From a virus: a DNA stretch of 64,000 nucleotides. Below the pieces are notes generated by a model, which worked only from the letters and a program-made list of their open reading frames with translations, was not told the origin of the DNA and ran no database searches. The stretch lies in the IMG/VR virus record IMGVR_UViG_3300049434_000014, positions 32,001 through 96,000 of that record, one strand, 5' to 3'. The position numbers and the translations under genes were made by a program. Of this stretch, positions 1 through 64,000 are shown piece by piece. Positions within the stretch are counted from its first letter, which is position 1; each line of letters opens with the position of its first letter.

Positions 1-15
1 GTTTGGAGGTGGGTC

Positions 16-345
16 ATGACAAAGGTTTGGCAGATGCCTGATGGCACGGTGCGTGTTCTCTACGCTCCTGAAGATGAAGAGATCGCTCGCGCTGAGCGCG
101 CGGGTGGCGTTGAGATGAGGGCGGTCCGTCCAGCTCGCCCAGCGCGGGAATTTCTCAAGGCGTTGGGCCACAGCGATGCGGACATGGCGCTCGCCATCCG
201 GGCTGGCGTTCGTGCTGAGGACTTCAACGTCTCGCCTGGCACGCGACGAGCCTTCGAAGACTGCTTCGTTTTGTATCGGGCTTATCACCGGGCGTTCTCG
301 GACTTCTGGTCTATCGCCAACGCTGCGCATACGGATGACAGGTAG
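16..345 (+). CDS. hypothetical protein
   Basis: ORF with GGAGG RBS upstream; same strand as neighbours. Confidence 0.6.
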   Translation: MTKVWQMPDGTVRVLYAPEDEEIARAERAGGVEMRAVRPARPAREFLKALGHSDADMALAIRAGVRAEDFNVSPGTRRAFEDCFVLYRAYHRAFSDFWSIANAAHTDDR

Positions 346-354
346 AATTATAGT

Positions 355-383
355 TTGACGTGCTTGCAGGGTCATGGTACGGT
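355..383 (+). promoter_or_regulatory. SigA/HrdB-type promoter (TTGACG-N17-TACGGT, extended -10 TG)
   Basis: Same architecture recurs at 2605, 3729, 7481, 7990, 19479, 25679, 43605, 58287 and 62590, each upstream of a gene start. Confidence 0.7.
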
Positions 384-423
384 TCTACTACAAGTTCAGC
401 CAACCCGATCAAGGGAGCCTCAA

Positions 424-969
424 ATGTCAGTCACGTTCGCACCCCAGTACTTTGATGGTGACGTCGCTGGCTACGAGGTTATCTGTGATGGTTGTGTTGT
501 CGCGGAGGCGGATTCCTACGTCGAGGCCAAGCGGTTTGCTGGCTTGCACGAGAAGGTTTGCCGTGGAGAGTGTGTCGGCGTCGGGCCGGAGATTCGTGAG
601 ATCACTGACGTTCCGTCTGTGAATCTGAACAACTCTAATGCGCACTTCATTCTTGACTTGCTCGGTTCGCTCCCTGAGGGCGATGACGGGTTGGATCGTG
701 GTCCGTTTGATTGTGGCGACATGTCCGGCGAGTGCTCTGCCGAGAGTTTCCTAGGTCGGGTACTGTTGGCTCAGGCTTTGGGTGGCTCAGATGTGGGCAG
801 GCCAGCTTCTGTGCTGGATCAGGATTCTGAGCTGCGTCCAGGTTGGGTGGGCGGTGCGCGGGTGATCGATTGTGGTCGGCCTGAGGGCTATGCCGACGAG
901 CGGTTGGCTCAGCTGGCTGTGGTTGCGGAGTGGGCCATGCGTGCGGGACGCTCTGTTACGTGGGCTTAG
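424..969 (+). CDS. hypothetical protein
   Basis: ATG 424 follows CCCGATCAAGGGAGC start-associated motif/RBS; the longer track start overlaps the promoter. Confidence 0.7.
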   Translation: MSVTFAPQYFDGDVAGYEVICDGCVVAEADSYVEAKRFAGLHEKVCRGECVGVGPEIREITDVPSVNLNNSNAHFILDLLGSLPEGDDGLDRGPFDCGDMSGECSAESFLGRVLLAQALGGSDVGRPASVLDQDSELRPGWVGGARVIDCGRPEGYADERLAQLAVVAEWAMRAGRSVTWA

Positions 970-1024
970 TTGGGTATGACCAACTAGAGACTATTTTTTA
1001 CTCCCCTTGGAGGGGTGATTCGCT

Positions 1025-1834
1025 ATGTCCAGATCGACAGTTTTAGATCCTGCCAAGCGTGTGATGATGGTTCTGCTTTCCATCGCGATGATGCTTGGCG
1101 TTGGCGCTTCACTGGCTTCGTGCTCGAGCGACGATGATGCACAGACTGTTGCTCCGTCTGCGTTTGTTTCCCCAGCTGACGGTAAGACTTACTGTCGTTG
1201 GGTAAATATCCGCAGTGAGTGTGAGGGTTCTCCGTATCCGGCAGCGGTTTATCCAATGCCGCAGGATCAGCCGGTCCGCGATCCTGGTATGTCTGCTATG
1301 GACTTCCTGGTACTGAATGCTTTGTTCCAGGATAGTTTGATGTATCATTCCTACTACTACCGTCCGTGGTATTACAATAATTACATTGGTCCGGCGTGGT
1401 CTCGCCACCCGGGTTATGTCGAGTATGGTTATGGACATCGTCCAGTCACTCGAATCACCACGGTGAACAATTACAACACCACGATCAATCACGTTAATAC
1501 GAAGTATGGGTCACAGGAAAGGTCTGCCGAATCTAAGGCTGTTTACAAGACTGCCAACGGCAAGACGTATAAGGGAAATACGGTTCCCTCTAATGCTTTC
1601 AAGGGTACCAACGTTCCTGTCAACTCTCCTGCAGCTAAGAATGCTCCAACCAAGGCGACTACGCCTTCTAATACGACTCCTTCTGGGAAGAAGATTAACA
1701 GCGGTTCCAGTACTCCCTCAGGCAAGTCGTATTCAGGTTCTAGTTCGTCTAGTCGTTCCAGCGGTTCTAGTTCGTCTAGCAGCTCTAGTCGTTCCAGCGG
1801 CGGTTCTAGTTCGTCGTCTCGGTCAGGGAAGTAG
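1025..1834 (+). CDS. putative lipoprotein with Ser/Gly-rich low-complexity tail
   Basis: Hydrophobic signal peptide followed by lipobox LASC; GGAGG RBS; SSSR/SSG repeats at C-terminus. Confidence 0.7.
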   Translation: MSRSTVLDPAKRVMMVLLSIAMMLGVGASLASCSSDDDAQTVAPSAFVSPADGKTYCRWVNIRSECEGSPYPAAVYPMPQDQPVRDPGMSAMDFLVLNALFQDSLMYHSYYYRPWYYNNYIGPAWSRHPGYVEYGYGHRPVTRITTVNNYNTTINHVNTKYGSQERSAESKAVYKTANGKTYKGNTVPSNAFKGTNVPVNSPAAKNAPTKATTPSNTTPSGKKINSGSSTPSGKSYSGSSSSSRSSGSSSSSSSSRSSGGSSSSSRSGK

Positions 1835-1839
1835 CCGTC

Positions 1840-2376
1840 ATGGCTCTGCCATATTCGATCTGTGGGTTGCTTGCTGAAGAGGGTGTCGAACCCTACGCCT
1901 GGCAGACAGGATTCTATTGGCAAGATTTGGTTGAGCCTGATCCTGCGGTTGCTGTGGAGTTTGTTGAGCACGAGATGGACAGGGAAGGTTTGGATGTTGG
2001 CCACACGTTAGTCACCTTCCTTGCCGCTCGTGTGCATTCTGGAAACATACAAAGATGTGATGGCATTCCTAATGCCGACTTCGAGGTGGATGGAGACGAG
2101 GAGTTTCGTCTCCATCCCGAGCCGTCCCTTCACACTGTGTGCGGGATGATTTATCCCACGGGTAAGCCTTATTGCGATTTGTGGATGTCACATGGGCCAC
2201 GTGTCGCTTACGTTGATGCTTGGCAGTGCATTCGAGATGAAGGACAAACGTTGTTAGTCGCTTGTGTACATACTGGCGACGAGACTGAAGATGGCTTACA
2301 GTTTGATTTCGCTCTGCCTGCAATCAAGAATGCAGACGAGATGGAGCAGGTTCTTAAGGAGATATGGACGCCATGA
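1840..2376 (+). CDS. hypothetical protein
   Basis: ORF tightly packed between neighbours. Confidence 0.6.
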   Translation: MALPYSICGLLAEEGVEPYAWQTGFYWQDLVEPDPAVAVEFVEHEMDREGLDVGHTLVTFLAARVHSGNIQRCDGIPNADFEVDGDEEFRLHPEPSLHTVCGMIYPTGKPYCDLWMSHGPRVAYVDAWQCIRDEGQTLLVACVHTGDETEDGLQFDFALPAIKNADEMEQVLKEIWTP

Positions 2377-2585
2377 TTTCTGCAACTACACCTAAGACCA
2401 AGTCTCTTGCTGAGACACGACAAATGGTTTCTTTCATGTTTGTTGTTTCGATGGTTGGTTTCTTTATTCTTGGCGTTTGTGCTTTCTTGAAATCAGATGC
2501 ATGGGCTTTGGTTATGTTGGGTTCGGCATCCATGATTGCTTTGTGTTTCGGGTTGCTCATCTGGGCTCAGGACACGCTCAAGTAA
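2364..2585 (+). CDS. small membrane protein (2 TM)
   Basis: Two hydrophobic segments. Confidence 0.55.
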   Translation: MDAMISATTPKTKSLAETRQMVSFMFVVSMVGFFILGVCAFLKSDAWALVMLGSASMIALCFGLLIWAQDTLK

Positions 2586-2677
2586 AGATTCATGGTCTGA
2601 TGACTTGACCTGTTTGCATGGTCATGGTATGGTTCTACTACAAGTTCACGAACCACCCGATCAAGGGAGCAGGAATC

Positions 2678-3658
2678 ATGGCCAGTCGTACCGCCACTCG
2701 CAAGCCGCGTCAGACTGACGAGGAGCGCGATGCGAAGGTTGCCGCACTGAAGGCTCAGCTGGACGAGACGGTTGCCTCGCTCGACAGCGAGGAGCGGTGG
2801 GAAGAAATGCTCCGCACCGTGGCTCAGTTCGGGACTAAGTATTCCTGGGGTAACCAGCTTCTGATCATGGCTCAGGCCGCTCAGCGCAACTTCGATCCCC
2901 AGCTGGTCATGGGGTTCAGTGCCTGGAAAGCCAAGGGTCGGATGGTTATCAAGGGCCAGACTGGAATCAAGATCTGGGCTCCTAACTTCCGCTACCCGAC
3001 CGAGGCTGAGATCGCTCGCGCCGCCGCTGAGGGCAAGCCGGTGCGTCGCGACTCTGAGGGTCGCCCAGCGAAGATCCTGGTTGGCTATCGCATTGAGCAC
3101 GTCTTCGATGTCTGCCAGACGGAGGGTGCTGAGGTTGAGATCCCGGCTCCCGTCATTGAGCGGATCCGCATCCGGGTGAGTGGTCCTTCCCCTGAGTTGC
3201 TGACTGGTGACGATGTCTCGGGTGCGTGGGATGCGGTGCAGGGCCTCATTGAGGCGCACGGCTACCGGGTCGAGCGCGGCTCGTGTGTCGGTGCGAACGG
3301 CTACACCGATCCTCGCACGATGGTTGTCAAGGTCCGTGACGATGTCTCTCCTGCTCAGGCGTTGAAGACCTTGATTCATGAGCTGGCGCACATTGAGTGC
3401 CTGCACGTTGAGGACATGACGTCCTACCTGCTCCACCAGGGTCGCCAGGAAACCGAGGCTGAGTCGGTTGCGTACGTTGTCTGCGGTGCGTTAGGACTCG
3501 ACTCAGGGGCCTACTCGGCCCCTTACGTGCGGGGATGGTCGAACGGTGATGCCACCGTGCTGGCCGCTGCAGCTGAGCTTGTGATCCGCTCTGCGGGTCG
3601 GATCCTTAAGGGCCTCGAGGCTGCTGGCGTCGAGGAGCGCGAGCTAGTCGCTGCCTGA
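2678..3658 (+). CDS. ardC: ArdC-like antirestriction protein (ssDNA-binding N-domain plus zincin metallopeptidase domain)
   Basis: YSWGNQLLI..Q, GFSAWKAKGRMVIKG, VFDVCQTEG motifs of the ArdC-N/DUF1738 family; TLIHELAH and ETEAESVAY zincin motifs; follows SigA-type promoter at 2605. Confidence 0.8.
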   Translation: MASRTATRKPRQTDEERDAKVAALKAQLDETVASLDSEERWEEMLRTVAQFGTKYSWGNQLLIMAQAAQRNFDPQLVMGFSAWKAKGRMVIKGQTGIKIWAPNFRYPTEAEIARAAAEGKPVRRDSEGRPAKILVGYRIEHVFDVCQTEGAEVEIPAPVIERIRIRVSGPSPELLTGDDVSGAWDAVQGLIEAHGYRVERGSCVGANGYTDPRTMVVKVRDDVSPAQALKTLIHELAHIECLHVEDMTSYLLHQGRQETEAESVAYVVCGALGLDSGAYSAPYVRGWSNGDATVLAAAAELVIRSAGRILKGLEAAGVEERELVAA

Positions 3659-3674
3659 CCGGTAGGACTGAAGT

Positions 3675-3713
3675 GGAGGATCCCAGCTCTCGACGCGGGC
3701 GCTGGGATCCTCC
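3675..3713 (+). terminator. hairpin, probable terminator
   Basis: GGAGGATCCCAGC...GCTGGGATCCTCC inverted repeat after ardC. Confidence 0.6.
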
Positions 3714-3799
3714 CTCCAATTTACCTACTTGTATGGTTTGCAGGGTTATGGTAGTGTTTCATTACAAGGTCAAGTTACACCCGATCAAGGGAGCGTTCG

Positions 3800-4003
3800 A
3801 TGTATGAGGCGACAGGCAATATGAACAATGTAGCCGCTCTGTCTGAGGCTGAGCTGGCCATCGAGCTGGCGGGAGCCAAGGCTCGATTGAAGTGGGCTCG
3901 CGAGAATCGCATCCCTCAGTCGTCGGACTTCTATTACATGGCCAAGACCGGAATTCGTATTTTCAGTGACGAGACGCGTGCGCGTAGTTTGGTCGGTGTG
4001 TGA
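3800..4003 (+). CDS. hypothetical protein
   Basis: Preceded by promoter 3729 and CCCGATCAAGGGAGC. Confidence 0.6.
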   Translation: MYEATGNMNNVAALSEAELAIELAGAKARLKWARENRIPQSSDFYYMAKTGIRIFSDETRARSLVGV

Positions 4004-4953
4004 TGGGTAAGCCTCGCCCGATCGATACTTTCAGACATGAGTTGACAAGTGCTATTGCTGAGCAGTTCGAATCGCTTTCGCATCCTGTTGACCGTGAGGT
4101 GCTTAAGGGTGTTATTCGACGCATCACTGATGCTTGGCGTGTGGAACGGGAAGATTCTATGTCTTCCATTCCTGGCGAAGAGGGTAAAGTCTGGGGATAC
4201 GAGTTTGAGGTCACGCTGCCGTGGCGTCCTGAGTCTGAGCAAGAGACTGAGGCTCGTGAGGCCCGCTGGGCGGCTATGGTTTGGGATCCTGAGGATGGGC
4301 CTCCTATGCCGGGTGTGACGATGCTTCAGTTGCTACGTCAAGATACGTGGTGGATGTATCATCCGAAGCCTTACTGGGAGGGTTCGTCTCCCTTGCTGTC
4401 TGTGCGTGTTGAAAACATGACGCATTCTCATCGGATGGCTGTATTGGCGTGGCTGCGCTCTCGCGCGAATGAGTTGCACGCTCAGGTTGCTGGCGAGTTG
4501 TTGGGTGCTCCCGATGACGTGTGGTCGTCTTACGATGTGGAGCTTCCGGAGGAATGGCTCGAAGAGCAAGAGCTTGTTTGGGCTTTGGATCGCTGGACCA
4601 CTCCGTGGGCTGAGTCTCCATTGACGTGGAAGCCAATTACTGAGGCTCCGTGTGATGGCACCGTTATTATGGCTGCGGATATGCAGGCTAACGATGCATT
4701 TCGTATAAAGTGGGATTCATACTGGCGTGGATGGATCATTGTTGATGATGGTCCTCTGTACGGTACTCCACCTTCTTGTGTTATCTATAGGTGGCGTGAT
4801 CTTCGTGAGGATGAGAAACCTGCTCCTGTTCTCGCTTGCGAGCATTACGGATATGATGAGACTGATTGTGGTTCATGTGGAGCTGTTTGGTATCCGTGCG
4901 ATCACGGCGGTGTGCATGGTTCCGCTGAGTGTTCTGCTTGTGATCAGGAATAG
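4000..4953 (+). CDS. hypothetical protein with Cys/His-rich C-terminus
   Basis: Long ORF overlapping the upstream stop; CxxC/CxH motifs at the end. Confidence 0.6.
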   Translation: MMGKPRPIDTFRHELTSAIAEQFESLSHPVDREVLKGVIRRITDAWRVEREDSMSSIPGEEGKVWGYEFEVTLPWRPESEQETEAREARWAAMVWDPEDGPPMPGVTMLQLLRQDTWWMYHPKPYWEGSSPLLSVRVENMTHSHRMAVLAWLRSRANELHAQVAGELLGAPDDVWSSYDVELPEEWLEEQELVWALDRWTTPWAESPLTWKPITEAPCDGTVIMAADMQANDAFRIKWDSYWRGWIIVDDGPLYGTPPSCVIYRWRDLREDEKPAPVLACEHYGYDETDCGSCGAVWYPCDHGGVHGSAECSACDQE

Positions 4954-5069
4954 ACGATGTTTGATTGGCTGTTCATAGAGATACCGTGGTGGTGGCTAAT
5001 CATCGCAGGTTTGGGCAGTTGGGTGGTCGGAGCTGTACTCACTTTTTGTTTATTCACGAGGCGGTAGAA

Positions 5070-5390
5070 ATGCCTAGGACCGTAGACGGGATTGTCGAGG
5101 CTCATCGCATTGCGGGTCAGCGTCGTGCGGAGGGTCGTCGGGTATGGGATCTGACGCTGGATGTGTCGGTGTGGTGGGGCAATGAGGAGATGTCTTTCGA
5201 GCAGCGTCGAGACGCGATTGTTCGGAAGATTCGTAAGTCTTCGTGGCCAAAGCACAATGAAGAGGTTGATGAGCTATTGGACGAGCTTTCCGAGGTGGAA
5301 ACCGAAGAGGCGTTTAATAAGGTTTGGGATGATCTGTATGACATCGCAGATCTTGATTCGGAGTATCGTGTTTGGATTAGGGTTCGGTAG
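5070..5390 (+). CDS. hypothetical protein
   Basis: ATG 5070 after GAGG; ends in CGGTAG motif. Confidence 0.55.
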   Translation: MPRTVDGIVEAHRIAGQRRAEGRRVWDLTLDVSVWWGNEEMSFEQRRDAIVRKIRKSSWPKHNEEVDELLDELSEVETEEAFNKVWDDLYDIADLDSEYRVWIRVR

Positions 5391-5398
5391 GATTGGTC

Positions 5399-5800
5399 AT
5401 GGGATATAACAGTCGGTTACGCGGACGGATTGAGATCGATCCTCCGTTGACGTGGTCCGAGGTTCTTGACACGGGATTTGATCCTGAGCGCGCGGAGCAG
5501 GATGATAGACTGATTATGATTGAGGTCGAGACTGAGACTCACGATGTTGAGGAAGGTATCCTTACGTTGAAGAGAGGGGTTGCCATTGTTCCAATCACAG
5601 ATGAAGATTTGCGAGCTTACTCTTTTGATGTCGATCTTAAGGGTTTGATTGAGCATCCTGTGTTTCATACTCACACGCTGTCCGGCTGTATAGTCCGGAT
5701 AGGTGAAAACCAGGGAGACGTGGAGCGGATTAATAGTCTTGGCTGGTCTGAGAAAGCTAAGCTTCGCTGGCCGGACGGCACCCTGGTAGAGGACTTCTAA
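5399..5800 (+). CDS. hypothetical protein, actinophage type (possibly DUF6205-like)
   Basis: MGYxxxxxGxIxIxPPLTW N-terminus, recalled from actinophage proteins; ATG 8 nt after CGGTAG motif. Confidence 0.55.
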   Translation: MGYNSRLRGRIEIDPPLTWSEVLDTGFDPERAEQDDRLIMIEVETETHDVEEGILTLKRGVAIVPITDEDLRAYSFDVDLKGLIEHPVFHTHTLSGCIVRIGENQGDVERINSLGWSEKAKLRWPDGTLVEDF

Positions 5801-5837
5801 CCATCCGAATACCTCCTATGAGATAAGGGGAGGTACG

Positions 5838-6254
5838 ATGGCAGGCTGTTCTCTCAATAAGAGTAGCAAGCATAATTGGATTGAGAATGAGGGCGGTCTG
5901 CCGGAATACATTTGTGAGATAGCTCGCGCTATCGCACGTGGTGGTAAGGATTTGGAGTCTGCGATTCCCATTGCTATCTCACGATGTAAGGTGTGGGCAT
6001 CCGGTAAGGGTGTGAACAAAAAGACTCAGGCTAAGGCTGCGGGCGCCGTGGCTGAGTGGGAGAGAAAGAAAGCCTCCGCGAAGGCTAAGAAGACTTCGAA
6101 GGTCGCTGCTTCTGTGATCGATCTGTCTGAGGTCGAAGACGAGAAGCTATCGAGGGGTGAAGAGGTTTTGCTGGTGCTGTCTGTACGGGGCTACGATCCC
6201 CATCCTGGGCTTGTGCGAGTGCTGGCGCGGGTTGGTGGGAGGTCTGGTGTCTGA
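5838..6254 (+). CDS. hypothetical basic protein
   Basis: GGAGG RBS; NW...GGLP.YI motif. Confidence 0.65.
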   Translation: MAGCSLNKSSKHNWIENEGGLPEYICEIARAIARGGKDLESAIPIAISRCKVWASGKGVNKKTQAKAAGAVAEWERKKASAKAKKTSKVAASVIDLSEVEDEKLSRGEEVLLVLSVRGYDPHPGLVRVLARVGGRSGV

Positions 6255-6888
6255 TCTCGGACGGTTGGTCTCTGAGGCTCCTGTGGATCCTCCTGAGATC
6301 GATCGCATCCTCACGCAGTTTCGAGGTGACTTAGCTTTCGATGTTGGCGCCAACATTGGGCGCACCGTCGACGTGTTGGCTAAGCAGTTCTCTCGGGTGA
6401 TTGCTTTGGAGCCTTCCGAGGAATCTTTCGACGTGCTCTCCTCACGGTGTGCTCATCTGGAGAATGTGCTGTGTCTTCCGCACGCGGTCTCTGATCGCTG
6501 CGACGACATCGAGCTGGTTGTGTGCACAGACAAGATCACGACTGGTCAGCTGGTAACGGAAAGCTGGCCTGAGTGGGGACGCCAGATTGAGCTTCGTCGT
6601 GTTCCTGCAGTGACTATTGATGCAATGTCTGATACGTTTGACGATCCTGATTTCATTAAGGTCGACGTTGAAGGGCATGAAGTCCTAGTAATCCAGGGTG
6701 GAATGCGAGCCATTCCTCGGTCTCGCCCAGCTTTGTACATTGAAGTACATCGTGAATCGTTAGGTAAAACGCTTTACGATATGCTGAGTCCTCTCTATCC
6801 TGACTTGCATGCTGTTCGGCATCCTCACTATGGAGTCAATGACTGGGGACATGCCAATCATTACTGGCTAGTTGCTTCACATGGCTGA
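6247..6888 (+). CDS. FkbM-family SAM-dependent methyltransferase
   Basis: FDVGANIG, ALEP and IKVDVEGHE motifs. Confidence 0.85.
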   Translation: MSDLGRLVSEAPVDPPEIDRILTQFRGDLAFDVGANIGRTVDVLAKQFSRVIALEPSEESFDVLSSRCAHLENVLCLPHAVSDRCDDIELVVCTDKITTGQLVTESWPEWGRQIELRRVPAVTIDAMSDTFDDPDFIKVDVEGHEVLVIQGGMRAIPRSRPALYIEVHRESLGKTLYDMLSPLYPDLHAVRHPHYGVNDWGHANHYWLVASHG

Positions 6889-7261
6889 GTTGTCATTGTT
6901 TGACAAGTTTGCCACTCAGGTCAGTACTTATGTTTCACGGGCGTGGTTCTTTGCCGCTTGCGTGATTACTGTATTGCTTTGGGCACCGTCGTTCTATTTG
7001 TTTAGTAATGTCGATACGTGGCAACTGATTATTAATACGCTCACTACCATTGTGACTTTCCTTCTGGTAGCTCTTTTGCAGAACACGCAAAAGCGAGCGG
7101 ACGCGTCGACGCAGATCAAGCTAAACGCCATCGCTGCGGGCCTAGACGAGGTGATGGGTCAGTTCGTCTCGGATCCTCGCGTGTCGATCTCACAGGATGC
7201 TCGAGCTGCTCTGCGTGCGTCGGTAGGGCTTGAGGATCGACAGGGTTCGCAAGAGTGTTGA
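6881..7261 (+). CDS. low-affinity iron permease (Fet4-like) family membrane protein
   Basis: DTWQLIINTLTTIVTFLLVALLQNTQ.R...A.Q.KL signature. Confidence 0.8.
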   Translation: MAELSLFDKFATQVSTYVSRAWFFAACVITVLLWAPSFYLFSNVDTWQLIINTLTTIVTFLLVALLQNTQKRADASTQIKLNAIAAGLDEVMGQFVSDPRVSISQDARAALRASVGLEDRQGSQEC

Positions 7262-7277
7262 CTGGGTAGTATTATAT

Positions 7278-7454
7278 ATGCCTACTCTTATAGAGGTTCT
7301 TAAAGTTTCTGCTCAGTTTGTCTTGTGCTTAGTTGGGTTCGCTTTGGTCTTTGGGGCGGCTGGTCTCGCGCTTTCCTTTTTTCTCCAACATCTAGCTACT
7401 CAGCCTTACTACCCTGATCGTGTCCTGCATTGCATAAATGATGTGTGTAAGTAA
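7278..7454 (+). CDS. small membrane protein
   Basis: ATG 8 nt after GGGTAG; one TM segment. Confidence 0.5.
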   Translation: MPTLIEVLKVSAQFVLCLVGFALVFGAAGLALSFFLQHLATQPYYPDRVLHCINDVCK

Positions 7455-7460
7455 CTACCC

Positions 7461-7997
7461 ATAAGGGTGAACGTACGAGCTTGCATGTCGTACTTCCTGC
7501 ATGGTAGTTTACCTACATGACATCCACCGTGAACGTTCACCAGGCCGACCTTGAGGCCAGGTTCTGTCCCTCCCGCTTCCAGATGGCCACCGCTGCAGCG
7601 ATGCTGGCTGCGAATCCCGGTGCGCACTCTGTTGTCGTGCCGATCGCTCTGCCTGGGAAGGATCCGGGTTGGTGGGAAGCTGGCCAGGCCGTCGAGTACC
7701 CTCCCGGCTACTTCCTGGCCATCACGAATGACTGGGATGGTCCTGAGTCCTACGCTGCCGCGCGCAACGAGGCCGAGGCTGTCTCGGAACGGCACATGGT
7801 TGCCGTGACCGGCACGACTGCTTACGCGTCGATTCGTCCTGATGGCACGTTCGCTGTCTACGAGGGTTCGTGTGTGTCGAGTCTCCGCAAGCGGTAGGTC
7901 TGTGCTTGAGCGGCGCGAGAGCGATGGCAGCTCTCGCGTCGTTCTCGTATGTCACCTGTAAGGGTACCTATAAGGGTGAACGTACGAGCTTGCATGT
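7461..7997 (+). repeat. 28-bp exact direct repeat ATAAGGGTGAACGTACGAGCTTGCATGT (7461-7488 and 7970-7997) overlapping two promoter -35 boxes
   Basis: Identical strings, each upstream of a probably leaderless ATG (7517; 8019/8025). Confidence 0.85.
7517..7897 (+). CDS. hypothetical protein
   Basis: ATG just downstream of a -10 box; followed by a hairpin at about 7908-7944. Confidence 0.6.
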   Translation: MTSTVNVHQADLEARFCPSRFQMATAAAMLAANPGAHSVVVPIALPGKDPGWWEAGQAVEYPPGYFLAITNDWDGPESYAAARNEAEAVSERHMVAVTGTTAYASIRPDGTFAVYEGSCVSSLRKR

Positions 7998-8018
7998 TGT
8001 ACTAGCCCGTGCTATCTT

Positions 8019-8345
8019 ATGTACATGAGAACGAACGAAGCCACCGCAACAGCGGCCAACCTCGAACGTATGGCTCGCCAGCGTCAGATGGCTCAGAGCA
8101 TGGGCTTCCTGGCTCCGCAGGGTCGTGATGGCAACCTCAGGCACGTCAGTGATCTGGCTGAGCTGTCTGTTACCGATCCTGAGGTGTCGTGGCGGCTGTC
8201 TCTGAAAGAGGCTCGCACCGCTCGGTTCTCGGGCAAGCTGAGTACCTACACGATCGAGACTGGCTCCATTGAGTTGTCAAATCTGACTGACGGTCAGTTC
8301 AGCGCGATCTTGATGGGTGCGCTCACGGCGCTTGGCATCTGGTAG
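8019..8345 (+). CDS. hypothetical protein
   Basis: Downstream of repeated promoter; true start may be 8025. Confidence 0.6.
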   Translation: MYMRTNEATATAANLERMARQRQMAQSMGFLAPQGRDGNLRHVSDLAELSVTDPEVSWRLSLKEARTARFSGKLSTYTIETGSIELSNLTDGQFSAILMGALTALGIW

Positions 8346-8382
8346 GACGTCGTTGACAAGGGGATCAACCCAGGAGGTTGTT

Positions 8383-8973
8383 ATGTATCTGAACATGCTT
8401 CGCTACCGGCTTATGGCCTATCCAGGCCCCGTTCGGGGGCACTTGACTCTTGGAGATCCTTCTGCGGTTGAGTTTGTGACGAGTAGGTTGGAGTCGGTTC
8501 TCCCGAATACGTACCGCTTCCATAAAGAATGTGGTCTCACTGTACTGAAGTGGGATTTCATTGAACAGACGAAACCGACTTTGTTTCAGTTGACGAGTGA
8601 GTTGTTGACTGACGCGAGCAATGAGATTGAGATTAAATCTACGTCAGGATTTGATCTGCTTGCCTCTGTCATCGCTCGTGGAACTGTTCACGGACATTAC
8701 GGGAACACGTATTGGGGTCGTGAATACGAAACTCTGCACCTTTTGTTATGCGGTATTGATTGGTCGGAGCGTCCTCGGGTGGAGTCGAACACTTGGACGA
8801 ATTTCGTAGGAACGTTTGCTGAGAATGATGATCGGCAAGAGGTGCTTTCGACGCAGTTGCATTGCCGTTGTATCGAGCAGGTCGAAGTGGAGTTTGGACT
8901 TGAGCCTCCGTCGCTGGCTCAGATGATCTGCGCACTGGGCGCGGGTGAGTTGGAGCGAATCTTCGATGTCTAG
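8383..8973 (+). CDS. hypothetical protein
   Basis: ATG after GGGGATCAACCCAGGAGGT RBS motif. Confidence 0.6.
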   Translation: MYLNMLRYRLMAYPGPVRGHLTLGDPSAVEFVTSRLESVLPNTYRFHKECGLTVLKWDFIEQTKPTLFQLTSELLTDASNEIEIKSTSGFDLLASVIARGTVHGHYGNTYWGREYETLHLLLCGIDWSERPRVESNTWTNFVGTFAENDDRQEVLSTQLHCRCIEQVEVEFGLEPPSLAQMICALGAGELERIFDV

Positions 8974-9226
8974 ACCGCGTCCTGGTGGTGAACGCAGAGG
9001 GAGCGCGTCTGATCGACGTGCTCGCAAGGTATGGATGTTATTTACCTGGGGTGACGGTGAGAGCTGTCGCTGCGTTCACTGCGGGAAGCGGTTGTGTTTC
9101 GAGACGGTCGAGTCTGATCGGATTGTTCCAGGCGGTAGTTACCGTCGTGACAATATTCAGCCAGCCTGTCGACGTTGCAATGCTGCGCGAAGCAACCGGG
9201 TAGACTGGTGTTTTGCAGGAAGTTGA
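8966..9226 (+). CDS. small HNH-family endonuclease
   Basis: CVHCG...DRIVPGGSY..DNIQPACRRCN zinc/HNH-like motif. Confidence 0.75.
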   Translation: MSRPRPGGERRGSASDRRARKVWMLFTWGDGESCRCVHCGKRLCFETVESDRIVPGGSYRRDNIQPACRRCNAARSNRVDWCFAGS

Positions 9227-9273
9227 GTAAATCCCGTGCGGAACCTCGCGCGGGACGGTAGGACTGTCATACG

Positions 9274-9342
9274 GGTGGTGTGCTGAAGGATCGGGGTACT
9301 TCTCCGATAAGACAATCCTGATCCGCTTTAGTTGCCATCACC
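9274..9342 (+). ncRNA. Y-RNA-like (Yrl) RNA, copy 1
   Basis: Terminal helix GGTGGTG/CATCACC; conserved TGCTGAAG...TACTTC...TTGC; upstream of Ro60. Confidence 0.7.
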
Positions 9343-9353
9343 TCACCGCTTTG

Positions 9354-9429
9354 GGTGAGTGCGTGCTGCAGGCGCGGAGTTCTTCAATTGGTGAAAACAA
9401 CGCTGCGCCGTCAAGTTGCCGCACTCACC
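9354..9429 (+). ncRNA. Y-RNA-like (Yrl) RNA, copy 2
   Basis: Terminal helix GGTGAGTGCG/CGCACTCACC; TGCTGCAG...TTCTTC...TTGC. Confidence 0.7.
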
Positions 9430-9434
9430 TTTTT

Positions 9435-9568
9435 AGTGACGTGCTGAAGGAGCGGCCTACTTCGGATAAATCACTGGTCTCAAAAATCGGTGATGAGTTG
9501 GGTTCGATATCCCAACAACCCAGCGGGCGACTGCTGGGATTAGGCTGAGCCACATGGTTGCCGTCACT
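9435..9568 (+). ncRNA. Y-RNA-like (YrlA-type) RNA with tRNA-like domain, copy 3
   Basis: AGTGACG/CGTCACT helix; TGCTGAAG...TACTTC; anticodon-like arm TCACTGGT-CTCAAAA-ATCGGTGA; T-arm GTTGGG-TTCGATAT-CCCAAC. Confidence 0.75.
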
Positions 9569-9589
9569 TCCTACAAGGAGATGAATCCA

Positions 9590-11278
9590 ATGTCTAAGTT
9601 CGAGAGCACGCTGCGTAATCGTGGTTTGACGTCTGCAATCACTACGTTGGACGGTTCTGACCTTTCTACTTATAATGGCGCTCCTGGCTTTGAGCGCGAT
9701 GCGCAGAGCGAGTTGCTGTTGCTCGCCTCGCAGTTCATGGTCAATGAAAAGACTTACTACGAGAATGATGTCGATCGTCGGACTCGTTTCAACATGCTTA
9801 TTTGGATCTGTGCTGTTGAGGCTGAAGACTGGACGGTCGACTTCCTGCGTTGGCTGCGCTGTGATGCCAACATCCGTTCCGCGTCTATCGCGGGTGCGTG
9901 CGAGTTTGTGCATGGCCGTTGGTTCGTCAACGACGAGCTGGCTATGCGCTCTAAGCCGCTGCGTAAGTTCAATGCCTCCCTAGGACGCCAGGTCGCCGAT
10001 CTGGTCTGTCAGCGTGGCGATGAGCCTGCAGAGCTGCTGGCCTACTGGGTGTCGACCTACGGCAAGCCGATCCCTGCTGCGATCCGTCGTGGCGCGGGTG
10101 ATGCTGCAACGCGTCTGTACACTGAGTTCAATGCTGGCAAGTACGATGGTAATCGTCGTGCCTTCCGTATGGGAGACTTGCTGCAGTTGTCTCGCCCTTG
10201 CCCCACGTCGCCTGCTCAGAGCGGTTTGTTCAAGGGTCTTATTGCCGACCGTCTGGGAATCACTGAGGATACGCATCCTGATTTGAAGATGCGTTTAATG
10301 CGTGAGGCTCTGTTTTCGTACCCAGTCGAGATTCGTCGTGACTTTGTGAAGGCTTCTGTTGCACGAGCGTCGGAGGCATTTAAGGCAGCTGGTTTCGTGT
10401 GGGAAGATGTCGCGGGTTGGCTGCAGGGTCCGATGGATAAGACTGCGTGGGAAGCGTGCGTCCCGATCATGGGTGTGTTCGCTCTGCTGCGGAATCTGCG
10501 CAACTTTGACGAGGTCGGTGTTTCTGATGAGGTGGTACAGAAGGTCTGTGAAAAGATCTCGGAGACTGAGGCCGTATGTCGTGCTCGGGTGTTCCCAATG
10601 CGGTTCCTATCTGCGTACCGTGCGGCTCCGTCGCTTCGTTGGAGTTGGGCTTTGGAGCGTGGCATGGCCGCGTCGTTGTCGCTCTTGCCGACTCTACGAG
10701 GCCGGTCGCTACTTCTGATTGATTCATCGGATTCGATGTATGAGTCAATCTCTGAGGATTCGGAGTTGATGTTCTCAGACAATGCGAAGGCGTTTGGTCT
10801 CGCGCTGGCGAAGCGGATCCTCGAGTCTGGTCGTGGTGACTCGGTTGACGTGGTGTCGTTTTCCTCGACTCCAACCTGGGGACCGAAGATGGGCGCGGTT
10901 CCGTCAAGGGTCTTCACTCCTCGTTTGGGCGAGTCGGTGTTGGCGGCTCTCGCTCGGTGGGAGAATGAGGGTTTGGATTTGCGGTGGGGCACGGACACGA
11001 TTGGTGCGGTGAATCGTCATTACCATTCGCACGATCGAGTCATTGTCTTGACTGATGCACAGGCTGATGACCATCCGGCTGAGCATGTGTTCGCTGCGAT
11101 TCCAGATCGTGTCCCGTGCTATACGTACAATCTGGTCGGCTACCGGGCTGGCCATGCTCCGTCCGGTGTCAAGAATCGTCACGAGCTTTCGGGCTTGAGC
11201 GATGCTTCTTTCACCATCATGTCTGCGCTCGAGGCTCATGGGTCCGGGCGCTGGCCGTGGGAGCATGCTGTCGCGTGA
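9590..11278 (+). CDS. rsr: Ro60/TROVE-domain RNA-binding protein with C-terminal vWA domain
   Basis: G.PGF.RD..SEL.LLA, QRGDEPAELLAYW, ALLRNLRNFD, RVFPMRFLSAY and vWA DSSDSM/GTD/VLTD motifs; AAGGAG RBS favours ATG 9590 (the track start 9554 lies inside the RNA). Confidence 0.9.
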   Translation: MSKFESTLRNRGLTSAITTLDGSDLSTYNGAPGFERDAQSELLLLASQFMVNEKTYYENDVDRRTRFNMLIWICAVEAEDWTVDFLRWLRCDANIRSASIAGACEFVHGRWFVNDELAMRSKPLRKFNASLGRQVADLVCQRGDEPAELLAYWVSTYGKPIPAAIRRGAGDAATRLYTEFNAGKYDGNRRAFRMGDLLQLSRPCPTSPAQSGLFKGLIADRLGITEDTHPDLKMRLMREALFSYPVEIRRDFVKASVARASEAFKAAGFVWEDVAGWLQGPMDKTAWEACVPIMGVFALLRNLRNFDEVGVSDEVVQKVCEKISETEAVCRARVFPMRFLSAYRAAPSLRWSWALERGMAASLSLLPTLRGRSLLLIDSSDSMYESISEDSELMFSDNAKAFGLALAKRILESGRGDSVDVVSFSSTPTWGPKMGAVPSRVFTPRLGESVLAALARWENEGLDLRWGTDTIGAVNRHYHSHDRVIVLTDAQADDHPAEHVFAAIPDRVPCYTYNLVGYRAGHAPSGVKNRHELSGLSDASFTIMSALEAHGSGRWPWEHAVA

Positions 11279-11309
11279 GCGCTTGAGTCGGAGACGGTAG
11301 GACAATAAC

Positions 11310-12410
11310 ATGCTCTCCCATCTCCGACTTACCAACTTTCAATCTCACCGTAATACCGATCTTGAGTTGGGTCGTTTTACGGTCATTGTCGGTCCGTCCA
11401 GTTCCGGCAAGTCTGCGGTTGCCAGAGCTTTACGGGTGCTCGTTTCGAATTCACGGGGCACTTCCTATGTGAGCCATGGGGCACGCTCTGCTCGCATTGA
11501 GGGTGCGTTTGCTCAGTTTGAAGGTGACCCGCTCGACGGGCAGATGCGTATTGCCGTTGAGCGCGGCGCGGGTAAGTCTGTTTATGAATTGCAGATTGCT
11601 GGTGACGATGAAGTCCACACTTTTACAAAGTGTGGCACCAATGTCCCTGATATGGTTTCTGCAGCTCATGATCTCGGCGATGACGAGATGTGGCTCGCTG
11701 GTCAGTTTGATCGCCCATTCTTGCTTGACGAGAATGGTAGTCACATTGCTCGCGTACTAGGTGATCTCACTAATGTGAGTATGATTTTCGCCGCTGTCCG
11801 GGAATGCAATCGTCGGGCGTCTGGTGCGAAGACTCGTTTCACAAGTCGTCAAGCTGATCTCGAGAAAGTTCGAGAGGCTATTCAGGAATACGTAGACTTG
11901 CCTGGCAAGCTCGCGGCGTGTGCTGCAGCGGAAGCGGCTGTAGTCAGAGTTTCTGAGTTAGATCAGCGTCGGATTTTGCTTCGAATGATTTGTGAAGATG
12001 CCGAGCGTTCACATAAACGCGCTGTGCATGCGCGTTTGCAATTGCGTCCTGTCCCTCGCATAGAGTCGCTGGTCACTGCAGAAAGTCGCAGGTCGCGATT
12101 GGCTGAGCTTGTGCGTACCGTGGAGGACGTAGCGGTGCGTCGATCCGCTATTCGTCTCGTATCCGTTCCTGATGTTTCTCCCTTAACCGCACTCGCCGCT
12201 AGTCGTACACATTTGCGTACTGTGTTAACAGAATTGGGCCAGGCCGAAGTTTCCAGACGTCAAGCCATTGAGTTGGCCGAGCGGGCTCGCACGGCTGCAG
12301 AGGAGGCCCGCGATCGTCTGGGTCAGGCATTGACTGATGCAGGCATGTGTCCGACATGTGGTGCATCCTCTGAGCACGCTCGCCTCGATCATGTAGTGAG
12401 CGTTTCCTAA
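11310..12410 (+). CDS. SbcC/Rad50-like ATPase, N-terminal half (Walker A, coiled coil, zinc hook)
   Basis: LTNFQSH, VGPSSSGKSA Walker A, QFDRPFLL, C-terminal CPTC. Confidence 0.85.
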   Translation: MLSHLRLTNFQSHRNTDLELGRFTVIVGPSSSGKSAVARALRVLVSNSRGTSYVSHGARSARIEGAFAQFEGDPLDGQMRIAVERGAGKSVYELQIAGDDEVHTFTKCGTNVPDMVSAAHDLGDDEMWLAGQFDRPFLLDENGSHIARVLGDLTNVSMIFAAVRECNRRASGAKTRFTSRQADLEKVREAIQEYVDLPGKLAACAAAEAAVVRVSELDQRRILLRMICEDAERSHKRAVHARLQLRPVPRIESLVTAESRRSRLAELVRTVEDVAVRRSAIRLVSVPDVSPLTALAASRTHLRTVLTELGQAEVSRRQAIELAERARTAAEEARDRLGQALTDAGMCPTCGASSEHARLDHVVSVS

Positions 12411-12434
12411 GAGGAATGACGTTTCACGTAAGAG

Positions 12435-12899
12435 GTGAGATTTGTGGCTGAAATCTGTGTGTTTTTTAACGAAGATGGGATGGTGGTTGGGCCAGAATGG
12501 TCCGTAGACAGAGCGAATCGTTTAGTGCGTGAGATGCGTAAAGCATCCCCAGCTCCGGGTGATTCAGATTTGTTAGTTCTAGCACGATGGATTCATGAAT
12601 TGTTTGAAGAACGACCACAGTCTCGTTACTGGCCTACGATGGCTCGTTATGAAGGTGATCGGTCAATCTACAGGGCATTGATTGATTTATGTTCTTGGGA
12701 AGAGATAGACGCTTTGTATCGTGCGGAGCCTGAGGACGTGCTTGCCGCGTCGAACATGGTTCGGTGGGTGCTGCGGTTGCCCCAGCAATCTTCTGTGTTG
12801 GTGGTCTTCAAATCGCTACCTCCCACCGCTGCTCTGGTGGAGGTACCTCAGCAGTGCTTTGGCCGGTCTCCTGAACGGAGGCTCGCTTCAGCCGGGTAG
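12435..12899 (+). CDS. hypothetical protein
   Basis: ORF between sbcC-like and sbcD-like genes. Confidence 0.55.
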   Translation: MRFVAEICVFFNEDGMVVGPEWSVDRANRLVREMRKASPAPGDSDLLVLARWIHELFEERPQSRYWPTMARYEGDRSIYRALIDLCSWEEIDALYRAEPEDVLAASNMVRWVLRLPQQSSVLVVFKSLPPTAALVEVPQQCFGRSPERRLASAG

Positions 12900-12907
12900 G
12901 ACTGTGT

Positions 12908-13882
12908 GTGACTGAGATTCTTTGTGTAGGTGATCTCCACCTATCCGACCGTGCGCCTTCGAATTGCACTGACTCTTACAACGATGATTTGTTCACCATG
13001 TTGTGGGAGATTGTGGAGCTGGCCAGGTCGAATGAGTATGATGCAATCGTTTTCGCTGGAGATCTCTTTCATCTGAAGCAAGCGAATCGTACATCACATT
13101 CTACTGTTCAACGAATGATTGAAGTTGTACAGGCTTCTCCGTGCGATGTCTATTTTGTGATAGGTAATCACGACATCCAGCATGATCGGGTGGAGTCGAT
13201 TTATGAGACTCAGCCGTTTGGTGTAGTGCTTAAAGCTGGTGCACATCTGTTGGATGGGCATGCTTCTGGACTACCGCTTTATGGTGTCTCGTGGCAGCAA
13301 CACTGGGATCGTGATTGTTCAGGTGAGTTTGAGCGTTGGCGTGAGATGGATACTGATTACGCCATGCATTCTTTGCTGGTGACGCATTCCCCTATCTATC
13401 CTCCTGGGCAGGAGTTGCCGTGGGAGAACATCCCGGCTTCGACTATTGCTAAGTGGATGGGCAATGTAGGGCACTGTTATTACGGCCATGTGCACGATTT
13501 GCATGGTACGTTTTATGTTGATGGTGTGACATTCTGCAATCAAGGCGCGCTGTCTCGCGGGTCGTTGCATGAGAGCGATCTGACTAGGCGTCCTGCTGTT
13601 ACGGTGTGGCGCTCGGATGTTATGGGGCCTGCAGCGTTTGAACGTATTGAGTTGAAGACTGCCAAGCCTGTTGACGAGGTCTTCCGTCTTGCCGCTGCAG
13701 CGGAGCGCGCAGGCTATGCGGGCCGCCTCGAGGCGTTTTTGGCTGCGGTGGGTTCTAGCTCTGTTGAGATTGCTAGCATTGAATCGGTACTAGCTAATGT
13801 TCGATCGATGGACTTGCCTGACGCTGTGATTGGTCTTGCCGAAGAAGTGTTAACGCTTGCGAGTCATGGAGAGTTGAAGTGA
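12908..13882 (+). CDS. SbcD/Mre11-like metallophosphoesterase (DNA repair nuclease)
   Basis: GDLH, AGDLFH, GNHD, THS and YGHVH motifs. Confidence 0.9.
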   Translation: MTEILCVGDLHLSDRAPSNCTDSYNDDLFTMLWEIVELARSNEYDAIVFAGDLFHLKQANRTSHSTVQRMIEVVQASPCDVYFVIGNHDIQHDRVESIYETQPFGVVLKAGAHLLDGHASGLPLYGVSWQQHWDRDCSGEFERWREMDTDYAMHSLLVTHSPIYPPGQELPWENIPASTIAKWMGNVGHCYYGHVHDLHGTFYVDGVTFCNQGALSRGSLHESDLTRRPAVTVWRSDVMGPAAFERIELKTAKPVDEVFRLAAAAERAGYAGRLEAFLAAVGSSSVEIASIESVLANVRSMDLPDAVIGLAEEVLTLASHGELK

Positions 13883-14094
13883 CAAAGGCTAAAGACAATC
13901 TCGTGACTGCGGTCGCTGAAGCGTTGGCTTCTACCGCGATGCGTACAAAGGAAAATGATTTCCAGTCACATCAGTTTCGGTTCTACTCACTTCCCCATGA
14001 TGCACGCTTTCAGCATGTGGAGCGGGCAAAGACTATTGTTGATCGTCTTCTGATGGAGGGTGCTGTTCAGCTTCCTGTGGAGACTTCAGCATGA
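13879..14094 (+). CDS. hypothetical protein
   Basis: Overlapping start/stop coupling on both sides. Confidence 0.55.
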   Translation: MTKAKDNLVTAVAEALASTAMRTKENDFQSHQFRFYSLPHDARFQHVERAKTIVDRLLMEGAVQLPVETSA

Positions 14095-15284
14095 TCTCAA
14101 CAGACAATCCAGTCACGCTGTTGCATGGTGCTGTTGAAGACGCGCTTGCTTTCATTCCTGACAATAGCGTTGATGCTGTTGTGACTGATCCTCCTTATGC
14201 TTTGAGTATGGGTGGTGGAACAAGTCACTGGGATACGTATTCAGCTAAAGAGTTTGCTGCGTGGTGTGAGTTGTGGTCGACGGAGTGTCTGCGTATCGCT
14301 AAGCCGGGTTCGTGGATGCTCGCTGCGTCGTCGGCGCGGACGTCGCATCGGCTGCGCCAAGGCATGGAGGATGCGGGCTGGGCCATCATTGACGAGATCG
14401 ACTGGATCTATCCTGTCTCGCTGCACCGGGCTATTGATCTCCCGACTCGCCTTGCTCTGGCCAACGCTGATCCTGCGTTGATCGAGTCGATGGTGGGCAG
14501 GTCGACGTCGATCAAGTCGCGTCGTGAGCCGTTTGTGTTGGCGCGTGCGCCTCTCGAGCGGTCTTTGCTGAACACGGTGACCACCTACGGCACTGCGACG
14601 CTTGACGTTGATTCTACGGCCTCTGAGTCGGGTTCCTGGCCATGCAACGTGGTGTTCTCGCACCACGAGGAGTGCACCAAGGACGGGCGCTGCATCCCTG
14701 GCTGTCCTGTGGCTGATCTCGGAATCAATGCTCCGTTGTTTCCTGCGTTCTACTGGTGCGATAAGCCATCGACGGGCGAGCGACCTAAGGTCGAAGTAGA
14801 GATTGGTGAGGGAACGGGTAAGCTTTCAACGATTGGTGAGGTTCGTCGTTGGAAGTGCAAAGTGTGTCAGGCTGTTACGCATTCGTATATGAAGAAGGGT
14901 TCTACCTATTCATCTGTCCCACATAAGGTTTGTTCTCACTACGATGAGGATCCCGCTAATTATGTACCATTGAAGCAGAATGATTACGTTTCGGAGATCT
15001 CTCATAACACGGTTAAGCCTCTGAACCTGATGAGGTGGTTCATCCGTCTGGTCTCGAAGCCTGGGGATACGATCTTGGAACCGTTTTTAGGGAGCGGAAC
15101 CACAGCTGAGGCTGCTGTGATTGAACGTCGCAGGGTCATCGGTGTTGAACGTGATGCCTCATCGGTAGAACTAACTAGGTCACGGCTACGTCGAGTGCAG
15201 TGCTCGCGGCTGGACAGGGTTGTGCTGAGGGAGGCTGACAATGGACGTGAAGTACCCGGAGATCGAGGTACAGCTGTCGGGTGA
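14091..15284 (+). CDS. DNA N6-adenine/N4-cytosine methyltransferase (beta class)
   Basis: VTDPPY motif IV precedes H.TVKP..LM..L and PFLGSGTT motif I. Confidence 0.9.
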   Translation: MISTDNPVTLLHGAVEDALAFIPDNSVDAVVTDPPYALSMGGGTSHWDTYSAKEFAAWCELWSTECLRIAKPGSWMLAASSARTSHRLRQGMEDAGWAIIDEIDWIYPVSLHRAIDLPTRLALANADPALIESMVGRSTSIKSRREPFVLARAPLERSLLNTVTTYGTATLDVDSTASESGSWPCNVVFSHHEECTKDGRCIPGCPVADLGINAPLFPAFYWCDKPSTGERPKVEVEIGEGTGKLSTIGEVRRWKCKVCQAVTHSYMKKGSTYSSVPHKVCSHYDEDPANYVPLKQNDYVSEISHNTVKPLNLMRWFIRLVSKPGDTILEPFLGSGTTAEAAVIERRRVIGVERDASSVELTRSRLRRVQCSRLDRVVLREADNGREVPGDRGTAVG

Positions 15285-15441
15285 AGACGGCAATGCCATG
15301 ATGATTATTGGCAGCGTTCGACGTTCTCTGCGTCGGGCTGGTGTTTCAAATGATGAGATCGAAGCGTTTTCCAACGAGGCTTTGTCTGGTGATTATGACA
15401 ATGTTCTCCAGACATGTATGCGATGGGTGTCGGTGAGTTAA
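15241..15441 (+). CDS. conserved small phage protein
   Basis: VQLSGEDGNA..I.G.V..AL..AG...ALSGDYD.VL motif; GGAGG RBS. Confidence 0.65.
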   Translation: MDVKYPEIEVQLSGEDGNAMMIIGSVRRSLRRAGVSNDEIEAFSNEALSGDYDNVLQTCMRWVSVS

Positions 15442-15607
15442 TGTTGTCCTACGAGGATTGTTTATACTGGGCTGATCATCATCTTGGAGATGCACGTAGT
15501 TTGTATGGAGACTCACATGAACGTGCGCTTCGTATGGCGTCTGTGTGGGCTCAGTTAGCTCAGGCTGCAGCTATTAGAGGTTTTGCTGAGGTTGTTAAGG
15601 AGAAAGA

Positions 15608-16399
15608 GTGACGTTGGCTCTTGAGATTGAGCCTGATGAGAGCGGGGTGTATTGGATTACACCCCGCTCTCAGTGTTATAAGTTTTGTGAGATTTGTGAT
15701 GGAAGAATTACTGGTTATCCAGGCACTCTTAAGAGTCGAAAGTATTGTACTCGTATTTGCGGTGGTGTTGGAAGAAGTCGTATAGGAGCTACGGACAAGA
15801 CATGTTCATCTTGTAAAGTTACCAAGCCTTTGTCTGCATTCAGTAAGAATGCATCGTCTAAAGGTGATGGTTGTTACAGTGTTTGTCGTGTTTGCGTGTA
15901 TGAGCGGAATACTTCGAGACTTGTTGAGCTTGCTCCGTTAGGACATCGCACTTGTAAAGTATGTAATGAGATAAAGCCTTTGTCTGAGTTTTTAACTGCT
16001 ACTGATGCACGCCTTCGTCCTGTTACGTGTGAGTTGTGCGCACGACCACAAATGCTAGCTAAACATGCAGCTTACTATGCTGCGAATGCAGAACGTGAGT
16101 GTGCGAAGAATCGAGCACGTTACGCAGCTAACCCAATGCCTGTACTGGTTCGATCACGTGCGCATAGACTTGGCATAACAGAGAAAGAATACAATCGTAT
16201 ACTTCTGGCTCAGAACGGCGTGTGCAGTCTCTGTGGGCTTCCAGAGCGTGCTATGAGAAACGGTGAGCTTCTGAGTTTGGCTGTAGATCACTGTCATGAA
16301 ACTGACGTAATTCGAGGTCTTCTCTGTCTTTCTTGTAATACCATGCTAGGCAAGGTTGAGGCGTTAGGGGTTGAGAAGATATATGATTACCTCAACTGA
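15608..16399 (+). CDS. EndoVII-family endonuclease with N-terminal zinc-finger repeats (probable homing endonuclease)
   Basis: Q.G.C.LC...LAVDHCH.T..IRGLLC..CN motif; two K.C..C...KPLS.F repeats; visibly more AT-rich than flanks. Confidence 0.85.
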   Translation: MTLALEIEPDESGVYWITPRSQCYKFCEICDGRITGYPGTLKSRKYCTRICGGVGRSRIGATDKTCSSCKVTKPLSAFSKNASSKGDGCYSVCRVCVYERNTSRLVELAPLGHRTCKVCNEIKPLSEFLTATDARLRPVTCELCARPQMLAKHAAYYAANAERECAKNRARYAANPMPVLVRSRAHRLGITEKEYNRILLAQNGVCSLCGLPERAMRNGELLSLAVDHCHETDVIRGLLCLSCNTMLGKVEALGVEKIYDYLN

Positions 16400-17270
16400 T
16401 GCTGAATGTGCTTCTGAGTTACATCGACTCAAAATCTCATGGAGTCAATTACAGGCTCATACCATTTGTAAGCAGCGTGCGATGCTTCAGCGTCGTGGTG
16501 GTCGCTCTCCGGTCACTGATATCCGTAACTTCTTTCACGGCACAGTTTGTGATCGGGTAATGCGGGCGTGGCTGGAGAGCGACGCTCAGCTCGCGGGCCA
16601 GATGCCTCAAATGGTTGATGACTATATGGAGCGCTGTCTGGATGAGGCAAAGGAAAACGGCGAGGGTGTTGTTCGGTGGAAGTCTCGCTCGGACAAGAAA
16701 GAAGTAGCTATTTTTTGTAAGGCGCTTCTGACTCGCCTTGAGCCGATGCTGCAGCGGCTTGTACTTCCTTATGAATACCAGCCTGAGTTGCGGTTTAAGG
16801 TACCGATTCGTATTCCGTATCTTGACGGTCATCCTGCTGAGATTGATTTGGTTGGCGGGATTGATATCGCGGTGCGTCGCTCTGTGAATCCGGCCAGGTG
16901 GTTTGCTTATGACCTCAAGGCCACTCGCAATCCTGACTATGTGCGCAAGACTTTAGGTCAGGGGATTTTCTATGACATTGCGATGCTCGCAATGTTTGGG
17001 AAGAGTCCAGAGGAGTTTGCTTTCCTACAACCTGCCGTTGACTCGAATCCCATCGTTCCTATCCGGGTATCCAATGATGATCGTGTTTCCATGCTGGCTC
17101 GGATCAAAGAAGTTGCTCACGATCGCTGGCGTGGTGATGATGCACCAACTAAGAATGTCTCAGCGTGTTCGTGGTGTCCGGTAAAGTTTTCGTGCATTCG
17201 TTTCTCGCCACAGGCTTCTGTTTTTACCCCCGTGCGTGGCCGTAGCGCCGCGCTCCGCTCGGCTGGGTAG
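16383..17270 (+). CDS. PD-(D/E)XK nuclease (RecB/Cas4-like exonuclease)
   Basis: ISWSQL....C, GGID, YDLK, Q...Y and C-terminal CSWCP....C. Confidence 0.8.
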   Translation: MITSTDAECASELHRLKISWSQLQAHTICKQRAMLQRRGGRSPVTDIRNFFHGTVCDRVMRAWLESDAQLAGQMPQMVDDYMERCLDEAKENGEGVVRWKSRSDKKEVAIFCKALLTRLEPMLQRLVLPYEYQPELRFKVPIRIPYLDGHPAEIDLVGGIDIAVRRSVNPARWFAYDLKATRNPDYVRKTLGQGIFYDIAMLAMFGKSPEEFAFLQPAVDSNPIVPIRVSNDDRVSMLARIKEVAHDRWRGDDAPTKNVSACSWCPVKFSCIRFSPQASVFTPVRGRSAALRSAG

Positions 17271-17278
17271 GACTTACT

Positions 17279-17545
17279 ATGACTGACGTTTCCACACGAG
17301 ATTTGTCTGCTGAGGTTGCTGCTGCGTCTGCTGATGTGGAGCGGTTGAAGACGGCTCAAATGCGAGCTGAGGCTGCCGCTGAGGCTGCCGACGCCGAGTA
17401 TGCGCGGGCTTTGGCAAAGCTGAAGGATGAGTTCGATGTTGACACGGTAGAGAGCGCTGCTGTTCTCTTGCGAGAGCTAGATGGTCGTGTGAATGCTGAG
17501 TTGGATATCGTGCAAGCCAAGCTAGCTGAGGCGAATGGGTCATGA
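17279..17545 (+). CDS. small coiled-coil protein
   Basis: Ala/Glu-rich heptads; ATG 8 nt after GGGTAG. Confidence 0.65.
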   Translation: MTDVSTRDLSAEVAAASADVERLKTAQMRAEAAAEAADAEYARALAKLKDEFDVDTVESAAVLLRELDGRVNAELDIVQAKLAEANGS

Positions 17546-17757
17546 GTGAAATTTTGTGCACTAGACATTGGATTGCAGATTGCGATTCTTTAGACTTTGG
17601 TGTTGCTGCTACTGAATCTGTTCCTGGGCAATTTGATGGTATACCTCATGAGTCGTATGAGGCGTCTTGTGTTGTTAGTTCCCACGGCAGGCATACTATG
17701 TATCCTGTGTCTAAGCAGCAGTACGATGACATCATGGCAGATGATATTGATGGCTAA
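17542..17757 (+). CDS. hypothetical protein
   Basis: ATGA coupling to the upstream gene. Confidence 0.5.
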   Translation: MSEILCTRHWIADCDSLDFGVAATESVPGQFDGIPHESYEASCVVSSHGRHTMYPVSKQQYDDIMADDIDG

Positions 17758-17995
17758 TTACTCGCAGCGAACAATAACCACTACTGTTGTCGAGTTTTCT
17801 ATCCCGCTTACGATTGGTTTCGGCGCTTGTTGGGTTGAGGTAACGAAAGCCATTCGCGCAGCTCATACTGAGTTGTGGGATCTCGGCAGGGTAGAGCACG
17901 GTAGAGATGCCCCTGATGATGTGATTCGTCTTACCACTGGTGACGATGAAATCATTGTTTTCTACGAACGGCATAGGGTCGAGACTAATGAGTAA
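17750..17995 (+). CDS. hypothetical protein
   Basis: Overlap-coupled ORF (MANYSQR...). Confidence 0.5.
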   Translation: MANYSQRTITTTVVEFSIPLTIGFGACWVEVTKAIRAAHTELWDLGRVEHGRDAPDDVIRLTTGDDEIIVFYERHRVETNE

Positions 17996-18147
17996 ATACT
18001 GTGAGTGCACTGGTAGTGCACGCGAGCGTGGCTTTACGAATATCGGACCTAAGGATTCTCCGTGGTGGGTGTGTTCCGGGTGTATGTTGCCCACTCGCGC
18101 ATACGCTATGGCCATGCTCCACCCGTTAAAGCAGGAGCCTACTTATA

Positions 18148-19482
18148 ATGAGCGATGATGCAGGTATGCAGATGCTTGCTGATCTCGGCATTGCTCTGCA
18201 GGACCCTTCGCTGACTGAGATTAGTTCTGTGGGTGGCACAGAGATCTCTGATGAGCAGTTGCTTGATCCTGTCGCCGAGCCTGACTCTCCTCCTATCTTT
18301 ACGTTGCAGCGTATGGTTTTCGCTTCGATGATGAAGCAGGTAATGCAGGTGGTTCCGCTGCGTGACTTCTACCCTCAGCTTAAGAACGTGTTGATTGAGG
18401 TCACTGATGGTCGGCTGTCCTTGACGGGCTCGGACTCGACGTCGTCTGTGGTGTCTTCGACTACGGCTGTTCGTGTGGATAATCCTGGCCGTGTGTTGGT
18501 GGGCGCTAATCGCTTCGCTGCGGTGATTGCTCGAGCTGCGGGTGCGGAGGTCACCATTCGGTGTGAGGGTGCGTCTGTGCTCATCTCATCGGGCGCGGCG
18601 TCGTGGTCGCTGCGGGTGGCGTCTGTTCAGGACTATCCTCCGTTGCCTGATCTCGGAGATATCTCCTGGTACGATGTTGACCGGTCTGCGTTTGCTCGCG
18701 CGATCGGCGGCACTCGTTATGCTGCTTCTAAAGACGATAACAAAGATCACATCATGCAGCTTGATATTGCTGGCGGTGTTGTGACGGCAACGGATGATCA
18801 GCGTTTCGCTCAGGTCCGGGAGAGTTTGCCTGTTGAGTTCGGGTGTCAGCTTCCTGCGTCTGGTGCGGATCTGTTGATTAAGATGCTTGAAAACAATGAT
18901 GCTGCACAGTTCCGTATGGCTGATACGGACTTTCACATTGTTGCAGAGATTGGTCCTGTGCATGCTCCTGACCGTGTAATCATTGCTCATTTGATGCGTC
19001 CGTTCCCTCCGGAAGCTCGGACGGCTCTCGCTGCTCCGCAGGCCGACAATCGTGATGTCCTCACGGTGGCTGCTGACGATCTGATCGAGGTGTTGCGCCG
19101 CGCTGCTCCTACGGCTGATGAGGAGACGGCAGCGGTCGCTCTGCGGATCGGTTCGCCTGAGCCTGGCAAAGTGACGGTCGCCTCGCGCAATCGCTACGGC
19201 GATTTGAGCACTGAGGTGATTGAGGCTGCGTTCGTCGTCGCTGGCTCGGAGCGGGTCGCTGAGGCGCGCACGGTGGTGGTGAGCCACGTTCATCTGCTCC
19301 AAGCCGTCAGGGCGTCTGTGGAGGCGTCTCCGTTGGGCGACGAGGAGGCTGGCGCTGGGATGGTTCAGCTCTTGCTTGGCCAGCCTCGGTCGCGCTCCCG
19401 TCCTGCGTACGTGATGGTCACCGACGCCGGTAGGACCGTGCAGGCCGTGCTCTCGCAGGTCCGTTCGGACTGGATATCTTGA
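18148..19482 (+). CDS. dnaN: DNA polymerase III beta subunit-like sliding clamp
   Basis: P.LKNVLI....G.L.LTG.D, DYPPLP, YAASKD and ATD..R motifs; three-domain length. Confidence 0.8.
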   Translation: MSDDAGMQMLADLGIALQDPSLTEISSVGGTEISDEQLLDPVAEPDSPPIFTLQRMVFASMMKQVMQVVPLRDFYPQLKNVLIEVTDGRLSLTGSDSTSSVVSSTTAVRVDNPGRVLVGANRFAAVIARAAGAEVTIRCEGASVLISSGAASWSLRVASVQDYPPLPDLGDISWYDVDRSAFARAIGGTRYAASKDDNKDHIMQLDIAGGVVTATDDQRFAQVRESLPVEFGCQLPASGADLLIKMLENNDAAQFRMADTDFHIVAEIGPVHAPDRVIIAHLMRPFPPEARTALAAPQADNRDVLTVAADDLIEVLRRAAPTADEETAAVALRIGSPEPGKVTVASRNRYGDLSTEVIEAAFVVAGSERVAEARTVVVSHVHLLQAVRASVEASPLGDEEAGAGMVQLLLGQPRSRSRPAYVMVTDAGRTVQAVLSQVRSDWIS

Positions 19483-19541
19483 CATGGTTTCATGGTCATG
19501 CTATGTTGACATGACATGCAGGATCCGTTAAAGGAGGCAGG

Positions 19542-19802
19542 ATGTTTAGACCGAAGCGTTATTGGTTTCAGAGTGAAGACGGTACTTACTATCGTAATGG
19601 TCCGTTGGTTATAGCGGAGATGGATGATTATTGGTATCGTCCACGTTTATACGCTGAACTAGAGCAAGAGTTGCGTGATATTCGACGTGTTGGAGTCACC
19701 ACTAAGACTGAGTTAGAAGATGGTGATGTCGTTGCACGACGTTTGCCGTTTTCTGTGTCTCATCCTCACATGCCGGATCTTTCTCGTTTTTTAGATAAGT
19801 GA
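19542..19802 (+). CDS. hypothetical protein
   Basis: Promoter 19479 and CCGTTAAAGGAGGCAGG RBS. Confidence 0.6.
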   Translation: MFRPKRYWFQSEDGTYYRNGPLVIAEMDDYWYRPRLYAELEQELRDIRRVGVTTKTELEDGDVVARRLPFSVSHPHMPDLSRFLDK

Positions 19803-19830
19803 TCATACAGTTCCGTTAAAGGAGGCAGGG

Positions 19831-20139
19831 ATGTATCCGCATCAGGTTGCTGGCTTAGGGATGATGTCTAGACAGCTCGGTGATGCTCTCCGGATGTCTG
19901 TGGAGCAAGAGCGTCAGGCCGCACGTATGCGTCAGATGATTGATGCTTCGCTTCGTCCGCGTCGTACTGTTCGTATTACCTATTTCCGTGGTGCTGATTT
20001 GTATTACGTGAATCTCGTTATAGGTGATGACGTGATCAGCAATACTGTCGGCACTAACAATGAGGATACTGCCGAAGAAATGGCAGATCGGTTCTCCAGG
20101 TACTACGGTGTCGACATTACTCGAAAGGATGTTCCTTAA
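19831..20139 (+). CDS. hypothetical protein
   Basis: CCGTTAAAGGAGGCAGG RBS. Confidence 0.6.
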   Translation: MYPHQVAGLGMMSRQLGDALRMSVEQERQAARMRQMIDASLRPRRTVRITYFRGADLYYVNLVIGDDVISNTVGTNNEDTAEEMADRFSRYYGVDITRKDVP

Positions 20140-20453
20140 TGACTGCACCCATGCGTCACGTGTGGGTGATGACTCGGGATCGTAATCGTAACTATCGTCA
20201 CGCGACGTGGGTTGCTGCGACTCCCTTGGCCATGACTCAAATGGCGGATTCTTTGAGTAGGGCGATGGGTATCCGTCGTGCTGCTGCTATCAATCAAGGT
20301 GTCGAGTCGTGGACCGACACGGGTGCGCCTAAGATCATTTTCGCTGTGGACGAGGGAATCGATATTGGTTCTCTTGCCGACGAGATTGTTCGGCATGGTA
20401 AGGCTGCTGGTGTCGAGTTACGTATCGAGCATGCTTCCGAGGATGGATTGTGA
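20139..20453 (+). CDS. hypothetical protein
   Basis: TAATG coupling. Confidence 0.55.
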   Translation: MTAPMRHVWVMTRDRNRNYRHATWVAATPLAMTQMADSLSRAMGIRRAAAINQGVESWTDTGAPKIIFAVDEGIDIGSLADEIVRHGKAAGVELRIEHASEDGL

Positions 20454-20899
20454 GTAACATTGGAATCACCGGTACAAGGTTTGGTCTTGCGATACCGCAA
20501 TCTAAGAGATTATTTGAAGTTCTTAGGCGCCTTTTTGTACCTGATTCTGTTTTACATCATGGTGACTGTAAAGGAGTGGATGAGCAAGGCGCGGCTTTAG
20601 CTCGAGCGATGGGTTATGAGCTTTGTTCACATCCACCGAGCGACGATAAGTTACGAGCGTTTGTGCCGTCACGGTTTTTGATGTGGCCGTTGCCTTACAT
20701 GGAGCGTAATCGCGCGATCGTTTTGCAGTCGAGCGTGCTTGTTGCTTGTCCTGACAGCCAGGTGGAGACTCTGCGGTCGGGAACGTGGTCTACGGTGCGC
20801 ATCGCACGCGAGCTGGTACTACCTGTGGTGCTGGTGTTCCCTGACGGGCGAGCCTCGCTGGAAGTTGGCAACTTGCAAGCTGAGGTACCGGTATGCTAG
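20450..20899 (+). CDS. SLOG-superfamily (Smf/DprA-like Rossmann fold) protein
   Basis: IGITGTR.G, HHGDC.GVD, RNRAIV and SGTW.TVR motifs. Confidence 0.75.
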   Translation: MSNIGITGTRFGLAIPQSKRLFEVLRRLFVPDSVLHHGDCKGVDEQGAALARAMGYELCSHPPSDDKLRAFVPSRFLMWPLPYMERNRAIVLQSSVLVACPDSQVETLRSGTWSTVRIARELVLPVVLVFPDGRASLEVGNLQAEVPVC

Positions 20900-20942
20900 T
20901 TTGTGTTCACGTTCAACGGAGATAAATCCAAGGAGGATGACC

Positions 20943-22835
20943 ATGGCTATTCAGCCATTTGTCACGAGGGAACAAGCCGCAGCCCTTCGAGCTGCGCAGT
21001 CTGGCTCTAGGCTCGGCAACTCACCGGGGTTGGGCAATGGTCGTGGTGGAAGCGCTCAGATGGCGTTTGCTCCCACCCAGGAGCAGGAAGCTATCCGCGA
21101 CGGGTATCGTACTGGCCAAGACATTGTGATTCGCGCCCTCGCGGGTACTGGTAAGACTACGTCGCTGGAGATGCTTGCTCGCGACGATCTTCTCAAGCGG
21201 ATGACTTATGTTGCTTTCAACCGCTCTATTGCCGACGAGGCCAGTCGGCGTTTCCCTTCCAACGTCACCGCAAAGACTATGCATTCTTTCGCGTTTGGTG
21301 CGGTGGGTCGCCATTTTGCTGATCGGCTGAATGGTCCGCGTGTGGAGGCTTGGAAGGTCGCAAACATCCTCGGGATCCCTGAGCGTTTTGAGTTCGGTGC
21401 GTTCTCGCTCCGCTCGCATCAGCTTGCTCGGCTGGTCATGGAGGCTGTCTCGCGGTTTTGTCATTCTGATGCTTCCGAGCCCAGTGCAAGCAATATCCCC
21501 AAGGTTCCGGGGTTGGCTTCGGACGATGCGCGTCGGGAGTTGACTCGGATGCTTTATCCGTTCGTCGTGCGGGCGTGGGAGGATCTGTCTGCGCATCAAG
21601 GTCAGCTTCGTTTCTCGCACGATATTTACCTTAAGCTGTGGGCGATGACTGATCCTCAGTTGCCCGGTGATGTTGTGCTGGCCGATGAGGCTCAAGACTT
21701 CGATCCGGTGATTAAGCAGATCGTTAGCAATCAACGGAATGCACAGCTCATCTACGTGGGCGATAGCAATCAGCAGATCTATGAGTGGAGGGGTGCGGTC
21801 GACGCTCTTGCTTCCATTCCCAACGCGTTGTCTTTCCCGCTGCAGAAGTCGTTTCGTTTCGGGCCGGTCATCGCAGCTGAGGCTAATCGGATTCTCGAGG
21901 TGCTGGGCTCGCCTCTGCGTTTGGAGGGACATGAGCCTGTTGACTCAAAGCTGGCATTCCTTCTGGATCGTGGTGCTGCAGATTGCGTATTGACTCGAAC
22001 CAATGCCGAGGCTATCGCACGCCTGATGAATGCTCAGATGGATGGCGTGCGGGCTGGGTTGGTCGGCGGAACGGCTCAGGTCGAGGCTCTCGCTAAGGCT
22101 GCTCTGGATTTGTCGGAAGGTCGCAAGACTACGCATCCTGAGTTGGTTGCTTTCAATTCGTGGAATCAGGTTCGGGAGTATGCCGCCGAGGATCCTGATG
22201 CCAAGGAGATCCAGGTGCTGGTTAAGCTGGTCGATCGACATGGCCCTTACGCGCTCCTGGAGGCCGTGCAGCGGGCTGTTCCTGAGCAGTCTGCGGACTT
22301 GCTCCTGTCAACGGCTCACAAGGGCAAAGGCAGGGAATGGAACCGTGTCCTGATCGCTGGTGACTTCTCTGATCCTCGTGATGAGGATACGGGTGAGTGG
22401 GTTCCCGGTGAGCTTCGTCTTGCCTACGTTGCGGTGACGCGGGCGAAGAAGTTTCTCGATTGTTCCAATCTTTCCTGGCTAACTGAGCTGGCGCATTTCA
22501 ATCGGAATGAAGACGATCCTCAGCGGTATTTCTTGACTCCTGAGGAGGTCCCTGAGCGTGAGGTTATTGAGGTCGCGGCTGACTCGGCTCCTTCCGAGCA
22601 GGTCATTCCTGATCCTGAAGACGCGACTCGCTTGATGTTCCGAGGGACGAAGTATGATCCTGAATTGGTAGTTGCTCAGCGCACGCTCCCTCGCAGTAAG
22701 TATTACGGTATTTACTGTGGGCACGAGAAAGTGCGTGTTGTGCTCGCCACCGCTCAGGCGTTGGCTGTTGCTGAACGGTTCGGATTGACGGTAAGTCAGG
22801 CAGCCCGCGAACGGGTCGCTGAGCTTGCCGGGTAG
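20943..22835 (+). CDS. UvrD/Rep-like SF1 helicase
   Basis: ALAGTGKTT, AFNR, DEAQD, VGD..QQIY.WRGA, SFRFG, STAHKGKG.EW and YVAVTRA motifs. Confidence 0.92.
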   Translation: MAIQPFVTREQAAALRAAQSGSRLGNSPGLGNGRGGSAQMAFAPTQEQEAIRDGYRTGQDIVIRALAGTGKTTSLEMLARDDLLKRMTYVAFNRSIADEASRRFPSNVTAKTMHSFAFGAVGRHFADRLNGPRVEAWKVANILGIPERFEFGAFSLRSHQLARLVMEAVSRFCHSDASEPSASNIPKVPGLASDDARRELTRMLYPFVVRAWEDLSAHQGQLRFSHDIYLKLWAMTDPQLPGDVVLADEAQDFDPVIKQIVSNQRNAQLIYVGDSNQQIYEWRGAVDALASIPNALSFPLQKSFRFGPVIAAEANRILEVLGSPLRLEGHEPVDSKLAFLLDRGAADCVLTRTNAEAIARLMNAQMDGVRAGLVGGTAQVEALAKAALDLSEGRKTTHPELVAFNSWNQVREYAAEDPDAKEIQVLVKLVDRHGPYALLEAVQRAVPEQSADLLLSTAHKGKGREWNRVLIAGDFSDPRDEDTGEWVPGELRLAYVAVTRAKKFLDCSNLSWLTELAHFNRNEDDPQRYFLTPEEVPEREVIEVAADSAPSEQVIPDPEDATRLMFRGTKYDPELVVAQRTLPRSKYYGIYCGHEKVRVVLATAQALAVAERFGLTVSQAARERVAELAG

Positions 22836-22898
22836 AATAAGAGTGCGGGGGTCGGGTTCCTACCAGATGCGCACCGGCCCCCGCTGATAACTAAATAT

Positions 22899-22970
22899 GC
22901 GTCGGTAGCTCAGAGGAAGAGCAGCTGCCTCTTAAGCAGCGGGTCGGGATATCGTAATTCCCTCGACGCA
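22899..22970 (+). tRNA. tRNA-Lys(CTT), atypical T-loop (ATCGTAA)
   Basis: Cloverleaf GCGTCGG/TCGACGC; anticodon arm GCTGC-CTCTTAA-GCAGC. Confidence 0.85.
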
Positions 22971-22971
22971 C

Positions 22972-23094
22972 GGGAGACCTGGACATGTCCTACCCCATAC
23001 TAAACTGATCCCGTGAGATATTGGGCCGATCCATGGTTCCTCTCTACACGTTCTGATGCTTAGGGTTGATCGCACGATTGGCCCTAAGCATCAG
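22972..23094 (+). ncRNA. structured ncRNA module copy A (pseudoknot-like core, CGTG/CACG helix, long hairpin)
   Basis: GACCTGGACATGTC...TAAACTGATCCC; related to the copies at 23402 and 23557. Confidence 0.5.
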
Positions 23095-23103
23095 GAAATG
23101 CAA

Positions 23104-23179
23104 GCCTCGATAGCTCAGCCTGGACGAGAGCAGATGCCTTTTAAGCATCGGGTCGTTGGTTCAAATCCAACTCGGGGTA
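23104..23179 (+). tRNA. tRNA-Lys(TTT)
   Basis: Canonical cloverleaf; GATGC-CTTTTAA-GCATC; GTTGG-TTCAAAT-CCAAC. Confidence 0.93.
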
Positions 23180-23390
23180 CGTGAAATTATATAGAACCCC
23201 TTCTGAGGTGCAATCCGCGCAGTTACGTTTTCGCTGGAGTTCTGAGAAAGCAGCTAGAGTTATTTCCCGACATCGGGAATACTATATTCCAGTTGTAGAT
23301 TTTGTTAAACCTAATTGGTTCCCGTTGGCAACACTCAGTTTGAGTGTAGTTACGAATTGTGTAACAATTTTAGTTGCTTTGCTGATAAAA

Positions 23391-23770
23391 TAAACTGTAT
23401 TGGTGACCAGGCACATGTCACTGATTCCTTCACCGGGTCTACTAAACTGTACCCGTGCTGCCAAGTCCCTTCCTCGGACATCGCCAAGCACGTTAAATGG
23501 TTATGCCTCCTCGGTAAGGCGCCTTACCGAGGAGGTAACATAAATTAAACTGTATTGGGGGACCTGGAGTAAGTCCGCTAAACTACTCCCGTGTTTTGCA
23601 CGTTAAACAGTTCCCGACAGGATCGTTATGGAGGGTGCACCTTTCGGATGATCCTGTCGGGAACGCTAATGACGAATACTAATCTCGGTCGTCGGGAGTC
23701 AAGGCTGTCTTTCGCAGATCCACGGGTATTAGTCATCACCGGAGAGTTAAGGTTCGTTCGGCCGGTTTTT
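23391..23770 (+). ncRNA. structured ncRNA modules B and C plus further hairpins
   Basis: TAAACTGTATTGG repeated at 23391 and 23547; long stems CCTCCTCGGTAAGG/CCTTACCGAGGAGG and GTTCCCGACAGGATC/GATCCTGTCGGGAAC. Confidence 0.55.
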
Positions 23771-23912
23771 ATTGCGATACTTCCTTACCGGCTGCATCTT
23801 CATCTTGATGAACGTTCCTGCTCCCGACGACCTTCGACTTGACATGCATGGTCGTGTATGGTTGGGTAGTACTAGACAAGGTTGCAAGGTCGAGCGAGAA
23901 GGCGGTAAAGCC

Positions 23913-25139
23913 ATGCAGGTTACGGAGTTGTTCTCCAATGAGGCGCTTGGGGAGATGGTTGCTGCGGGTTATGTGCGTATGCAGCGGCATCCTCGTTTCC
24001 ACGATGGCGTCCCTTACGTCATCTTCAATTACACGGAGACCGCTGCTTACGAGCGTGTGTGGAATCCGGTCACTGAGGTGTGTCGTGGCTTGATTGTGAA
24101 CAACGCGACGCTCGAGGTTGTCGCACGTCCGTTCCGTAAGTTCTTTAATTACGGTGAGCCTGGCTCTCCTGTTCTCCATATGGATGAGGGTGCGGACGTC
24201 TATGACAAACTAGACGGCTCGCTCGGCATTCTTTACCAGCTTCCTGATGGCGAATATGCGATTGCCACGCGCGGTTCGTTTGATTCCGAGCAGGCTCGCC
24301 ACGCCACAAAGGTGTGGCAGGATCGCTACGCGGGCAAGTTCACTCCCTATCCTGGCGGCACTTATCTGTTTGAGATCATCTATCGTGCCAATCGCATTGT
24401 CTGCGACTATGGGGACATGGACGATCTCGTGTTGCTCGGTGCTGTCGACATTGAGACTGGTGTTTCTTTTACGCCTCACGAGGGTGAGGCGATTGGTGAG
24501 TGGCCTGGCCCTAAGGCTGAGATGTTTCAGTACTGGTCGCTGGCAGCTGCTCTGGCAGCGCCTCCCCGTCCGGGTAAGGAGGGCTTCGTCCTTCGGCGTT
24601 GGCATTCCGAGGATCGCATTAAGATCAAGCAGGATGATTACGTTGCGTTGCACCGGATCATTACGAATTGCACGGCGCGTCGGATCTGGGAATACCTCGC
24701 GGTGTTCGCTTGCCAACCTTATGCGACAACGGGCGTTGAGTTCTTAGTGCGTAAGTTGATGATGGGTCCTGCTGACATTAATCGGATCCTCGCGGTTGGC
24801 TCTAACTGGCTGGAGACTTTCCTGGTTGGTACTCCGGAGGAGTTTCGTGATTGGGTGCAGGACAAGGTGTGGGAATTCCTTAGGGCTCGCACGTCGCGTT
24901 TGCAGGATCTGGAGTTGTCTTTGCATCTGATGTTGGCTACAGCGGATGTCCCTCGCTCTGCGGTCGGCGGTCCGTCTCGTGAAGAGGCTAAGGCGTTCGC
25001 CGCAGCGGGTCGGTCTCATCCTGATTTTCAGCTGCTTATGACCATGCTTCGTGGCCATGAGATCGAGTCGACTATTTGGCGTGAGCTGCGCCCTGCCCAC
25101 GAGCTTCCTTACCGGGCAGTGGATGAGTCTGTGGCTTAG
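23913..25139 (+). CDS. T4 Rnl1-like RNA ligase
   Basis: CRGLI, ARPF.KFFNY.E, KLDGSLG (motif I), ATRGSF.S, FEII, EGFV (IV) and KIK (V). Confidence 0.92.
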   Translation: MQVTELFSNEALGEMVAAGYVRMQRHPRFHDGVPYVIFNYTETAAYERVWNPVTEVCRGLIVNNATLEVVARPFRKFFNYGEPGSPVLHMDEGADVYDKLDGSLGILYQLPDGEYAIATRGSFDSEQARHATKVWQDRYAGKFTPYPGGTYLFEIIYRANRIVCDYGDMDDLVLLGAVDIETGVSFTPHEGEAIGEWPGPKAEMFQYWSLAAALAAPPRPGKEGFVLRRWHSEDRIKIKQDDYVALHRIITNCTARRIWEYLAVFACQPYATTGVEFLVRKLMMGPADINRILAVGSNWLETFLVGTPEEFRDWVQDKVWEFLRARTSRLQDLELSLHLMLATADVPRSAVGGPSREEAKAFAAAGRSHPDFQLLMTMLRGHEIESTIWRELRPAHELPYRAVDESVA

Positions 25140-25545
25140 GGGATCGGTGACGGGTGGAGCGTCGCTCAGGCGCTCTGCCCCTCGCTGTCTTTCCCCATGG
25201 TTTGGCCACAGAAATACCAATCACGATTACCAGCAATGCTAATCCTATTGACTTCGCTTCTACGCTTTGTATGTTAAGTATTGTTAGTGTTGCTCCTGCC
25301 GCAGCAATACCTAGTGAGATTGTGCATTTCACTGCAATCCACCAGTGTTTGGTTATTCCCCACGGTGTTCCTAGTGTTAGAATGAATCCTGTTAGTAGCG
25401 TTGTTGACACAACAGGAATGAGAAGAATGTACGTGACGTTGTTGTTTAGTTGAACGAGTTGTCGAGTCGTTAGGGATTCACTCAAAGCAATGTAAATTGA
25501 GACAGTGAGGATTCCCAACCACGCCGATGCGAATACTATGTGCAC
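25072..25545 (-). CDS. 4-TM membrane protein (DUF2269-like), the only clear minus-strand gene
   Basis: H......WLG, LLTG..L.LGTPWG..H.W...K and ISVAKPWG motifs typical of actinobacterial membrane proteins; start may lie slightly upstream. Confidence 0.7.
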   Translation of the reverse strand: MHIVFASAWLGILTVSIYIALSESLTTRQLVQLNNNVTYILLIPVVSTTLLTGFILTLGTPWGITKHWWIAVKCTISLGIAAAGATLTILNIQSVEAKSIGLALLVIVIGISVAKPWGKTARGRAPERRSTRHRSPKPQTHPLPGKEARGQGAAHAK

Positions 25546-25734
25546 TGTTAATAGTGCTGTTCTGATGCGGCGTGGAAGTTTTGGTTTGGCGAGAGGCCCG
25601 AGAATGTGAGCAGCTCATACCTGCAGAGCGTGACTTGTCAAGTGCGCAGCGTGGTCGCAAGTTTCGGGTAGGACTGTGTTGCATGGTTGTACGGCTTATG
25701 GTACGGTTGTACCAGTTCCGTTAAAGGAGGAAGC

Positions 25735-26001
25735 ATGAATACTCGTAAAGCTCGTGATCCGAAGGTTGATCCGTCTCGCCAGGACAACGATCGAGCCCTT
25801 GCTGCAGCCATGCTCGCAGTCTGGGATGAAGACACAATTAAAGCTGTGTTGAGTGCTGTTCGTTCTGACGCGCGGTTGGGTGAGGCGTTCAGCGATCGGT
25901 ACGATGTTCCGGCAATCAGGCGCAATGTTTGCCGTTTGAATATGGTTGACTCGTTTTTGAGTGGTGTGCTTGAGGCTAGTGTCTTCCTGCGTCAGGATTG
26001 A
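25735..26001 (+). CDS. hypothetical protein
   Basis: Promoter 25679 and CCGTTAAAGGAGG RBS. Confidence 0.6.
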   Translation: MNTRKARDPKVDPSRQDNDRALAAAMLAVWDEDTIKAVLSAVRSDARLGEAFSDRYDVPAIRRNVCRLNMVDSFLSGVLEASVFLRQD

Positions 26002-26073
26002 GTTTTCTTACGTGGTGTTTCGTGTGGTATGAATGTCTTTCCTAGCACCTATCAGGAAGGGCATTTAACGGAC

Positions 26074-26445
26074 ATGAAGGTTATTGACATCACGAGCATT
26101 CCGCGCAAGTGGCTCTCTTGTCGTGCGTGGCAGCATGCCTGGGATCACGGGCCTGCTCCGCTGCAAGAGGATCGAAGTGTGCAGCCGGTGGTGTGGGTGA
26201 CTCGCGCACATTGTGTGTCGTGTGCAACGAAGCGGTGGCGCTATTTCCGGGTGGGAGATGCTTTACCTATTAGTGGATGGGATTACGAGCATCCTGCAGA
26301 TTGGCGTTGGGCTATGCATGGTGTGACGCAAATGGAGGCCCGCGCGGAGCTTGCTCGCCGAGACATTGCTGGCGAAAAAGAGGGTAATAAGATTGCCTCG
26401 ATTCGCAAGACTGTAAAGAAGACTTCACGGGCTATCGCTGGGTAG
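26074..26445 (+). CDS. hypothetical Zn-binding protein
   Basis: CR...HAW and CxxC motifs. Confidence 0.6.
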   Translation: MKVIDITSIPRKWLSCRAWQHAWDHGPAPLQEDRSVQPVVWVTRAHCVSCATKRWRYFRVGDALPISGWDYEHPADWRWAMHGVTQMEARAELARRDIAGEKEGNKIASIRKTVKKTSRAIAG

Positions 26446-26481
26446 GACCACAGCGACCCCACCGATAAAGGGAGCTGTGAG

Positions 26482-27516
26482 ATGCACGAGGATATGGTGT
26501 CTGCGATGCAGCCGGTCGAGGCTGATGTCGAGTCTTTGCCTGACTTCCCTACTGAGTTGATCCTGACGCGTGGCCTTCCCGGTTGCGGTAAGACAACGTG
26601 GGCTCGCTTGATTCTGGAAGTGGAGCGCTCCAAGGGTCGACGGATTGTTCGGGTTAATCGCGATGACTTGCGTCGCATGGCTTTGCCTTCCGGGTATGGC
26701 AAGCCTGACTTCGCGACGGAAAAGGAGATCTCTGCGATTCGGGATGCCGCGCTCGAGCATTGGTTGTCGGCTGGCGTTTCGGTCATTGTTGATGACACCA
26801 ATCTTCGTATGCGTTTTGCTCGTGATCTGGCTGATCTCGCGGAGCGGTTGGGTGTGGAGTTGGTTGTCGTTGACTTCTTTGAAGTCGATCTCGACACTTG
26901 CCTTGCACGCAATGAGGATCGTCATGGTACTGAAAGCTACGTGCCTCCGTGGGTGATCAAAGATATGTATGGTCGTTACCTGGCTGGCTCTAAGCCGGGT
27001 CCTGTTCTCCCTCGCCCGACAGCGTGGCAGTCTGCGGTCGTGCCTTACGAGCCTGTTTACGGTGCTCCTGAGATTGCGCTGGTTGATCTCGACGGCACGG
27101 TTGCTTTGCTCAATGGGCGAGGTGCTTACGATGAGTCTTGCGTTTCAGAAGACTTGCCCAATCACCCAGTGATTGAAGCTGTGCAGGCAATGGCTGGTCT
27201 CGGTCGGTGGGAACGAATGAGTCAACATGATCGGACGATCGGTTTGGTATTCATGTCTGGTCGTACTGAGGCGTGTCGTGTGAGTACTACTGATTGGCTT
27301 TCCACGCATCTCGGTATTGCTCCCGAAGATGTCGTGTTGCACATGCGCGATATCGGCGATCAGCGTCCTGACCGTGAGGTAAAGTTGGAGCTGTTCAATA
27401 AGCACATTCGTCATCGGTTCGAGGTTCGTTGCGTTTTTGATGATCGTGTGAGCGTTGTTGAATTGTGGCGCCAGCTCGGGCTAGTGTGTTTCCAGGTGGC
27501 TGATGGGAAATTCTAA
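26482..27516 (+). CDS. pseT: polynucleotide 5'-kinase/3'-phosphatase (T4 PseT-like)
   Basis: GLPGCGKTT and NRDDLR kinase motifs; DLDGT, SGR and FDDR HAD phosphatase motifs. Confidence 0.93.
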   Translation: MHEDMVSAMQPVEADVESLPDFPTELILTRGLPGCGKTTWARLILEVERSKGRRIVRVNRDDLRRMALPSGYGKPDFATEKEISAIRDAALEHWLSAGVSVIVDDTNLRMRFARDLADLAERLGVELVVVDFFEVDLDTCLARNEDRHGTESYVPPWVIKDMYGRYLAGSKPGPVLPRPTAWQSAVVPYEPVYGAPEIALVDLDGTVALLNGRGAYDESCVSEDLPNHPVIEAVQAMAGLGRWERMSQHDRTIGLVFMSGRTEACRVSTTDWLSTHLGIAPEDVVLHMRDIGDQRPDREVKLELFNKHIRHRFEVRCVFDDRVSVVELWRQLGLVCFQVADGKF

Positions 27517-27736
27517 GGGAAGGACAGCCAGCTTGGATCTGATGACGGCTTCGATTGGTATTGTCAGAGATGAGCTAGACGATCCTCCTAAGGCAGCTAT
27601 GGTGTTGGCTCGAATGGCTAAGCGTGCGAAGGTGAAGCCTTCTGACGATGAGCTGTTAGAGTTGTTCAACATGCTGGGTCTTGACATCAATGATGTACCT
27701 CGCCGACCTCCAACAGAGGAGGGTGTTTCGTTGTAG
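27503..27736 (+). CDS. hypothetical protein
   Basis: Overlap-coupled ORF. Confidence 0.5.
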   Translation: MGNSKGRTASLDLMTASIGIVRDELDDPPKAAMVLARMAKRAKVKPSDDELLELFNMLGLDINDVPRRPPTEEGVSL

Positions 27737-27785
27737 CGCGGCGGTTGCGCGGCAACGTGAGTTGGAGCGTCGAAGTTCTGAGTTG

Positions 27786-28184
27786 ATGTTTGATCTAGAA
27801 CAGCCCGCGATCGGCGGCACTTTCTTTGAAGAGGAGTGTGCGCTGATTGCGGGCTGTTTGCCGTCGTCATGGCGTGCGATGGTGTCTCGCCACGGTGCTC
27901 CCCCTTCCCGTGGCTTTTGTTCTGAGACAGGCCGTCGTGTCTGGGATGCTCCTGAGGTCTTGCGTTGGCAGGCGTCGCGTCCGGGCTCAGGCAACTGGTC
28001 GCGCGGGCATGCCCGTTCCCAGCCTTCTACGCGGTTACGGGCCTATGCTTTGGGCAACGAGCCTGCCTGGCGCCTACCTACTCCTCGCGTCCGTACGCGG
28101 GCTTCTAGGCCGCGTCGACGTCCATGGTTGACCCCACGCGTTCCTTCTCTGTCTAGCCGGGTGGCGTCGAATACTGAGGAGTGA
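27786..28184 (+). CDS. putative HTH (AlpA/MerR-like) DNA-binding protein
   Basis: CALIAG....SWR..VSR..AP.......RVWD..EV..W...RPG.G pattern. Confidence 0.55.
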   Translation: MFDLEQPAIGGTFFEEECALIAGCLPSSWRAMVSRHGAPPSRGFCSETGRRVWDAPEVLRWQASRPGSGNWSRGHARSQPSTRLRAYALGNEPAWRLPTPRVRTRASRPRRRPWLTPRVPSLSSRVASNTEE

Positions 28185-28212
28185 GTGACGCACGCGCAGG
28201 GTGGTGTGTGTC

Positions 28213-28560
28213 ATGACCGTGCTCGTGATACCGGCTGGCACGACGTGGGCATGGGCCTTCCCTATTACTAATCCCAGCGGCGGTCCGGTGGATCTGACCG
28301 GCTGGTCTGCTCGCGCTCAGGTTCGTGCGAATAAATGGGTTCGTGACTTGCCTGTCCTTCATGAATGGACAACTGCCGGTCCTTCACCCAATGCGTCATT
28401 AGCTGATTCGCAGCTCATTCTCATTGTTGATGGCGCGACTTCATCTGCCTGGACGTGGTGGGCTGGCGTTTATGACATTGAGCTGACTGATGATACTGGT
28501 CGTGTCGCTCGTTTGGATCAAGACGATGTATTAGTCACTCCTGAGGTGACTCATGACTAG
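28213..28560 (+). CDS. tail/baseplate-associated Ig-like protein (BppU-like)
   Basis: G.T.......PVDLTG.SARAQVR and G.YDIEL motifs. Confidence 0.7.
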   Translation: MTVLVIPAGTTWAWAFPITNPSGGPVDLTGWSARAQVRANKWVRDLPVLHEWTTAGPSPNASLADSQLILIVDGATSSAWTWWAGVYDIELTDDTGRVARLDQDDVLVTPEVTHD

Positions 28561-29023
28561 TCCTCCGTCTGTGATTGAGTTTGTAAAGGTCGGCGGTCCA
28601 CACGTTGTGAGTTTCGTTGTGGAAGGATCGCCGCTATCTCTTGATTGGGTGCATCACGAGCCTCCTGTGTTCGTTGGCGACCCTCCTCCTGCTCCTGAGG
28701 TGCTGTCTTTGGACGCGCTCACGGACGTCGACGGGGCAGCGCTTGCCCCGGTCGGTGATGTGCTTGCGAAGGCTTCTGACGGCCAATGGCGTCCGGTCGC
28801 TCCGTTGGTTGGAGCTGCTCCGGAGAGCTTTCGCTTTAACCAGCTCATCCCTGCAGCGGTGTGGACGATTAGCCACAATCTCGGTCGTTTCCCAGTGACG
28901 GTCACATTACATAGTGCTGACTTGTCTGTTGAATATGATGAGTTTCTTGTTCAGCATTTAAGCATTAATTCATTGCGAGTGTCGATGGATACTCCTACTG
29001 CCGGTGCTGCGCTACTGATTTAA
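28553..29023 (+). CDS. minor tail protein
   Basis: LDALTDVD; F.Q..PA.VWTI.HNLG..P motif. Confidence 0.7.
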   Translation: MTSPPSVIEFVKVGGPHVVSFVVEGSPLSLDWVHHEPPVFVGDPPPAPEVLSLDALTDVDGAALAPVGDVLAKASDGQWRPVAPLVGAAPESFRFNQLIPAAVWTISHNLGRFPVTVTLHSADLSVEYDEFLVQHLSINSLRVSMDTPTAGAALLI

Positions 29024-29033
29024 GGAGTATTCA

Positions 29034-29930
29034 GTGACTGCTGGACCGAAGGCCATCAGCCATAAGGATATGGGTGGCCTCCAGATTAAGAATCTGGCTG
29101 ACGGCACCTTATCGACTGACGGTTACACCAAAGGTCAGGGTGACACTGCTTATACGAATGCAATCTCGCGAGCCAATCATACGGGTACGCAGCTTGCTGC
29201 CACTATCTCTGACTTTGATACTCAGGTTCGGACGTCTCGCCTGGATCAGATGTCTGCGCCGACTGGTGCATTGTCTGTTAACAACCAGCGGATCACCAAT
29301 GCTGGCTCAGCGACAACGGATACGGATGCTGCGCAATGGGGTCAGGTTAAAGACCTGATCTCTGGTCTGCGTAAGACTGACGTCCGCATTGTCACCACGA
29401 CTAACGATACGCTGAATGGTCTTGCTGCTCGGGATGGCATTACTCCTATCGCTGGCGATCGTGTGTTGGCTACAGGTCAGACTGCTGCTACGGCAAATGG
29501 TATTTATGTCGCCGCTGCGGGTGCGTGGTCTCGAGCCACAGATGCTGATGTGGCAGCGGAATTTGCTACTCAATGGTTGGTGACGGTTCGTGAAGGAACT
29601 GTCAATGGTGATACGTTGTGGCAGCATAACACTGATGGTGTTGTGACGCTTGGCACCACTTCTCTTGTGTTCAATAAGATTGGTCCTATCTCAGCCCCAT
29701 CTGCCACGGGTTATACAACTACTTCTCCTGTTGTCACGGCTGGCGGAACGTGGACAGTCACACATAATCTAGGTTCTCGTTATGTGTTGGCTCAGGTTGC
29801 ACGAGTCGCTTCTCCGTATGACATTGTCGATGTTCGTATGGAACGAACCACCACCAATACTGTTTCTGTGCTTCCTGATGTTGCGATGGCGAGTGGTGAG
29901 TACGAGATAATGGTTCAGAAGGTTGCCTGA
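29034..29930 (+). CDS. minor tail/tail fibre protein
   Basis: RANHTGTQ.A.TISDF, GDRVL...QT.A..NGIY.A.AGAW.RA.D and VTHNLG motifs. Confidence 0.8.
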   Translation: MTAGPKAISHKDMGGLQIKNLADGTLSTDGYTKGQGDTAYTNAISRANHTGTQLAATISDFDTQVRTSRLDQMSAPTGALSVNNQRITNAGSATTDTDAAQWGQVKDLISGLRKTDVRIVTTTNDTLNGLAARDGITPIAGDRVLATGQTAATANGIYVAAAGAWSRATDADVAAEFATQWLVTVREGTVNGDTLWQHNTDGVVTLGTTSLVFNKIGPISAPSATGYTTTSPVVTAGGTWTVTHNLGSRYVLAQVARVASPYDIVDVRMERTTTNTVSVLPDVAMASGEYEIMVQKVA

Positions 29931-29951
29931 TTCCTGTAAGGAGATAGTGAC

Positions 29952-30098
29952 ATGGGGCTCATTGTTGGCTTGTTAGTGCTATGGCTGATTCTTGTCATCG
30001 TCGGATTTACGGTGAAGACACTGCTTTGGCTTGCAATTATCGGTGCAGTGTTGTTTGTCATCACTGGAGTCTTTGGCGCCATGCATTCTCGACACTAA
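29952..30098 (+). CDS. 48-aa hydrophobic membrane protein (not in ORF track)
   Basis: MGLIVGLLVLWLILVIVGFTVKTLLWLAIIGAVLFVITGVFGAMHSRH; AAGGAG upstream. Confidence 0.7.
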   Translation: MGLIVGLLVLWLILVIVGFTVKTLLWLAIIGAVLFVITGVFGAMHSRH

Positions 30099-30106
30099 GG
30101 TAGTTT

Positions 30107-32554
30107 GTGGGTACGGTTAATGCTTTATCTCGGACGCAGTCAGGTGCGTCGCCTTCTGCTGCGTCCGATTCGGTTCGTAATGATGACACTCGCGTAGTTG
30201 GTGCTGAGCAGGTTGCGAATAAGGGAGCTTCGAACGGATATCCTCCGCTTGTAGCTGGTGTCGTTCCACATGCGTATTATCAATACGCGACTGGATCCAC
30301 TGACGGCTCCATCGTTCTCTCGGGTGCGCTAGGTGGAACAGCGACATCGCCCACCGTTCCCAGCCTTGCGGGCGGATCGACTAGTGGAATCTTAACGAAG
30401 AATAGCGGCACTGATTACGATACGGCGTGGAAGACACCCACTCAGGCCACCGCTCTATTTGATTTGGCGACTAACTCCCTTAAGGGATTGATGGCGCCTG
30501 CTGATAAGAAGCGCACGGTTCAGTTCTATGATGCGGTTGCTGACTTTGGGTTCGTCGGCGATCTGTATACTACATTAGGCACAACAGCGGTCACCGGCAC
30601 CGCTATGACTGACTCGACTAACCCTTTCACGGCTGCTGATGTTGGTAAGCGTGTCGCTATTCCGAAGGCTGGTGCGGGTACCTCGCCCAACCAGGCAATG
30701 CTCATCACCACCATCGCTGCGTTTGTGTCGTCTAATCAGGTTACGTTAACGGTTGGCGCTACGAATGCTGTGACTGCTGCGAGTGTGCATTACGGCACGG
30801 ATAACTCGGTTGCTGAAGCTCTGATGGTTTCGACCATCAATGGTCAGGTGTGGTCGGGCGCGCGGATCATCTTTGGTCGTAGCTCAACGAATAGATATGG
30901 CTTCCAGACTAACTGGCTGTTCAACAAAACTGTGCAAATTGAAGGTATCGGCGGTGGGCATACTGCTGATGCTGGTGCTTGGCAGACCATCGGCGGCACA
31001 TGTCTTGTGTGGTGGGGCAGTTCGTCTGATGGTGGTGTCGCCTTTCAGGCTGCTATCACGTTCGCTCCCACGGGTGCGCAAGCGCTTAAGCGGGTGGCGT
31101 TAAAGCACATCTGGATGGATTGCAACAACAATGGACAGAACCAGGCGTTGTATGCATTGAAGTTGGTGTCTTGTCACGGACATCAGCTGGAAGACTTTTA
31201 TGTGCAGGATGCTTTGGCTCAGGCCGTTTGGATGGATATTGGAACGACGCCGACCGAAGCGAAAGACTGCACTCGCTTTAGTCATCGCACCATGTGCTTT
31301 CGTCAATTGGATAACACTGCTGGTTTTACTTCTACACCAACGACAACAACTTCAGCATTGACGTGGTCAACGACTGGCCAGTCAATGGTGCTCGCCGCAG
31401 CTAATAATCTACGTACTGCTGGCTATGTGTGGGTCGAGTCAAACCTTGGATATCCCGTGCTTGTGCGATATACGGGCGGTGGAGGCACGACGACGCTCAC
31501 TGGGTGCACGGTGTCTGCAGAAGATGTCATTAATGCCCCAGCGTCTTACTCAGGGGCATTTGTTGTGGAAGCCTCACCGGGCAACGGTGGTGCGTATAAG
31601 CTTAATGGCGCTGTTGGTGCTGATACGTGTTGTGGTGTGATTGATGTTTGTCACATCTCTCATGGTACGACGTGGGGTCCGGCTGCCATTGAGTTTATGA
31701 ACTCAGACTCCATTGTGATTCGTCAGCCTTTCATCAATGGTGGCAACAACACTACTGAGACTGGTGGTAATAGACAACGTAAGCCTGGCATTCGGTTCAA
31801 TGGTTCTAATACGAACTCCGGGCTCGCGGCTCGTAACAATATCATTTATGACGGTGACCCTGCTGGTTTAAGTACTGGCGGTGGCATTAGTTCTATGGGT
31901 GTCAACAATGCAGCTGCTGCATTGTCATTCCCTGCAGGTCCTAACAAATGGTACAACATGCAGATGGGTAATGGCGCACCCATTCCCACTGTTGAAGGTA
32001 ATGCTCAGTTTGTTTGGACAGGTAATGGGTTGCTCGTTCCTAGCGAGCCGGGTCCTGTCGTAACAACGGTTACCACTGTAGGAGCTGCGTCTTCTGCGAT
32101 TCTTGCGAGGATTCCTATCCCTCCGCAGGGGTTGCAGATTGGTCTCACGATCCGCTGTCGATTCTTTATGTCGAAGACAGCGGCTGGCATTGCTGCTCGA
32201 GTAACTGGTGTGAAGATAGGCACTGCAGGCACTACTGCAGATGCGACTGTCAACTCGGTATCTCGCACACCTACTGCTGCTGTCGATGCCGGTTTTGAAG
32301 AGATCACGTTTTCTGTATTGGGTCCGTTGGGCGCGACGTGTACGAGCATCATGACTTCTTGTTTGGTCAAAGGTGCTGCTTCTGTCGGTTTTTCTAACTC
32401 TGCTCTCGTTGTGAGTTTGGGACAGGGAACACCAGTGACATTTAACTCTGCTGGTCAGACATGGTTGAGTATCTTTATGACTACTGGTGCCTCTGAGGTA
32501 GTTACTGTTTTTGCTCCTGTAATCATTGAAGTACTCAAAGGTGCGAGTCCTTAA
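30107..32554 (+). CDS. tail spike / receptor-binding protein (possible beta-helix)
   Basis: 815 aa, Thr/Gly/Ala-rich; NKGA.NGY.PL, DFG.VGD and YGTDN motifs; position in tail cluster. Confidence 0.75.
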   Translation: MGTVNALSRTQSGASPSAASDSVRNDDTRVVGAEQVANKGASNGYPPLVAGVVPHAYYQYATGSTDGSIVLSGALGGTATSPTVPSLAGGSTSGILTKNSGTDYDTAWKTPTQATALFDLATNSLKGLMAPADKKRTVQFYDAVADFGFVGDLYTTLGTTAVTGTAMTDSTNPFTAADVGKRVAIPKAGAGTSPNQAMLITTIAAFVSSNQVTLTVGATNAVTAASVHYGTDNSVAEALMVSTINGQVWSGARIIFGRSSTNRYGFQTNWLFNKTVQIEGIGGGHTADAGAWQTIGGTCLVWWGSSSDGGVAFQAAITFAPTGAQALKRVALKHIWMDCNNNGQNQALYALKLVSCHGHQLEDFYVQDALAQAVWMDIGTTPTEAKDCTRFSHRTMCFRQLDNTAGFTSTPTTTTSALTWSTTGQSMVLAAANNLRTAGYVWVESNLGYPVLVRYTGGGGTTTLTGCTVSAEDVINAPASYSGAFVVEASPGNGGAYKLNGAVGADTCCGVIDVCHISHGTTWGPAAIEFMNSDSIVIRQPFINGGNNTTETGGNRQRKPGIRFNGSNTNSGLAARNNIIYDGDPAGLSTGGGISSMGVNNAAAALSFPAGPNKWYNMQMGNGAPIPTVEGNAQFVWTGNGLLVPSEPGPVVTTVTTVGAASSAILARIPIPPQGLQIGLTIRCRFFMSKTAAGIAARVTGVKIGTAGTTADATVNSVSRTPTAAVDAGFEEITFSVLGPLGATCTSIMTSCLVKGAASVGFSNSALVVSLGQGTPVTFNSAGQTWLSIFMTTGASEVVTVFAPVIIEVLKGASP

Positions 32555-32568
32555 AGAGAGACGGTGTT

Positions 32569-32874
32569 GTGTCTATTAATTTCGGGTGGGTTCCCATTCC
32601 CATCACTGTCTCTTTGTCAGCGGGTGGTGACTTCACGTCTGTGCTGCAGTCGTCGGTTGCGTGGCCAACGGGTTCAGGTGTTTCGCTGAAGTTTGTAGGC
32701 ACTTCCACGACCACGTGGACAGCTGTGATTGCTGGGACGACTGCGACGTTTGATAAGACTGCAGCTCAAGTCAATACGCTTTTAGCTACTGATCAGCGTT
32801 CTGTTGAATTGCATTATACCGAGGCTGACGGCTCTGATTTGTTATGGGGTCGCGGAGATGTTCGGGCGGTCTAG
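32569..32874 (+). CDS. minor tail protein (Ig-like)
   Basis: Position in tail cluster; L..GGDF...L....WP.G and W..G.V motifs. Confidence 0.65.
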   Translation: MSINFGWVPIPITVSLSAGGDFTSVLQSSVAWPTGSGVSLKFVGTSTTTWTAVIAGTTATFDKTAAQVNTLLATDQRSVELHYTEADGSDLLWGRGDVRAV

Positions 32875-32876
32875 AC

Positions 32877-34781
32877 ATGTCGCTTGATCTGGCGCCTGGC
32901 ACGACTATTGAGGTTGAGCCTCCTGCCGCTCCGGTGTTGGTTGCCTCGCCTCCCGTAGCGGCTGCTCTTGCTGTCTCGACGTTGCCGACGTCGACGGTGT
33001 TAGTTGAGCTGCCTTCGATTGCTGCGTTGGTGATGGGTCCGTTGCCGTCTTCGACGGTCGCTGTGTTGCCCGTAGCCGGTCCTCCTGGCCCTGCGGGCTC
33101 GGTCACGACGCACACTCATAACTATGTGGATCTGACGGGCTCGGTTCCCCAAGCTGCGCTGCCTGCTGTGGCGTTGATTAACTTCTTGGGCACGGCTAGT
33201 TCGCAGGCTGGAATGCTCGCGTTGGGCGGGCAGCGTGGTGACTGGGCCACGCGTACTGATCTCGGCACTGATTGGCAGTTGATTGCTGACGATCCCACGT
33301 TGATTGGTTCGTGGCGTGAGCATGTTTATCCTGTGTCATCAGTAGCTGGCCGCACGGGTGCGATTGTTTTAGTGAAAGGTGATGTTGGGCTTGGCAATGT
33401 AGATAATACTTCTGATGCCAGTAAGCCTGTTAGCACTGCGCAGGCTGTCGCTGATGCATTAAATATTCTGAAGTCTTCATTTACTGCCAAAGGTGATCTG
33501 TTAGTTGGATCTGGTGCTGGCACGCTGGTTGCGTTAGGTGTTGGGCTCGCAGGTCAGACATTGATTCCTGATGATACGACGACTTCTGGTGTGAAGTGGG
33601 GAGCGCTGACGGGTGGCGCTTCTGATGCGACGACGGCTTCGAAGGGCATTGTTCAGCTGGCTGGCGATCTCGCGGGTACGGCTGCGTTGCCAACGGTGCC
33701 TGGTTTGGCTACTAAGGTTGGTACGAGTGATTCTCGCCTTACTGACTCGCGTGCGCCAACGGGCACGGCTGGCGGAGATCTGGCTGGCACTTATCCCAAC
33801 CCGACGATAAAGGCTGCTCTCGTTGATCCTGTGGCTGCAACGGCTGGTTTGCGCACGTTGGGGACGGGTGCTCAGCAGGCAGCGGCTGGTAATGATTCAC
33901 GGTTGTCTGATACGCGTACGCCTGTTGCACACACTCACGTTGAAACTGAAATCGCGAGCCTGATTACTGATCTGGCTGCAAAGGTTCCAACCACTCGTAG
34001 CATTACGGTTGGTACGGGATTAACGGGTGGTGGCGATTTAACGGTCAACCGTTCGTTTAGCATCGCTGCGGGTGGTGTTGGTAGCAATGAGGTCGCGGCT
34101 GCCATTAAGGATCCCGTTGCTGCAACGGCGGGATTGCGCACGCTTGGCACGGGATCAGCTCAGGCTGCAGCTGGTAACCATACGCATACGCTTACTTCCA
34201 TTCCTGTGGTGTCTTCGACAGCGTCGATTGCTTCACCGTTCACTGGTGAAGTTATCTTTAACACCACTGACAATATGCTTTATCGATATGATGGTGCTGC
34301 GTGGGTCGCTTTTCTTGCAACGGGTGGTGGCACTGCAGCGACTACGCATGAGGCTCGCTATAATCAAACAGCTGGCCAAACTTTCACGACTGGTGTTGAT
34401 ACGAAAGCGCAGTTTAACTCTGCTGTCACTACGTGTAATGATGTAACTGTTTCAGGAACAGGTAATACTGATTTCAACTTAGTTAGAGCTGGTCTTTGGT
34501 TCATCACGACTGCAATGCGATATCTCGGTGTAGCGGGTGGCGGTGAGCGCCACATCTTTCCGCAGACTGGAAGCTCATTCAATACTGCGAACCGGCTGTC
34601 TTCGACGGCCATTCCAAATGTGAGCACTTTGCCAGTCACAGTTTCTACTGCTTCTCTCTTTCGTGTTACTGCTAACACAGTTGTCATTGTTGGTTGTTGG
34701 CAGAACTCAGGAGGAAACGTTGTCAGTGACGTAGGCTTTGGTGGAACTAACCATATTTCATTGGTTTGGCTACGTCCTTAA
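32877..34781 (+). CDS. tail fibre protein with internal repeats and C-terminal head domain
   Basis: GPPGPAG, VSSVAGRTGA, DVGLGNVDNTSD..KPVSTA, GDLAGTYPNP; DPVAATAGLRTLGTG twice. Confidence 0.85.
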   Translation: MSLDLAPGTTIEVEPPAAPVLVASPPVAAALAVSTLPTSTVLVELPSIAALVMGPLPSSTVAVLPVAGPPGPAGSVTTHTHNYVDLTGSVPQAALPAVALINFLGTASSQAGMLALGGQRGDWATRTDLGTDWQLIADDPTLIGSWREHVYPVSSVAGRTGAIVLVKGDVGLGNVDNTSDASKPVSTAQAVADALNILKSSFTAKGDLLVGSGAGTLVALGVGLAGQTLIPDDTTTSGVKWGALTGGASDATTASKGIVQLAGDLAGTAALPTVPGLATKVGTSDSRLTDSRAPTGTAGGDLAGTYPNPTIKAALVDPVAATAGLRTLGTGAQQAAAGNDSRLSDTRTPVAHTHVETEIASLITDLAAKVPTTRSITVGTGLTGGGDLTVNRSFSIAAGGVGSNEVAAAIKDPVAATAGLRTLGTGSAQAAAGNHTHTLTSIPVVSSTASIASPFTGEVIFNTTDNMLYRYDGAAWVAFLATGGGTAATTHEARYNQTAGQTFTTGVDTKAQFNSAVTTCNDVTVSGTGNTDFNLVRAGLWFITTAMRYLGVAGGGERHIFPQTGSSFNTANRLSSTAIPNVSTLPVTVSTASLFRVTANTVVIVGCWQNSGGNVVSDVGFGGTNHISLVWLRP

Positions 34782-34790
34782 GGAGTTTGT

Positions 34791-35045
34791 GTGACTGAAC
34801 CAGTTGGAAAGCCATACGCTGTGACTTGCCAGGCTTGTTTGGTTAAGGTTTGGGAGGGGGATGTTCCACCTGCTGATGGTCAGGTGTTGTTAACGAATTA
34901 TGCTGAGTCGACTCCTGGTAATGCGTGTCCTTCGAAGGTAGCCGGGTGTCCTAATAAAACTGCGGCTGTGGTCGATACAAAGCAATGGCAGCCTGCAAAG
35001 ATACTCGCTCGCCTTGCTGCGTTGGAGGCCAAGGTCAAGCCTTGA
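34791..35045 (+). CDS. hypothetical protein at the end of the tail cluster
   Basis: AAGGAG RBS. Confidence 0.55.
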   Translation: MTEPVGKPYAVTCQACLVKVWEGDVPPADGQVLLTNYAESTPGNACPSKVAGCPNKTAAVVDTKQWQPAKILARLAALEAKVKP

Positions 35046-35136
35046 CGTTAGCTCGGTAGGACTGTGCGTGTTGTTACGACCTGAACGGGTGAACGAGGTC
35101 AGTAACGTTCCACCGTGTTCTGACGATATACGGTAC

Positions 35137-35784
35137 ATGAACGCAAACACCACCGCCAAGAAGTCCAACCCAGTCCTCGTAGCTCTTGCAATGAACGTCT
35201 CGGTCTTCGGCATCAAGCTCGTGGCCGGTCTGCTGACCGGCTCCGCAGCGATGATGGCTGAGGCTGCGCACTCTGCGGTGAACAGCTCATCTGAGGTGAT
35301 CTTGCTCGGCGGTGAGCTTCACGCTCGCAAGTGGGCCAAGGCGACGTTCTTTTGGGCGCTGGTGGCTGCGGTGGATATCTTCGCTGTGGGTGGTGTGTAC
35401 GCCGCTTACCAGGGTATCCGGGCGATGCTCGGTAACGAGGTTGCGGACACGCTGACGTGGGTGGCGCTGGTGGTGCTGGCCCTGTCGTTCATGTTGGAGT
35501 CCAAGTCTTTGATCACCGCGCTGCGGGCGTTGGCTGTGGATCGTGGCGACAAGCCATGGTTGCTTCACATTCGTACGACCACCAATACGAGCGTTAAGAC
35601 GGTTGTTTACGAGGACTCGGCTGACCTGCTTGGTTGTGTGCTTGCTGCTCTGGGTATCGCGGCAACGATGGCGACCGGGTCGGCAATCTGGGATGGTCTG
35701 GCATCGGTGCTGATCGGTCTGTTGCTGGTGGGTATGGCGTTGGAGTTGGGAACGCAAAACGTCAAGCTGCTGCAGGCAGCGTGA
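35137..35784 (+). CDS. cation diffusion facilitator family transporter (TM domain only)
   Basis: K.VAG..TGS.AM.AEA.HS and V.EDSADL.G..LA..G......G..WDG.AS..IG motifs; leaderless after GTAAC-N17-CGATA. Confidence 0.85.
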   Translation: MNANTTAKKSNPVLVALAMNVSVFGIKLVAGLLTGSAAMMAEAAHSAVNSSSEVILLGGELHARKWAKATFFWALVAAVDIFAVGGVYAAYQGIRAMLGNEVADTLTWVALVVLALSFMLESKSLITALRALAVDRGDKPWLLHIRTTTNTSVKTVVYEDSADLLGCVLAALGIAATMATGSAIWDGLASVLIGLLLVGMALELGTQNVKLLQAA

Positions 35785-35922
35785 TCAGTTTCAAACGGCA
35801 ATCGAGGTAGACAGTTTCTTGTCTCCTCGATTGCTTTTACTTTGCAGCGTTTCGATGCATTGTGTGCACAACTGTGGTTTCATCGTTCACGGGTCTGCGC
35901 GATGACTGGGTAGGAGCGGGAC

Positions 35923-36372
35923 ATGATCTCGGTGTCTGTGGACTTCAGTGATGGCAGCACGTTTACCGTGTCTGCTGAGTCTCCTGTTGCTGTGGTGGGT
36001 CTTCGTGACTTCCCTGAGGAGGTGAAGGTCAGGGAGACTCTGTTGATGCTGGTGGAGGCTCTGTGTTCGTGCATGCAGGTGTCTGCAGACTTCCGTGGTC
36101 CTATGCGCCATCCCGGCATGGCGTCTGAGCTTCAGATGGTGAGGACTCCCTCGCCCGTTGAGGAAGCTGAAAACGAGGTGCGCTTTCAGATGGCTCTCGC
36201 GCGTGCTCCGCATGATTCAGCGGGTGGTCGTGCTCTGTCTGTGCTGGGAGGGTTTATTGCGGACAATGCGTCGTTTAACGATGCTTGGAATCGTTTATCT
36301 CCTGCTCAGCGTCGAGATGCGGAGCGTGAGTTGCTGAGAATCAATCAAGACATGCATTCTGATCAGCCATAA
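35923..36372 (+). CDS. hypothetical protein
   Basis: ATG 9 nt after GGGTAG. Confidence 0.6.
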   Translation: MISVSVDFSDGSTFTVSAESPVAVVGLRDFPEEVKVRETLLMLVEALCSCMQVSADFRGPMRHPGMASELQMVRTPSPVEEAENEVRFQMALARAPHDSAGGRALSVLGGFIADNASFNDAWNRLSPAQRRDAERELLRINQDMHSDQP

Positions 36373-36439
36373 AGACTTAATCGATTTCCCCAGTTTGTTC
36401 ATTCATTTGCCGATCTTCTACTCCGACTGGAATACGAAC

Positions 36440-36856
36440 ATGCCTAAGCTTTTGTTCATCTCAGGACCGATGACGCACATGCCTAATCAGAATCGTGATG
36501 CGTTTCACGAGGCTGCAAAGCGTTTGCGCGATCATGGTTACCATGTGATTAGTCCTGCTGAGCTTAGGCCCGAAGATCATAGTGTGCTTAATCGTTGTAC
36601 GAGAAAGGATTTGCAAATCCTTCTCGCCTTTCCTATTGAAGGTATTGCTACGTTGCCTGATGGGCCTGAGGTCCACCCTGATTTCCCTCCAAGCGCGGGT
36701 ATGGCTGTGGAGCGACGTCTTGCTGACGATGTGCTTAAGGTTCCCGTTCTTAGTGTTACGTCGTGGCTGACTCTTGATCCTGAGGATCCTGATCCCTTGG
36801 GTTTGGAGAGTGCGGATTTGACGATGCAGGATTTGCGTGGTCTCTATGATTGCTGA
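36440..36856 (+). CDS. DUF4406 / nucleoside 2-deoxyribosyltransferase-like protein
   Basis: LFISGPMT....N..AF..AA..LR..G..V.SPAE...D....S.G...E motif. Confidence 0.8.
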   Translation: MPKLLFISGPMTHMPNQNRDAFHEAAKRLRDHGYHVISPAELRPEDHSVLNRCTRKDLQILLAFPIEGIATLPDGPEVHPDFPPSAGMAVERRLADDVLKVPVLSVTSWLTLDPEDPDPLGLESADLTMQDLRGLYDC

Positions 36857-36877
36857 TCGCACGGGTAGGATAGGTAC

Positions 36878-37129
36878 GTGATTCTCTTTTTGTTGGGTCT
36901 TGTCACTTTCGTGATGGCTGGCGCTCTGGCTGCTTCGGTAGCCATTGCCGCTGCGTCGTTGGTGCTGCTGATGCTTTTACTGGCTCTACGTGGCGTGTGG
37001 CGGCTGTTTCGGCCTGCTCCTGTGCCTGTCCCTATAACGTTTGATTCGTTGCGCTTGACGAGCCCTGTACGTGAGCCTTCGTGGCCCAAGCTGGTCAGCG
37101 CGTTCTTTGAGGGTGTGGTCTCCAAATGA
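36878..37129 (+). CDS. small membrane protein
   Basis: Hydrophobic N-terminus; start 9 nt after GGGTAG. Confidence 0.55.
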   Translation: MILFLLGLVTFVMAGALAASVAIAAASLVLLMLLLALRGVWRLFRPAPVPVPITFDSLRLTSPVREPSWPKLVSAFFEGVVSK

Positions 37130-37338
37130 GTGGCTTACGTGTTGTGCTGGTGCTCCCTGATGCTTCTGAGGTTGATCTGTACATGCCTGCGTCGATCGTG
37201 GCTGGCGATGGGCTGCATGTGGGTGGGATGATTTATTACGCGCAGGTTCCTATTTGGGTGGTGGAGCCTTCGGTGTTCCCGGATGGTCCTCCTGTGGTTC
37301 ATCAGCGTGTCCCGTTGCAGGAGCGTTCGAATCGGTAG
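37126..37338 (+). CDS. hypothetical protein
   Basis: ATGA coupling. Confidence 0.5.
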   Translation: MSGLRVVLVLPDASEVDLYMPASIVAGDGLHVGGMIYYAQVPIWVVEPSVFPDGPPVVHQRVPLQERSNR

Positions 37339-37346
37339 GACAGGTT

Positions 37347-37556
37347 ATGGATGATGTGGTCACGTTTGTGACGAAGCCTTGCCCTGTCTGCGAGTTGCCC
37401 TCGCAAATTGAGGTCAGCTTCAACGATCTGGAGCGTTGGATCCAGGGTGAGCACATTCAGAATGTGTGGCCTAGCTGGGATCCGGGTCAGCGCGAGCTGT
37501 TGATGACAGGGACTCACGATGCGTGTTGGCAGGTTATGTGGGGTCGCGATGAGTAA
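37347..37556 (+). CDS. small Zn-binding protein
   Basis: CPVC...G.HIQ....RE.LMTG.H..CW; ATG 8 nt after CGGTAG. Confidence 0.6.
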   Translation: MDDVVTFVTKPCPVCELPSQIEVSFNDLERWIQGEHIQNVWPSWDPGQRELLMTGTHDACWQVMWGRDE

Positions 37557-37699
37557 TCCTTTGCCTCGACCGCAACTAAAATCCGGCACGCCCGTTGAGG
37601 ATGTACTTGTGGAGTTCGAGGGTCGAATTATGCGTTGCGAGGATATCCCGAACCTTTCCGTTCGGTTTCAAGTTCTGAGATCCTTGTCTGAGATGCGCG

Positions 37700-37942
37700 A
37701 TGAAAACTAGAAAATATCGTCCTCGCGATCCTCTCCCTGATGAGTTCTTTAAGTGTGCACTGTGTACGAACGTCTTTGACACGATTGAAGCATTTGATGC
37801 TCATCGAGAGGATGAATCGTGTTTGGTTATCTCGACTCCTCCCCAGATCCAGCCTTCAGCGCCTCAGCTCAAACGCGTGCAGAGACGAGGAAGGTTGGTC
37901 ATCAAGGGCGCCATCGACTTGCGTCATCTGACGAGGAAGTAG
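37700..37942 (+). CDS. C2H2-like zinc-finger protein
   Basis: CALC...F....AFDAHR...C. Confidence 0.6.
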   Translation: MKTRKYRPRDPLPDEFFKCALCTNVFDTIEAFDAHREDESCLVISTPPQIQPSAPQLKRVQRRGRLVIKGAIDLRHLTRK

Positions 37943-38687
37943 TGATGATGCGTTCTACGACGCCACTATACTTATCGTGGCTGTTCGCCTTAATCATCTT
38001 TACGATTGGGGCTATCCTGCTTCCCTCATCGTGGCCGTGGTGGCTTCTGCGTATCGCTGCCTTCCTGCTCATATTAGGTTTCGTTACGGTGAGTGCGCGA
38101 TGGTATTTGCAGCGTGGGCGCCTGCCGAGGTGGTGGCCGTCGTCAAGGGATTGAGGCATGTGCTGTTTCAGTTACTGGTTGTTGCCACGACGGTCGTTCT
38201 GATCCTGGGCTTTGTGTCTGTGCCGGGGGTGTCGTGGTGGATGACGGCGATTGTGCTGGTCGTTGCGGGAGCTGTGCTCGGTTTGGTGGGTTCTGATCTC
38301 GTTATGTTGTATTTTAGGCGTCCAAAACACTCTTCGCGTCGTTCAGAAGATGTTCGGTGAAAGCTGTAACGTTTCGACCGCGCGCACCGATACACTGTAT
38401 GTAAGGTTCAAACGCCCCCCAAGCCCCAAGGAGTCCCCGATGATCGACACCAAGGTTGCCGTTCCCGCGCTGGTAGCGGTGCTCACTCACGAGGATCGTG
38501 TGAAGGCGCTGCGTCAGGACTGTGGTCGGATCGCTACCTGGATGGTCGTGTCGGGTGTGCTGGCCGCGCTGCTTCTGCTCGTGAGTGTGTTGGTCTGAAA
38601 GTTCCGGGTAGGACTGTGTAACGTTTGCAAGGTCTGGTACGATATACCTAGTGTAAGGCTCAATTCACCCGGTTAAGGGAGATCGAA

Positions 38688-38912
38688 ATGTTCTCAACGT
38701 TGCAGGTTGTGGTTCCTGACGAGATGCGCGAGACGGTTGAGGCTGTGTTGGCTGAGGTCAACGCTGATGCGCCTGCTCCGTGCCTTTCGATCTCTGAGAC
38801 GGACGCCGGGTTCGACGTGCGCGCTGAGCTGGCTGATGTGGCCGCTGTGCGGTCTGCGTTGCAGTACATCGGCGGTCGGGTGTCTGCGGGCTGGCGTCGG
38901 GTGGAGTTCTAA
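38688..38912 (+). CDS. hypothetical protein
   Basis: Own promoter and AAGGGAG RBS. Confidence 0.6.
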   Translation: MFSTLQVVVPDEMRETVEAVLAEVNADAPAPCLSISETDAGFDVRAELADVAAVRSALQYIGGRVSAGWRRVEF

Positions 38913-39108
38913 ACTTCTTCTGAAAGCTTGTAACGTTTGCGATGTGTGGTACGATACACCTAGTGTAAGGCACCGAACAACCGCAAGGCAGAGCGTCCGG
39001 GCGGTTGGAGGTGGTGGGAATTGTTCGGCAGAGCGTCCGGGCTGGCCTTCCACCTCATCGGTGCCGACATCTAGACATCGATCTTGACATCCGGTAAAGG
39101 AGCAGGTC

Positions 39109-39261
39109 ATGGTTGCGGTTCGCTACAAGGATTGGTCAAAAGATCTCCCCGTGACCCGCGAGAAGGAGTTCAAGTCTGAGCGTGCGTTCCAGTCTTGGCT
39201 GACCAGGGTCGCCGAGCGGGGCAACGTTGAGGTGTTGGCCACGTGCCGTGAGGGTGCGTGA
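39109..39261 (+). CDS. 50-aa hypothetical protein (not in ORF track)
   Basis: AAGGAG RBS; MVAVRYKDWSK... Confidence 0.55.
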   Translation: MVAVRYKDWSKDLPVTREKEFKSERAFQSWLTRVAERGNVEVLATCREGA

Positions 39262-39464
39262 TGCGGGCGCTGTGGGGTGTGCTGGTCGAGTTGTTCTGCT
39301 TGCTGTGGGGTGTGTTCGTAGCGGTGGCGTTTCTTGCTGTGGGCCTGCTCATCGTGGGTGTGACGTCGGGTGAGCTGACGGTGGTGCTGCTCAGTGTGCT
39401 GGCCGTGATCTTCGTTGGGTTCGTGGCGTGGTGTGTGCGGTTGTTGTTTACGGATAGTGTGTAA
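39258..39464 (+). CDS. small membrane protein
   Basis: Two TM segments; coupled start. Confidence 0.55.
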   Translation: MMRALWGVLVELFCLLWGVFVAVAFLAVGLLIVGVTSGELTVVLLSVLAVIFVGFVAWCVRLLFTDSV

Positions 39465-39528
39465 CGTTCCTGGCCCCACGAGCGATATACTGTATGTAAG
39501 CGAACAACAACTTAGACGGAGGCACCAA

Positions 39529-39729
39529 ATGGGCACCACGAAGTGGATCGACGCAAGCAAGCTCACCGCTGGTGCTGAGGTCTACATCAAGCCAGGCTTC
39601 GATACCTACAAGGTGGGTGTGGCGTTCGTGGCGGGTCCGGTCTCTGACGATGGCACGCTGCCGGTGACCTTCGAGGGTAGCGGTCGGGTGGCGTGGGTGC
39701 CGCTGCGATCGGTGTCTGAAAGCCTGTAA
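39529..39729 (+). CDS. hypothetical protein
   Basis: Promoter 39461 and GGAGG RBS. Confidence 0.6.
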   Translation: MGTTKWIDASKLTAGAEVYIKPGFDTYKVGVAFVAGPVSDDGTLPVTFEGSGRVAWVPLRSVSESL

Positions 39730-39796
39730 CGTTTTCGATGTATGGTACGATATACCTAGTGTAAGGCAGTCAACCACCCGATCAAGGGAGCTGGTC

Positions 39797-39973
39797 ATGG
39801 ATCCGATTCGCGAGTTCGATCGCACCGAGCGAGTGTTCACGGGACGCTGGTATGTGCTGGTCAAGGTCTATGGGCCTGCGGGTGACTGCACTGAGGTCGA
39901 CTCCGAGACGGGCGGTCCGGGTCTGCGCTATTCGGTGATGAAGCAGTACGTGCCAGCTTCGATGTGTGTCTGA
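39797..39973 (+). CDS. 58-aa hypothetical protein (not in ORF track)
   Basis: Promoter 39726 and CCCGATCAAGGGAGC. Confidence 0.55.
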   Translation: MDPIREFDRTERVFTGRWYVLVKVYGPAGDCTEVDSETGGPGLRYSVMKQYVPASMCV

Positions 39974-40068
39974 AAGATCTTCAACGAGCCTGTAACGTTT
40001 GATCCACTCCGAGCGATATACCTAATGTAAGGCACACACGCACTACCCAATCAAGGGAGCTGGTCATC

Positions 40069-40242
40069 ATGGCACGCGAGGTCGACACTTTCGAGTTCCG
40101 CACTTCCCACTGGACCGAGCCTCGCGGGCGTGGTAGCTGGATCTTCGAGAACAAAGACTCCGGTGAAGAGGTCACCTTGCAGGGTCCGTACTCGAGGGTG
40201 GTTCGTCAGCTTCCTGCGGGTAGTTGGAAGGTCCTTCCGTAG
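40069..40242 (+). CDS. 57-aa hypothetical protein (not in ORF track)
   Basis: Promoter 39992 and CCCAATCAAGGGAGC; SH...PRGRGSW.F motif. Confidence 0.6.
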   Translation: MAREVDTFEFRTSHWTEPRGRGSWIFENKDSGEEVTLQGPYSRVVRQLPAGSWKVLP

Positions 40243-40258
40243 TTCACTAGTTCGCTCT

Positions 40259-40291
40259 GAGACCGGTTTCCGCAGGTGGGAGCCGGTCTCT
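40259..40291 (+). terminator. hairpin terminator
   Basis: GAGACCGGTTTCC...GGAGCCGGTCTC followed by TT. Confidence 0.6.
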
Positions 40292-40376
40292 TGCGTTGGG
40301 TAGGACTATGTAACGTTTGCGAGGTATGGTACGATATACATGATGTAAGCGAACGTACGAATTGACGGAGGGCGTC

Positions 40377-40628
40377 ATGGCTCAGCGTAAGTACCGCAAG
40401 GGTGATCGGATTCAGTTTCTGAGCAACGGTGTGCTCGGTCAGGTGGTGCGCAATATGGGGCCTGCTGTCAATACTCGTACTGGCAATGATGTGATTGAGT
40501 GGCGCGAGGTGCTGCCTGACGGTGCTGGTGGGGAACGTTTGGGCGCGGTGTGTGTCCACGACGCGGAGAAGCTTTGGCTGGTCATGGCGGCTGTCTCAGC
40601 GTTTCCCAAGCCGGGTGTGTTGAGGTAG
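40377..40628 (+). CDS. hypothetical protein
   Basis: Promoter 40310 and GGAGG RBS. Confidence 0.6.
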   Translation: MAQRKYRKGDRIQFLSNGVLGQVVRNMGPAVNTRTGNDVIEWREVLPDGAGGERLGAVCVHDAEKLWLVMAAVSAFPKPGVLR

Positions 40629-40702
40629 TAACGTTTGCATGGTTCACTACGATATACCTAGTGTCAGGCAGTGCACGGGGTTCAACCCAGGAGGTCATGG
40701 TC

Positions 40703-40951
40703 ATGAAGTTTACTCACCCGGTTCTTGTTCTCACAGCCCTCGAGCTGGCGCGTCGTGAGCCCACTCAGGATGAGGTTCCCCCGAGCCTGACGGTGACGAT
40801 GTCTGAGTTGGATCGGGCTGGCCTGGCTGAGTACGTCATGCAGCGTCGTGGTCGGGTGTCTCGCACACGGGTGCGTTTGACTGAGACTGGTCTTGCTCGC
40901 CTGCGTAGGGCTCGGAGGATGGCTCAGGAAGTCGCTGCTGAGGATGTGTAA
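40703..40951 (+). CDS. small winged-helix-like protein (paralog of 48987..49262)
   Basis: EL..AGL......R.....RLT..G..RL..ARR. Confidence 0.55.
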   Translation: MKFTHPVLVLTALELARREPTQDEVPPSLTVTMSELDRAGLAEYVMQRRGRVSRTRVRLTETGLARLRRARRMAQEVAAEDV

Positions 40952-40971
40952 CGTTTCGTAGGCAAGTACGG

Positions 40972-41001
40972 AGACCGGTCTCTCACAGGGCCGGTCTTTT
41001 T
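40972..41001 (+). terminator. intrinsic terminator
   Basis: AGACCGGTC...GGCCGGTCT followed by a T-run. Confidence 0.65.
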
Positions 41002-41050
41002 GCTTGCAGGATCGAGTAACGTTTGCATGGTCCGGTACGATATAACCATT

Positions 41051-41278
41051 ATGAAGAACGTGATCGTGGCCGCGTTGCTGGTGCTCTCAGGGCTTGCCTG
41101 CCCGCTAGCCCAGGCTGTGGGTTCTGACGTCGTGGTGGGGCACACAGCGGCTCTCTCGGTGCCGTTCATCCCGATCCTGGTGCGGGGCGGTGAGGGTTGC
41201 AGCGAGGAGCCTTCTGCGGATGGCACGACGGAGCGGATCTGCGGTGTGTTGGTAGCGGACTTGATCGAGTCTGTCTGA
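41051..41278 (+). CDS. small secreted protein
   Basis: Signal peptide MKNVIVAALLVL...AQA; leaderless after promoter 41016. Confidence 0.55.
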   Translation: MKNVIVAALLVLSGLACPLAQAVGSDVVVGHTAALSVPFIPILVRGGEGCSEEPSADGTTERICGVLVADLIESV

Positions 41279-41314
41279 CTCGGTAGGACTCATTAACGAG
41301 TAAGGAGCGCGAAG

Positions 41315-41542
41315 ATGGCGGGTAAGGGCAAGTCAAGTACCGTATGTCAGGTTAATGGGATCACAAGCTTCTATGTCGAGTCTTTGCAGTCTGTTACGGC
41401 TATTGCTACGCAGCAAGGGAATACTGCTTCAGCTCAGGCTGCGGGCGATAAGCGGCGTGCTTTGATCCTTGCTGAGGAACTCTACGTGCGGGCTTTGCAG
41501 GATGCGGAGTATCTAGTCGAGTTGTATGGCGATCTTCTGTAG
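41315..41542 (+). CDS. hypothetical protein
   Basis: AAGGAG RBS. Confidence 0.55.
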   Translation: MAGKGKSSTVCQVNGITSFYVESLQSVTAIATQQGNTASAQAAGDKRRALILAEELYVRALQDAEYLVELYGDLL

Positions 41543-41642
41543 TTCGGACTTGCGGTTAGACGAGTCTTCTGATTAGGCTAAGCAGCGCCATCGCTGCTTG
41601 GCAGGCTTTCGATCAACAGGGCCACTGAGCAAGGAGTTTCTT

Positions 41643-41882
41643 ATGATGGCCAACAAGGTCTTGCTTACCGCCTATGGACGTGAGGCACGGCGCCATATTG
41701 TGTTTGTCATCATCGTGGTGACGATCCAGGTGTTGGTCTCTATGGTCGTCTTTGTGGCTACGTTCCCTCTGGGCGCGGTGCATTGGTGGGCGCTCGTAGC
41801 GTGGGCTTTGTCGTTTGCTAATGGGCTTCTGCTGATTCGATATGTGCGTCAGGGTCTGCTAGGGAGGGGTGAACAGAAATGA
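41643..41882 (+). CDS. small membrane protein
   Basis: AAGGAG RBS; two TM segments. Confidence 0.55.
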   Translation: MMANKVLLTAYGREARRHIVFVIIVVTIQVLVSMVVFVATFPLGAVHWWALVAWALSFANGLLLIRYVRQGLLGRGEQK

Positions 41883-42078
41883 TGCCTCAGTATGGCGGCC
41901 TTCCTGTGGTGTTGATTCATTTCGGGCTTGATTATGCACCGTGGCTTACGTTGTGTACGGGTACGGAGTTCGTCACCCCTCGTATGGGTGGGTTTAGCGG
42001 GGAGTATTCGCAGGTCACTTGCCCGTTGTGTCAATACTTCGCGGTGCAGGGCGCTGCTGTGGCTGGGTAGTACCGGGT

Positions 42079-42306
42079 ATGGTGACTTCACATAAGTCTT
42101 TAGAAGAGCGTACCGTTATTGAGGTACGTAGTGCATTGATGGATGCGCTGATATCAACCGATCCTCTGCGGGTCGTTTCTCCTGAGGGGCTTCCTGAGCG
42201 GATCGTTGAGCTGCGAGTTTCTTTGATTAGGAAGATCTCTGATGCTCATGCTGTCGCGCAGCTTCTGGAGACGGAGTATGCGAGGGAGCATCTGCGTCGT
42301 CGCTAG
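42079..42306 (+). CDS. hypothetical protein
   Basis: ATG 8 nt after GGGTAG. Confidence 0.55.
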   Translation: MVTSHKSLEERTVIEVRSALMDALISTDPLRVVSPEGLPERIVELRVSLIRKISDAHAVAQLLETEYAREHLRRR

Positions 42307-42322
42307 TTGGGTAGTACCGGGT

Positions 42323-43393
42323 ATGACAGCACCCCGTGTTACTAAGCTTGCGGATCGTAGAGTGAAGATTGAGGGTTCCTACGATGATGTTTTCGCTACC
42401 CTCTCCCAGATGCATAATGATGGTGTCCTTGAGCGTGTGGTGCGTAGGGATGCGGATCGTACGAGTGATTATGCGGTTGCTCTGGCTGAGCTTCGTAGCC
42501 TTGAGCCTGCCCCTCCTGCAGCGGCCCCAGCCTCTGAGCGCCCTTCTGCCAGTACCCCTAAGCAATCACGCATCCGGTGGCCGTCTGTGGGCACGGTGCG
42601 TGTCCTGGGCCTGTGTGCGGGGATCCTCGTGGCTTCCGGGTTAGCGATTCTGGCGGCTTATGGTGTGGTCTTGGCTGCGGAGTGGATATGGGCCACTATC
42701 TTGGCTCATGTGACGGGCATTGTTACGAGTGCGGTACTGGTTGGTCTTGTTGCGTGGGCTATGCGTAGCAAGCTTTCTTCTGCTATCAAGGGCAAGTCTT
42801 CTGGTCTTTACCACACGCCGGGGATCTCCACAGCCCTTCCTGTGACGGTGCTTGATAATAAGGTTGTCGCTGGTGAGCGCGATGAGGATCTTATTACTAC
42901 GACCAAGTACCATTGGTTGACTGGTAGGGTTAAGTCGGCCACTATTGTGGATGCTTCTGATGTGGTGCATACGGTGAAGGTTTCTCCTGTCTCTGGGCGT
43001 GTGAAGGCTTGTGTTCAGAAGCCCTCTGCTGAGGATGATCTCACTACACGGTGGATTGCCAAGATGCGGAATAAGCGTACGGGTCAGTCTATTGGTCGTT
43101 GGCGTGGTGGTTCGTATGATCTGATGGCTGATTCTATGTATGGTGGGTCGCTTGAGACTGCGGTGAACATGCATAGTGATGATCGTTGTGCTGTGGGTCA
43201 TCTGCTTGACCTTGATCAGCCTTATGAGGGTTCGTGGGGTCGTAACGGTAAGAAGCATCCGAGTATGGCCAAGGCTCGTGCGATGTATGGTGATAAGCTT
43301 CTTAAAGATGTCATTGGTATGAATGATCGTGGTGTTCCGTTGCGTAAGATTGCTGATCACGTGGAGCGTAAGACTAGGAAACGTGGTCGGTAA
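42323..43393 (+). CDS. membrane-anchored hypothetical protein (2 TM)
   Basis: ATG 8 nt after GGGTAG; C-terminal CAVG.L...I.MND.G..L..IAD..E domain. Confidence 0.65.
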   Translation: MTAPRVTKLADRRVKIEGSYDDVFATLSQMHNDGVLERVVRRDADRTSDYAVALAELRSLEPAPPAAAPASERPSASTPKQSRIRWPSVGTVRVLGLCAGILVASGLAILAAYGVVLAAEWIWATILAHVTGIVTSAVLVGLVAWAMRSKLSSAIKGKSSGLYHTPGISTALPVTVLDNKVVAGERDEDLITTTKYHWLTGRVKSATIVDASDVVHTVKVSPVSGRVKACVQKPSAEDDLTTRWIAKMRNKRTGQSIGRWRGGSYDLMADSMYGGSLETAVNMHSDDRCAVGHLLDLDQPYEGSWGRNGKKHPSMAKARAMYGDKLLKDVIGMNDRGVPLRKIADHVERKTRKRGR

Positions 43394-43666
43394 GTACGGT
43401 GCAGATACGAGATACTTGCTCTCGGCTCCTGAATCTGCCCCCAGTGGAGTGTCTTCGGTTGATCTTTACGATGTCCGGTCTGTCCTCTGGAGTCCCATTC
43501 TCGAGGCCCAAATCCTCATATTTTATTTTTTATAATTTTTCTACGATGCAAAGGTCCACAGGGTGGGGTTTTTCTACCGGTCGGCTCGTAGATCCTGCAT
43601 CGCCTTGACAACCTTGCATCTAGCCTGTATGTTGGTATTTCAAGCGTCAATCCGGTAGGAGGAGTC

Positions 43667-43942
43667 ATGAGGCCGAGGGGTGTGCATCCTGCGTTGCTGG
43701 CTAGTGCGTTGGAGATGACGTCTCCAGTGCAGTGTGGTCGGTGTGGTGGGATCTACGATTTGGGTACTGTTGAGATTGTGGATCGGTATTTGGATTGTTC
43801 TGCGTGGCGTGCTCCGTGTTGTAAGGCTTATGTGGATAGTCGTTGTGAGGATGCACCGGGTTGGACGTCTCAGATTGATTACGTGAAAATTGACAAAAGC
43901 GAGATTATGGATTCGGCGTTTATCTACATGTGGGATATCTGA
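43667..43942 (+). CDS. small Cys-rich protein
   Basis: C..CG.IYDLG.V....RY.DCS.W.APCC; promoter 43605. Confidence 0.6.
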   Translation: MRPRGVHPALLASALEMTSPVQCGRCGGIYDLGTVEIVDRYLDCSAWRAPCCKAYVDSRCEDAPGWTSQIDYVKIDKSEIMDSAFIYMWDI

Positions 43943-44138
43943 TGGTTGATCACGTGATGGGTTATCGTGCGGGTTCGGTTGGGTTGAGTCGGTTTGGGAT
44001 TCCTGATGTGTCTACGGCTCATTGGTATTGTTCGTGTGGTGGGTGGAAGGTTTACCGGTCGGAGAATGGTGTTCCGTTTCGGCCTACGGCTGAGAAGCGT
44101 TTTGCTACACATGTTGCACTAGCGGGTAGGACTGAGAC

Positions 44139-44462
44139 ATGAACGGTGTTCGGTTGGATAGTGCTTCTGGCACGATGGAGATGACGTTTACTGTTGAGGA
44201 GGAGTTGGAGCGAGTTTATAACTGGTTTGATGCTTGTTATATTCAGGTTCAGACTGTTCTCTTGCGTTTTTCTTTACCGGCGATTCGATCGGGTGATTCT
44301 TGGGTTTGCGATACAGTCAGGGTGTACGGGATGAAGTTCGATGAGGGTGGTCGTCGGTTGAGTGGCGGGACGGTCATGTGGGAGGTTGCTACGGAGCGGT
44401 TTCGTCCTGAGTGGTTGCGAGCTTTGATTCTGAGTAGCTGTCCCGCACCTATCGTCGGGTAG
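44139..44462 (+). CDS. hypothetical protein
   Basis: ATG 9 nt after GGGTAG. Confidence 0.55.
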   Translation: MNGVRLDSASGTMEMTFTVEEELERVYNWFDACYIQVQTVLLRFSLPAIRSGDSWVCDTVRVYGMKFDEGGRRLSGGTVMWEVATERFRPEWLRALILSSCPAPIVG

Positions 44463-44654
44463 GACTCGTCGTGACTATGCGCGGAGAGCCTTTCCGGGTT
44501 GGTCAGTGTTCGTGGTGTCGTGCGGTGTATCCGTTGTTTTTGTCTGAAGACTCACACGAGATGGTTATCATCAGACATCGTTCGCGGTATAATGATTTGG
44601 GGATCCTAGGTATCTGCCTAGGTCAGTTGCTACCTCCGTTAAAGGAAATTCGAG

Positions 44655-45122
44655 ATGACTGATACGACGAACCGCTCTGTTATTGACGAGATGGTCTCGC
44701 ATGCTCGGCGGGCGAGGGATCTTGCGAAGCAAGCGGAGAAGTTGCTGGAGTACTTTGCTGATCATCGTGGTGTGAACGAGGATGTTGATCGTGCGGCTAA
44801 TTATGCGGTGGATGATTTGTCTGGTGCGATCGGTACGTTGAATGAGCTTTGTGCTCGGATGCCTGTGTCTTTGCCTGGTGAGTTTTTGCTTACGAATGCG
44901 CATAGGTTTATGTTGTCGATGGCTCGTGATGAGCGTTTGTGTCTTTATCGTGGACATCCTTCGTGGGTTGGTTATAGGTTGCGTGGTCGTGTACGAGAAG
45001 TTGGTTATATCTCTTTGACTGCGAGTCAGGTTGTGACGTATGAGGATTTGATTGATCATGGTTGGTTGTCGCGAGCAGATGATGGGCAGCCCTCGCGGGT
45101 GTTGAAAGATTCGAACGGGTAG
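44655..45122 (+). CDS. hypothetical protein
   Basis: CCGTTAAAGGA RBS motif. Confidence 0.6.
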   Translation: MTDTTNRSVIDEMVSHARRARDLAKQAEKLLEYFADHRGVNEDVDRAANYAVDDLSGAIGTLNELCARMPVSLPGEFLLTNAHRFMLSMARDERLCLYRGHPSWVGYRLRGRVREVGYISLTASQVVTYEDLIDHGWLSRADDGQPSRVLKDSNG

Positions 45123-45333
45123 GAGTGGTTATGGATGCGGCGCGTACCATGGAAGAGCATGTTGCTAACTGTAAGAGGAATAGGTTTCCGTGGTGTGATA
45201 CGTGTAAGCTTCCTGCCGTCTTTAAGGAAGGTCAAGGTTACTTGCATTCCACTCCGGAGAGTCCGTTCGGAGTTTATACAATTAACGATCCGTCTGGCCA
45301 TGAGGTCACGTGTAAGGAATGGTGGTATGAGAC

Positions 45334-45690
45334 ATGATGACTGGGCGGCAGTGGGCGGATTCGTTGTCGGGTGAGGCACGGGAGCTGCTGTGTTCTGTGT
45401 CGGTGTGTCCGGAGAGTCATGGGTATTTGGTGTCGGGTCAGGGTTCGTCGCACATGTTGGTGGGTGGTTTTCTAGACGGTCGGTTGTCTCACGGGGCGGT
45501 GTATTCGCATCGTGTGATTGGTGAGTTGATTGACTGGAATTTGATCTATATGCAGGGTCGTGGGGCTGACGAGTATTTGCCTGAGTTTGATGGTCGTACG
45601 GATGAGGATGGCACGCGTGTGTGGTGTCATATTCGTTTGACTAAGACTGGTAGTGATGCTTCCTATTTGTTGAAGGCGATTGAGGATTAG
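45334..45690 (+). CDS. hypothetical protein (paralog of 47790..48164)
   Basis: V..EL.D..LI......P.F.GR.....CH.RLT..G shared with the paralog. Confidence 0.6.
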   Translation: MMTGRQWADSLSGEARELLCSVSVCPESHGYLVSGQGSSHMLVGGFLDGRLSHGAVYSHRVIGELIDWNLIYMQGRGADEYLPEFDGRTDEDGTRVWCHIRLTKTGSDASYLLKAIED

Positions 45691-46148
45691 TCATGACTTA
45701 CGATGAGATCATTTTGCTCGAGGGTGGGGAGTACCTTGAGGTTGCTGTCGGGCCTGATGGTGCGGTCCCGGTGGATTGGAGTTCTCCTGTGGCTCGTGGG
45801 CGGGTGATTTCGTTGGTGTATGGGCCTGGTGTTCCGCGTCATGTGGTGGAGGTTGTTTTGACCGCTAATAATGATGTGGGGATACGGCATATTACTGATT
45901 TTCAACGGTTACGTAGGATGGGTTCTCATGAAGACTCCTCAGTCGGCTCTTGAGGCTGCGTGCCATTCGGTGGGGTTGTGGATAGACGATCCTGGTGCTG
46001 TGCATATTGCGATTGCTCTGGAGGTGGCGATGCCTCACATTGAGCGCGCGGTGCTGGAGTCGGTGTTTGCGCCTCGACATGGTTATGATGCTCCTTCCTG
46101 CTGGGAGATCGTGCGGGATCGCCTTCGTGAGTTAGGTCGTGAGTTGAC

Positions 46149-47564
46149 TTGACCCAAGTTGCTGATTTGTTGCGGTCTCGGTTGTGTCATCAGTTTGATG
46201 TGCGTCGATTGACTGCGCTGGTCGGTGCGGGTGGGTTGGTCCCGCTCGTGACGGGGGAGTGGGTTCCGTATTGTTATTTTGATAATGCGGCGAGTACTCC
46301 GTGTTTGGTGACGGTGCGAAAGGCCGTTGTTGATTTCTTGGAGTATTACTCCAGTGTGCATCGTGGGTCTGGGTTGTTGTCTGCTTATTCCACGGAGGTT
46401 TATGAGGATGCGCGTGCGGTTGTGGCTGCGTTTGTGGATGCGCGTCCTGATGATTGTGTGATTTTTACTCGTAATACGACTGATTCGACTAATCTTATTG
46501 CTTCGGTGCTCGAGTCTAGCGATTCGGTGTTGGTGTGCGCGGGTGAGCATCATGCCAATTTGCTGCCGTGGCGTCAGGGGAGTGTCACGACGCTGCCTGT
46601 GTCGCGTTCTCCCGGTGAGGTGTTGGAACGGTTGGAGGCTGCGCTTCGTGCCGGGAGCTTTGCTCTGGTGGCGGTGACGGCGGCTAGTAATGTGACTGGC
46701 GAGATCTGGCCGATCGCGGAGATCGTCGCTCTGGCTCATCGTCATGGTGCTCGTGTGGTGGTCGATGCAGCTCAGCTTGCTCCGCATCATCCCATCAGTA
46801 TTAGAGACTGGGATGCGGATTGGGTGGTGTTTTCGGGTCATAAGTTGTATGCCCCGTTTGGTGCGGGTGTGGTTATTGGTCGTTCGGATTGGTTGGCTCG
46901 GGCTAAGCCTTATTTGTTTGGTGGTGGGGCTGTTGACTATGTTTTGGTAGATGATGTGGTGTGGGCTGGTCTGCCGGATTTACATGAGGCGGGCAGTCCT
47001 AACACTGTGGGGGCTATGGCTTTGGGTGTTGCTTGTCAGACGCTGTCTTTAGCGGGGATGTCTCGGCTGTCTGCAGCGGAGTCTTTGCTATTTGACGTCT
47101 TGCGGCGTGGGTTGTCTTTGGTTCCTGGGTTGACGATATATGAGATGTGGCCTGGGGATTTTGAGCGTATCGGGTTGGTTACGTTCAATCTGGCCAATGT
47201 TGGGTATGCCGAGCTTGCTGCCATTTTGAGTGCGGAGTTCGGGATTGGTGTGCGGCATGGGTGTTTTTGTGCGCATCCGTTGATGGCGTGTCTGATGGGT
47301 GTCTCTGATGACATGATGCGTACGATTGGTCATGATCTGCACACGGCGAAGTCTTTGTTTGTTCCGGGTGCGGTGAGGGTGTCGTTGAGTGTGGGGACTT
47401 CCCTTAACGATATCATTCGATTGCTTAATGCTTTGCATATCATCGCGGATGGCGGTTCGAGGTGGAAGTATTTAACTTCTCCTGATGGTAAGGATTGTGT
47501 TCCGTTGTCTGATGACCGGGTGTTTCCTACGTCTCCGTTTGATCTGTCGTACTTGGGAGTGTGA
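46149..47564 (+). CDS. class V PLP aminotransferase / SufS-like cysteine desulfurase
   Basis: YFDNAAST, SVHRG, EHHANLLPW, ASNVTG, DAAQ, SGHK (PLP lysine), EAGSPN and RHGCFCA. Confidence 0.92.
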   Translation: MTQVADLLRSRLCHQFDVRRLTALVGAGGLVPLVTGEWVPYCYFDNAASTPCLVTVRKAVVDFLEYYSSVHRGSGLLSAYSTEVYEDARAVVAAFVDARPDDCVIFTRNTTDSTNLIASVLESSDSVLVCAGEHHANLLPWRQGSVTTLPVSRSPGEVLERLEAALRAGSFALVAVTAASNVTGEIWPIAEIVALAHRHGARVVVDAAQLAPHHPISIRDWDADWVVFSGHKLYAPFGAGVVIGRSDWLARAKPYLFGGGAVDYVLVDDVVWAGLPDLHEAGSPNTVGAMALGVACQTLSLAGMSRLSAAESLLFDVLRRGLSLVPGLTIYEMWPGDFERIGLVTFNLANVGYAELAAILSAEFGIGVRHGCFCAHPLMACLMGVSDDMMRTIGHDLHTAKSLFVPGAVRVSLSVGTSLNDIIRLLNALHIIADGGSRWKYLTSPDGKDCVPLSDDRVFPTSPFDLSYLGV

Positions 47565-47593
47565 GGATCTTCGCCGCTGGGTAGTACTGAGAC

Positions 47594-47803
47594 ATGACTG
47601 AGTTACTTCCTGGCGCCACTCTCTATGGTTTTTGTGGCGGTGTGTTTGGTCGAGATTCATACGAGGACAAGATCGTCGTCGCTGCGGGTTGTGGTTGGTT
47701 GGTTGCCAAGAGCTGCAACAGTGAAGATTTTTATTTCGCGCAGGGCGACAGTTTGAAGACGTTAGAAAGCTACACAGAACCGAGGACTGATGATGACTAC
47801 TAG
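47594..47803 (+). CDS. hypothetical protein
   Basis: G..LYGFCGG.FGRDSY.DK motif; ATG 9 nt after GGGTAG. Confidence 0.6.
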   Translation: MTELLPGATLYGFCGGVFGRDSYEDKIVVAAGCGWLVAKSCNSEDFYFAQGDSLKTLESYTEPRTDDDY

Positions 47804-48164
47804 TCTTGATCGTGTGATGAATCGGTTGAGTCCTCCCGCTGGAGACATGATCGTTTATGTTCGTAAGTCTCTAGGTGGAGGTAATGGGTTCGCCATCTTG
47901 GTGGATTCTGGAGACAATACTAAGGCGTTGGCTGTCGGGGTTAATGACAGCGCGCTTGAGCGCCGTGGGGATTATCCTGCTGAGGTGGTGCAGGAGCTTC
48001 GTGACAATGAGCTGATCAGCACGCACGCTTTCGTCGCGGATATGCCTGACTATTCAGGTCGGAAGCTCAAGGACAAGAAGACTGGTTGTCATTTGCGGCT
48101 TACGCCGTTTGGTATTCGGGTCGCTAATGAGCTTCGCTCGGGTGGTCTGAGAAATGACCGATGA
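47790..48164 (+). CDS. hypothetical protein (paralog of 45334..45690)
   Basis: Shared C-terminal motif. Confidence 0.6.
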   Translation: MMTTSLDRVMNRLSPPAGDMIVYVRKSLGGGNGFAILVDSGDNTKALAVGVNDSALERRGDYPAEVVQELRDNELISTHAFVADMPDYSGRKLKDKKTGCHLRLTPFGIRVANELRSGGLRNDR

Positions 48165-48414
48165 AGCGAAGGCTCTGCTTGTAGACATCTGGTGGGAAGA
48201 GCCGATGCGTTTTGCGGCTATCCCTATTGCTGCTTGGCCTGCTTATGCCGAGTTGTGTCAGAGCGGTGTGCTGGCCCCGTTTACGACAGGTGGATCTGGC
48301 CGTCGTGGTATTCGAGTCAACATTCGTGGACGCAAGCTTGCTGAGGAGTTGGCTGTGATGGACGATTTCAACGGTGGATGGCAGTGGATGAGTGAGCGTT
48401 ATGAAAGATCTTAA
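48154..48414 (+). CDS. hypothetical protein, possibly winged-helix-like
   Basis: Overlap-coupled ORF; EL...G.L.........V..RG..LA. Confidence 0.5.
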   Translation: MTDEAKALLVDIWWEEPMRFAAIPIAAWPAYAELCQSGVLAPFTTGGSGRRGIRVNIRGRKLAEELAVMDDFNGGWQWMSERYERS

Positions 48415-48739
48415 GCCTGGTACGAGGATCTATCTTTCGTATCAACGTTTTGTTCATGCGTTGTGGTTTGGTACTGCTGTTGTGGTGTCGTATGATTCAC
48501 ATTACGAAGAGTACGTGATCGATCGTGATCCTGGCTCAGCTACGGATAAGTTGGCGCCTCTGCGTCAGCGTTGGCCTGAGCATCACGCTCATCGCGCGAA
48601 GTATCAGCCGGGTGTGGAGCCGGATGAGCGCGTTCTACCGGGTGTGTATCCTGCTGTGTCTAAGCGTTTGATTGAGTTGGGGTATCGTAAGGGTACTCAT
48701 TTTACGGTCCCGCTTGAGCCTTCTGACGAGATGGTTTGA
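48401..48739 (+). CDS. hypothetical protein
   Basis: Overlap-coupled ORF. Confidence 0.55.
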   Translation: MKDLKPGTRIYLSYQRFVHALWFGTAVVVSYDSHYEEYVIDRDPGSATDKLAPLRQRWPEHHAHRAKYQPGVEPDERVLPGVYPAVSKRLIELGYRKGTHFTVPLEPSDEMV

Positions 48740-48986
48740 TATGAATCAGGATGTCGAGGAGACTCGCGCTCGCTGGCTGCAGATGCACAGCGCCAATCAT
48801 CATGTGGTGGCGTTTTTGAAGGCTGGCGCGGAGAAGCAGAATTCTGCACCTTCGCTTAACGAGCAGTACCGTTTGATTTACACGTTCTATCTTGCGCATG
48901 GGTTTATTCCGGCGCACGCTTGGCTTTGTCTGTTGAGGATTCTCGCGGAGCGCAACTAACCGTGACCCATTCGGGTAGGACGTTGC

Positions 48987-49262
48987 ATGGCTACCCGGAC
49001 ACTGAGATTCACTGAGCCCACTATGGTTTATGAGGGCTTGCAACTTGCTGATCGGCAGACTCCCGTGGAGGACATCCCTCGTCGGATTCGTCAGACGATT
49101 CAGGAGTTGGAAGTCGTCGGCCTGGTCGCTCAGGAGTCTGTTCGCTCGGGTAGGGGGAGACGAGTTCCCCAGTTGTGTCTGACACAAGATGGTCGTAGGC
49201 GTTTGCTTACCGCCAGGCGTGCGATGTTGGATGCGGCGTCAGCACCTGTGATGGTTAATTAG
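48987..49262 (+). CDS. small winged-helix-like protein (paralog of 40703..40951)
   Basis: ATG 8 nt after GGGTAG; EL...GLV.....LT..G...L..ARR. Confidence 0.6.
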   Translation: MATRTLRFTEPTMVYEGLQLADRQTPVEDIPRRIRQTIQELEVVGLVAQESVRSGRGRRVPQLCLTQDGRRRLLTARRAMLDAASAPVMVN

Positions 49263-49621
49263 GGAGATGTCGTGTTCGGTGGCAGCAAAGAGAAGTGCTC
49301 GAATTCGAGTGTTTGGGGTTGTAATAATTATGCGACCTCGAAGGTGAAGGGTGTTCTTGTGTGCGATTCGTGCAATGTGTACTCGGGTAACGTCACTACG
49401 GTGCGAGGCAATCGTGCGTTCGTGGTGGTCTCTAAGAGGTAGTTAGGGGAGGCGTCGGGGCCTCCTTTTGAGGAGTGGATGAGCATGGAGTGGGCTTTGT
49501 TGGAGCTGGATGAAGATAGTATTTGGCAGGTGGTAGGACAGACCGCTCATGAGGAGAAAGCCTCTGAGTTTCTCGATGACGCAGACGATGGTTTGCGTAA
49601 AGTGATCCCCTTGGAGTAGTC

Positions 49622-50482
49622 GTGCTTCCACCATTTTACTATTTTTCTTCAAAGCTGCTGACGCATCTTAACTCGGCTACGAAGTATCCGTCGATTCCTA
49701 CGTACCATGCGTTGGGTGAGCGTGGTCGTCTGACGGAGGCGCGCAATGTTGTCTTTGATGGACCGGTTAACGTGTCTGAGAAGATCGACGGTGTTAATGC
49801 GCGTATCATCTTGCCACCGTGGGGTCAACGGGGCGGTAATCCTATCCTCGGGTCGCGCGAGGAGTTGCTGCACTACGTTGGAGATTTGATTTACAATCCT
49901 ACTGAGGGAATTGTAGATACGATACTTCCGGTTTTGACTTTGCCTCCGGAGACTTTGCCGGGTACGGAGATGCAGCAGCGTCGTGCGTTGGGGCAGGAGT
50001 CTTCGAATATCATCGTGATTTACGGTGAGGTCTATGGTGGAACTACCACTACGCGTAAGCAGTATACGTGTGCGGGCGTGCCTGGTTTCCGTGTGTTCGA
50101 TATCGCTATAATTGATCCTGATGTGTTGGATTGGCCTGTTGAGAAGATCTCTTCGTGGCGTCAACATGGTGGACAACAGTTCTTAAATTATGCATCCATG
50201 GTGGAGTTGGCTACGGATGCTCTGTTGTCGGTGGTGCCTCAGTTGGCTGCCAGTGCTCCCCCGGTGGGTGTTGCTGACACGTCGGAGTGGTTGGGTCGGA
50301 CGATTTCGCATAGTTACGCTGTGTTAGATGATGGTGCTGTTGGCCGTCCCGAGGGGTTGGTTGTGCGGTCGGAAGATCGATCGAAGATCGCTAAGATTCG
50401 GTTCGAAGACTATAGGCGCACGTTGACACCTCCTGTTCCTACGAAGAAGCGAGGTTCGAGTGGGAAGTCCGAGCAGGGCTGA
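49622..50482 (+). CDS. RNA ligase family nucleotidyltransferase (Rnl2-like)
   Basis: KYPSI, EKIDG.N (motif I), GSR, YGE.YG, FRVFD, EGLVVR (IV) and AKIR (V); true start may be downstream. Confidence 0.8.
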   Translation: MLPPFYYFSSKLLTHLNSATKYPSIPTYHALGERGRLTEARNVVFDGPVNVSEKIDGVNARIILPPWGQRGGNPILGSREELLHYVGDLIYNPTEGIVDTILPVLTLPPETLPGTEMQQRRALGQESSNIIVIYGEVYGGTTTTRKQYTCAGVPGFRVFDIAIIDPDVLDWPVEKISSWRQHGGQQFLNYASMVELATDALLSVVPQLAASAPPVGVADTSEWLGRTISHSYAVLDDGAVGRPEGLVVRSEDRSKIAKIRFEDYRRTLTPPVPTKKRGSSGKSEQG

Positions 50483-50516
50483 TCGTCCCGCTGTCGCGGG
50501 TCATGTTGAGCAGCCC

Positions 50517-50861
50517 ATGCCTGCTCCTGTGGTGGGTGCTGTGGGCACGCACGAGCTGATGCTGGGCGACCTTGGGTGGGTGTTTCCCGCTCAGGCACGC
50601 GAGGCTCTGGCGGTCATCATTGAGGAGCGGATGCGCATCGGGCTGGCGCGTTATGGTCAGCCGTTGCAGCCTGGCAATGGTCGGTCGGATCTGCGTGATG
50701 CGCTCGAGGAGGCGGTCGACCTCGCGGCTTATCTGTGCAATGCCGATCGTGCGGGTGTGGGCGGGGCTGTGCCTCTTGACCAGATGTATCGGATGGCCAT
50801 TCGTATGGCTGCGTGGCTTGCTTTGGCTGTGTCTAATGAGGTAGAGGTGTCTGACGGGTAG
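50517..50861 (+). CDS. hypothetical protein, all-alpha (dATP/dGTP diphosphohydrolase-like fold possible)
   Basis: R...G..RYG..L...NGR..LRDA.EE..D...YL motif. Confidence 0.55.
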   Translation: MPAPVVGAVGTHELMLGDLGWVFPAQAREALAVIIEERMRIGLARYGQPLQPGNGRSDLRDALEEAVDLAAYLCNADRAGVGGAVPLDQMYRMAIRMAAWLALAVSNEVEVSDG

Positions 50862-50869
50862 TACTCGTC

Positions 50870-51298
50870 ATGCCTATCTCGATTGAGAAGATGCAGGTTG
50901 CTTTCTGTGACGCGTGCGGTACTCGTCGTGTTGCGTCCGTTGATGAACCTCTCCTAGGAGCTACTGGGACGGTTCAGGTTGACGAAGACTTCGGCGGATA
51001 CGTAATAAAGTTTTTCTCGTGTCAGACTACTGCCGAGCATATTGCTTTGGCTTATGCGCGGGCTCGCGAGACTGAGTTTGATCCGGCTCCTGTGGTGCCT
51101 GTCGTCGTGGAACGTGCCGACGATCCGTGGCCTAAGCGTCGTTCCCCTCGCCGTCCTGCGGACGTTTTGGTCGCTGAGTTGCGCGAGTTGTGGATCAATG
51201 ATGGCGCGCGTCCTTCTATCACCAAGGTGAAGAGGGTTCTCCACGTTGGCGAGAAACGGGCAAAGTACCTACTCAGTATGACTCCTGACCCTACGTGA
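50870..51298 (+). CDS. hypothetical protein with C-terminal HTH-like domain
   Basis: CDAC; PSI..VK..LHVG..RA..L. Confidence 0.55.
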   Translation: MPISIEKMQVAFCDACGTRRVASVDEPLLGATGTVQVDEDFGGYVIKFFSCQTTAEHIALAYARARETEFDPAPVVPVVVERADDPWPKRRSPRRPADVLVAELRELWINDGARPSITKVKRVLHVGEKRAKYLLSMTPDPT

Positions 51299-51530
51299 GG
51301 TTGTAGTAATGCGATTGTCTGGACCGGAGCCTGCACGTTTTGAGGCAGGTCTTTGTAGTTGGAATGTAGCATGGCCAGGTAGCACAGTGTCTAGATACTG
51401 TAAGGATGAACGCGAGGGTATCTATATCTACTGTTTCCCGCATTGTGAGATTGCCATCATGCGTGATGGTGCTATCTGGGAGGATTTGCGTCTTTCGTAG
51501 GGTTTCTTTCATGGTCGGGTAGGACGATGA

Positions 51531-52067
51531 ATGTCGATGTCATGTCCTCCCCGAATTCCGGGCGTCGATCCTTATGTGCAGTCTGGCGTGCACGAGATAG
51601 GACATGCTCTTGTATCAGGTCGTAGTGAAACCAACGCGACAGTTCTTAGTGTAGAGATTTGGGAACAAGACGGCCACGTTGTTGGCATGGTGATCAGTGA
51701 AATCCCTGAGACACCTAATGGCATAGGCGTCCGGGTTGAGCGTAATTCCTGGGTTGCCCCAGAGGATCTCTATGCGGCGTGTGTCAGTTCGGTAGCTGGA
51801 CAGCTTGCTGAGGCCATGTGGTTAGTGCGCCATCACGACTTTGACTTGTCTGAGGCTCTTGCTGCCACGAACGATACGGCTTGGTTCGATCAGGCCAATT
51901 TTCGACGGTATGCTGATTTGTTACGTCCTGTGATGCCGGACATCTCTGTGCGCGGGTGTCGCGCGGAGGCTGGTGCTTACCTTCGGAAGAGGTGGTCTGA
52001 CGTGGAGCGGTTGGGCAAGAAGTTGGCTAATCGACATTCCCTACGGCCATCGTTGGTGACTGCATAA
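51531..52067 (+). CDS. M41/FtsH-like zinc metallopeptidase domain protein
   Basis: HEIGHA motif and AG..AE third-ligand region. Confidence 0.65.
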   Translation: MSMSCPPRIPGVDPYVQSGVHEIGHALVSGRSETNATVLSVEIWEQDGHVVGMVISEIPETPNGIGVRVERNSWVAPEDLYAACVSSVAGQLAEAMWLVRHHDFDLSEALAATNDTAWFDQANFRRYADLLRPVMPDISVRGCRAEAGAYLRKRWSDVERLGKKLANRHSLRPSLVTA

Positions 52068-52618
52068 TGAGCGATCTTGAGTACGATAAGCTTCGCGCGG
52101 CTGCTATTCATGAGACGGGGCATGCATGGCTTGGTTCCACTATTGGTCTTGACTTAAAGAAGATCAGTATGTGGAAGAGTTTTATGGCCGTCGCGGGTGA
52201 GGTGACTGTTGATAGGTCTAAGACGTTAGGTGTTTTCGAAGACGATTTCGACATGCTTGCTTTGTTTTATGTTGGCGGTCAGGAAGCCGAGTCAATATGG
52301 CTCGCGAGTGTTTACTCTTTAAGTATTTTTGAGGCACGACATATTACTAATGCTAGTTCTCGTTATGATAGGCGTTCGTTTCGAGAGTTAGCTCACTGTG
52401 CTGGTGTGGTGAGAGGTACTGTCGAGGCTCAGGCTAATGCGATTCTGAAGAGACACTGGCCTTCGATTGAACTTCTTGCTGACCGACTTGAATACAAACG
52501 TACTATGACTGCCGCTCCTGTGAATGCTGCAGTTGGTTCTAAGAATACTGATGGTTCACGACGTATTAAGAAGGTTACTCCGGAGATGTTGGTCGGAGCA
52601 CGTCCAGGGAGACACTGA
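52067..52618 (+). CDS. M41/FtsH-like zinc metallopeptidase domain protein (tandem paralog)
   Basis: AIHETGHA, GG..AE and A..IL...W..IE.LA..L. Confidence 0.7.
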   Translation: MSDLEYDKLRAAAIHETGHAWLGSTIGLDLKKISMWKSFMAVAGEVTVDRSKTLGVFEDDFDMLALFYVGGQEAESIWLASVYSLSIFEARHITNASSRYDRRSFRELAHCAGVVRGTVEAQANAILKRHWPSIELLADRLEYKRTMTAAPVNAAVGSKNTDGSRRIKKVTPEMLVGARPGRH

Positions 52619-52893
52619 TGGCTGATTATATTAACTGTGGTGCTTGGACTTCACGCGGCATTCGTGTTCAGACTAAGTCTGAGTTGAAGTCACTGATTGC
52701 ACAAGATCCTGATTTTGTTCGTTTCGATCCTACTTCTATGCATCCAGGTTCGAACAATAATGGTGAGGATATACACGGGGGTTCCATACCTGATGGAGTT
52801 ATTCTTTCGGTGTGTGGACCGGATCCGGCACGTAATCGGAAGTGGTATGCGATGGTGACGAAAGGCAAGCGCGGCGGGATCAAAGTTTCTTGA
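52618..52893 (+). CDS. hypothetical protein (family of three tandem paralogs)
   Basis: TK..LK..I...P..V.F..TS...GP.P...RKWYA.V. Confidence 0.65.
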   Translation: MADYINCGAWTSRGIRVQTKSELKSLIAQDPDFVRFDPTSMHPGSNNNGEDIHGGSIPDGVILSVCGPDPARNRKWYAMVTKGKRGGIKVS

Positions 52894-52932
52894 GTTGCGG
52901 GTAGGACTCGCAGCAAGTGGAGGGAGTGTTTC

Positions 52933-53184
52933 ATGGCAAATACAGTGCCGGTGGTGACGGCTCATACTCCTGATGGTCGTCAGATTGCCGGTCCGACGGT
53001 ATTGGCGATGTTCTTGGAGAGGCAGCCAGATACCCTTACGTTCATCTCTGTTGATGGGGGTGATCAGTTCAAGCCCACCCAGATGCCGGGTAAGGCTCAG
53101 GTCAAGGTGAATGGGCGAGGGGGAGGTGGAAAGGCGGCTACGGTTACTCGTTCGAGCAACCGTGGGGGATTCACGGTTAAGTAA
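52933..53184 (+). CDS. hypothetical protein (paralog)
   Basis: GGGAG RBS; L...L...P..L.F pattern. Confidence 0.6.
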   Translation: MANTVPVVTAHTPDGRQIAGPTVLAMFLERQPDTLTFISVDGGDQFKPTQMPGKAQVKVNGRGGGGKAATVTRSSNRGGFTVK

Positions 53185-53201
53185 CGAGAGGTTGGTCGAG
53201 C

Positions 53202-53459
53202 ATGGCTAATGCCACTGCATACAAGGCAAAGGTTGTCAAAGACAACGGCGGGAAGGTGAAGGACGCGACAGAGCTGGCTGATCTGTTGAAGAAGGATCCG
53301 GCCATGGTGACGTTCGATTTGTCCAATCCTGGCAAGGGTGCTCAGGCTGGCGCTCCTAATACGCCTGGCGACAAGCTCCCCAAGAATACCGTCTTGGAGG
53401 TCGCAGGAATCAACGCGAAGGTGACGGTAAACAACAAGGGGGTGCCTACCGTTACCTAA
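53202..53459 (+). CDS. hypothetical protein (paralog)
   Basis: GAGG RBS; EL..LL..DP..V.FD pattern. Confidence 0.65.
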   Translation: MANATAYKAKVVKDNGGKVKDATELADLLKKDPAMVTFDLSNPGKGAQAGAPNTPGDKLPKNTVLEVAGINAKVTVNNKGVPTVT

Positions 53460-53472
53460 CGATTGTGTTTCG

Positions 53473-53515
53473 ACAGAGGCCCCTTTCACTTAATCACTGG
53501 TGAGAGGGGCCTCTT
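53473..53515 (+). terminator. hairpin terminator
   Basis: AGAGGCCCCTTTCAC...GTGAGAGGGGCCTCT. Confidence 0.65.
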
Positions 53516-53560
53516 GTTGGGTAGTACTGGTTGTCATTCAATCTGGAAGGAGGGACTGTC

Positions 53561-53842
53561 ATGGATTGGCGCCATCGTGCTGAGTGTCGCAACGAGGACC
53601 CAGAGCTGTTCTACCCTGCTGGCACCAGCGGTCCGGCCTTGCTCCAGATCGCCGAGGCTAAGGCTGTGTGTCGTCGGTGTCCTGTCGTCAACGAGTGCCT
53701 GAACTGGGCTATGAAGTCGGGCCAGGATTCCGGCGTCTGGGGCGGGATGGATGAAGGGGAGCGTCGGGTGCTTAAGCGTCGCAGGGCTGAGTGGACTCGT
53801 AAGCATGGCCGCGAGGCCGCTGAAGAGCTGACGTCTGTGTAG
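53561..53842 (+). CDS. whiB: WhiB-family Fe-S transcription factor (WhiB1-like)
   Basis: MDWRHRAEC..EDPELF.P.G.SGPALLQI.EAK.VC.RCPV...CL.WA...GQD.GVWGG..E.ERR. Confidence 0.95.
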   Translation: MDWRHRAECRNEDPELFYPAGTSGPALLQIAEAKAVCRRCPVVNECLNWAMKSGQDSGVWGGMDEGERRVLKRRRAEWTRKHGREAAEELTSV

Positions 53843-53889
53843 GTGGTCTGCCCGGTGTGGATCTCTGTTCGCACCGGGTATGACCTGAG

Positions 53890-54078
53890 ATGATGGTATG
53901 GATTCTCGAGATTCTTGCAGTGGTTTTCCTGTGGTTTCTCAAAGCGTCAGGCATTTATCCAGACATGTCGTGGTTAGTTGTACTGGCTCCGATTTGGGTT
54001 CCTTACGGTATCGTTCTCATGCTTGGCTACTTTGCGACTCTTCTTCCGGGTAAGCGTTCGAGACGTCGTGCAAGATAG
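53890..54078 (+). CDS. small membrane protein
   Basis: L..VF..LK..G....SW..VLAPIW motif. Confidence 0.6.
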   Translation: MMVWILEILAVVFLWFLKASGIYPDMSWLVVLAPIWVPYGIVLMLGYFATLLPGKRSRRRAR

Positions 54079-54124
54079 TTACTCTACGTAGTAACGTTCT
54101 GCGTCTGTCTTGCGATATCTAAGT

Positions 54125-54421
54125 ATGACCGATTTCGACGAGCCAGTAGATTTTGACGAGGTAGCTTGCGACGAGGAATCTTTGACTTCTCTGATTGAGG
54201 GAGGTTACGTCGATGGCGAAGCGCTCTTTTTCATCCTCGCTCGTTGGAGAGCTGCGATGGACGTGGTGGGGATTCCTGAGTTGGTGGGCACGCACGAAGC
54301 CATGGCTGTGATTCGGAGCGCTCGCAGATGGCGCCGTTGGGATATCTTTACGAAGTACTTTTTTTGGTTTCTGTTTTTGTTACCAGTAATGCTCTCTCTA
54401 ACTATGTCGATAGGTGTTTAG
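54125..54421 (+). CDS. hypothetical protein with C-terminal TM segment
   Basis: Leaderless after GTAAC-N17-CGATA at 54091. Confidence 0.55.
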   Translation: MTDFDEPVDFDEVACDEESLTSLIEGGYVDGEALFFILARWRAAMDVVGIPELVGTHEAMAVIRSARRWRRWDIFTKYFFWFLFLLPVMLSLTMSIGV

Positions 54422-54700
54422 CATGGACGAGTATGTGGCCATAGATTGGAAGCAACGCGCTTACGAGGAAAATGAAAAGTGTGCTAAGTACCGTGAGCTT
54501 TTGTGTGCGATGACTGGGTTGCCTATTAATGCTTCGTTGCATCAGCATCGGTTTGCTGCAGAGCAGCTTAAGAAACGTTGGCGTCAGATAGCCGCTTTGG
54601 CTGATCGTTGGGACAAGATCCCTTACGGTCGTGGGTCGTCTATCTCGTGCGCTCGGGACTTGCGTAAGGCTTTGGGTATCGCAGAGGGTAGTACTGAGAC

Positions 54701-54892
54701 ATGATGCGAACTATTGATGTAGCTGCTGTAACTGAGTTACTGGATGAGTGGGATACCCAAATCTCTGACGATGATTCAGCGCGTATTCAGTTTGCTGCCA
54801 AGGAGCGTCTGCTCAGAGAGATTGAGTTCGAGGCTCGAGTGAAGGTTCGTCGCACGATGGCTGCTGAGGTTCGGGCGGCGTTAGGGCTATGA
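54701..54892 (+). CDS. hypothetical protein
   Basis: ATG 9 nt after GGGTAG. Confidence 0.55.
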   Translation: MMRTIDVAAVTELLDEWDTQISDDDSARIQFAAKERLLREIEFEARVKVRRTMAAEVRAALGL

Positions 54893-55175
54893 CGCTTTCG
54901 GGCACTGATCTTGTGGTCTGCCTGCTCGCTGCAGGCTTGTGTGCTTTCATCGCTGGCTGGATCGCCTGCTGGGCGGTCGCGATGCGTTATGGGGAGCTGA
55001 CGGGACGGTTCCGGGAGCGTAAGGATCGTGCACGTCGTCCCCACGTTGCTCTCATTGCTATTCCCTCGGGCGTGGCTGCTGCGCTTGCTGTTCCTGTTGA
55101 GCCTGATGTTAACGAAGAGCATGAGTTGATCTCGACGTGGGCGGCACATAAAGTCGTGACTGGGTAGTACTTGTT

Positions 55176-55562
55176 ATGACTATCGTATCGTGGGCCTCTC
55201 AGACTCAAGCGTTACGAAATGTGGCTGCAGCCGAGCTGTTGGAGGAAGCAGCCAGGCCGATGATCAGTGCGATTAAGACTCTGTCTAAGGACAATGGTGG
55301 TCGTCGTGGTATTGCTTCTACTACTGCCCTTGTTACGTTGCGGAGCGCTGTCAGGCTTTTGGTTGATGAAGCTGGTCTGCTTCGATTGGAAGCGCTCGCC
55401 GTCACGCATCGTCATTGCGATGATTGCAATCGTAGGCAAGATGAGCATTGTCCTGGCGAGGGTGCTGACGTTGTGTGTGGCGCCTGTCCGCTTCCTGATT
55501 CGCCGCATCCGGACCCTGCTTGTCGGATGATGTCTCGATCCGGAGGGTGGGTTCGGCGATGA
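55176..55562 (+). CDS. hypothetical protein, Cys-rich C-terminus
   Basis: ATG 8 nt after GGGTAG. Confidence 0.55.
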   Translation: MTIVSWASQTQALRNVAAAELLEEAARPMISAIKTLSKDNGGRRGIASTTALVTLRSAVRLLVDEAGLLRLEALAVTHRHCDDCNRRQDEHCPGEGADVVCGACPLPDSPHPDPACRMMSRSGGWVRR

Positions 55563-55948
55563 CTCGGTCAGCGGTCACTTTGAATTACGTTCGGGCTCAC
55601 GAGTTGGCAGCGCAGCGTCTGGAGACACAAGTTGACGTACTCTCGCTGCAGTGCAATGGCATGAAGCTGAAAGCTGCTCGCGGCAGTTCTATGTTCTCGG
55701 ATCCTGGGGACATGGCTGCGTATTACCTTATTGACGATTTGCGTAAGGCGTCGAAGACTTTGTTGAATTCAGCACAGGCGCATCGGGCGCGAGCTACTGC
55801 CTTCCTGAACGCTCCGTGTCCCGCTTGTCTTGCGGGCCAGCGTTCGCACTGTGCTAGTTGTGGATCGTGTGCTGTTGCAAATCGTGGTCCGTCGTGTCGG
55901 GATCTTGAGTGTGAGTTGGCGAGTTCTCGCGTGTCTGTTGATACGTGA
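55559..55948 (+). CDS. hypothetical protein, Cys-rich C-terminus
   Basis: ATGA coupling; CPAC..HC..C..C. Confidence 0.55.
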   Translation: MTRSAVTLNYVRAHELAAQRLETQVDVLSLQCNGMKLKAARGSSMFSDPGDMAAYYLIDDLRKASKTLLNSAQAHRARATAFLNAPCPACLAGQRSHCASCGSCAVANRGPSCRDLECELASSRVSVDT

Positions 55949-55961
55949 GGTATGATCGTTT

Positions 55962-56080
55962 CGACAAGTCAGTTCTTTACGCTTCGAGCCTTCCTGACAA
56001 GTCCAATCATGTCTTTTTCAGTTCGACTCGACTATTCTTGTCCATTCACCTCGCCTCGAGGCGTTTGACTTTTTCGTCCT
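55962..56080 (+). repeat. phased pentamer array 1 (3-4 units, YGACWR + (NYC-NN)n)
   Basis: Anchors at 55962, 55995, 56029 and 56066. Confidence 0.7.
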
Positions 56081-56098
56081 AAATGGGAGAATTCTGTT

Positions 56099-56302
56099 AT
56101 GGATCTACGTATTGGTGTCGCGGCTGTGGTTCTCGCTGTTGCAGCGCTTGTGTCTGGCGTCGCGTGGGGAAGTTCTGCGTCGACGTCTACGACTGTGTTG
56201 GCTTGTGGGGATACTCCTGGCTTCTGTCCTAATCCTCCGACGACGGCGCATGAATCGAACATGCGTGATGGGCAGATCGTCGGCGGGACTCACGATTTCT
56301 AG
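56099..56302 (+). CDS. small secreted protein
   Basis: Signal peptide; GGGAG RBS. Confidence 0.55.
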   Translation: MDLRIGVAAVVLAVAALVSGVAWGSSASTSTTVLACGDTPGFCPNPPTTAHESNMRDGQIVGGTHDF

Positions 56303-56931
56303 GAGTTAGTTGCTGGGCCTTCGGGTAGGACTTGACACTTGCTGTCTACCCGGAGGTGTGTTATGACTCTTAACATGGTCGGTGTTGTGGTTGTACTGGC
56401 TCTCGTATTTGCTTTAGTCGTCATTATGAAGCGACACCAGACTCAGCACTGTAATCACTTGCATCATCTGTCTAATGCTTTGGTCGGTCTGGTCGCTTTC
56501 ATCGATGAGCGCGTTCCGGGGGAGCTTCCCGAGGAGACGCGGAGTTTCGTCGCTGACTACACTGCGCAGTGGAGTACTGACGAGTATGTAGAGGAGCCGG
56601 TCGGGGATAAGAGTGTCTGATTCTGACTTGACTCCTATTTACGATCAGCTTTCGCAGGAGCATGAGACTCATACTGGAGTTTTCACTCCGGACGATCCGT
56701 TGGATACTTCTGTGCCTCTCCCAGTTGATCCTGTGGTCGCGGCGGCAGATATCGACCCTGTTGTGGGTCGCCCAAGCTCCGAGTAGCTCGTTAGTCATGC
56801 ATGGCTGGACGGGTATGACTAGTCATGGTCTTGTTTAGCACATCGATACTATCTGTGCTTTTCTGGCTCGCTGGTATGAGCGGTCGGTGTGCTGCGCGTC
56901 GTGATCACCAGTTCTATCTGAGGGAGACAGT

Positions 56932-57864
56932 ATGCGTAAACGACAAAGATTCGTAGTGGCGGGGGCGATTGTTGCCGTCGTGGGTGTGTTGGGCTCGTGT
57001 TCGACTGCTGATCCCTCACCGGGTCAGGTTGCGGCGCATTACAGTAATGGACCGTTTTCTTCGCAGGTGTTTCAGGACTGCGTCGCACCGGGGCAGCTGG
57101 CTTATCAGGGTGTTAGTGATGATCACTTCTACTACCCTGCTGGTCAGCGTTCGTTCAAGTTCAGTAATGATCCTGACTCGGATTATCCTCCGATTGAGGT
57201 GATGAGTAGCGATAGTCAGGTGTTGACGGTTAGTGGCACCATGGCTTTCACGTTGGACACTTCTTGTGCGCCTTGGGATGACAAGGATGCAAATGGCAAT
57301 GTCATCAAGCATTGGCCAGGCGGTTTGTTGCAGAGGTTCCACGAGACACTGGCCATTCAGGACAGCGCGTTTTCGACTTCTGGTGGAACTGAGCCCGGTC
57401 CTGGTTGGGATAAGTTCATTGGTAAGTACGTGAAAGATACCGCCGAGCGTGCGATCACCAATGAGGCTCTGAGGTTCGGTTGGTTTGCCTTGTCTAACGA
57501 TCCTGCGTCGCGTGCGCAGTGGGAGAAAGACGTTGTCACCAAGGTTCCTGATCTGGTGACGGCTCAGATGGGTGCTCCGTACCTGCATATTGACAACATT
57601 CTGTTGCAGAAGCCCGTACCTGGCCCTGGTTTGCTGGCTGGTCTTGCTTCGAAGCAGGAAGCTCAGTTGCGTTCGGATGCTGTCGATATTGACAAGGCTG
57701 CAGCTTTGAACTTCCCTGGTGGCATCAACGCGTACGCGGATTACCAGCAGAAGTTGGGTGTGCTTGCTCTGCAGCGTTCGATCGCTCGCGCTATTGATGA
57801 TGGCAAGGTGAAGGCTGTTCCGGTCCCTGCGGGTTCGCCCGTGATTGTCAGCCCAGGCGGGTAG
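56932..57864 (+). CDS. SPFH/band-7-like lipoprotein
   Basis: Lipobox LGSC; YPAGQR.F.F, V.S.D...L.VSG...F.L and LQKP.P motifs, recalled from actinophage SPFH-domain proteins. Confidence 0.7.
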   Translation: MRKRQRFVVAGAIVAVVGVLGSCSTADPSPGQVAAHYSNGPFSSQVFQDCVAPGQLAYQGVSDDHFYYPAGQRSFKFSNDPDSDYPPIEVMSSDSQVLTVSGTMAFTLDTSCAPWDDKDANGNVIKHWPGGLLQRFHETLAIQDSAFSTSGGTEPGPGWDKFIGKYVKDTAERAITNEALRFGWFALSNDPASRAQWEKDVVTKVPDLVTAQMGAPYLHIDNILLQKPVPGPGLLAGLASKQEAQLRSDAVDIDKAAALNFPGGINAYADYQQKLGVLALQRSIARAIDDGKVKAVPVPAGSPVIVSPGG

Positions 57865-57871
57865 GTGTCTG

Positions 57872-58207
57872 ATGGCTAAGGGTGAGATCTTCGTTTTCAC
57901 TGCGCTTGTTCTTATGCTCGCATTGGGAATGCTGGTCTACAAGTTGTGGCAATACTTCAGTAAGATGGCGTGGGAGAGGGCGCGACGTACTGCTCCGTGG
58001 TTTTCACGATCTTCTATCAATCCTGATGGATCTGTGACGGTGTTGGTTCGTCGTGAGGCGTGGGTGGGCTGGTCGGTTGAGATGGTCGGCGAGCCTGTCG
58101 AGGTCGCAACGATCAAGGTGGCGGATCTGGATCTGGGCTTGCTTCAGGAAGCTGAGGGTCGTGCCGAGATCGTGGCTAATACCTACAACCGCACCAGTTT
58201 GCCCTAG
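57872..58207 (+). CDS. membrane-anchored hypothetical protein
   Basis: N-terminal TM segment; start just after GGGTAG. Confidence 0.55.
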   Translation: MAKGEIFVFTALVLMLALGMLVYKLWQYFSKMAWERARRTAPWFSRSSINPDGSVTVLVRREAWVGWSVEMVGEPVEVATIKVADLDLGLLQEAEGRAEIVANTYNRTSLP

Positions 58208-58218
58208 CTGACACCCTG

Positions 58219-58260
58219 CGCAGGAAGCCTCAGTTCCTTCGGGAGCTGGGGCTTCCTGCG
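58219..58260 (+). terminator. hairpin terminator
   Basis: CGCAGGAAGCCTCAG...CTGGGGCTTCCTGCG followed by TTT. Confidence 0.7.
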
Positions 58261-58357
58261 TTTCTATACTTTCTTGCCTGACCTAGTTGACCTCGTAGAC
58301 CTTGCATGCTACCGTATGGGTAGTACTTGATGACGGGGATCAACCCAGGAGGTAGAC

Positions 58358-59311
58358 ATGGCAACGTCTGTACGGACCGACGAGCACCGCGAGGGTGTGC
58401 TGGTACCCGCGAACTACAGGTTTCGCGAGGTGCTGGATCTCTACGCTGGTGGACCCAAAGATGACGTGATCGCTCTGGCCAAGCAGGCAGCGGTCCCTCC
58501 GAGGTGGCTTCAGTTCGTAGAGCGTCAGCGCGCTCGGGTGAAGCAATACCAGGCTCGCGCAGTCGGCGATCGTCCTCGGTTGTCTCAGTGCAATATCTGT
58601 GGTGCGCACATTCGTTACGCGGTTGTGTGGGCATACAATCCCGAGCCGGGTGGTCACTTCGCTGGTTACATTACTACGGGTACTGACTGTGCCTCGTCCG
58701 TCAATGCTGCACTCGAGTCGGAGATTGCTTCTCAGGCTGGCGCTCTGCGTGAGTTCGTCGCTGGCATGCGTAAGCAGGCGCGGTCGGCTGCAGCGGCGCA
58801 CACGGAGCCTGCTGTGCCTGTTGAGGCGGCGTCACGGTGGTCTGCTGTGGATCGTCGTCGTCAGGCGTGGATCGCGGAGTCTAACGATCACTATCGGGTC
58901 GCGCACTTCCTGCACGCTGTGTCTGGTAACCACGCGGATCTCGGTTGCACTGGTAAATGTTTTCACTGTGACGTGACGGCTCAGTTGGTTGAGACCGGCT
59001 CGTTGTCGGAGCGTCAGGTTGAGGCTGTGCTGCGTTCTGTGCCTTCCTGGGAGGCGCATGGTCGGCTTCCTGAGCCTGCCTTCGAGATTCCTTCAGGTGA
59101 GACCACGATTACAGGCACGCTGGCTTCAGCGCGCAATGGGCACATGCTCATTAAGTGCAAGGGCTACCGTGTGTGGACGATTCCCCCGGAGGGTCTGCGG
59201 TCGGCTCAGACGGGTTCTCAGGTTCGGTTCACTGCTTATGTGGAGCCTTCCACGAAAGATCCTAAGTTTTTGATTGCTCGCGATGTTCGGGACGGAGAGG
59301 TTGTCGGTTGA
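58358..59311 (+). CDS. hypothetical protein with zinc ribbon and C-terminal OB-fold-like region
   Basis: CNICG..IRY....G.DC, G.LS.RQ..AV and G.R.TI.G....G..V.FTA.V motifs; promoter 58287. Confidence 0.65.
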   Translation: MATSVRTDEHREGVLVPANYRFREVLDLYAGGPKDDVIALAKQAAVPPRWLQFVERQRARVKQYQARAVGDRPRLSQCNICGAHIRYAVVWAYNPEPGGHFAGYITTGTDCASSVNAALESEIASQAGALREFVAGMRKQARSAAAAHTEPAVPVEAASRWSAVDRRRQAWIAESNDHYRVAHFLHAVSGNHADLGCTGKCFHCDVTAQLVETGSLSERQVEAVLRSVPSWEAHGRLPEPAFEIPSGETTITGTLASARNGHMLIKCKGYRVWTIPPEGLRSAQTGSQVRFTAYVEPSTKDPKFLIARDVRDGEVVG

Positions 59312-59460
59312 AATGGCTAGGGGTAGACGTCCCGTTCCGGAGGGCTTCGTTCGGATACTAGATCGTCGTAGCTCCGGTGCGGCGGGTGCGCACAAGGGTA
59401 GGACTGTGACGAGAAGTGCTGAGAGAAGCTCAGCTATTCGATCGAGCAGGGAGAATTAAT

Positions 59461-59793
59461 ATGTGTAAGTCGATTACTGTCGGCGAGCTTTTTGCGACCG
59501 ATAATCGGACTTTGACGGAGAAGATGGACGATCATTCGAAGCAAGATAATTTCGAGAGTGCTTTGACTGGTGTTCAGTATCAGCTTCGTCAGGCTCGGAT
59601 CGCTATGCTGGCTGCGGGAATGAAGATGCAGGATACTGATCGCCCGGAGATTGAGGTTGACGATTTCAGGTTGTACGACACTGCGGTGGAGGCAATTCAG
59701 AATCTTCAGGCTCGTATTCGTGACATTCTTGATGATTTGGATCCTAACGCTCCCATCCCGTCTGAGCGGCAGCTCCGCACGGATCAGGTCTAG
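59461..59793 (+). CDS. hypothetical protein
   Basis: GGGAG RBS. Confidence 0.55.
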   Translation: MCKSITVGELFATDNRTLTEKMDDHSKQDNFESALTGVQYQLRQARIAMLAAGMKMQDTDRPEIEVDDFRLYDTAVEAIQNLQARIRDILDDLDPNAPIPSERQLRTDQV

Positions 59794-59823
59794 TCTTCCT
59801 ACGTCGTGTTCAGAGAGGTAGTT

Positions 59824-60108
59824 ATGCATCCGAATTCAGCATTTGCTTGGGATGATACTTCTCATCCTGCTCTTGCAGCCAAGGCGCGCGAGGCTCAGTT
59901 GGAGAAATTAGATACTCTGATGTATGTGCAGAAGAAGCTGATTGAGTCTCAGCGGGCACTGCTTGATGCTTTGTCGTCTCTGGTTGATACCAAGGTTGAG
60001 TTGTCTGCTGCTAGGAAGAAAGCGGCCAGTGAGACTCAGGGTTTCTTGACGGATTTGCAGCTGGCAACGCTGGAAGCATTCGCTTTGATTCAGCAGGGAT
60101 CGGTTTAG
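59824..60108 (+). CDS. hypothetical coiled-coil protein
   Basis: GAGG RBS. Confidence 0.55.
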   Translation: MHPNSAFAWDDTSHPALAAKAREAQLEKLDTLMYVQKKLIESQRALLDALSSLVDTKVELSAARKKAASETQGFLTDLQLATLEAFALIQQGSV

Positions 60109-60196
60109 CGGGTACGACCAGTCGTCTTCGGACAGGGCATAGTAGAGCCTGAACAGACAGAATAAACTAGATATGGGGAGCACCGAAGAGTGGTTG

Positions 60197-60670
60197 TGAC
60201 TGGTCATGTCCACTCTCGGTGACTCGCTACGTTACACTGCAGATCGACTACTCAATTCTGTTCAGGCCCGTTCGATTCATTTGACAACCCGGCACAGGCC
60301 CTCTCGCATCCATGCGACAATGCGAGTCTTGTCTCCCCCTGGCCCATGCCGACTGTCCGTCTCGCCTCCGTATCCCATCCTTTCCGTTCTGTGCCGACGA
60401 GCCAGCTCGATCCGGGTCTCTCCCACCCACCGACTAGTCTCTGCGGATCCTCCCGGGTCAGGTGACTCTGCCGATCTAGTCCCAGCGCATCATCTCGTGT
60501 CCGACTATCCGTATCCGTGCTTGTCGTTTCCAATCGACCAGTCAGTCCCGGTCAGTTCGTGCCTTGTTCCGACAGATCGCTGCTGTTCGTTTCCCGTCAG
60601 TGCGACGGACCGAGACTGTTCGCCTCCAATCAGTTCGACTACTCGACACAAGTCACCCCAAGGCCGACGA
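60197..60670 (+). repeat. phased pentamer array 2 (about 13-14 units)
   Basis: YGAC anchors at 60197, 60220, 60245, 60282, 60315, 60350, 60395, 60431, 60463, 60502, 60535, 60570, 60603, 60636 and 60665; C at every 5th base within units. Confidence 0.8.
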
Positions 60671-60686
60671 ACCGTTAGGACTAGTT

Positions 60687-60908
60687 ATGGCACTGAGTGA
60701 GTCGGTGAAGAACCGTCTGCTGAACTGGAAGTTCGAGCAGGCGTGGCAGACCTTGTCTGAGGAGATGGGCGGGGATGCTTCGGAGGCTGAGGTTCAGACG
60801 GTGCGGGCGTTGGCGATCACGTTCGGGGATCCGGGTTGGTTTGAGGGTTCGATGGCAGACATCATCCGGGCTGTGTTGTGGTTTTTAGGAGTGACTGACG
60901 ATGATTAG
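60687..60908 (+). CDS. hypothetical protein
   Basis: ATG after TAGGAC motif, directly downstream of array 2. Confidence 0.55.
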   Translation: MALSESVKNRLLNWKFEQAWQTLSEEMGGDASEAEVQTVRALAITFGDPGWFEGSMADIIRAVLWFLGVTDDD

Positions 60909-61125
60909 TTTTCGACAGATCGATGAGTTTCTTACTCCTAAGGATCCGTTTTTCAAGCTTTTGATACCTGCTCTGCTTGCGGCTTATGTGTTTATGTTAA
61001 CTGTGGGTGCTGTTGTCGCTATCACTTTCTTTACTATCGGGATGGCTATCGTTATCACGTCTGCTGTGATGGGTAGCTTGTCGTTGGTGATTTTCTACGT
61101 GATCGATAAGGTAGTCACCAAATGA
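60901..61125 (+). CDS. small membrane protein
   Basis: Two TM segments; AGGAG RBS. Confidence 0.55.
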   Translation: MISFRQIDEFLTPKDPFFKLLIPALLAAYVFMLTVGAVVAITFFTIGMAIVITSAVMGSLSLVIFYVIDKVVTK

Positions 61126-61535
61126 CTAGGGTGTGGCGTGCTCATGGATTGCCTCACGGGCATGCGGATATTCCTAGGAAGATACGAACAGCTGATCATC
61201 GATTGTTTGAGCATTTTGATGGTAGTTTGTTTCGTGAGCTTTCTACGTCTCAGTGTAATTATAGGCACTGGGATGAGTTGGTGTTTCCTGTTTTTGAGGT
61301 CTCGGATGTTTCTCCAGAGGCGGTGTCTGCTTCTGCGGATGGTGTGCTCACGGGTGTGTGGATGTCTGGTCAGTTCTCGGACATCGACATGATTAACGAC
61401 ATCGCTGATTGGTTGTTGAAGACTAAGCTTCCTGTGTTGAACGTCAGTTTTGCTGCAGCGGTGGCGGATCGTATTCGTTACCTGCTAGAAAATGATGAGG
61501 AGACTCACCTGCTGCTAGGGAGAGAAGAGCTGTGA
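61122..61535 (+). CDS. hypothetical protein
   Basis: ATGA coupling. Confidence 0.55.
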   Translation: MTRVWRAHGLPHGHADIPRKIRTADHRLFEHFDGSLFRELSTSQCNYRHWDELVFPVFEVSDVSPEAVSASADGVLTGVWMSGQFSDIDMINDIADWLLKTKLPVLNVSFAAAVADRIRYLLENDEETHLLLGREEL

Positions 61536-61837
61536 GTGATCACAAGATCGTGGAGTTTCTGAATTTGTGCGTGTCGGCTGATGAGGCAACCGGGTTAGGT
61601 TCGCCGTGGGAGTTTATCTTCAAGCGACGCATCATTGTCATTCATGCCCCACGTAAAGACGATAATGAGCAGTGGGTGTGTGATGCGTGTTCGTGGATGC
61701 ATCCTGAGATACGTCAGATTGTTAATGCGTACGCACCTTGCGAGCATTTGCAGTATATGTCTATGATCTATTCTAAGCGGGCTGGGTTTGATCCGGATTG
61801 GATTCATGACGTGATCGGGTTCGCTGAGCTTCCCTAA
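61532..61837 (+). CDS. hypothetical protein (DUF6221-like)
   Basis: KRRII..H.....C..C.......PC..L..M...Y..R.GF.P.W motif. Confidence 0.6.
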   Translation: MSDHKIVEFLNLCVSADEATGLGSPWEFIFKRRIIVIHAPRKDDNEQWVCDACSWMHPEIRQIVNAYAPCEHLQYMSMIYSKRAGFDPDWIHDVIGFAELP

Positions 61838-61857
61838 TACTCCGGGTTTTCCGGATA

Positions 61858-62355
61858 TGACTACACTACTCCGATCCTTTCATGTCGTTGGCGAATCGTT
61901 CCCGTCCCGACTATTCGCCGCATGTCCCTTCGTGTCTTGCCAAGTCGACTATTCGTTTCGATCCCGGCCATTTCGTTTTGACTATTCGCATCGGATCCAG
62001 CTCCTATCGATTCGACTGATCTTGTCGACTACGCAAGTCAGTTCCGTTCTTTGCATTGCGACTTGTCGAGCCTGTCCGTGTCCGCGCGTATCGACTACCC
62101 GATCCAGTTCCGTCCTTTCCCGCTCTTTCCGACTACGCTCGTCTCATCCGGGCATGTCATCTCGACTACTCGATTCTTTCTCGTCGCTGCGGCTCTGTTC
62201 GACTACCCGGTTCGATACGGGACATCCCTGTCCGTTCTGACTACCCGTCTCCGTTCGCTTCTAGCCCAGTCCGTCTCGACAACCCATGTCGCGGCACTGC
62301 TCTTCTTTCCGTGACGACAGGCCAGTTCCAGTCTGTTCGTCTCTGTACGACATCA
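61858..62355 (+). repeat. phased pentamer array 3 (about 13 units)
   Basis: Anchors at 61858, 61908, 61946, 61979, 62013, 62026, 62059, 62092, 62130, 62163, 62200, 62238, 62277, 62315 and 62348; spacings mostly 33 or 38. Confidence 0.85.
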
Positions 62356-62375
62356 CACATCGGGTAGGAGTTGGG

Positions 62376-62579
62376 ATGTATACGTTTTCTGAGGGTGTGT
62401 TGATTACGGATGACATGATTGAGCGTGACGATTCGATCGAGCCTCGCGCGGGTCAGCCTTGCTGGTGTCCTGATTCGTTTATCGAGGCGTGTTTTTACGT
62501 GCGGTATTGCCCGCGCCACGGGTCGGTTCCTGATCAGGATCTCTGGAATTTCAGGGTTGCTCCATACGGGATCTCATAG
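62376..62579 (+). CDS. hypothetical protein
   Basis: ATG 8 nt after GGGTAG. Confidence 0.5.
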   Translation: MYTFSEGVLITDDMIERDDSIEPRAGQPCWCPDSFIEACFYVRYCPRHGSVPDQDLWNFRVAPYGIS

Positions 62580-62813
62580 GTCTGCAGGGTTGCATGGTCT
62601 ACGAGGTCATGGTATGGTTGTTCCAACAGCAAGGGAGCCAGCCATGGAGGTCAGTGACAAGATTGAGGATTACCAGTTCGAGGCGCGTGTCCAGATCCGT
62701 TGCGGGTGTGGTCGTTACGTCTCCATCGGTCCTAATGCGGTGACCGGAGATTGCTGGGGTTGTGGTCGGGTCTATCGGACGTCAGTCGAGGTGCTAGCGG
62801 GTAGGACTGGGAC

Positions 62814-63113
62814 ATGACGACAACTCGAAACACTATCACCATTAATATAGTCAATGATGGGTCAGGTGTTACTGCTTCTGGCACTCTTGTCACGAGCCGA
62901 GTGATTGATCTCGAGGATCTTGATGAGCGTTACTGTTTGGTGTATCTCAAGATTGAAGATCCTACTGATGATCACACTCTCTCTCTTACGGTTGTAGATA
63001 TGTTGGAGACGTCCGTTCCGGTTGATTTTGCTGCTATTGAGGAGTCGGTTTACACGGCAGCGCGTGAGACTCGTAAGGCTGCGCGCGAGGCTCTTGCAGC
63101 GCAAAATCAGTAA
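62814..63113 (+). CDS. hypothetical protein
   Basis: ATG 9 nt after GGGTAG. Confidence 0.55.
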   Translation: MTTTRNTITINIVNDGSGVTASGTLVTSRVIDLEDLDERYCLVYLKIEDPTDDHTLSLTVVDMLETSVPVDFAAIEESVYTAARETRKAAREALAAQNQ

Positions 63114-63173
63114 CGGTTCTGACGATCGGTAGTGTATCTTCTGTAAGGGTTGTCTGCGGGGTAGGACTCGATC

Positions 63174-63401
63174 ATGTCGAGTCGTAACTACAGTGTCGCG
63201 ATTCGGATTGCTTGTGTGTGCAAGCGTGGGTTCTATGTTAAGAGAGTGGATCGACCAGCGGTGTGTCCGCATTGTGGACATCGGTTCGCTGTGAAGATCA
63301 AGTGTGTGGAGATCGGGCCAGCTGAGGAGCCTGTCTCAGACAAACGCAAGGCGGGTAGGATTCCGGTGGGTGGTGGAGTCTTGCACGGGGCTAAGACTTA
63401 A
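63174..63401 (+). CDS. small zinc-ribbon protein
   Basis: CVC...CPHCG; ATG 9 nt after GGGTAG. Confidence 0.55.
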   Translation: MSSRNYSVAIRIACVCKRGFYVKRVDRPAVCPHCGHRFAVKIKCVEIGPAEEPVSDKRKAGRIPVGGGVLHGAKT

Positions 63402-63464
63402 ATGACAATGCATTAACTTGCAGCGTCCACCACCCGTTTGACAACTTAACAGAGATCCCATGAT

Positions 63465-63535
63465 GGCTTCATAGACTAATGGCAGGTCACTAGCCTCTCA
63501 AGCTAGGAGTACGGGTTCGACCCCCGTTGGAGCTA
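63465..63535 (+). tRNA. tRNA-Glu(CTC)
   Basis: GGCTTCA/TGGAGCT acceptor; CTAGC-CTCTCAA-GCTAG; ACGGG-TTCGACC-CCCGT. Confidence 0.85.
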
Positions 63536-63547
63536 CGTTTGTATTAA

Positions 63548-63617
63548 CGTTCCGTGGTGTAGGGATAGCACGCCGGTCACGGGACCGGTAGTCCACGTTT
63601 AACTCGTGGCGGAACGA
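63548..63617 (+). tRNA. tRNA-like gene with non-canonical anticodon loop (identity undetermined)
   Basis: CGTTCCG/CGGAACG acceptor; CCGGT-CACGGG-ACCGG (6-nt loop); CCACG-TTTAACT-CGTGG. Confidence 0.6.
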
Positions 63618-63664
63618 CGCACGGCCTAGGATCGCCTCTGCTTCGGGCATGCGCCTAGGTCTCT

Positions 63665-63738
63665 CGGGATGTAGGGAAGCCAGGTATCCCACCTGTTTTG
63701 GGTACAGGAAGCCGCAGGTTCGAATCCTGCCGTCCCGA
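63665..63738 (+). tRNA. tRNA-Pro(TGG)
   Basis: CGGGATG/CGTCCCG; CCTGT-TTTGGGT-ACAGG; GCAGG-TTCGAAT-CCTGC. Confidence 0.9.
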
Positions 63739-63740
63739 CT

Positions 63741-63816
63741 GGATGGATGTAGCTCAATGATAGAGCCCTTGGATTAACGTCTAAGGAGACGTGGGTTTGA
63801 TTCCCGCCACCATCCT
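63741..63816 (+). tRNA. tRNA-like gene with bulged acceptor stem and 8-nt anticodon loop (identity undetermined)
   Basis: TAGCTCAATGATAGAGC D-arm; CTTGG-ATTAACGT-CTAAG; GTGGG-TTTGATT-CCCGC. Confidence 0.6.
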
Positions 63817-63820
63817 TCAT

Positions 63821-63894
63821 GGTGAATGTAGCTCAAATGGCAGAGCGCCTGATTGTGGGTCAGGTCGTTGCGGGTTCGATTCCCGTCGTTCACC
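63821..63894 (+). tRNA. tRNA-His(GTG)
   Basis: G-1; GTGAATG/CGTTCAC; CCTGA-TTGTGGG-TCAGG. Confidence 0.92.
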
Positions 63895-63978
63895 CCGAGA
63901 GGGACGGAGTCCAAAGCACATATGGTACCTGTTGCTAGGACTTAAACGACAATGTTATGTGTGTCCGTCCTTCTCCTA

Positions 63979-64000
63979 TCCTCGTTAGCTCAAAGGCAGA
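63979..64000 (+). tRNA. 5' part of a tRNA, truncated by the window end
   Basis: TCCTCGT-TA-GCTC-AAAGGCAGA. Confidence 0.6.

Follow-up and report, generated by a model that had tools for sequence, protein, structure and literature searches.

Repeated non-coding units beside the tRNA-Lys genes of an actinophage-like genome carry TAAACT boxes that resemble promoter -10 elements and may specify short hairpin RNAs

The tRNA cluster of phage T4 encodes two small stable RNAs, species 1 and 2 (rnaD, rnaC), which are short, structured and non-coding, lie between tRNA genes, are co-expressed and are cut from the tRNA precursor. ToxI units, in turn, are near-identical 36-nt direct tandem repeats located beside toxN. 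Theta ribozymes, which are HDV-like, lie downstream of phage tRNAs and cut the 3' trailer (PMC10879173). In Actinobacteria, the TANNNT -10 consensus is found at 73% of primary start sites in M. tuberculosis (PMC3898074) and at 80% of start sites in S. coelicolor (PMC4895711), and a strong -35 element is unnecessary at such promoters in both organisms (PMC3898074, PMC4895711).

We compared with these systems a locus with three repeated units (A, B and C) in a 64,000-nt window (positions 32,001 to 96,000 of the IMG/VR virus record IMGVR_UViG_3300049434_000014; coordinates are those of the window, plus strand, unless stated otherwise). Like T4 species 1 and 2, the units are short, structured and non-coding and lie near tRNA genes, but they show no sequence or Rfam relation to the T4 RNAs and appear to carry promoter boxes of their own. 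With ToxI and phage pseudo-ToxI they share a repeated RNA unit in which a pseudoknot can be drawn; however, the units measure 130-155 nt, have diverged and follow each other at unequal distances of 430 and 155 nt. As they are neither tandem nor near-identical, match no Rfam ToxI model and have no toxN-like neighbour, a type III antitoxin array was discarded, and nothing favors the ToxI mimic suggested in an earlier note on this DNA. Copy A, like theta ribozymes, adjoins the 3' end of a phage tRNA without an intervening base, while copies B and C follow no tRNA and there is neither a match to the HDV family in Rfam nor a nested double pseudoknot; an HDV-like or theta ribozyme was rejected, as by inspection the stretch from the 5' G-run to the small hairpin also lacks a P2-forming segment. 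The boxes resemble actinobacterial TANNNT promoters (PMC3898074, PMC4895711) in having a purine start 6 nt downstream, GTG at +1 and no clear -35 element, and differ from them in that five candidate boxes, all with AAC as their middle bases, share a stretch of 600 bp; compared to actinobacterial leaderless genes, the phage GTGs open frames without coding signal. Finally, small RNAs with C/U-rich loops (e.g., 6C RNA of Actinobacteria) are similar to the units as candidate promoter-driven two-hairpin RNAs with loops resembling an anti-Shine-Dalgarno sequence (the 7-nt CUUCCUC in unit B and UUCCUCUCU in unit A), but these loops differ from unit to unit, unit C lacks one, and the 6C model of Rfam was not matched.

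The three copies are located at 22972-23052 (A), 23402-23494 (B) and 23557-23604 (C), as determined by reading of the sequence and by repeat and pattern searches, and their neighbour genes encode a UvrD-type helicase, a T4 Rnl1-type RNA ligase (23913-25139; Pfam RNA_lig_T4_1, 2.3e-13) and a polynucleotide kinase-phosphatase (PNKP, 26482-27516; Pfam HAD_PNKP, 1.2e-40, plus a P-loop kinase domain). Two tRNA genes, i.e., tRNA-Lys(CTT) at 22899-22971 and tRNA-Lys(TTT) at 23104-23180 (tRNA-Lys(UUU) as RNA), were identified by ARAGORN and by the Rfam tRNA model (47.8 and 62.1 bits, respectively). All three copies follow the pattern GACC(T/A)GG..GTC..(T/C)(A/G)CTAAACT-N3-CCCGTG..CACGTT, in which the insert between GTG and CAC is 31, 31 and 5 nt in A, B and C, respectively; the distance from GACC to the box is not fixed (20, 34 and 14 nt), and the insert ahead of CUAAACU varies from 2 to 22 nt. 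A 19-nt sequence, ATAAA(A/T)TAAACTGTATTGG, stands directly ahead of B and C (95% identical), and copy A starts with the first base after tRNA-Lys(CTT). Every copy is followed on its 3' side by a hairpin of unrelated sequence with approx. 20 bp or more (23053-23094, approx. 23504-23537 and 23610-23664). The three non-coding copies, their flanks and the succession of CGTG..CACGTT and long hairpin thus agree with what the earlier note had described. The full pattern was found three times in the 153,455-bp metagenomic genome of this uncultured phage and not at all in the reversed control, and 5 of the 11 plus-strand TAAACT hexamers of the whole genome fall within these 600 bp; both the clustering of TAAACT and the recurrence of the pattern are far beyond chance.

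Further copies were sought within and beyond this genome. An HMM built from the three copies (nhmmer) found no fourth copy in the genome itself or in approx. 340 loci, and a candidate at genome position 99146 (TAGCACATGTCAG..TAAACT..GTG) was rejected as the 5' end of a DEDD-type exonuclease gene. IMG/VR, JGI metagenomes and GTDB genomes, from which records very close to this genome may be missing, yielded no true homologue, and neither did five related phage genomes or the approx. 340 loci. BLASTN against 50,697 phage records gave tRNA matches only, as did BLAST of the locus against the five related phage genomes, which are complete; Rhodococcus phage Dorin shares the tRNA-Lys pair but lacks the module. 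Among 50 loci around related RNA ligases (best identity 58%) neither an upstream motif nor common synteny was observed, and Streptomyces phages Circinus and Patelgo have no comparable non-coding stretch. Exact-pattern scans of IMG/VR, JGI metagenomes and GTDB returned only chance matches, a coding lysozyme region and bacterial leaderless promoters.

That the element is an orphan, with no homologue in the collections searched, would fit decaying remnants of duplication without a function of their own, e.g. old copies of a promoter-leader-tRNA cassette, as would the fact that the outer 7 bp of long hairpin A repeat the anticodon stem of tRNA-Lys(TTT) just downstream. However, identical short blocks persist amid diverged sequence, and three unrelated hairpins of approx. 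20 bp or more are kept in the same place, which indicates selection; we thus regard remnants as very improbable.

The earlier note had been unable to assign the copies to an RNA family, and comparison of the window, of 1.1 kb and of single units with Rfam 15 agreed: no family was matched, as only tRNAs exceeded the gathering thresholds of their covariance models (among the families not matched were preQ1-I/II/III, SAM-II/V, fluoride, 6C, Y RNA, GOLLD and ROOL). At E<=10, on the 1.1-kb region and on pieces of 136-139 nt, the matches were confined to the long hairpins and consisted of spurious miRNA-type hairpins and SAM-III at 14 bits (threshold 45), while the 5' domain had none. Models for HDV, hatchet, pistol, twister and hammerhead ribozymes, for xrRNA and for ToxI likewise gave no match at E<=10, and neither the ribozyme nor the nuclease-resistant element that had been proposed is supported. 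tRNA models found nothing beyond the two tRNA-Lys genes; a tRNA-like element or mimicry of the tRNA-Lys anticodon loop was rejected, as there is no additional tRNA model match and no consistent 7-nt Lys-like loop. Open reading frames starting in the region score as non-coding: the GTG-started frames of 16, 46, 13 and 83 codons had codon-usage scores of 0.03, 0.03, -0.24 and -0.07, respectively, and for segments of real genes with 46 and 83 codons the 5th percentile is 0.09 and 0.14, respectively, above the scores of the corresponding frames. Overall, the description of the locus as a repeated structured RNA holds in that the copies are repeated, non-coding, strongly hairpinned and without a family, and is not supported as regards a conserved H-type pseudoknot.

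In the pseudoknot reading, each copy is a single RNA domain that consists of an H-type pseudoknot (GAC/GUC as stem 1, pairing of the loop GGNNN to NNNCC as stem 2, and the A-rich CUAAACU as loop 3), a CGUG/CACG clamp hairpin with variable loop, and the long hairpin, and would serve as a processing signal, as a decoy or inhibitor in a tRNA-Lys conflict, or as a nuclease-resistant element. Short conserved blocks split by inserts of variable length, as typical of structured RNAs, are consistent with this reading. Stem 1 corresponds to a hairpin GAC(8 nt)GTC in the 5' block GGGAGACC of copy A (22972-22990), to GUGAC(CAGGCACAU)GUCAC in copy B (23403-23421, present in the fold) and to GGAC(CUGGAGUAA)GUCC in copy C (23560-23576, from sequence and pair counts). 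Copy C is clean (4 + 5 bp), with stem 2 present in its minimum-energy fold, and when B is compared with C, both partners have changed in two pairs of stem 2 and in one extension pair of stem 1.

The covariation of the two stems was, however, not upheld. When standard pairs of stem 2 were counted by script in a fixed register, copies A, B and C had 3, 4 and 5 of 5 pairs, respectively; stem 2 is thus limited to 3 bp in A and interrupted by an internal C.A mismatch in B. A competing nested helix on the identical 3' strand (5' GGGA/UCCC, GGU/ACC and GGGG/UCCC) forms 4, 4 and 5 of 5 pairs and so scores equally well or better. The observed contiguous pairing was equalled by random N3+CCC segments in 36% (A), 42% (B) and 31% (C) of trials, i.e., the complementarity of stem 2 is at chance level. 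The CCC of copy B finds its best partner in a GGGU of the insert that is specific to B; the partner of CCC is thus not conserved. The 5' domains carry no thermodynamic signal, as they fold no better than shuffled sequences (z +0.60, -1.08 and +0.15 for A, B and C), and RNAalifold on a hand-curated alignment gave only -8 kcal/mol and no common fold. The lack of an Rfam family at E<=10 and of homologues in the collections searched also argues against this reading. Moreover, the hexamer proposed as a fixed linker recurs outside the fold, ahead of B and C, with the same GTA continuation; because these two outer boxes share TAAACTGTA with the internal box of B, TAAACT appears to be a stand-alone signal. 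We therefore consider the pseudoknot rather unlikely. TAAACT is more likely a promoter -10 box than a linker, and the locus thus probably contains three short hairpin-RNA genes.

Five TAAACT boxes, all on the transcribed strand, stand exactly 6 nt ahead of a G, as found by pattern and repeat searches. The internal boxes are located at 23001-23006 (A), 23443-23448 (B) and 23579-23584 (C), with predicted starts at G23013, G23455 and G23591, each the first base of a GTG. The upstream box of B (23391-23396, inside ATAAAATAAACTGTATTGG) has its predicted start at G23403, again of a GTG and the 5' base of the small hairpin of copy B, and that of C (23546-23551, inside ATAAATTAAACTGTATTGG) at G23558, which opens a GGG. 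All five thus have the form of TANNNT promoters as defined by consensus and spacing (PMC3898074, PMC4895711), in which the transcribed strand carries the hexamer 6-7 nt ahead of a purine start. A sixth, independent box, TAGAAT (22833-22838, inside GGGTAGAAT; its TAG is the stop codon of the helicase gene), is likewise followed after 6 nt by position 22845, the first base of an 11-bp hairpin (GCGGGGGTCGG/CCGGCCCCCGC, 22845-22884, an inverted repeat with 91% complementarity) at the 5' end of the tRNA-Lys(CTT) unit, of which this box is the probable promoter. In 90-nt folds, a local hairpin at +1 was found for 4 of these 6 boxes as compared to 1 of 11 other TANNNT sites in the region; the background rate is 0.15 when all positions are considered and 0.28 for G positions.

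Some observations count against the promoter reading. The boxes at 23546 and 23579 have no local hairpin at +1 in 90-nt folds, TAAACT is not widely used elsewhere in the genome, and the sole other TAAACT-N6-ATG site (genome position 10536) is followed by a better start, a GTG led by a Shine-Dalgarno sequence. No consistent -35 element accompanies the TAAACT boxes; GACC as a Streptomyces -35 element (NTGACC) was rejected with spacers of 20, 34 and 14 nt, as was an ECF-type reading (AAC-N17-CGTT), which is found in copy C only. Copy A retains GACCWGG..GTC although no box lies ahead of it, in keeping with an RNA-level role of that block; this retention and the start of copy A at the 3' end of a tRNA, the place of theta ribozymes (PMC10879173), speak for the pseudoknot reading. 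The AAC of the box is invariant in all five boxes and CCC in the three internal ones, more than a -10 box of the TANNNT type needs; an additional constraint at the RNA level or from a specific factor is therefore likely.

A constraint at the level of DNA or polymerase other than a promoter, i.e., sigma-dependent pause sites, sites for antiterminator loading or binding sites of a phage regulator, could account for a recognition stricter than TANNNT, as the six-base invariance suggests. The second box of B lies 52 nt and that of C 33 nt beyond the first, with identical hexamers and strong hairpins next, a layout reminiscent of a promoter followed by a -10-like pause element and a terminator. We nevertheless judge such a signal hardly probable, as the boxes are spaced differently in B and C (52 versus 33 nt), copy A lacks an upstream promoter box, and no Q-like or regulator gene was identified beside the locus. 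GC skew is uniformly positive, without an origin-like switch at the locus, and a replication origin was rejected on the same ground.

Collection scans, in which loci were selected only by CTAAACT-N3-CCCGTG and one flanking block, provided a natural parallel for the candidate promoters. In the bacterial loci returned (Streptomyces, Mycobacterium and others), the GTG of an identical 16-mer opens full-length proteins, e.g., a ValRS of 873 aa, a GT4, a Crp-family protein and a class-V aminotransferase. The first positions of Pfam profiles match within a few residues of this GTG (residue 6 aligns with profile position 1 in Tmk, and residue 5 with position 3 in RecO), and 4 codons ahead of it there is a TAA in frame. 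The same 16-mer is thus a natural -10 box plus leaderless GTG start in bacteria.

As box-N6-GTG is the layout of leaderless genes, the phage GTGs could also start leader peptides of 16 (A) and 13 codons (B), whose ribosomes would melt or expose the next hairpin and thereby regulate read-through to tRNA-Lys(UUU) and to the RNA-repair genes downstream. The frame of A stops at a TAG (23061-23063) in the 5' arm of long hairpin A, which immediately precedes tRNA-Lys(UUU), and that of B at a TAA (23494-23496) 8 nt before hairpin B. Such attenuators are nevertheless very unlikely: the three frames contain no Lys codon, the peptides are mutually dissimilar, and CACGTT is in a different frame in C, whose frame passes through the hairpin and has 83 codons; moreover, the codon usage is that of non-coding sequence, U-tracts are missing from the hairpins, and no pairing that would form an alternative antiterminator is apparent.

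We tentatively favor three paralogous promoter-driven small-RNA cassettes, one of which would also lead into tRNA-Lys(UUU). RNAs predicted from the internal GTGs fold alike into two hairpins, with z scores of -5.20 (23013-23100), -5.71 (23455-23545) and -7.56 (23591-23670). In unit A, a 37-nt stem-loop closed by GUG/CAC (23013-23049; inner loop in the fold GAUCCAU, 7 nt) is followed by GTT and by long hairpin A (23053-23094; 20-nt arms, 85% complementary). Unit B likewise has a 37-nt stem-loop with GUG/CAC closure (23455-23491; inner hairpin GUCC(CUUCCUC)GGAC, with a pyrimidine-rich 7-nt loop), followed by GTTAAA and long hairpin B (23504-23537; 15 perfect bp, extendable to 28-nt arms). The stem-loop of unit C is reduced to GUGU(UUU)GCAC (23591-23601), again followed by GTTAAA, and long hairpin C (23610-23664) has an outer stem of 15 perfect bp plus an inner helix; all three long hairpins were identified both as inverted repeats and in the folds.

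In the cassette reading, each TAAACT would be a -10 hexamer of the housekeeping-sigma type (TANNNT) with its start 6 nt downstream at G, and we infer from the layout that the boxes fire in this phage. The internal boxes (23001, 23443 and 23579) would yield RNAs of approx. 80-90 nt of one design, i.e., a +1 stem-loop closed by GUG/CAC, a short GUU(AAA) linker and a hairpin of approx. 20 bp or longer that would cap or end the RNA, with the transcript of unit A running on into tRNA-Lys(UUU). The upstream boxes of B and C (23391 and 23546) would give isoforms extended at the 5' end, which would start at the small GACCWGG hairpin or 2 nt before it, and an equivalent 5' end in unit A could be made by 3' processing of tRNA-Lys(CTT). 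The long hairpins may act as terminators, RNase III sites or stabilizers; no terminator-like site was found in 22700-24000, where they are followed by GGAAAT, TAACAT and GCTAAT and, without U-tracts, do not have the form of intrinsic terminators.

From their context in a locus for tRNA-Lys, Rnl1 and PNKP, i.e., for RNA repair and counter-defense, the RNAs may act early and be driven by the host polymerase, possibly as regulators with pyrimidine-rich loops (similar to an anti-Shine-Dalgarno sequence) or as decoys. If the promoter reading is true, a large actinophage-like genome devotes approx. 700 bp, located between its two tRNA-Lys genes and the T4-type enzymes of tRNA repair, to several short hairpin RNAs that the host polymerase would make without phage factors, the timing expected of RNAs for counter-defense or take-over; such small RNAs are almost unstudied in actinobacterial phages. 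The locus also carries a warning for high-G+C hosts, in that a conserved A/T-rich "linker" in a candidate RNA motif can be a mere -10 box. It is quite unlikely that the copies represent an undescribed class of structured phage RNA in which a pseudoknotted or clamp domain presents an invariant CUAAACU (with the Lys codon AAA) next to a long protective hairpin and acts in a tRNA-Lys conflict, with TAAACT doubling as promoters; such RNAs could, for example, be decoys or inhibitors of a lysine-specific anticodon nuclease, or sensors of tRNA-Lys integrity.

Two further non-coding stretches adjoin the units. The AT-rich spacer between tRNA-Lys(TTT) and the upstream box of B (23181-23390) has a G+C content of approx. 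39-40%, among the lowest in the genome, and a moderately significant fold (z -2.82). The tail after long hairpin C (23665-23863; fold z -1.12) carries a TAATCT box at 23680 (ATACTAATCT, 9 of 10 bases identical to ATACTAAACT of copy A) as well as the two distant arms of a perfect 12-bp inverted repeat (23687-23698 and 23821-23832), and is followed at 23864 by GGGTAGTAC, ahead of the gene for the Rnl1-type ligase.

The three repeat copies (units A, B and C, starting at 22972, 23402 and 23557) are located in a non-coding stretch of approx. 1.08 kb between the genes for a UvrD-type helicase (stop codon at 22833-22835) and a T4 Rnl1-type RNA ligase (ATG at 23913), in a phage genome of 153,455 bp with direct terminal repeats and 54% G+C (IMG/VR), of which the window covers positions 32001-96000. 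This stretch also contains tRNA-Lys(CTT) (22899-22971) and tRNA-Lys(TTT) (23104-23180), and a kinase-phosphatase (PNKP; 26482-27516) is encoded beyond the ligase, which shows ~40% identity to Streptomyces and Arthrobacter phage ligases and only 58% identity to its closest metagenomic relative. Each copy presents the same blocks in the same order, i.e., GG(G/T)(A/G/T)GACC(T/A)GG followed by GTC, then (T/C)(A/G)CTAAACT-N3-CCCGTG, an insert of variable length (31, 31 and 5 nt in A, B and C) closed by CACGTT, and a long hairpin (23053-23094, approx. 23504-23537 and 23610-23664, respectively) with sequence unrelated among copies. The genome contains three matches to the joint pattern and a reversed control none, a profile HMM built from these copies detected no fourth one, and 5 of the 11 plus-strand TAAACT hexamers in the genome fall in this locus. 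The 19-mer ATAAA(A/T)TAAACTGTATTGG precedes both B and C, which also have GCACGTTAAA(T/C)(G/A)GTT in common; A starts directly at the tRNA 3' end. Sequence inspection and repeat and pattern searches confirmed the description in the earlier note of a three-copy repeat with ordered blocks, downstream long hairpins and a shared sequence before B and C.

The note's statement that no family could be assigned also held, as only tRNAs matched Rfam 15 at gathering thresholds. At E<=10, the conserved 5' domains had no Rfam match and the long hairpins yielded meaningless matches to miRNA precursors. No homologue was found by BLASTN against phage records, by exact-pattern scans of IMG/VR, JGI metagenomes and GTDB genomes, at 50 loci around related ligases, in five complete related phage genomes, or by nhmmer across every fetched locus. 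The repeat element is an orphan, and covariation was therefore judged on the three paralogues only.

The copies had been proposed to fold as an H-type pseudoknot, in which the loop of a GAC/GTC hairpin (stem 1) pairs with the 3' N3-CCC segment (stem 2) across a fixed TAAACT linker. In that register, stem 2 forms standard pairs at 3 of 5 positions in A, 4 of 5 in B (with an internal C.A mismatch) and all 5 in C; randomising the three variable bases before CCC gave contiguous pairing as good as that observed in 36% (A), 42% (B) and 31% (C) of trials. The claimed covariation of stem 2 was not confirmed. A nested alternative, in which this same 3' strand pairs with the G-run at the 5' end, forms 4/5, 4/5 and 5/5 pairs in A, B and C, one pair being A-U in A and U-A in B. 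The isolated 5' domains were no more stable than dinucleotide-shuffled controls (z = +0.60, -1.08 and +0.15), and RNAalifold found no convincing common fold in a hand-made alignment. In the minimum-energy fold of copy B, CCC pairs with GGGU within the B-specific insert, and thus even the pairing partner is not conserved. Only copy C makes a good H-type pseudoknot, and a pseudoknot common to all copies is not supported; we consider it unlikely that the locus is the structured-RNA module originally proposed. The element also failed the defining tests for a theta/HDV ribozyme, a ToxI array, a canonical terminator and any Rfam family; the ribozyme and type III antitoxin (ToxI) candidates of the earlier note are not supported.

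TAAACT is found inside every copy (23001, 23443 and 23579) and also ahead of B and C (23391 and 23546), outside the proposed fold. A role as fixed linker is not supported; judged by its sequence context, the hexamer appears to behave as a stand-alone signal. The hexamer continues as GTA in most places, and a G is located exactly 6 nt after the box at all five sites (GTG at four). The chance matches of the collection scans, picked solely by CTAAACT-N3-CCCGTG and one flanking block, include many bacterial loci at which the motif's GTG truly initiates a full-length protein; an in-frame TAA contributed by the -10 box is located four codons before it. These genes encode ValRS (valS; two Streptomyces species), a class-V aminotransferase, thymidylate kinase (tmk; Pfam profile beginning at residue 6), RecO (recO; profile beginning at residue 5), a GT4 glycosyltransferase and a Crp-family regulator; in bacterial genomes, CTAAACT-N3-CCC-GTG recurs at the head of housekeeping genes (valS, tmk, recO), where it combines promoter and leaderless start. 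Actinobacterial promoters are defined mainly by a TANNNT -10 box, with a purine start a few bases downstream (PMC3898074, PMC4895711). The bacterial motif sites have the layout of actinobacterial leaderless genes, which makes the motif a known promoter-plus-start configuration.

Transcripts predicted from the upstream boxes would start exactly at the GUGAC(9)GUCAC hairpin in B and 2 nt before GGAC(9)GUCC in C. An independent box, TAGAAT at 22833, is followed after 6 nt by an 11-bp hairpin (22845-22884) before tRNA-Lys(CTT). In 90-nt folds, a local hairpin at +1 was predicted for 4 of the 6 boxes (five TAAACT and TAGAAT) as compared to 1/11 other TANNNT sites in the region (background rate 0.15, or 0.28 when only G positions are counted), which lends moderate support, short of proof, to the promoter reading. 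At 22830-22884, the helicase stop TAG lies within GGGTAGAAT, the hairpin is G+C-rich, and the layout (box, 6 nt, hairpin) is that of units A, B and C. Just 3' of hairpin C, ATACTAATCT (23676-23685) matches ATACTAAACT of copy A at 9/10 positions and contains a candidate sixth, degenerate box, TAATCT.

RNAs starting at the internal GTGs (23013-23100, 23455-23545 and 23591-23670) share a two-part predicted fold (z = -5.20, -5.71 and -7.56 for A, B and C), i.e., a GUG/CAC-closed stem-loop from nucleotide 1 (37 nt in A and B, 11 nt in C), then a short single-stranded GUU(AAA) linker and a hairpin of approx. 20 bp or more. The reading we favor, tentatively, is that the locus represents three paralogous small-RNA cassettes with isoforms, unit A leading tRNA-Lys(UUU). 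Host polymerase would read the cassettes, each yielding a hairpin-capped RNA of ~80-90 nt, B and C would additionally yield 5'-extended isoforms, and unit A would double as promoter and leader of tRNA-Lys(UUU). Judging from position, the cassettes may act in a tRNA-Lys/Rnl1/PNKP repair and counter-defence locus. The pyrimidine-rich 7-nt loop CUUCCUC in unit B, together with UUCCUCUCU in unit A, hints at Shine-Dalgarno pairing; unit C has no such loop. Leaderless micro-ORF attenuators, which would fit with the A and B frames terminating within or shortly ahead of the hairpins, are improbable, as the frames contain no Lys codons, the peptides are dissimilar to one another and there is no coding signal. 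Codon-usage log-odds of frames from the internal GTGs were 0.03, 0.03, -0.24 and -0.07, compared to a median of ~0.34 for segments of actual genes, 46 and 83 codons long (5th percentiles 0.09 and 0.14) and 0.41 for the RNA ligase; the stretch holding the copies is non-coding.

The promoter reading leaves unexplained the invariant AAC in the middle of the box (5/5), the invariant CCC in all three internal copies, and GACCWGG..GTC being kept in A, which starts at the tRNA 3' end without an upstream box. No consistent -35 element was found (GACC-to-box distances of 20, 34 and 14 nt), nor a U-tract after the long hairpins, which may thus serve for RNase III cleavage or 3' stabilisation rather than termination. 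Together, these features keep an RNA-level role of the 5' block alive, and dual use as DNA box and as loop within a longer RNA isoform is possible. A pause or regulator site is a slightly less probable explanation than attenuation, and functionless remnants are the least probable. The T4 tRNA cluster encodes small stable RNAs; these, ordinary actinobacterial TANNNT promoters and promoter-driven two-hairpin small RNAs are its closest known counterparts, and we rate the element as a new orphan among the small-RNA genes of phage tRNA regions.

Seven base pairs at the outer end of hairpin A (CUGAUGC/GCAUCAG, continuing UUA../..UAA) recur in the anticodon stem and at the loop edges of the downstream tRNA-Lys(TTT) (23131-23156); TAAGCATCAGG and TAAGCATCGGG are identical at 10/11 positions, and the 5' arm could pair alternatively with the 3' strand of the anticodon arm (15 nt, 80%). 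This likeness may represent chance (p approx. 0.01 before multiple testing), a duplication trace or alternative precursor folding. In the non-coding tail before the ligase, a perfect 12-bp inverted repeat, GGTCGTCGGGAG/CTCCCGACGACC (23687-23698 and 23821-23832, 122 nt apart; ~0.04 such pairs expected by chance in the stretch), closes a domain that includes GGCCGGTTTTTATT; the whole tail has a z of only -1.1. A second tRNA cluster starts at 63465-63896, with an ARAGORN "tRNA-???" with a two-base anticodon (63548-63618) and a weak Rfam tRNA (63743-63814; 31.6 bits) absent from the ARAGORN output. Approx. 3.1 kb past the window end (genome C1:99103-99700), GGGTAGAAC and TAAACT directly precede a gene with a GTG start only 4 nt past the box, whose product begins ..WLDFETSGLD, a DEDD (DnaQ-like) exonuclease motif. 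Downstream of tRNA-Lys(TTT), an AT-rich spacer (23181-23392; 39-40% G+C, the genome's second-lowest G+C stretch) has a predicted fold (z = -2.8) with a long-range helix of AAAGCAGCUAGAGUU with AAUUUUAGUUGCUUU around four small hairpins, and may represent a further non-coding RNA.

What the first reader, a model, noticed from the sequence alone, without database searches (positions are those of the whole stretch)
55951..62355. Candidate RNA-guide system: three dispersed arrays of YGAC-anchored units built from phased fixed-triplet/variable-dinucleotide pentamers
Seen: about 30 units in three intergenic arrays with the same grammar, YGACWR followed by (NYC-NN)x5-6. Examples: CGACTA-CTC aa TTC tg TTC ag GCC cg TTC ga TTC at (60245); CGACTA-CCC ga TCC ag TTC cg TCC tt TCC cg CTC tt (62092); CGACTA-TTC tt GTC ca TTC ac CTC gc CTC ga GGC gt (56029). 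Unit lengths cluster at 33 and 38 (one at 13), that is 8+5n, so units gain or lose whole pentamers. The 5-nt period is incompatible with codon structure, the C/T-rich composition is opposite to the G/T-rich coding strand, and the NN positions differ in the units examined. This is not CRISPR (no long constant repeat) and not a simple satellite. Inference: a precursor processed at the GAC anchors into small RNAs, in which a protein filament binds the repeated triplet and the NN dinucleotides spell a gapped target code. From memory and unverified, phage VIPR-type arrays of GGY/NN pentamers paired with a RAMP/Cas7-like protein follow similar logic. Here the triplet is NYC (GRN on the minus strand), so this would be a divergent or new class. 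No RAMP-like (Gly-loop) protein is recognisable in this window.
Basis: partly seen in the sequence, partly recalled or inferred. Interest (0 to 1): 0.92.

Follow-up and report, generated by a model that had tools for sequence, protein, structure and literature searches.

The report
Non-canonical VIPR guide-RNA arrays in phage
The three odd repeat arrays are real and are best explained as guide-RNA arrays of a divergent, greatly expanded VIPR system (a phage RNA-guided silencing system first described in 2026), whose Cas7-like protein gene lies 10 kb beyond the window.

Summary
The three + strand arrays (window 55962-56065, 60245-60664, 61858-62347) have strong 5-nt periodicity (z 3.8-7.0). Their grammar is GAC + (NN-x-Y-C) x5-8, with C at 96% of fifth positions, and units are mostly 33 or 38 nt.

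They are part of seven arrays, about 6.5 kb and roughly 140-220 units, in a complete 153-kb phage genome. One of these arrays is 4.3 kb long.

One exists outside it: a single 252-aa gene at genome 106228-106986. Its predicted fold matches Cas7/Csm3 RAMPs (E 5e-7), and its family aligns to the phage SUSP1 Vipr family (hhalign 76.5%, E 2e-5).

In 49 of 51 viral contigs that carry a homologue, an array of the same grammar sits beside the gene on the gene's strand. It usually lies between a conserved 187-aa gene and the RAMP gene.

So this is a VIPR-family system, a kind published in 2026, but a non-canonical one:
- the fixed triplet is NYC, not GGY;
- units are short, have no tail and are punctuated by GAC;
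- the accessory gene is different;
- the guide repertoire is very large and dispersed.

Transcription, processing and targets are not shown, and target searches were inconclusive. The scan had noted the RAMP gene and the other arrays of this genome before.

The parts
55962..56065 (+). Array 1: four units (33, 29, 5 and 37 nt) between the gene ending at 55948 and the gene starting at 56099
   Evidence: Unit parse; lag-5 autocorrelation z 3.9; periodicity scan
60181..60221 (+). Hairpin (12-13-bp stem, 16-nt loop) about 25 nt upstream of array 2. A similar long-loop hairpin follows the RAMP gene just before its downstream array (genome 106990-107050). Its role is unknown; it may be a terminator or a processing or stability element.
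   Evidence: Read directly from the sequence; the hairpin after the RAMP gene is conserved in a relative whose protein is 92% identical
60245..60664 (+). Array 2: 13 GAC-anchored units, mostly 33-39 nt. It fills the gap between the gene ending at 60108 and the gene starting at 60687.
   Evidence: (z 3.8 at lag 5, 4.6 at lag 10, 4.2 at lag 33)
60676..60681 (+). TAGGAC, a -10-like element placed 5 nt before the ATG at 60687. This is the promoter-like element of the next gene and lies directly after array 2.
   Evidence: Sequence; the genome-wide GGTAGGA-type motif occurs 60 times forward and 4 times reverse
61858..62347 (+). Array 3: 15 units (33 nt x5, 38 nt x3, and one each of 13, 34, 35, 37, 39 and 50, plus one cut by a 3-nt split). 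It fills the gap between the gene ending at 61837 and the gene starting at 62376. It is preceded by a short hairpin (CTCCGGGT...CCGGATA) that also precedes the 4.3-kb array.
   Evidence: (z 7.0 at lag 5, 4.6 at lag 33, 4.7 at lag 38). No significant RNA structure on either strand (z -0.46 and -0.59). No Rfam family.
62363..62369 (+). GGTAGGA promoter-like motif, 6 nt before the ATG at 62376, directly after array 3
   Evidence: genome position 94363; sequence

Best explanation
The arrays are genes for many short guide RNAs (vrRNA-like) of a non-canonical VIPR system carried by a 153-kb actinobacterial-type phage.

Proposed mechanism:
- The + strand, which is also the strand of all neighbouring genes, is transcribed. 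This happens mostly as 3' extensions of operons. For the 4.3-kb array it starts from its own promoter-like motif.
- The single Vipr-like RAMP (252 aa, genome 106228-106986) polymerises on the RNA, one protomer per pentamer. It holds the x-Y-C triplet, mainly the invariant C in the pocket that holds the pyrimidine of GGY in canonical Vipr, and exposes the NN dinucleotides.
- The in-phase GAC triplet with its semi-fixed TA/AA, followed by a +3 phase jump, marks the start of each unit of 5-8 protomers. It is the likely nucleation or cleavage point.
- The loaded filaments then bind matching DNA of competing mobile elements or of the host and silence it, as shown for SUSP1 VIPR.

Shown here: the array grammar, the RAMP fold, the relation to Vipr, the family-wide gene-array linkage, and the orientation relative to genes.

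Inferred: transcription, processing at GAC, filament formation, the pairing code, the targets and the silencing.
For: 1. Effector.
- P0001 modelled with 25 homologues (pLDDT 74.6, pTM 0.71) matches type VII Cas7 and Csm3 chains. Foldseek gives E 4.7e-7 to 1e-5, probability 1.00, TM 0.45-0.58.
- It also matches stand-alone viral RAMPs, E 1e-13 to 4e-8.
- Profile-profile alignment of its family (A4) against the SUSP1 Vipr family (A3) gives probability 76.5%, E 2.2e-5 over 142 columns. These include helix 1 and the G-loop. Pairwise BLASTP gives E 0.003.
- Only one such gene exists in the genome.

2. G-loop residues fit the changed motif.
- SUSP1 has GVG-DWR, where D177 reads G1, W178 stacks on G2 and R179 holds Y3 (paper).
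- This family has GIG-ASR, with A, S and R invariant or nearly so.
- The two G-reading residues are lost and the pyrimidine-holding Arg is kept. This matches a motif in which only the third position (C) is fixed.

3. Linkage.
- 49 of 51 IMG/VR loci with a homologue (26-62% identity) have a C-periodic array on the gene's strand beside the gene.
- CGAC spacings peak at 38, 33, 43 and 28 across 61 arrays.
- The same grammar follows the homologue in Microcystis phage Mae-JY09 and in a Nocardiopsis prophage.

4. Module. A conserved 187-aa gene is followed by the array and then the RAMP gene in about 40 loci. The arrays begin at that gene's stop codon and end 7-50 nt before the RAMP start codon. This argues for co-transcription on the + strand.

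5. Precedent. In SUSP1 the GGYNN repeats lie on the vipr strand.

6. Promoter. A GGTAGGA promoter-like motif (60 forward, 4 reverse in the genome) at 145258 is followed by no ORF, only by the 4.3-kb array.

7. Guide-like evolution.
- All guides are unique.
- Whole units are gained or lost between relatives whose protein is 92% identical.
- Adjacent units are more alike than distant ones: 0.34 against 0.26 identity at NN positions, and 7% against 0.5% of pairs at 0.7 or above.
- No guides are shared with the related 146-kb phage beyond chance.

8. The RNA is unstructured on either strand and matches no Rfam family. This fits a protein-coated guide.
Against: - No expression or processing data.
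- Sequence homology to bona fide Vipr is modest: hhalign 76.5%, and only 0.4% when SUSP1 Vipr is used as a single sequence.
- The defining GGY motif, the 9-16 repeats and the structured 3' tail of canonical vrRNAs are absent.
- With only 5-8 NN pairs (10-16 informative bases), a unit would be poorly specific under the published 1-nt-skip rule.
- No enrichment of matches over shuffled guides was found under that rule. This holds in the phage's own genome and in the related phage G001.
- Two 18-base canonical-rule scans of 2.9 million viral contigs gave only chance-level hits. The best one has its skip bases at codon position 1.
- The conserved neighbour gene has no detectable similarity to vap1 or to any family.
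- In this phage most arrays lie 12-45 kb from the RAMP gene, so their use by it is inferred from shared grammar only.
Confidence: 0.75

Rival explanations
1. The system is the same, but the functional RNA is the complementary strand. Its pentamers read G-R-N-N-N and each unit ends in a short GUAGUCG-like 3' handle. That is closer to the canonical order of repeats followed by a 3' tail, and to the 'NNNNG/NNNGG' variants listed in the VIPR paper.
For: - On the - strand the invariant base is G, followed by a purine. In high-GC relatives it reads GG, which resembles GGY.
- The VIPR paper lists NNNGG, YNNNG and NNNNG variants.
- Two loci (L051, L053) carry arrays in both orientations around the gene, so orientation relative to vipr is not absolute.
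Against: - In about 47 loci the array is wedged between the stop codon of one + strand gene and the start codon of the next. This leaves no room for an antisense promoter.
- Canonical repeats are on the vipr strand.
- The G1- and G2-reading G-loop residues are replaced while the Y3-holding Arg is kept.
- In the divergent clade the gene strand reads NAC/NN. This matches the GAC/NN and CAC/NN motifs that the Evo-PIN preprint found in its reoriented sequences; it does not say what they were oriented to.
- 60 of 64 promoter-like motifs in the genome point in the + direction.
Confidence: 0.12
2. The arrays are transcribed and bound by the RAMP but are not guides. They could act as sponges or decoys, for example soaking up a rival's Vipr. 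They could also be scaffolds that store or regulate the protein, or leaders that autoregulate the RAMP operon.
For: - Units are very short for specific targeting.
- No targets were found.
- Decoy strategies against VIPR are documented: satellite-borne solo vrRNAs redirect the silencing machinery to host decoy sites (10.64898/2026.10.15.759431).
- Arrays often sit in the leader of the RAMP gene.
Against: - The NN positions are near-uniform and unique in every unit while the scaffold is conserved. A sponge needs only the scaffold.
- Repertoires differ completely between related phages, as expected for specificity determinants under diversifying selection.
Confidence: 0.07
3. The repeats act as DNA. 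They would be phased binding sites on double- or single-stranded DNA for a phage protein involved in replication, packaging, partition or nucleoid organisation. Alternatively they are C-rich, G-poor Rho-loading (rut-like) tracts that end operons.
For: - Many heads are palindromic (CGAC-WW-GTCG), which is typical of dimer sites.
- The largest array lies between the late genes and the genome end and early region.
- Arrays sit at operon ends just before promoters.
- YC-rich, G-poor RNA resembles rut sites. This rests on established knowledge of Rho, not on a test here.
Against: - A DNA-site or terminator role does not explain the near-obligate linkage to a Cas7-like RNA-binding protein across Actinomycetota, Chloroflexota and cyanophage contexts.
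- It does not explain the strict strand asymmetry (34:0).
- It does not explain the 5-nt protomer-like period with free NN positions.
- It does not explain unit-wise turnover.
Confidence: 0.05
4. The arrays encode low-complexity Pro/Ser/Leu-rich proteins. ORFs of 100-368 aa do run through them.
For: Mechanical ORFs overlap the arrays, for example 60206-60700 and 61857-62240 in the window and a 368-aa ORF in the large array.
Against: - A 5-nt period cannot be a codon period.
- Unit lengths of 28, 33, 38 and 43 nt shift the frame.
- Several overlapping frames are open at once.
- Relatives differ by whole-unit indels.
Confidence: 0.01

Closest known systems
Type II VIPR of Escherichia phage SUSP1 (Vipr + Vap1 + GGYNN vrRNAs; bioRxiv 10.64898/2026.04.26.720920, .720927, 2026.10.15.759431)
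   Same: - Phage-encoded.
- One small stand-alone RAMP with helix 1 and a G-loop, alignable to this protein.
- One small accessory gene.
- 5-nt tandem repeats of fixed triplet plus free dinucleotide, on the vipr strand and beside the gene.
- No other cas genes.
   Different: - The fixed triplet is x-Y-C, not GGY, and the G-loop reads ASR instead of DWR.
- There are 5-8 repeats per unit instead of 9-16.
- There is no promoter, terminator or pseudoknot tail per RNA. Units abut head to tail and are separated by an in-phase GAC.
- The protein is 252 aa against 195 aa.
- The neighbour gene is unrelated to vap1.
- There are about 140-220 units in seven dispersed arrays, against four vrRNAs.
- The 1-nt-skip code was not supported here.
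Non-canonical VIPR arrays (GAC/NN, CAC/NN, WGT/NN, TGH/NN) found with a genomic language model (bioRxiv 10.64898/2026.10.21.760802)
   Same: - 5-nt period.
- Fixed triplets other than GGY.
- A Vipr-like fold encoded nearby.
- Distant homologues of this protein (28% identity, loci L058-L062) carry NAC/NN arrays with CGAC heads on the gene strand. These probably belong to those clusters.
   Different: - That paper describes runs of about 10 repeats and lists no NYC or YYC triplet in the text available.
- It reports no GAC punctuation at 28, 33, 38 and 43 nt, no multi-kb arrays and no arrays far from the gene.
- I could not see its figure S10, so overlap cannot be excluded.
'Staggered vrRNA arrays' and the NNNGG / YNNNG / NNNNG variants of VIPR types I-VII (figs S17-S18 of 10.64898/2026.04.26.720920)
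   Same: - Head-to-tail vrRNAs in which the end of one marks the start of the next.
- Degenerate pentamers with only one or two fixed bases.
   Different: - Only the figure legends are available.
- The listed variants end in G, whereas here the fixed base on the gene strand is C.
- Whether this protein family (which has NCBI members in Streptomyces, Nocardiopsis and Actinomadura) is among the 667 typed systems could not be checked. No supplements are held.
Class 1 CRISPR Cas7 backbone filaments (Csm3, type VII Cas7) on crRNA
   Same: - Best structural matches of the protein.
- One protomer per fixed RNA step, with periodically flipped bases.
- A short conserved handle at the start of each guide (about 8 nt in crRNAs; here GAC plus WA).
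   Different: - No repeat-spacer array and no cas1, cas2, cas5, cas6, cas10 or large subunit.
- The step is 5 nt, not 6.
- Guides are not separated by long repeats.
- New units seem to arise by local duplication and drift, not by spacer acquisition.
TRAP (trp RNA-binding attenuation protein) binding to (G/U)AG triplets spaced by 2-3 nt. This is a functional analogy from my own knowledge.
   Same: An oligomeric protein reads a fixed triplet repeated with about a 5-nt period on unstructured RNA.
   Different: - TRAP is a closed 11-mer ring with a regulatory role.
- Its spacers carry no information.
- There is no RAMP fold and no such gene here.

Membership tests
VIPR system | Stand-alone RAMP protein (RRM core, G-loop, thumb) without other cas genes | tested here: met
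   The AF2 model matches Cas7/Csm3 chains at E 4.7e-7 and viral stand-alone RAMPs. A C-terminal Gly-rich loop is invariant in the family. There is a single copy in the genome. None of the 15 neighbouring products scanned had a Cas family hit.
VIPR system | Protein homologous to experimentally characterised Vipr (SUSP1) | tested here: inconclusive
   Family-to-family hhalign gives probability 76.5%, E 2.2e-5 over 142 columns, with helix 1 and the G-loop aligned. BLASTP gives E 0.003. With a single-sequence template the probability is only 0.4%. No PDB sequence hit.
VIPR system | Tandem 5-nt repeats (fixed triplet plus variable NN) next to the vipr gene, on its strand | tested here: met
   49 of 51 related loci. 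In this genome, arrays lie about 1 kb upstream and 70 nt downstream of the gene. The SUSP1 orientation was checked.
VIPR system | GGY consensus of the fixed triplet | tested here: not met
   The triplet is K-Y-C here (C 96%, T 58%), Y-Y-C in high-GC relatives and N-A-C in a distant clade. The G-reading loop residues D and W are replaced by A and S.
VIPR system | Each vrRNA has 9-16 repeats followed by a conserved structured 3' tail | tested here: not met
   There are 5-8 pentamers per unit and units abut. No significant folding. SUSP1 units with tails are shown for comparison.
VIPR system | Adjacent accessory (vap) gene | tested here: inconclusive
   A conserved 187-aa gene lies directly upstream of the array and vipr in about 40 loci. 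It has no similarity to vap1, to Pfam or PHROGs families, or to Atlas clusters.
VIPR system | Mostly carried by phages and proviruses | tested here: met
   The record is a complete 153-kb virus. Relatives lie in IMG/VR contigs, in prophage contexts in Nocardiopsis, and in a cyanophage isolate.
VIPR system | vrRNAs are expressed and co-purify with Vipr | not testable with these tools
VIPR system | Targets match the NN pairs under a 1-nt-skip rule | tested here: inconclusive
   No excess over shuffled guides in the phage's own genome or in the related phage G001. Two 18-base scans of the viral contigs gave chance-level hits. Power is low because guides are short and the host is unknown.
CRISPR-Cas | Long constant repeats alternating with spacers, plus adaptation genes | tested here: not met
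   No constant repeat longer than the 4-9-nt head. No Cas family other than the RAMP fold was seen among the neighbours scanned.

The most novel reading that the evidence does not exclude
This lineage is a distinct VIPR type. Guides are made as long tail-less polycistrons of 6-7-protomer mini-guides, delimited by an in-phase GAC triplet, and this allows repertoires of more than 100 guides per phage.

It may also read DNA with a different code. One guide (genome 146738) matches 18 of 18 positions under a '3 paired, 3 skipped' rule. The match covers the -35 to -10 region of a promoter in the closest large relative (IMGVR_UViG_3300049324_000002). The orthologous promoter in the phage itself matches at only 11 of 18 positions. 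This site is the only perfect match among 2.9 million viral contigs.
Probability: 0.25. Interest if true: 0.85.

Novelty: new variant of a known kind. Interest (0 to 1): 0.62.

Why it matters
VIPR was described only in 2026, and all experiments so far use GGYNN systems with a handful of guides.

This phage devotes about 4% of its genome to more than 100 different short guides. It uses a different fixed triplet, with matching changes in the protein's RNA-reading loop. If the reading is confirmed, it would show three things:
- how the triplet specificity of Vipr proteins can be retuned;
- that guide arrays can be compacted to about 33 nt per guide without individual promoters or tails;
- that a lytic-type large phage can carry a CRISPR-sized repertoire that appears to grow by duplication and drift rather than by acquisition machinery.

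The family is widespread in actinobacterial phages and prophages. It also occurs in an isolated Microcystis phage, which offers a culturable model.

Tried and rejected
1. DNA similarity of the region to 50,697 phage records, in near and distant modes: no match. The phage is far from cultured phages; the best clamp-loader match is 34% identical.

2. Pfam, PHROGs and PDB sequence searches of the RAMP gave nothing significant. A single-sequence structure prediction was unusable, with pLDDT 38.7.

3. Self-targeting. Twelve gapped models (NN, N2N3 or NNN, with skips 0-3) of 99 guides against the phage's own genome gave no excess over shuffles.

4. Cross-targeting between this phage and the related 146-kb phage G001.
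- All NN models were null.
- One model (NNx + 3 skipped) gave z -4.3 with 54 clean guides. It fell to -2.8 with 105 guides, and to -1.9 and -1.6 in the reverse direction.
- Best sites are not enriched in non-coding DNA.
- Two further 21-base scans under that rule found nothing.
- I treat this as a lead only; the rough post-hoc p is about 0.01 before counting the promoter location.

5. The NNx triplets are not in-frame codons, since stop codons are not depleted.

6. No guides are shared between the two phages beyond chance.

7. A sigma-70 and terminator consensus scan was uninformative.

9. The supplements of the VIPR paper are not held. I therefore could not check whether this family is already typed.

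Full report
**What is there**

The window is bases 32001-96000 of a complete 153,455-bp virus record with 127-bp terminal repeats. Roughly 215 of 266 mechanical ORFs lie on the + strand.

Array 1 (55962-56065) has 4 units, array 2 (60245-60664) has 13, and array 3 (61858-62347) has 15. Lengths are dominated by 33 and 38 nt.

Lag-5 autocorrelation exceeds shuffles by z 3.9, 3.8 and 7.0, with further peaks at lags 10, 33 and 38. Two coding controls show only 3-nt periodicity. The tracts are C-rich and G-poor, the opposite of the coding strand.

**Genome-wide picture**

A periodicity scan of the whole genome finds the same signal at four more places: 104924-105197, 107073-107251, 145419-149604 (a 4.3-kb non-coding tract) and 150290-150940.

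Together the seven arrays cover about 6.5 kb. They give 220 YGAC intervals, 141 of them 28 nt or longer.

The logo is CGAC-[T/A]-A-[G/C]-T-C, followed by C at every fifth base (96% falling to 62%), usually preceded by T. Lengths prefer 5n+3 (59 units against 35, 22, 13 and 4 for the other classes).

Re-parsing shows that the C of GAC and the C before it are both in phase with their neighbours. A unit is therefore GAC + n x (NN-x-Y-C) with n = 5-8. This amounts to a run of regular pentamers interrupted by one extra triplet. In clean units positions 1-2 are near-uniform, position 3 is G/T (73%), position 4 is T (58%) and position 5 is C (96%).

A strict pattern is found 34 times forward and never reverse, and the reversed control gives none. 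All parsed guides are unique.

**What the arrays are not**

No Rfam family matches the arrays. Neither strand folds better than shuffles (z -0.46 and -0.59).

The ORFs that run through the arrays cannot be genes. The period is 5 nt, unit lengths shift the frame, and a close relative differs by whole units.

**The effector**

I tested it.

It has no Pfam, PHROG or PDB sequence match. It does have more than 900 homologues in metagenomes and in Streptomyces, Nocardiopsis and Actinomadura genomes, all unnamed.

A model built with 25 homologues (pLDDT 74.6) matches type VII Cas7 and Csm3 at Foldseek E 4.7e-7 to 1e-5, and matches stand-alone viral RAMPs at E 1e-13 to 4e-8.

I fetched phage SUSP1 and located its vipr-vap1 pair between two non-coding gaps. 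I confirmed that the GGYNN repeats lie on the vipr strand.

The protein aligns with SUSP1 Vipr over helix 1 and the G-loop (BLASTP E 0.003). A family-to-family hhalign gives 76.5% probability and E 2.2e-5.

According to the structure paper, D177 reads G1, W178 stacks on G2 and R179 holds Y3 in the SUSP1 loop. Here the loop reads A-S-R, with all three residues conserved. The residues for the two G's are gone and the one for the pyrimidine is kept. This fits a motif whose only fixed base is the third-position C.

The genome has only this one copy.

**Linkage and orientation**

Of 51 IMG/VR loci that encode a homologue (26-62% identity), 49 have a C-periodic array on the gene's strand right beside it. 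The array is upstream in the closer clade and downstream in the distant clades.

CGAC spacings across 61 arrays peak at 38, 33, 43 and 28. In high-GC relatives the triplet becomes Y-Y-C. In a 28%-identity clade it is N-A-C, still with CGAC heads.

The same 33-nt units follow the homologue in the isolated Microcystis phage Mae-JY09 and precede it in a Nocardiopsis prophage.

A 187-aa gene of unknown family is conserved directly upstream in about 40 loci. The arrays start at its stop codon and end 7-50 nt before the RAMP start codon.

This packing, the SUSP1 precedent and the loop residues together favour the + (C-periodic) strand as the RNA. I put this at about 85%.

In this phage a GGTAGGA promoter-like motif (60 forward, 4 reverse) at 145258 is followed only by the 4.3-kb array. 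Arrays 2 and 3 end directly at the -10-like element of the next gene.

Genome hits place the family mainly in Actinomycetota, with outliers in Chloroflexota and Dormibacteria.

**How the arrays evolve**

A relative whose protein is 92% identical shares the downstream array but differs by whole-unit gains and losses.

Adjacent units are more similar at NN positions than distant ones, which suggests growth by local duplication and drift.

The related 146-kb phage G001 has its own 4-kb array. It shares no guides with this phage beyond chance.

**Targets**

Under the published NN + 1-skip rule and eleven other gapped models, the guides match the phage's own genome no better than shuffled guides. 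The same holds for cross-matches with G001, with one exception.

The exception is an 'NNx paired, 3 skipped' model. It gave z -4.3, which weakened to -2.8 with more guides. It also produced one perfect 18/18 match, for the guide at 146738.

That site spans the -35 to -10 region of a consensus-like promoter in a 70-nt intergenic region of G001. The downstream gene has an orthologue in this phage (41% identity), and the orthologue's own promoter matches at only 11 of 18 positions. The site is the only perfect match in 2.9 million viral contigs.

Against this, best sites are not enriched in non-coding DNA, and two more scans under that rule found nothing. Two 18-base scans under the canonical rule gave chance-level hits.

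The code and the targets therefore remain open. The short guides and the unknown host limit statistical power.

**Comparison with the literature**

VIPR systems (Vipr RAMP, Vap, GGY/NN vrRNAs, 1-nt-skip DNA recognition, silencing of satellites and prophages) were reported in three 2026 preprints.

A fourth preprint reports 21 clusters with non-canonical triplets, including GAC/NN and CAC/NN, next to Vipr-like folds.

The discovery paper also mentions staggered head-to-tail arrays and degenerate pentamers. Its figures and tables are not available here.

The finding is therefore a member of a known kind of system. The following features are not described in the text I could read:
- the NYC triplet with matching loop changes;
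- GAC-punctuated units of 28, 33, 38 and 43 nt without tails;
- a different accessory gene;
- a repertoire of more than 100 guides spread over seven sites, most of them far from the effector gene.

**Verdict**

I class it as a new variant of a known kind. Confidence that these are VIPR-family guide arrays is 0.75. Expression, processing, the pairing code and the targets are untested.

Noticed in passing
genome-wide; in the window e.g. 56324, 62363, 62800, 63160: The GGTAGGA(C/G)T motif occurs 60 times on the + strand and 4 times on the - strand. It usually lies 5-7 nt before a start codon, like a -10-only promoter for leaderless mRNAs. Arrays 2 and 3 end directly at such an element.
   Followed up: partly
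genome 146738 (outside the window) against IMGVR_UViG_3300049324_000002 (L080:2317-2349): One guide matches 18 of 18 positions under a '3 paired, 3 skipped' rule. The match lies across a TTGACG-17-TATGCT promoter of a rival relative. The phage's own orthologous promoter (window about 345-385) matches at only 11 of 18. This is the only perfect hit in the viral collection.
   Followed up: partly
genome 104349-104912 (L009:8349-8912): A 187-aa helical, Arg-rich protein with no known family. It is conserved directly upstream of the array and RAMP gene in about 40 related loci and is a candidate new VIPR accessory protein.
   Followed up: partly
window 61842-61857 and genome 145377-145392: The same short hairpin (CTCCGGGT...CCGGATA) precedes array 3 and the 4.3-kb array. 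It may be a shared start or processing signal.
   Followed up: no
genome 147955-148025 (L010:3955-4025): Four tandem copies of a 14-nt A/T-rich unit interrupt the large array.
   Followed up: no
L069 (Microcystis phage Mae-JY09, PP395641.1, 37713-38976): An isolated cyanophage carries a 31%-identical RAMP followed by about a dozen CGAC-headed 33-nt units. It is the only cultured phage found with this family and is a possible experimental model.
   Followed up: partly
L053:5530-5870 and 7188-7583; L051: Two related loci have arrays in both orientations flanking the RAMP gene, each co-oriented with a neighbouring gene.
   Followed up: partly
window 63465-63896 and 22899-23180; L009:499-1804: tRNA clusters (Glu, Pro, His, Lys and others), one with an odd anticodon loop according to ARAGORN (63548-63618).
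   Followed up: no
genome 107327-108448 (L009:11327-12448): A clamp-loader-like AAA+ gene (DNA_pol3_delta2, E 8e-33) directly follows the RAMP gene and its array. It does so here and in the two closest large phages, but not in prophage relatives.
   Followed up: partly

What the first reader, a model, noticed from the sequence alone, without database searches (positions are those of the whole stretch)
60109..60670. Pentamer array 2 has a GGGTACGAC promoter and a structured leader
Seen: a variant of the GGGTAG motif at about 60110 is followed by an approximately 85-nt segment closed by ACCAGTC/GACTGGT and TCTTCGG/CCGAAGA pairings, which runs into the first anchor. Then come about 13-14 units with more variable spacing (23-45 nt) than array 3. 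The 164-aa ORF in the track is Ser/Pro/Arg/Cys-rich and probably spurious. Inference: a leader-plus-array architecture analogous to other guide arrays, with possibly older or more degenerate units.
Basis: partly seen in the sequence, partly recalled or inferred. Interest (0 to 1): 0.75.

Follow-up and report, generated by a model that had tools for sequence, protein, structure and literature searches.

The report
Phased-pentamer array tied to phage Cas7-like gene
The flagged stretch is a real non-coding array of about 14 short units with a cytosine every fifth base; it belongs to a widespread, apparently undescribed phage module in which such arrays sit next to a lone Cas7-like (CRISPR-backbone-type) protein gene, probably as RNA tracks for that protein.

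Summary
Window 60197-60676 is a genuine non-coding array of about 14 units. Each unit starts with YGAC and then has a C every fifth base. Strict matches number 27 in the window against 2.5 expected.

The 164-aa ORF is spurious. The GGGTACGAC motif is a one-base variant of a genome-wide, leaderless-type -10 promoter motif. The "structured leader" is no more stable than shuffled sequence, but its sequence is paralogous to the leader of a 4.2-kb array elsewhere in this complete 153-kb phage genome.

At least seven such arrays cover about 4.4% of the genome. They share only a grammar: unit length 5n+3 and pentamers of the form NNBYC.

The same grammar flanks a single-copy 252-aa gene whose confident model is Cas7/Csm3-like. 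In IMG/VR the link holds both ways. Of 118 contigs picked by DNA pattern, 25 carry the gene; of 78 picked by the gene, 66 carry adjacent same-strand arrays. A second, related RAMP family sits next to a second dialect, (NNGAC)n.

I read the arrays as RNA assembly tracks for a Cas7-like filament with a 5-nt step (inferred, untested). I found no target complementarity, so a guide role is unsupported. No publication turned up. First-stage readers noted the same module on another genome.

The parts
60110..60118 (+). Promoter-like motif GGGTACGAC (hexamer TACGAC at 60113-60118). It is a one-base variant of the genome-wide GGTAG(G/T)A(C/T) motif.
   Evidence: The motif occurs 69 times on + and 5 times on -. 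In 33 of 69 cases a start codon lies 5-6 nt after the hexamer, which is the geometry of a -10 element for leaderless mRNA. The paralogous leader of the 4.2-kb array has the canonical GGGTAGGAG at the aligned position. No transcription start-site data exist.
60119..60196 (+). Leader between the motif and the first unit. Its conserved core is GGGCATAG (60135-60142) followed by AACAGAC (60152-60158).
   Evidence: paralogous to genome 145255-145340 upstream of the 4.2-kb array. A small stem (T)TCGG/CCTGAA flanks GGGCATAG, and the paralogue has TCCGG/CCGGA. The fold is not beyond chance.
60197..60676 (+). Array 2: about 14 units of YGAC followed by 5-7 pentamers ending in C. The strand is C-rich and G-poor, and the predicted RNA is unstructured.
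   Evidence: The fold of the array is no better than shuffles (z +0.73). Tandem Repeats Finder finds no sequence repeat here.
60206..60700 (+). 164-aa ORF, judged spurious.
   Evidence: no codon periodicity; an open frame is expected by composition. (no family hit). In sister array 3, relatives differ by 38-nt and +33-nt indels.
60674..60689 (+). Promoter-like GTTAGGAC (hexamer at 60676-60681) and the ATG (60687) of the next gene. The array ends here.
   Evidence: the same 5-nt hexamer-to-ATG spacing as the leaderless class.
60687..60908 (+). Downstream 73-aa gene of unknown function.
   Evidence: period-3 z 3.4.
55951..56085 (+). Sister array 1 (short).
61857..62365 (+). Sister array 3, with regular 33/38-nt units. 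A TCCGG-N5-CCGGA hairpin lies just before its first unit.
   Evidence: Whole-unit indels are seen in a related strain.

Best explanation
Array 2 is one of at least seven dispersed non-coding arrays in a complete 153-kb soil phage. All are written in one grammar. A unit starts with (C/T)GAC and then has 5-8 pentamers of the form N-N-(not A)-(T/C)-C, so unit length is quantised as 5n+3 (28, 33, 38, 43 nt). The remaining positions are free.

The arrays are the cognate nucleic acid of a phage-encoded, single-copy Cas7-like RAMP protein (genome 106228-106986) and its conserved helical partner (genome 104349-104912).

Most likely mechanism, all inferred:
1. Each array is transcribed from a phage promoter, here GGGTACGAC, as unstructured C/U-rich RNA.
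2. The Cas7-like protein polymerises along it, one subunit per pentamer. Each subunit reads the phased C, or the YC dinucleotide.
3. GAC acts as the nucleation, boundary or processing mark that resets the register by 3 nt.
4. The result is discrete 6-8-subunit particles or long filaments.

The array is therefore an assembly track rather than a library of guides. The downstream role of the ribonucleoprotein is open. Options include transcript protection or regulation, shielding a rut-like RNA from Rho, or an anti-defence decoy.

Shown: the grammar, its significance, non-coding status, the gene-array linkage, the Cas7 fold and the mode of evolution. Inferred: transcription, RNA binding, the 5-nt step and the biological role.
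For: Grammar:
- In-phase C frequencies are 100, 94, 88, 85, 78 and 77% at positions 4 to 29, with T before the C in about 55% of cases.
- Across 70+ other phage loci the unit spacing peaks at 28, 33, 38, 43, 48 and 53 nt.
- The first two positions of each pentamer carry 1.9-2.0 bits of entropy.

Linkage between array and gene:
- A DNA-pattern-only scan of IMG/VR returned 118 loci, of which 25 carry the 252-aa gene directly adjacent on the same strand.
- A protein-only scan returned 78 loci, of which 66 have at least 2 strict units within 1.5 kb on the same strand. Overall there are 909 same-strand units against 189 on the opposite strand.
- The gene is single-copy in this 100%-complete genome.

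Protein:
- The AlphaFold2 model has pLDDT 90 and pTM 0.84.
- Foldseek top hits are all Cas7/Csm3 (E 6e-8, probability 1.0). VIA-align gives Z 10.4, and the top 17 rows are all CRISPR RAMPs.
- There are weak sequence hits to the RAMP G-rich loop.

Context:
- A second conserved gene, about 190 aa and helical, lies in 49 of 75 loci in the order helical gene, array, Cas7-like gene.
- A second RAMP-like family, homologous to the first (hhalign E 2.6e-6, probability 88.6%), sits next to a second dialect, (NNGAC)n, in 16 loci. Protein family and array dialect therefore change together. In one of these loci the gene and array are followed by an intrinsic-terminator-like hairpin.

Evolution:
- Arrays do not align between relatives whose flanks are 77-92% identical.
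- A related strain shows an exact 38-nt deletion and a +33-nt replacement.
- Adjacent units are more alike than random pairs (0.396 against 0.317, p < 0.0002).

The array RNA is predicted to be unstructured.
Against: - There is no RNA evidence: no RNA run holds this phage, so transcription and any 33/38-nt products are unobserved.
- All known Cas7 backbones bind RNA with a 6-nt, not a 5-nt, period (established knowledge of type I/III/IV structures).
- No binding, oligomer or complex prediction could be run.
- Some loci carry arrays on the strand opposite the gene (L169, L173, L174, L178).
- Strand bias could also reflect a single-stranded DNA role.
- Arrays 1-3 of this window lie 10-18 kb from the gene, so for them the link rests on shared grammar only.
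Confidence: 0.55

Rival explanations
1. Guide arrays. Each unit matures into a crRNA-like guide held by a Cas7-like backbone. The phased C is flipped out, and the 4-nt segments pair with a host or rival-phage target.
For: The fold is Cas7. Unit lengths are quantised, like type III crRNA length classes. Unit sequences are hypervariable between relatives. A promoter and leader precede the arrays.
Against: No excess complementarity to the phage's own genome with contiguous or 4+1 spaced seeds. There is no protospacer-like match in the lysogen genome of Nocardiopsis tropica. Positions -1 and -2 of every pentamer are also constrained. The sister dialect fixes 3 of 5 bases. Units arise by local tandem duplication, not acquisition. 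No nuclease or other cas gene is conserved nearby.
Confidence: 0.15
2. DNA-level element. The arrays are bound as single- or double-stranded DNA, for example as replication, priming or packaging sites. Many pentamers in this phage read NNGTC, resembling T7-type primase recognition sites. Alternatively the protein is a DNA binder.
For: In this phage the Cas7-like gene lies among replication genes; a clamp-loader gene follows it. The largest array lies near the genome end. GTC is common in phase.
Against: The RAMP fold family is RNA-binding in all solved cases. In high-GC relatives the pentamers are NNCCC rather than NNGTC. There is strong same-strand bias with the adjacent gene. There is no AT-rich or iteron-like repeat.
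Confidence: 0.12
3. C-rich, G-poor untranslated spacers that act on host Rho. They would work as rut-like terminators or Rho sponges, or merely as unstructured 5' UTRs. The Cas7-like protein would be unrelated, or would only modulate them.
For: C-over-G skew of -0.2 to -0.45, predicted unstructured RNA, YC dinucleotides, and intergenic position on the transcribed strand.
Against: This does not explain the strict 5-nt phase, the GAC punctuation, the 5n+3 quantisation, or the two-way genetic linkage to RAMP genes and the dialect switch.
Confidence: 0.08
4. The 164-aa Ser/Pro/Arg/Cys-rich ORF is a real protein-coding gene.
For: An open frame of 164 codons with an ATG.
Against: No codon periodicity. 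No homologous family. The 5-nt phase rotates through codon positions. Sister arrays carry several overlapping ORFs and non-triplet unit indels.
Confidence: 0.01

Closest known systems
Class 1 CRISPR effector backbones (Csm3/Cmr4 of type III, Cas7 of type VII, Csf2 of type IV) on crRNA
   Same: The predicted fold of the linked protein is the same. The gene sits next to an array of short units. Unit lengths are quantised by a fixed step. A leader and promoter precede the array.
   Different: The arrays have no repeat-spacer structure: only a 4-6-nt head is shared. The step is 5 nt rather than 6. The sequence is constrained inside every step. No cas1/2/5/6/10/11 gene is conserved nearby. Units arise by tandem duplication. 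The module is encoded by phages and prophages.
Type IV-B Csf complex assembled on non-CRISPR RNA (PMC7937560) and haloarchaeal HRAMP loci, which have Cas5 and Cas7 homologues without an array (reviewed in PMC8730458)
   Same: These are Cas7-type proteins working without a CRISPR array or adaptation genes.
   Different: Those systems have no dedicated cognate array and keep Cas5 and Cas11 or nucleases. Here a dedicated coded array is present and only one helical partner is conserved.
TRAP binding to (G/U)AG repeats separated by 2-3 nt (from my own knowledge)
   Same: A protein oligomer reads a short motif repeated about every 5 nt on unstructured RNA. This is closest to the (NNGAC)n dialect.
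   Different: The protein fold is unrelated. TRAP sites hold 9-11 repeats in one regulatory leader, not kilobase arrays.
Rho utilisation (rut) sites (from my own knowledge)
   Same: C-rich, G-poor, unstructured, untranslated RNA rich in YC.
   Different: rut sites have no strict phase, punctuation or linked RAMP gene.

Membership tests
Cas7 / RAMP protein superfamily (for the linked 252-aa protein) | RRM-like RAMP core fold with a C-terminal glycine-rich loop | tested here: met
   Model pLDDT 90. Foldseek E 6e-8 to type VII Cas7 and Csm3. VIA-align Z 10.4-9.4 to Cas7, Csm3 and gRAMP. G-loop hits to Csm4, Cmr6 and Cas6 models at E 4e-4 to 0.3.
Cas7 / RAMP protein superfamily | Recognised by curated sequence models (Pfam RAMP families) | tested here: not met
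   No Pfam or PHROG family above threshold. All database homologues are named 'hypothetical protein' and carry no Pfam domain.
CRISPR-Cas system | Array of near-identical direct repeats (about 23-50 nt) separated by unique spacers | tested here: not met
   Tandem Repeats Finder finds nothing at 60.1-60.7 or 61.8-62.4 kb. Units share only YGAC(W)(A) and the C phase.
CRISPR-Cas system | Other cas genes (cas1/2 adaptation; cas5, cas6, cas10/cas8, cas11 effector parts) in the neighbourhood | tested here: not met
   Clustering of neighbours in 75 loci gives only one conserved partner, a helical protein of about 190 aa. Its model has no significant fold match, so a Cas11-like role remains inconclusive.
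CRISPR-Cas system | Backbone binds RNA with a 6-nt register | not testable with these tools
   The arrays show a 5-nt register.
Guide RNA array (any RNA-guided system) | Unit sequences complementary to identifiable targets | tested here: inconclusive
   No excess over shuffled controls against the phage's own genome. Only chance-level matches in one lysogen genome. The hosts of this phage and rival elements were not available.
Iterons / replication origin repeats | Several near-identical 17-22-bp repeats, usually beside an AT-rich stretch | tested here: not met
   No sequence repeats. GC is 0.55 with C-over-G skew.
Protein-coding gene (164-aa ORF) | Codon periodicity and homologues | tested here: not met
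   Period-3 z is -0.9, against 3.4-18.7 in neighbouring genes. No family hits.

The most novel reading that the evidence does not exclude
Phages of Actinomycetota, and at least one phage isolated on Microcystis, carry a previously undescribed ribonucleoprotein system. A solitary Cas7-like RAMP, in at least two related families, reads a 5-nt periodic sequence code written in dedicated non-repeat arrays. Each family has its own dialect: GAC plus NNBYC pentamers, or (NNGAC)n. This would be a CRISPR-independent offshoot, or a relative of the ancestor, of class 1 effector backbones, used by viruses for anti-defence or for control of their own transcripts.
Probability: 0.5. Interest if true: 0.9.

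Novelty: categorically new. Interest (0 to 1): 0.85.

Why it matters
If the reading holds, it would be the first case of a Cas7-type protein paired with a dedicated, non-CRISPR, sequence-coded array. The array has a 5-nt register instead of the universal 6-nt one, and the module is encoded by viruses rather than by their hosts.

It bears on how RAMP backbones recognise and measure RNA, and on the origin and exaptation of class 1 effectors. It also bears on what phages do with up to 4-5% of their genome that current annotation leaves blank or fills with spurious ORFs.

The module is directly testable. It occurs in cultured strains: prophages in Nocardiopsis tropica JCM 10877, Streptacidiphilus carbonis NBRC 100919 and Streptomyces spp. 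It also occurs in one isolated phage, Microcystis phage Mae-JY09.

For annotation, the grammar gives a simple, highly specific detector.

Tried and rejected
- **Near relatives in isolated phages:** none by megablast of 59000-62000 or by tblastn of an 815-aa protein.
- **Rfam:** only tRNAs in the window.
- **RNA evidence:** no RNA holder listed. Only soil-metagenome DNA contigs hold parts of the stretch, and laid contigs were short.
- The atlas fold library was unavailable. The Atlas feature search on a homologue gave only unnamed viral clusters.
- **First related-loci scan:** the attempt with the 59-sequence alignment A2 was rejected for lack of a conserved stretch; the scan was rerun with the 12-sequence alignment A3.
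- **Substitution rate by pentamer position between loci:** the first attempt was contaminated by in-phase low-complexity matches of the (NNGAC)n type. After filtering, too few orthologous array pairs remained.
- **Local gene strand around arrays:** inference by GC3 was unreliable (110 same against 71 opposite), so I did not use it.
- **Leader core GGGCATAG in other loci:** only one plausible homologue, in L132/L028. This is too few for a covariation test.
- **Helical partner protein:** no Pfam or PHROG family and no fold match.
- **Cas7-like family A2:** not found on five fragmentary contigs that carry the (NNGAC)n dialect.
- **Literature:** seven searches found no description of the module.
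- **Global Fourier power at period 5:** not significant over the whole array, because each unit resets the phase by 3 nt. The local autocorrelation is the appropriate measure.

Full report
**Setting.** The window is bases 32001-96000 of a single-contig virus record of 153,455 bp. The record has direct terminal repeats and is estimated 100% complete. GC is 0.54 and essentially all genes are on the + strand. It comes from soil metagenomes and has no close relative among 50,697 deposited phage genomes.

**The observation.**
- After the stop codon of a 100-aa gene (60106-60108) comes GGGTACGAC (60110-60118).
- A stretch of about 85 nt follows, whose ends can pair: ACCAGTC with GACTGGT, and TCTTCGG with CCGAAGA.
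- Then comes a C-rich, G-poor stretch that runs to the start codon of the next gene at 60687.
- YGAC heads lie at 60197, 60220, 60245, 60282, 60315, 60350, 60395, 60431, 60463, 60502, 60535, 60570, 60603, 60636 and 60665. Most are followed by six or seven C's spaced exactly 5 nt apart.
- The strict pattern (YGAC plus five phased C's) occurs 27 times in the window against 2.46 +/- 1.63 in dinucleotide-preserving shuffles. Twenty-five of the 27 fall in three intergenic arrays, and eleven fall in this one.
- C and TC autocorrelate at lags 5, 10 and 15 in every array and not in coding DNA.

**Coding status.** The 164-aa ORF has no codon periodicity: z is -0.9, while flanking genes give 14.8, 18.7 and 3.4. 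With this composition a frame stays open for 164 codons with p about 0.011. It has no Pfam or PHROG hit. It is non-coding.

**Promoter.** GGTAG(G/T)A(C/T) occurs 69 times on the + strand and 5 times on the - strand. In 33 of 69 cases an ORF-opening ATG or GTG begins 5-6 nt after the hexamer. That is the geometry of a -10 element driving leaderless mRNAs, which are common in Actinomycetota (established knowledge). Array 2 carries a one-base variant, TACGAC. The aligned position in the paralogous leader of the largest array carries the canonical GGGTAGGAG. A promoter is therefore plausible but unproven. The array ends at another such hexamer, TAGGAC, 5 nt before the next ATG.

**Leader.** The proposed closing helices exist, but stability is not beyond chance. 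z is -0.95 for 60109-60215 and 0.0 for 60124-60212, from the predicted start. With a start 6-7 nt after the hexamer, the ACCAGTC arm would not be in the RNA.

What does stand out is sequence conservation. The leader aligns with the one in front of the 4.2-kb array: AGCGGGTA(C/G)GA, then GGGCATAG, then GCC.GAACAGAC, then ACAG(A/G)ATAA. GGGCATAG occurs only at these two places in the genome. A short stem around GGGCATAG is kept through a T-A to C-G change. Two or three sequences are too few for a covariation test.

**Genome-wide family.** The same grammar recurs at these genome positions:
- 87950-88085
- 92206-92675 (array 2, this finding)
- 93857-94365
- about 104880-105262
- about 106990-107330
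- 145400-149660
- 150250-150945

Together they cover about 6.8 kb, or 4.4% of the genome. Aligning 144 units on their heads gives C at positions 4, 9, 14, 19, 24 and 29 in 100, 94, 88, 85, 78 and 77% of units. T or C precedes the phased C, A is avoided two positions before it, and the remaining two positions are near-random at 1.9-2.0 bits. Unit lengths cluster at 33 and 38 nt. In effect the phase runs on through the first C of the next CGAC, and the GAC then inserts a 3-nt step. The predicted RNA is unstructured (z +0.73).

**Link to a Cas7-like gene.** An earlier first-stage note pointed to a RAMP-like gene beyond the window, and I tested that lead.
- *Homologues.* The 252-aa protein (genome 106228-106986, single copy) has no Pfam, PHROG or PDB sequence match. 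It has 506 homologous 50%-identity clusters and 903 homologous 90%-identity clusters. All are named hypothetical.
- *Fold.* Its AlphaFold2 model is confident (pLDDT 90, pTM 0.84). It matches Cas7 backbone subunits almost exclusively: Foldseek E 6e-8 at probability 1.0 to type VII Cas7 and Csm3, and VIA-align Z 10.4, with the first 17 rows all CRISPR RAMPs.
- *Association, DNA to gene.* A scan of IMG/VR with a pure DNA pattern for two consecutive units returned 118 loci. Twenty-five encode this protein directly beside the array on the same strand.
- *Association, gene to DNA.* Of 78 loci found with the protein alone, 66 have at least two strict units within 1.5 kb on the same strand. Most of the remainder are cut at a contig end or carry the arrays on the other strand.
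- *Partner gene.* One more gene is conserved, in 49 of 75 loci: a helical protein of about 190 aa upstream. The order is helical gene, array, Cas7-like gene, and sometimes a second array. Its model is confident but matches no known fold.
- *Hosts.* The module occurs in prophages of Streptomyces, Nocardiopsis, Streptacidiphilus and other Actinomycetota. It also occurs in one isolated phage, Microcystis phage Mae-JY09. There an unannotated array of 33-nt units follows the gene.

**A second dialect.** Many pattern hits are blocks of (NNGAC)n. These contigs lack the first family. Sixteen of them carry, directly adjacent, a second protein family of about 195 aa. That family is homologous to the first by profile-profile comparison (probability 88.6%, E 2.6e-6, 133 columns). 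Protein family and array dialect thus change together, as expected if the protein reads the array. In L020 the gene-plus-array unit ends in a terminator-like hairpin.

**Evolution.**
- Arrays do not align between relatives whose flanks and Cas7-like genes are 77-92% identical.
- A related strain in a soil metagenome differs in array 3 by an exact 38-nt deletion and by an 18-to-51-nt replacement, a net gain of 33 nt.
- Adjacent units are more alike than random pairs at the free positions (0.396 against 0.317, p < 0.0002).

Arrays therefore grow by local unit duplication, change by whole-unit indels, and drift freely except at the coded positions.

**Guide or track.** I found no excess of sense or antisense matches between units and the rest of the phage genome. 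This holds for contiguous 11-15-mers and for 4+1 spaced seeds. A prophage array has only chance-level matches in its host genome. These tests are weak, because the relevant host is unknown. Still, the constraint on 2-3 of 5 positions, the 3-of-5 constraint in the sister dialect, and the duplication mode all point one way. I favour an assembly-track reading over a guide reading.

**Mechanism proposed (inferred).** The arrays are transcribed as unstructured RNA. The Cas7-like protein polymerises on them with a 5-nt step, keyed by the phased C. GAC marks the nucleation, boundary or processing point. The biological output is unknown. All solved Cas7 backbones use a 6-nt step, so a 5-nt register would itself be new. 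No RNA data, binding prediction or complex prediction could be obtained.

**Novelty.** Seven full-text searches found no description. The nearest known cases are type IV-B complexes on non-CRISPR RNA (PMC7937560) and array-less HRAMP loci (PMC8730458). First-stage readers of this scan noted the same module on another genome, but nobody had followed it up.

Noticed in passing
L020:7860-8470 (- strand); L045:9260-9680 (- strand); L072:10330-10650; L053:8050-8480: A second dialect of phased-pentamer arrays. Blocks of 10-25 NNGAC pentamers are separated by conserved 27-43-nt spacers. Each array lies next to a second RAMP-like family of about 195 aa (for example L045:9680-10285 on the - strand, and L072:10657-11232). 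That family is homologous to the Cas7-like family (hhalign E 2.6e-6).
   Followed up: partly
L199:4745-5180 (PP395641.1, about 38460-38900): Microcystis phage Mae-JY09 is the only deposited phage with a homologue (31% identity). It has an unannotated array of 33-nt units right after the gene, followed by a GC-rich hairpin. It is a ready experimental model.
   Followed up: partly
whole window, e.g. 7264, 12894, 17265, 44124, 62362, 62799: The genome-wide motif GGTAG(G/T)A(C/T) occurs 69 times on + and 5 times on -. In about half the cases a start codon lies 5-6 nt after the hexamer. It is a likely phage-specific -10-type promoter for leaderless mRNAs.
   Followed up: partly
window 38606-41060 (genome 70607-73060): About seven copies of a longer repeated promoter-like element, GTAACGTTTGC..(G)GTACGATATACCTAGTGTAAGG. 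This looks like a different promoter class, clustered in 2.5 kb.
   Followed up: no
window 9554-11278, 23772-25139, 26482-27516, 22899-23180, 63465-63896: An RNA-centred gene set: a TROVE/Ro60-like protein, a T4-type RNA ligase, a polynucleotide kinase-phosphatase and two tRNA clusters. One ARAGORN call has an odd two-base 'cg' anticodon at 63548-63618.
   Followed up: no
L119:6987-7055 (genome 106987-107055): Directly after the Cas7-like stop codon, an 11-bp perfect stem encloses a GGGTACGAT motif. It is the only array leader that is significantly stable (-42.9 kcal/mol, z -4.0).
   Followed up: partly
window 62041-62060 and 62200-62239: A related strain in a soil metagenome differs from array 3 by whole-unit changes: a 38-nt deletion and an 18-to-51-nt replacement.
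   Followed up: partly
window 46149-47564 and 18148-19482: The phage encodes a class-V aminotransferase / cysteine-desulfurase-like protein and a DNA polymerase III beta-clamp-like protein.
   Followed up: no
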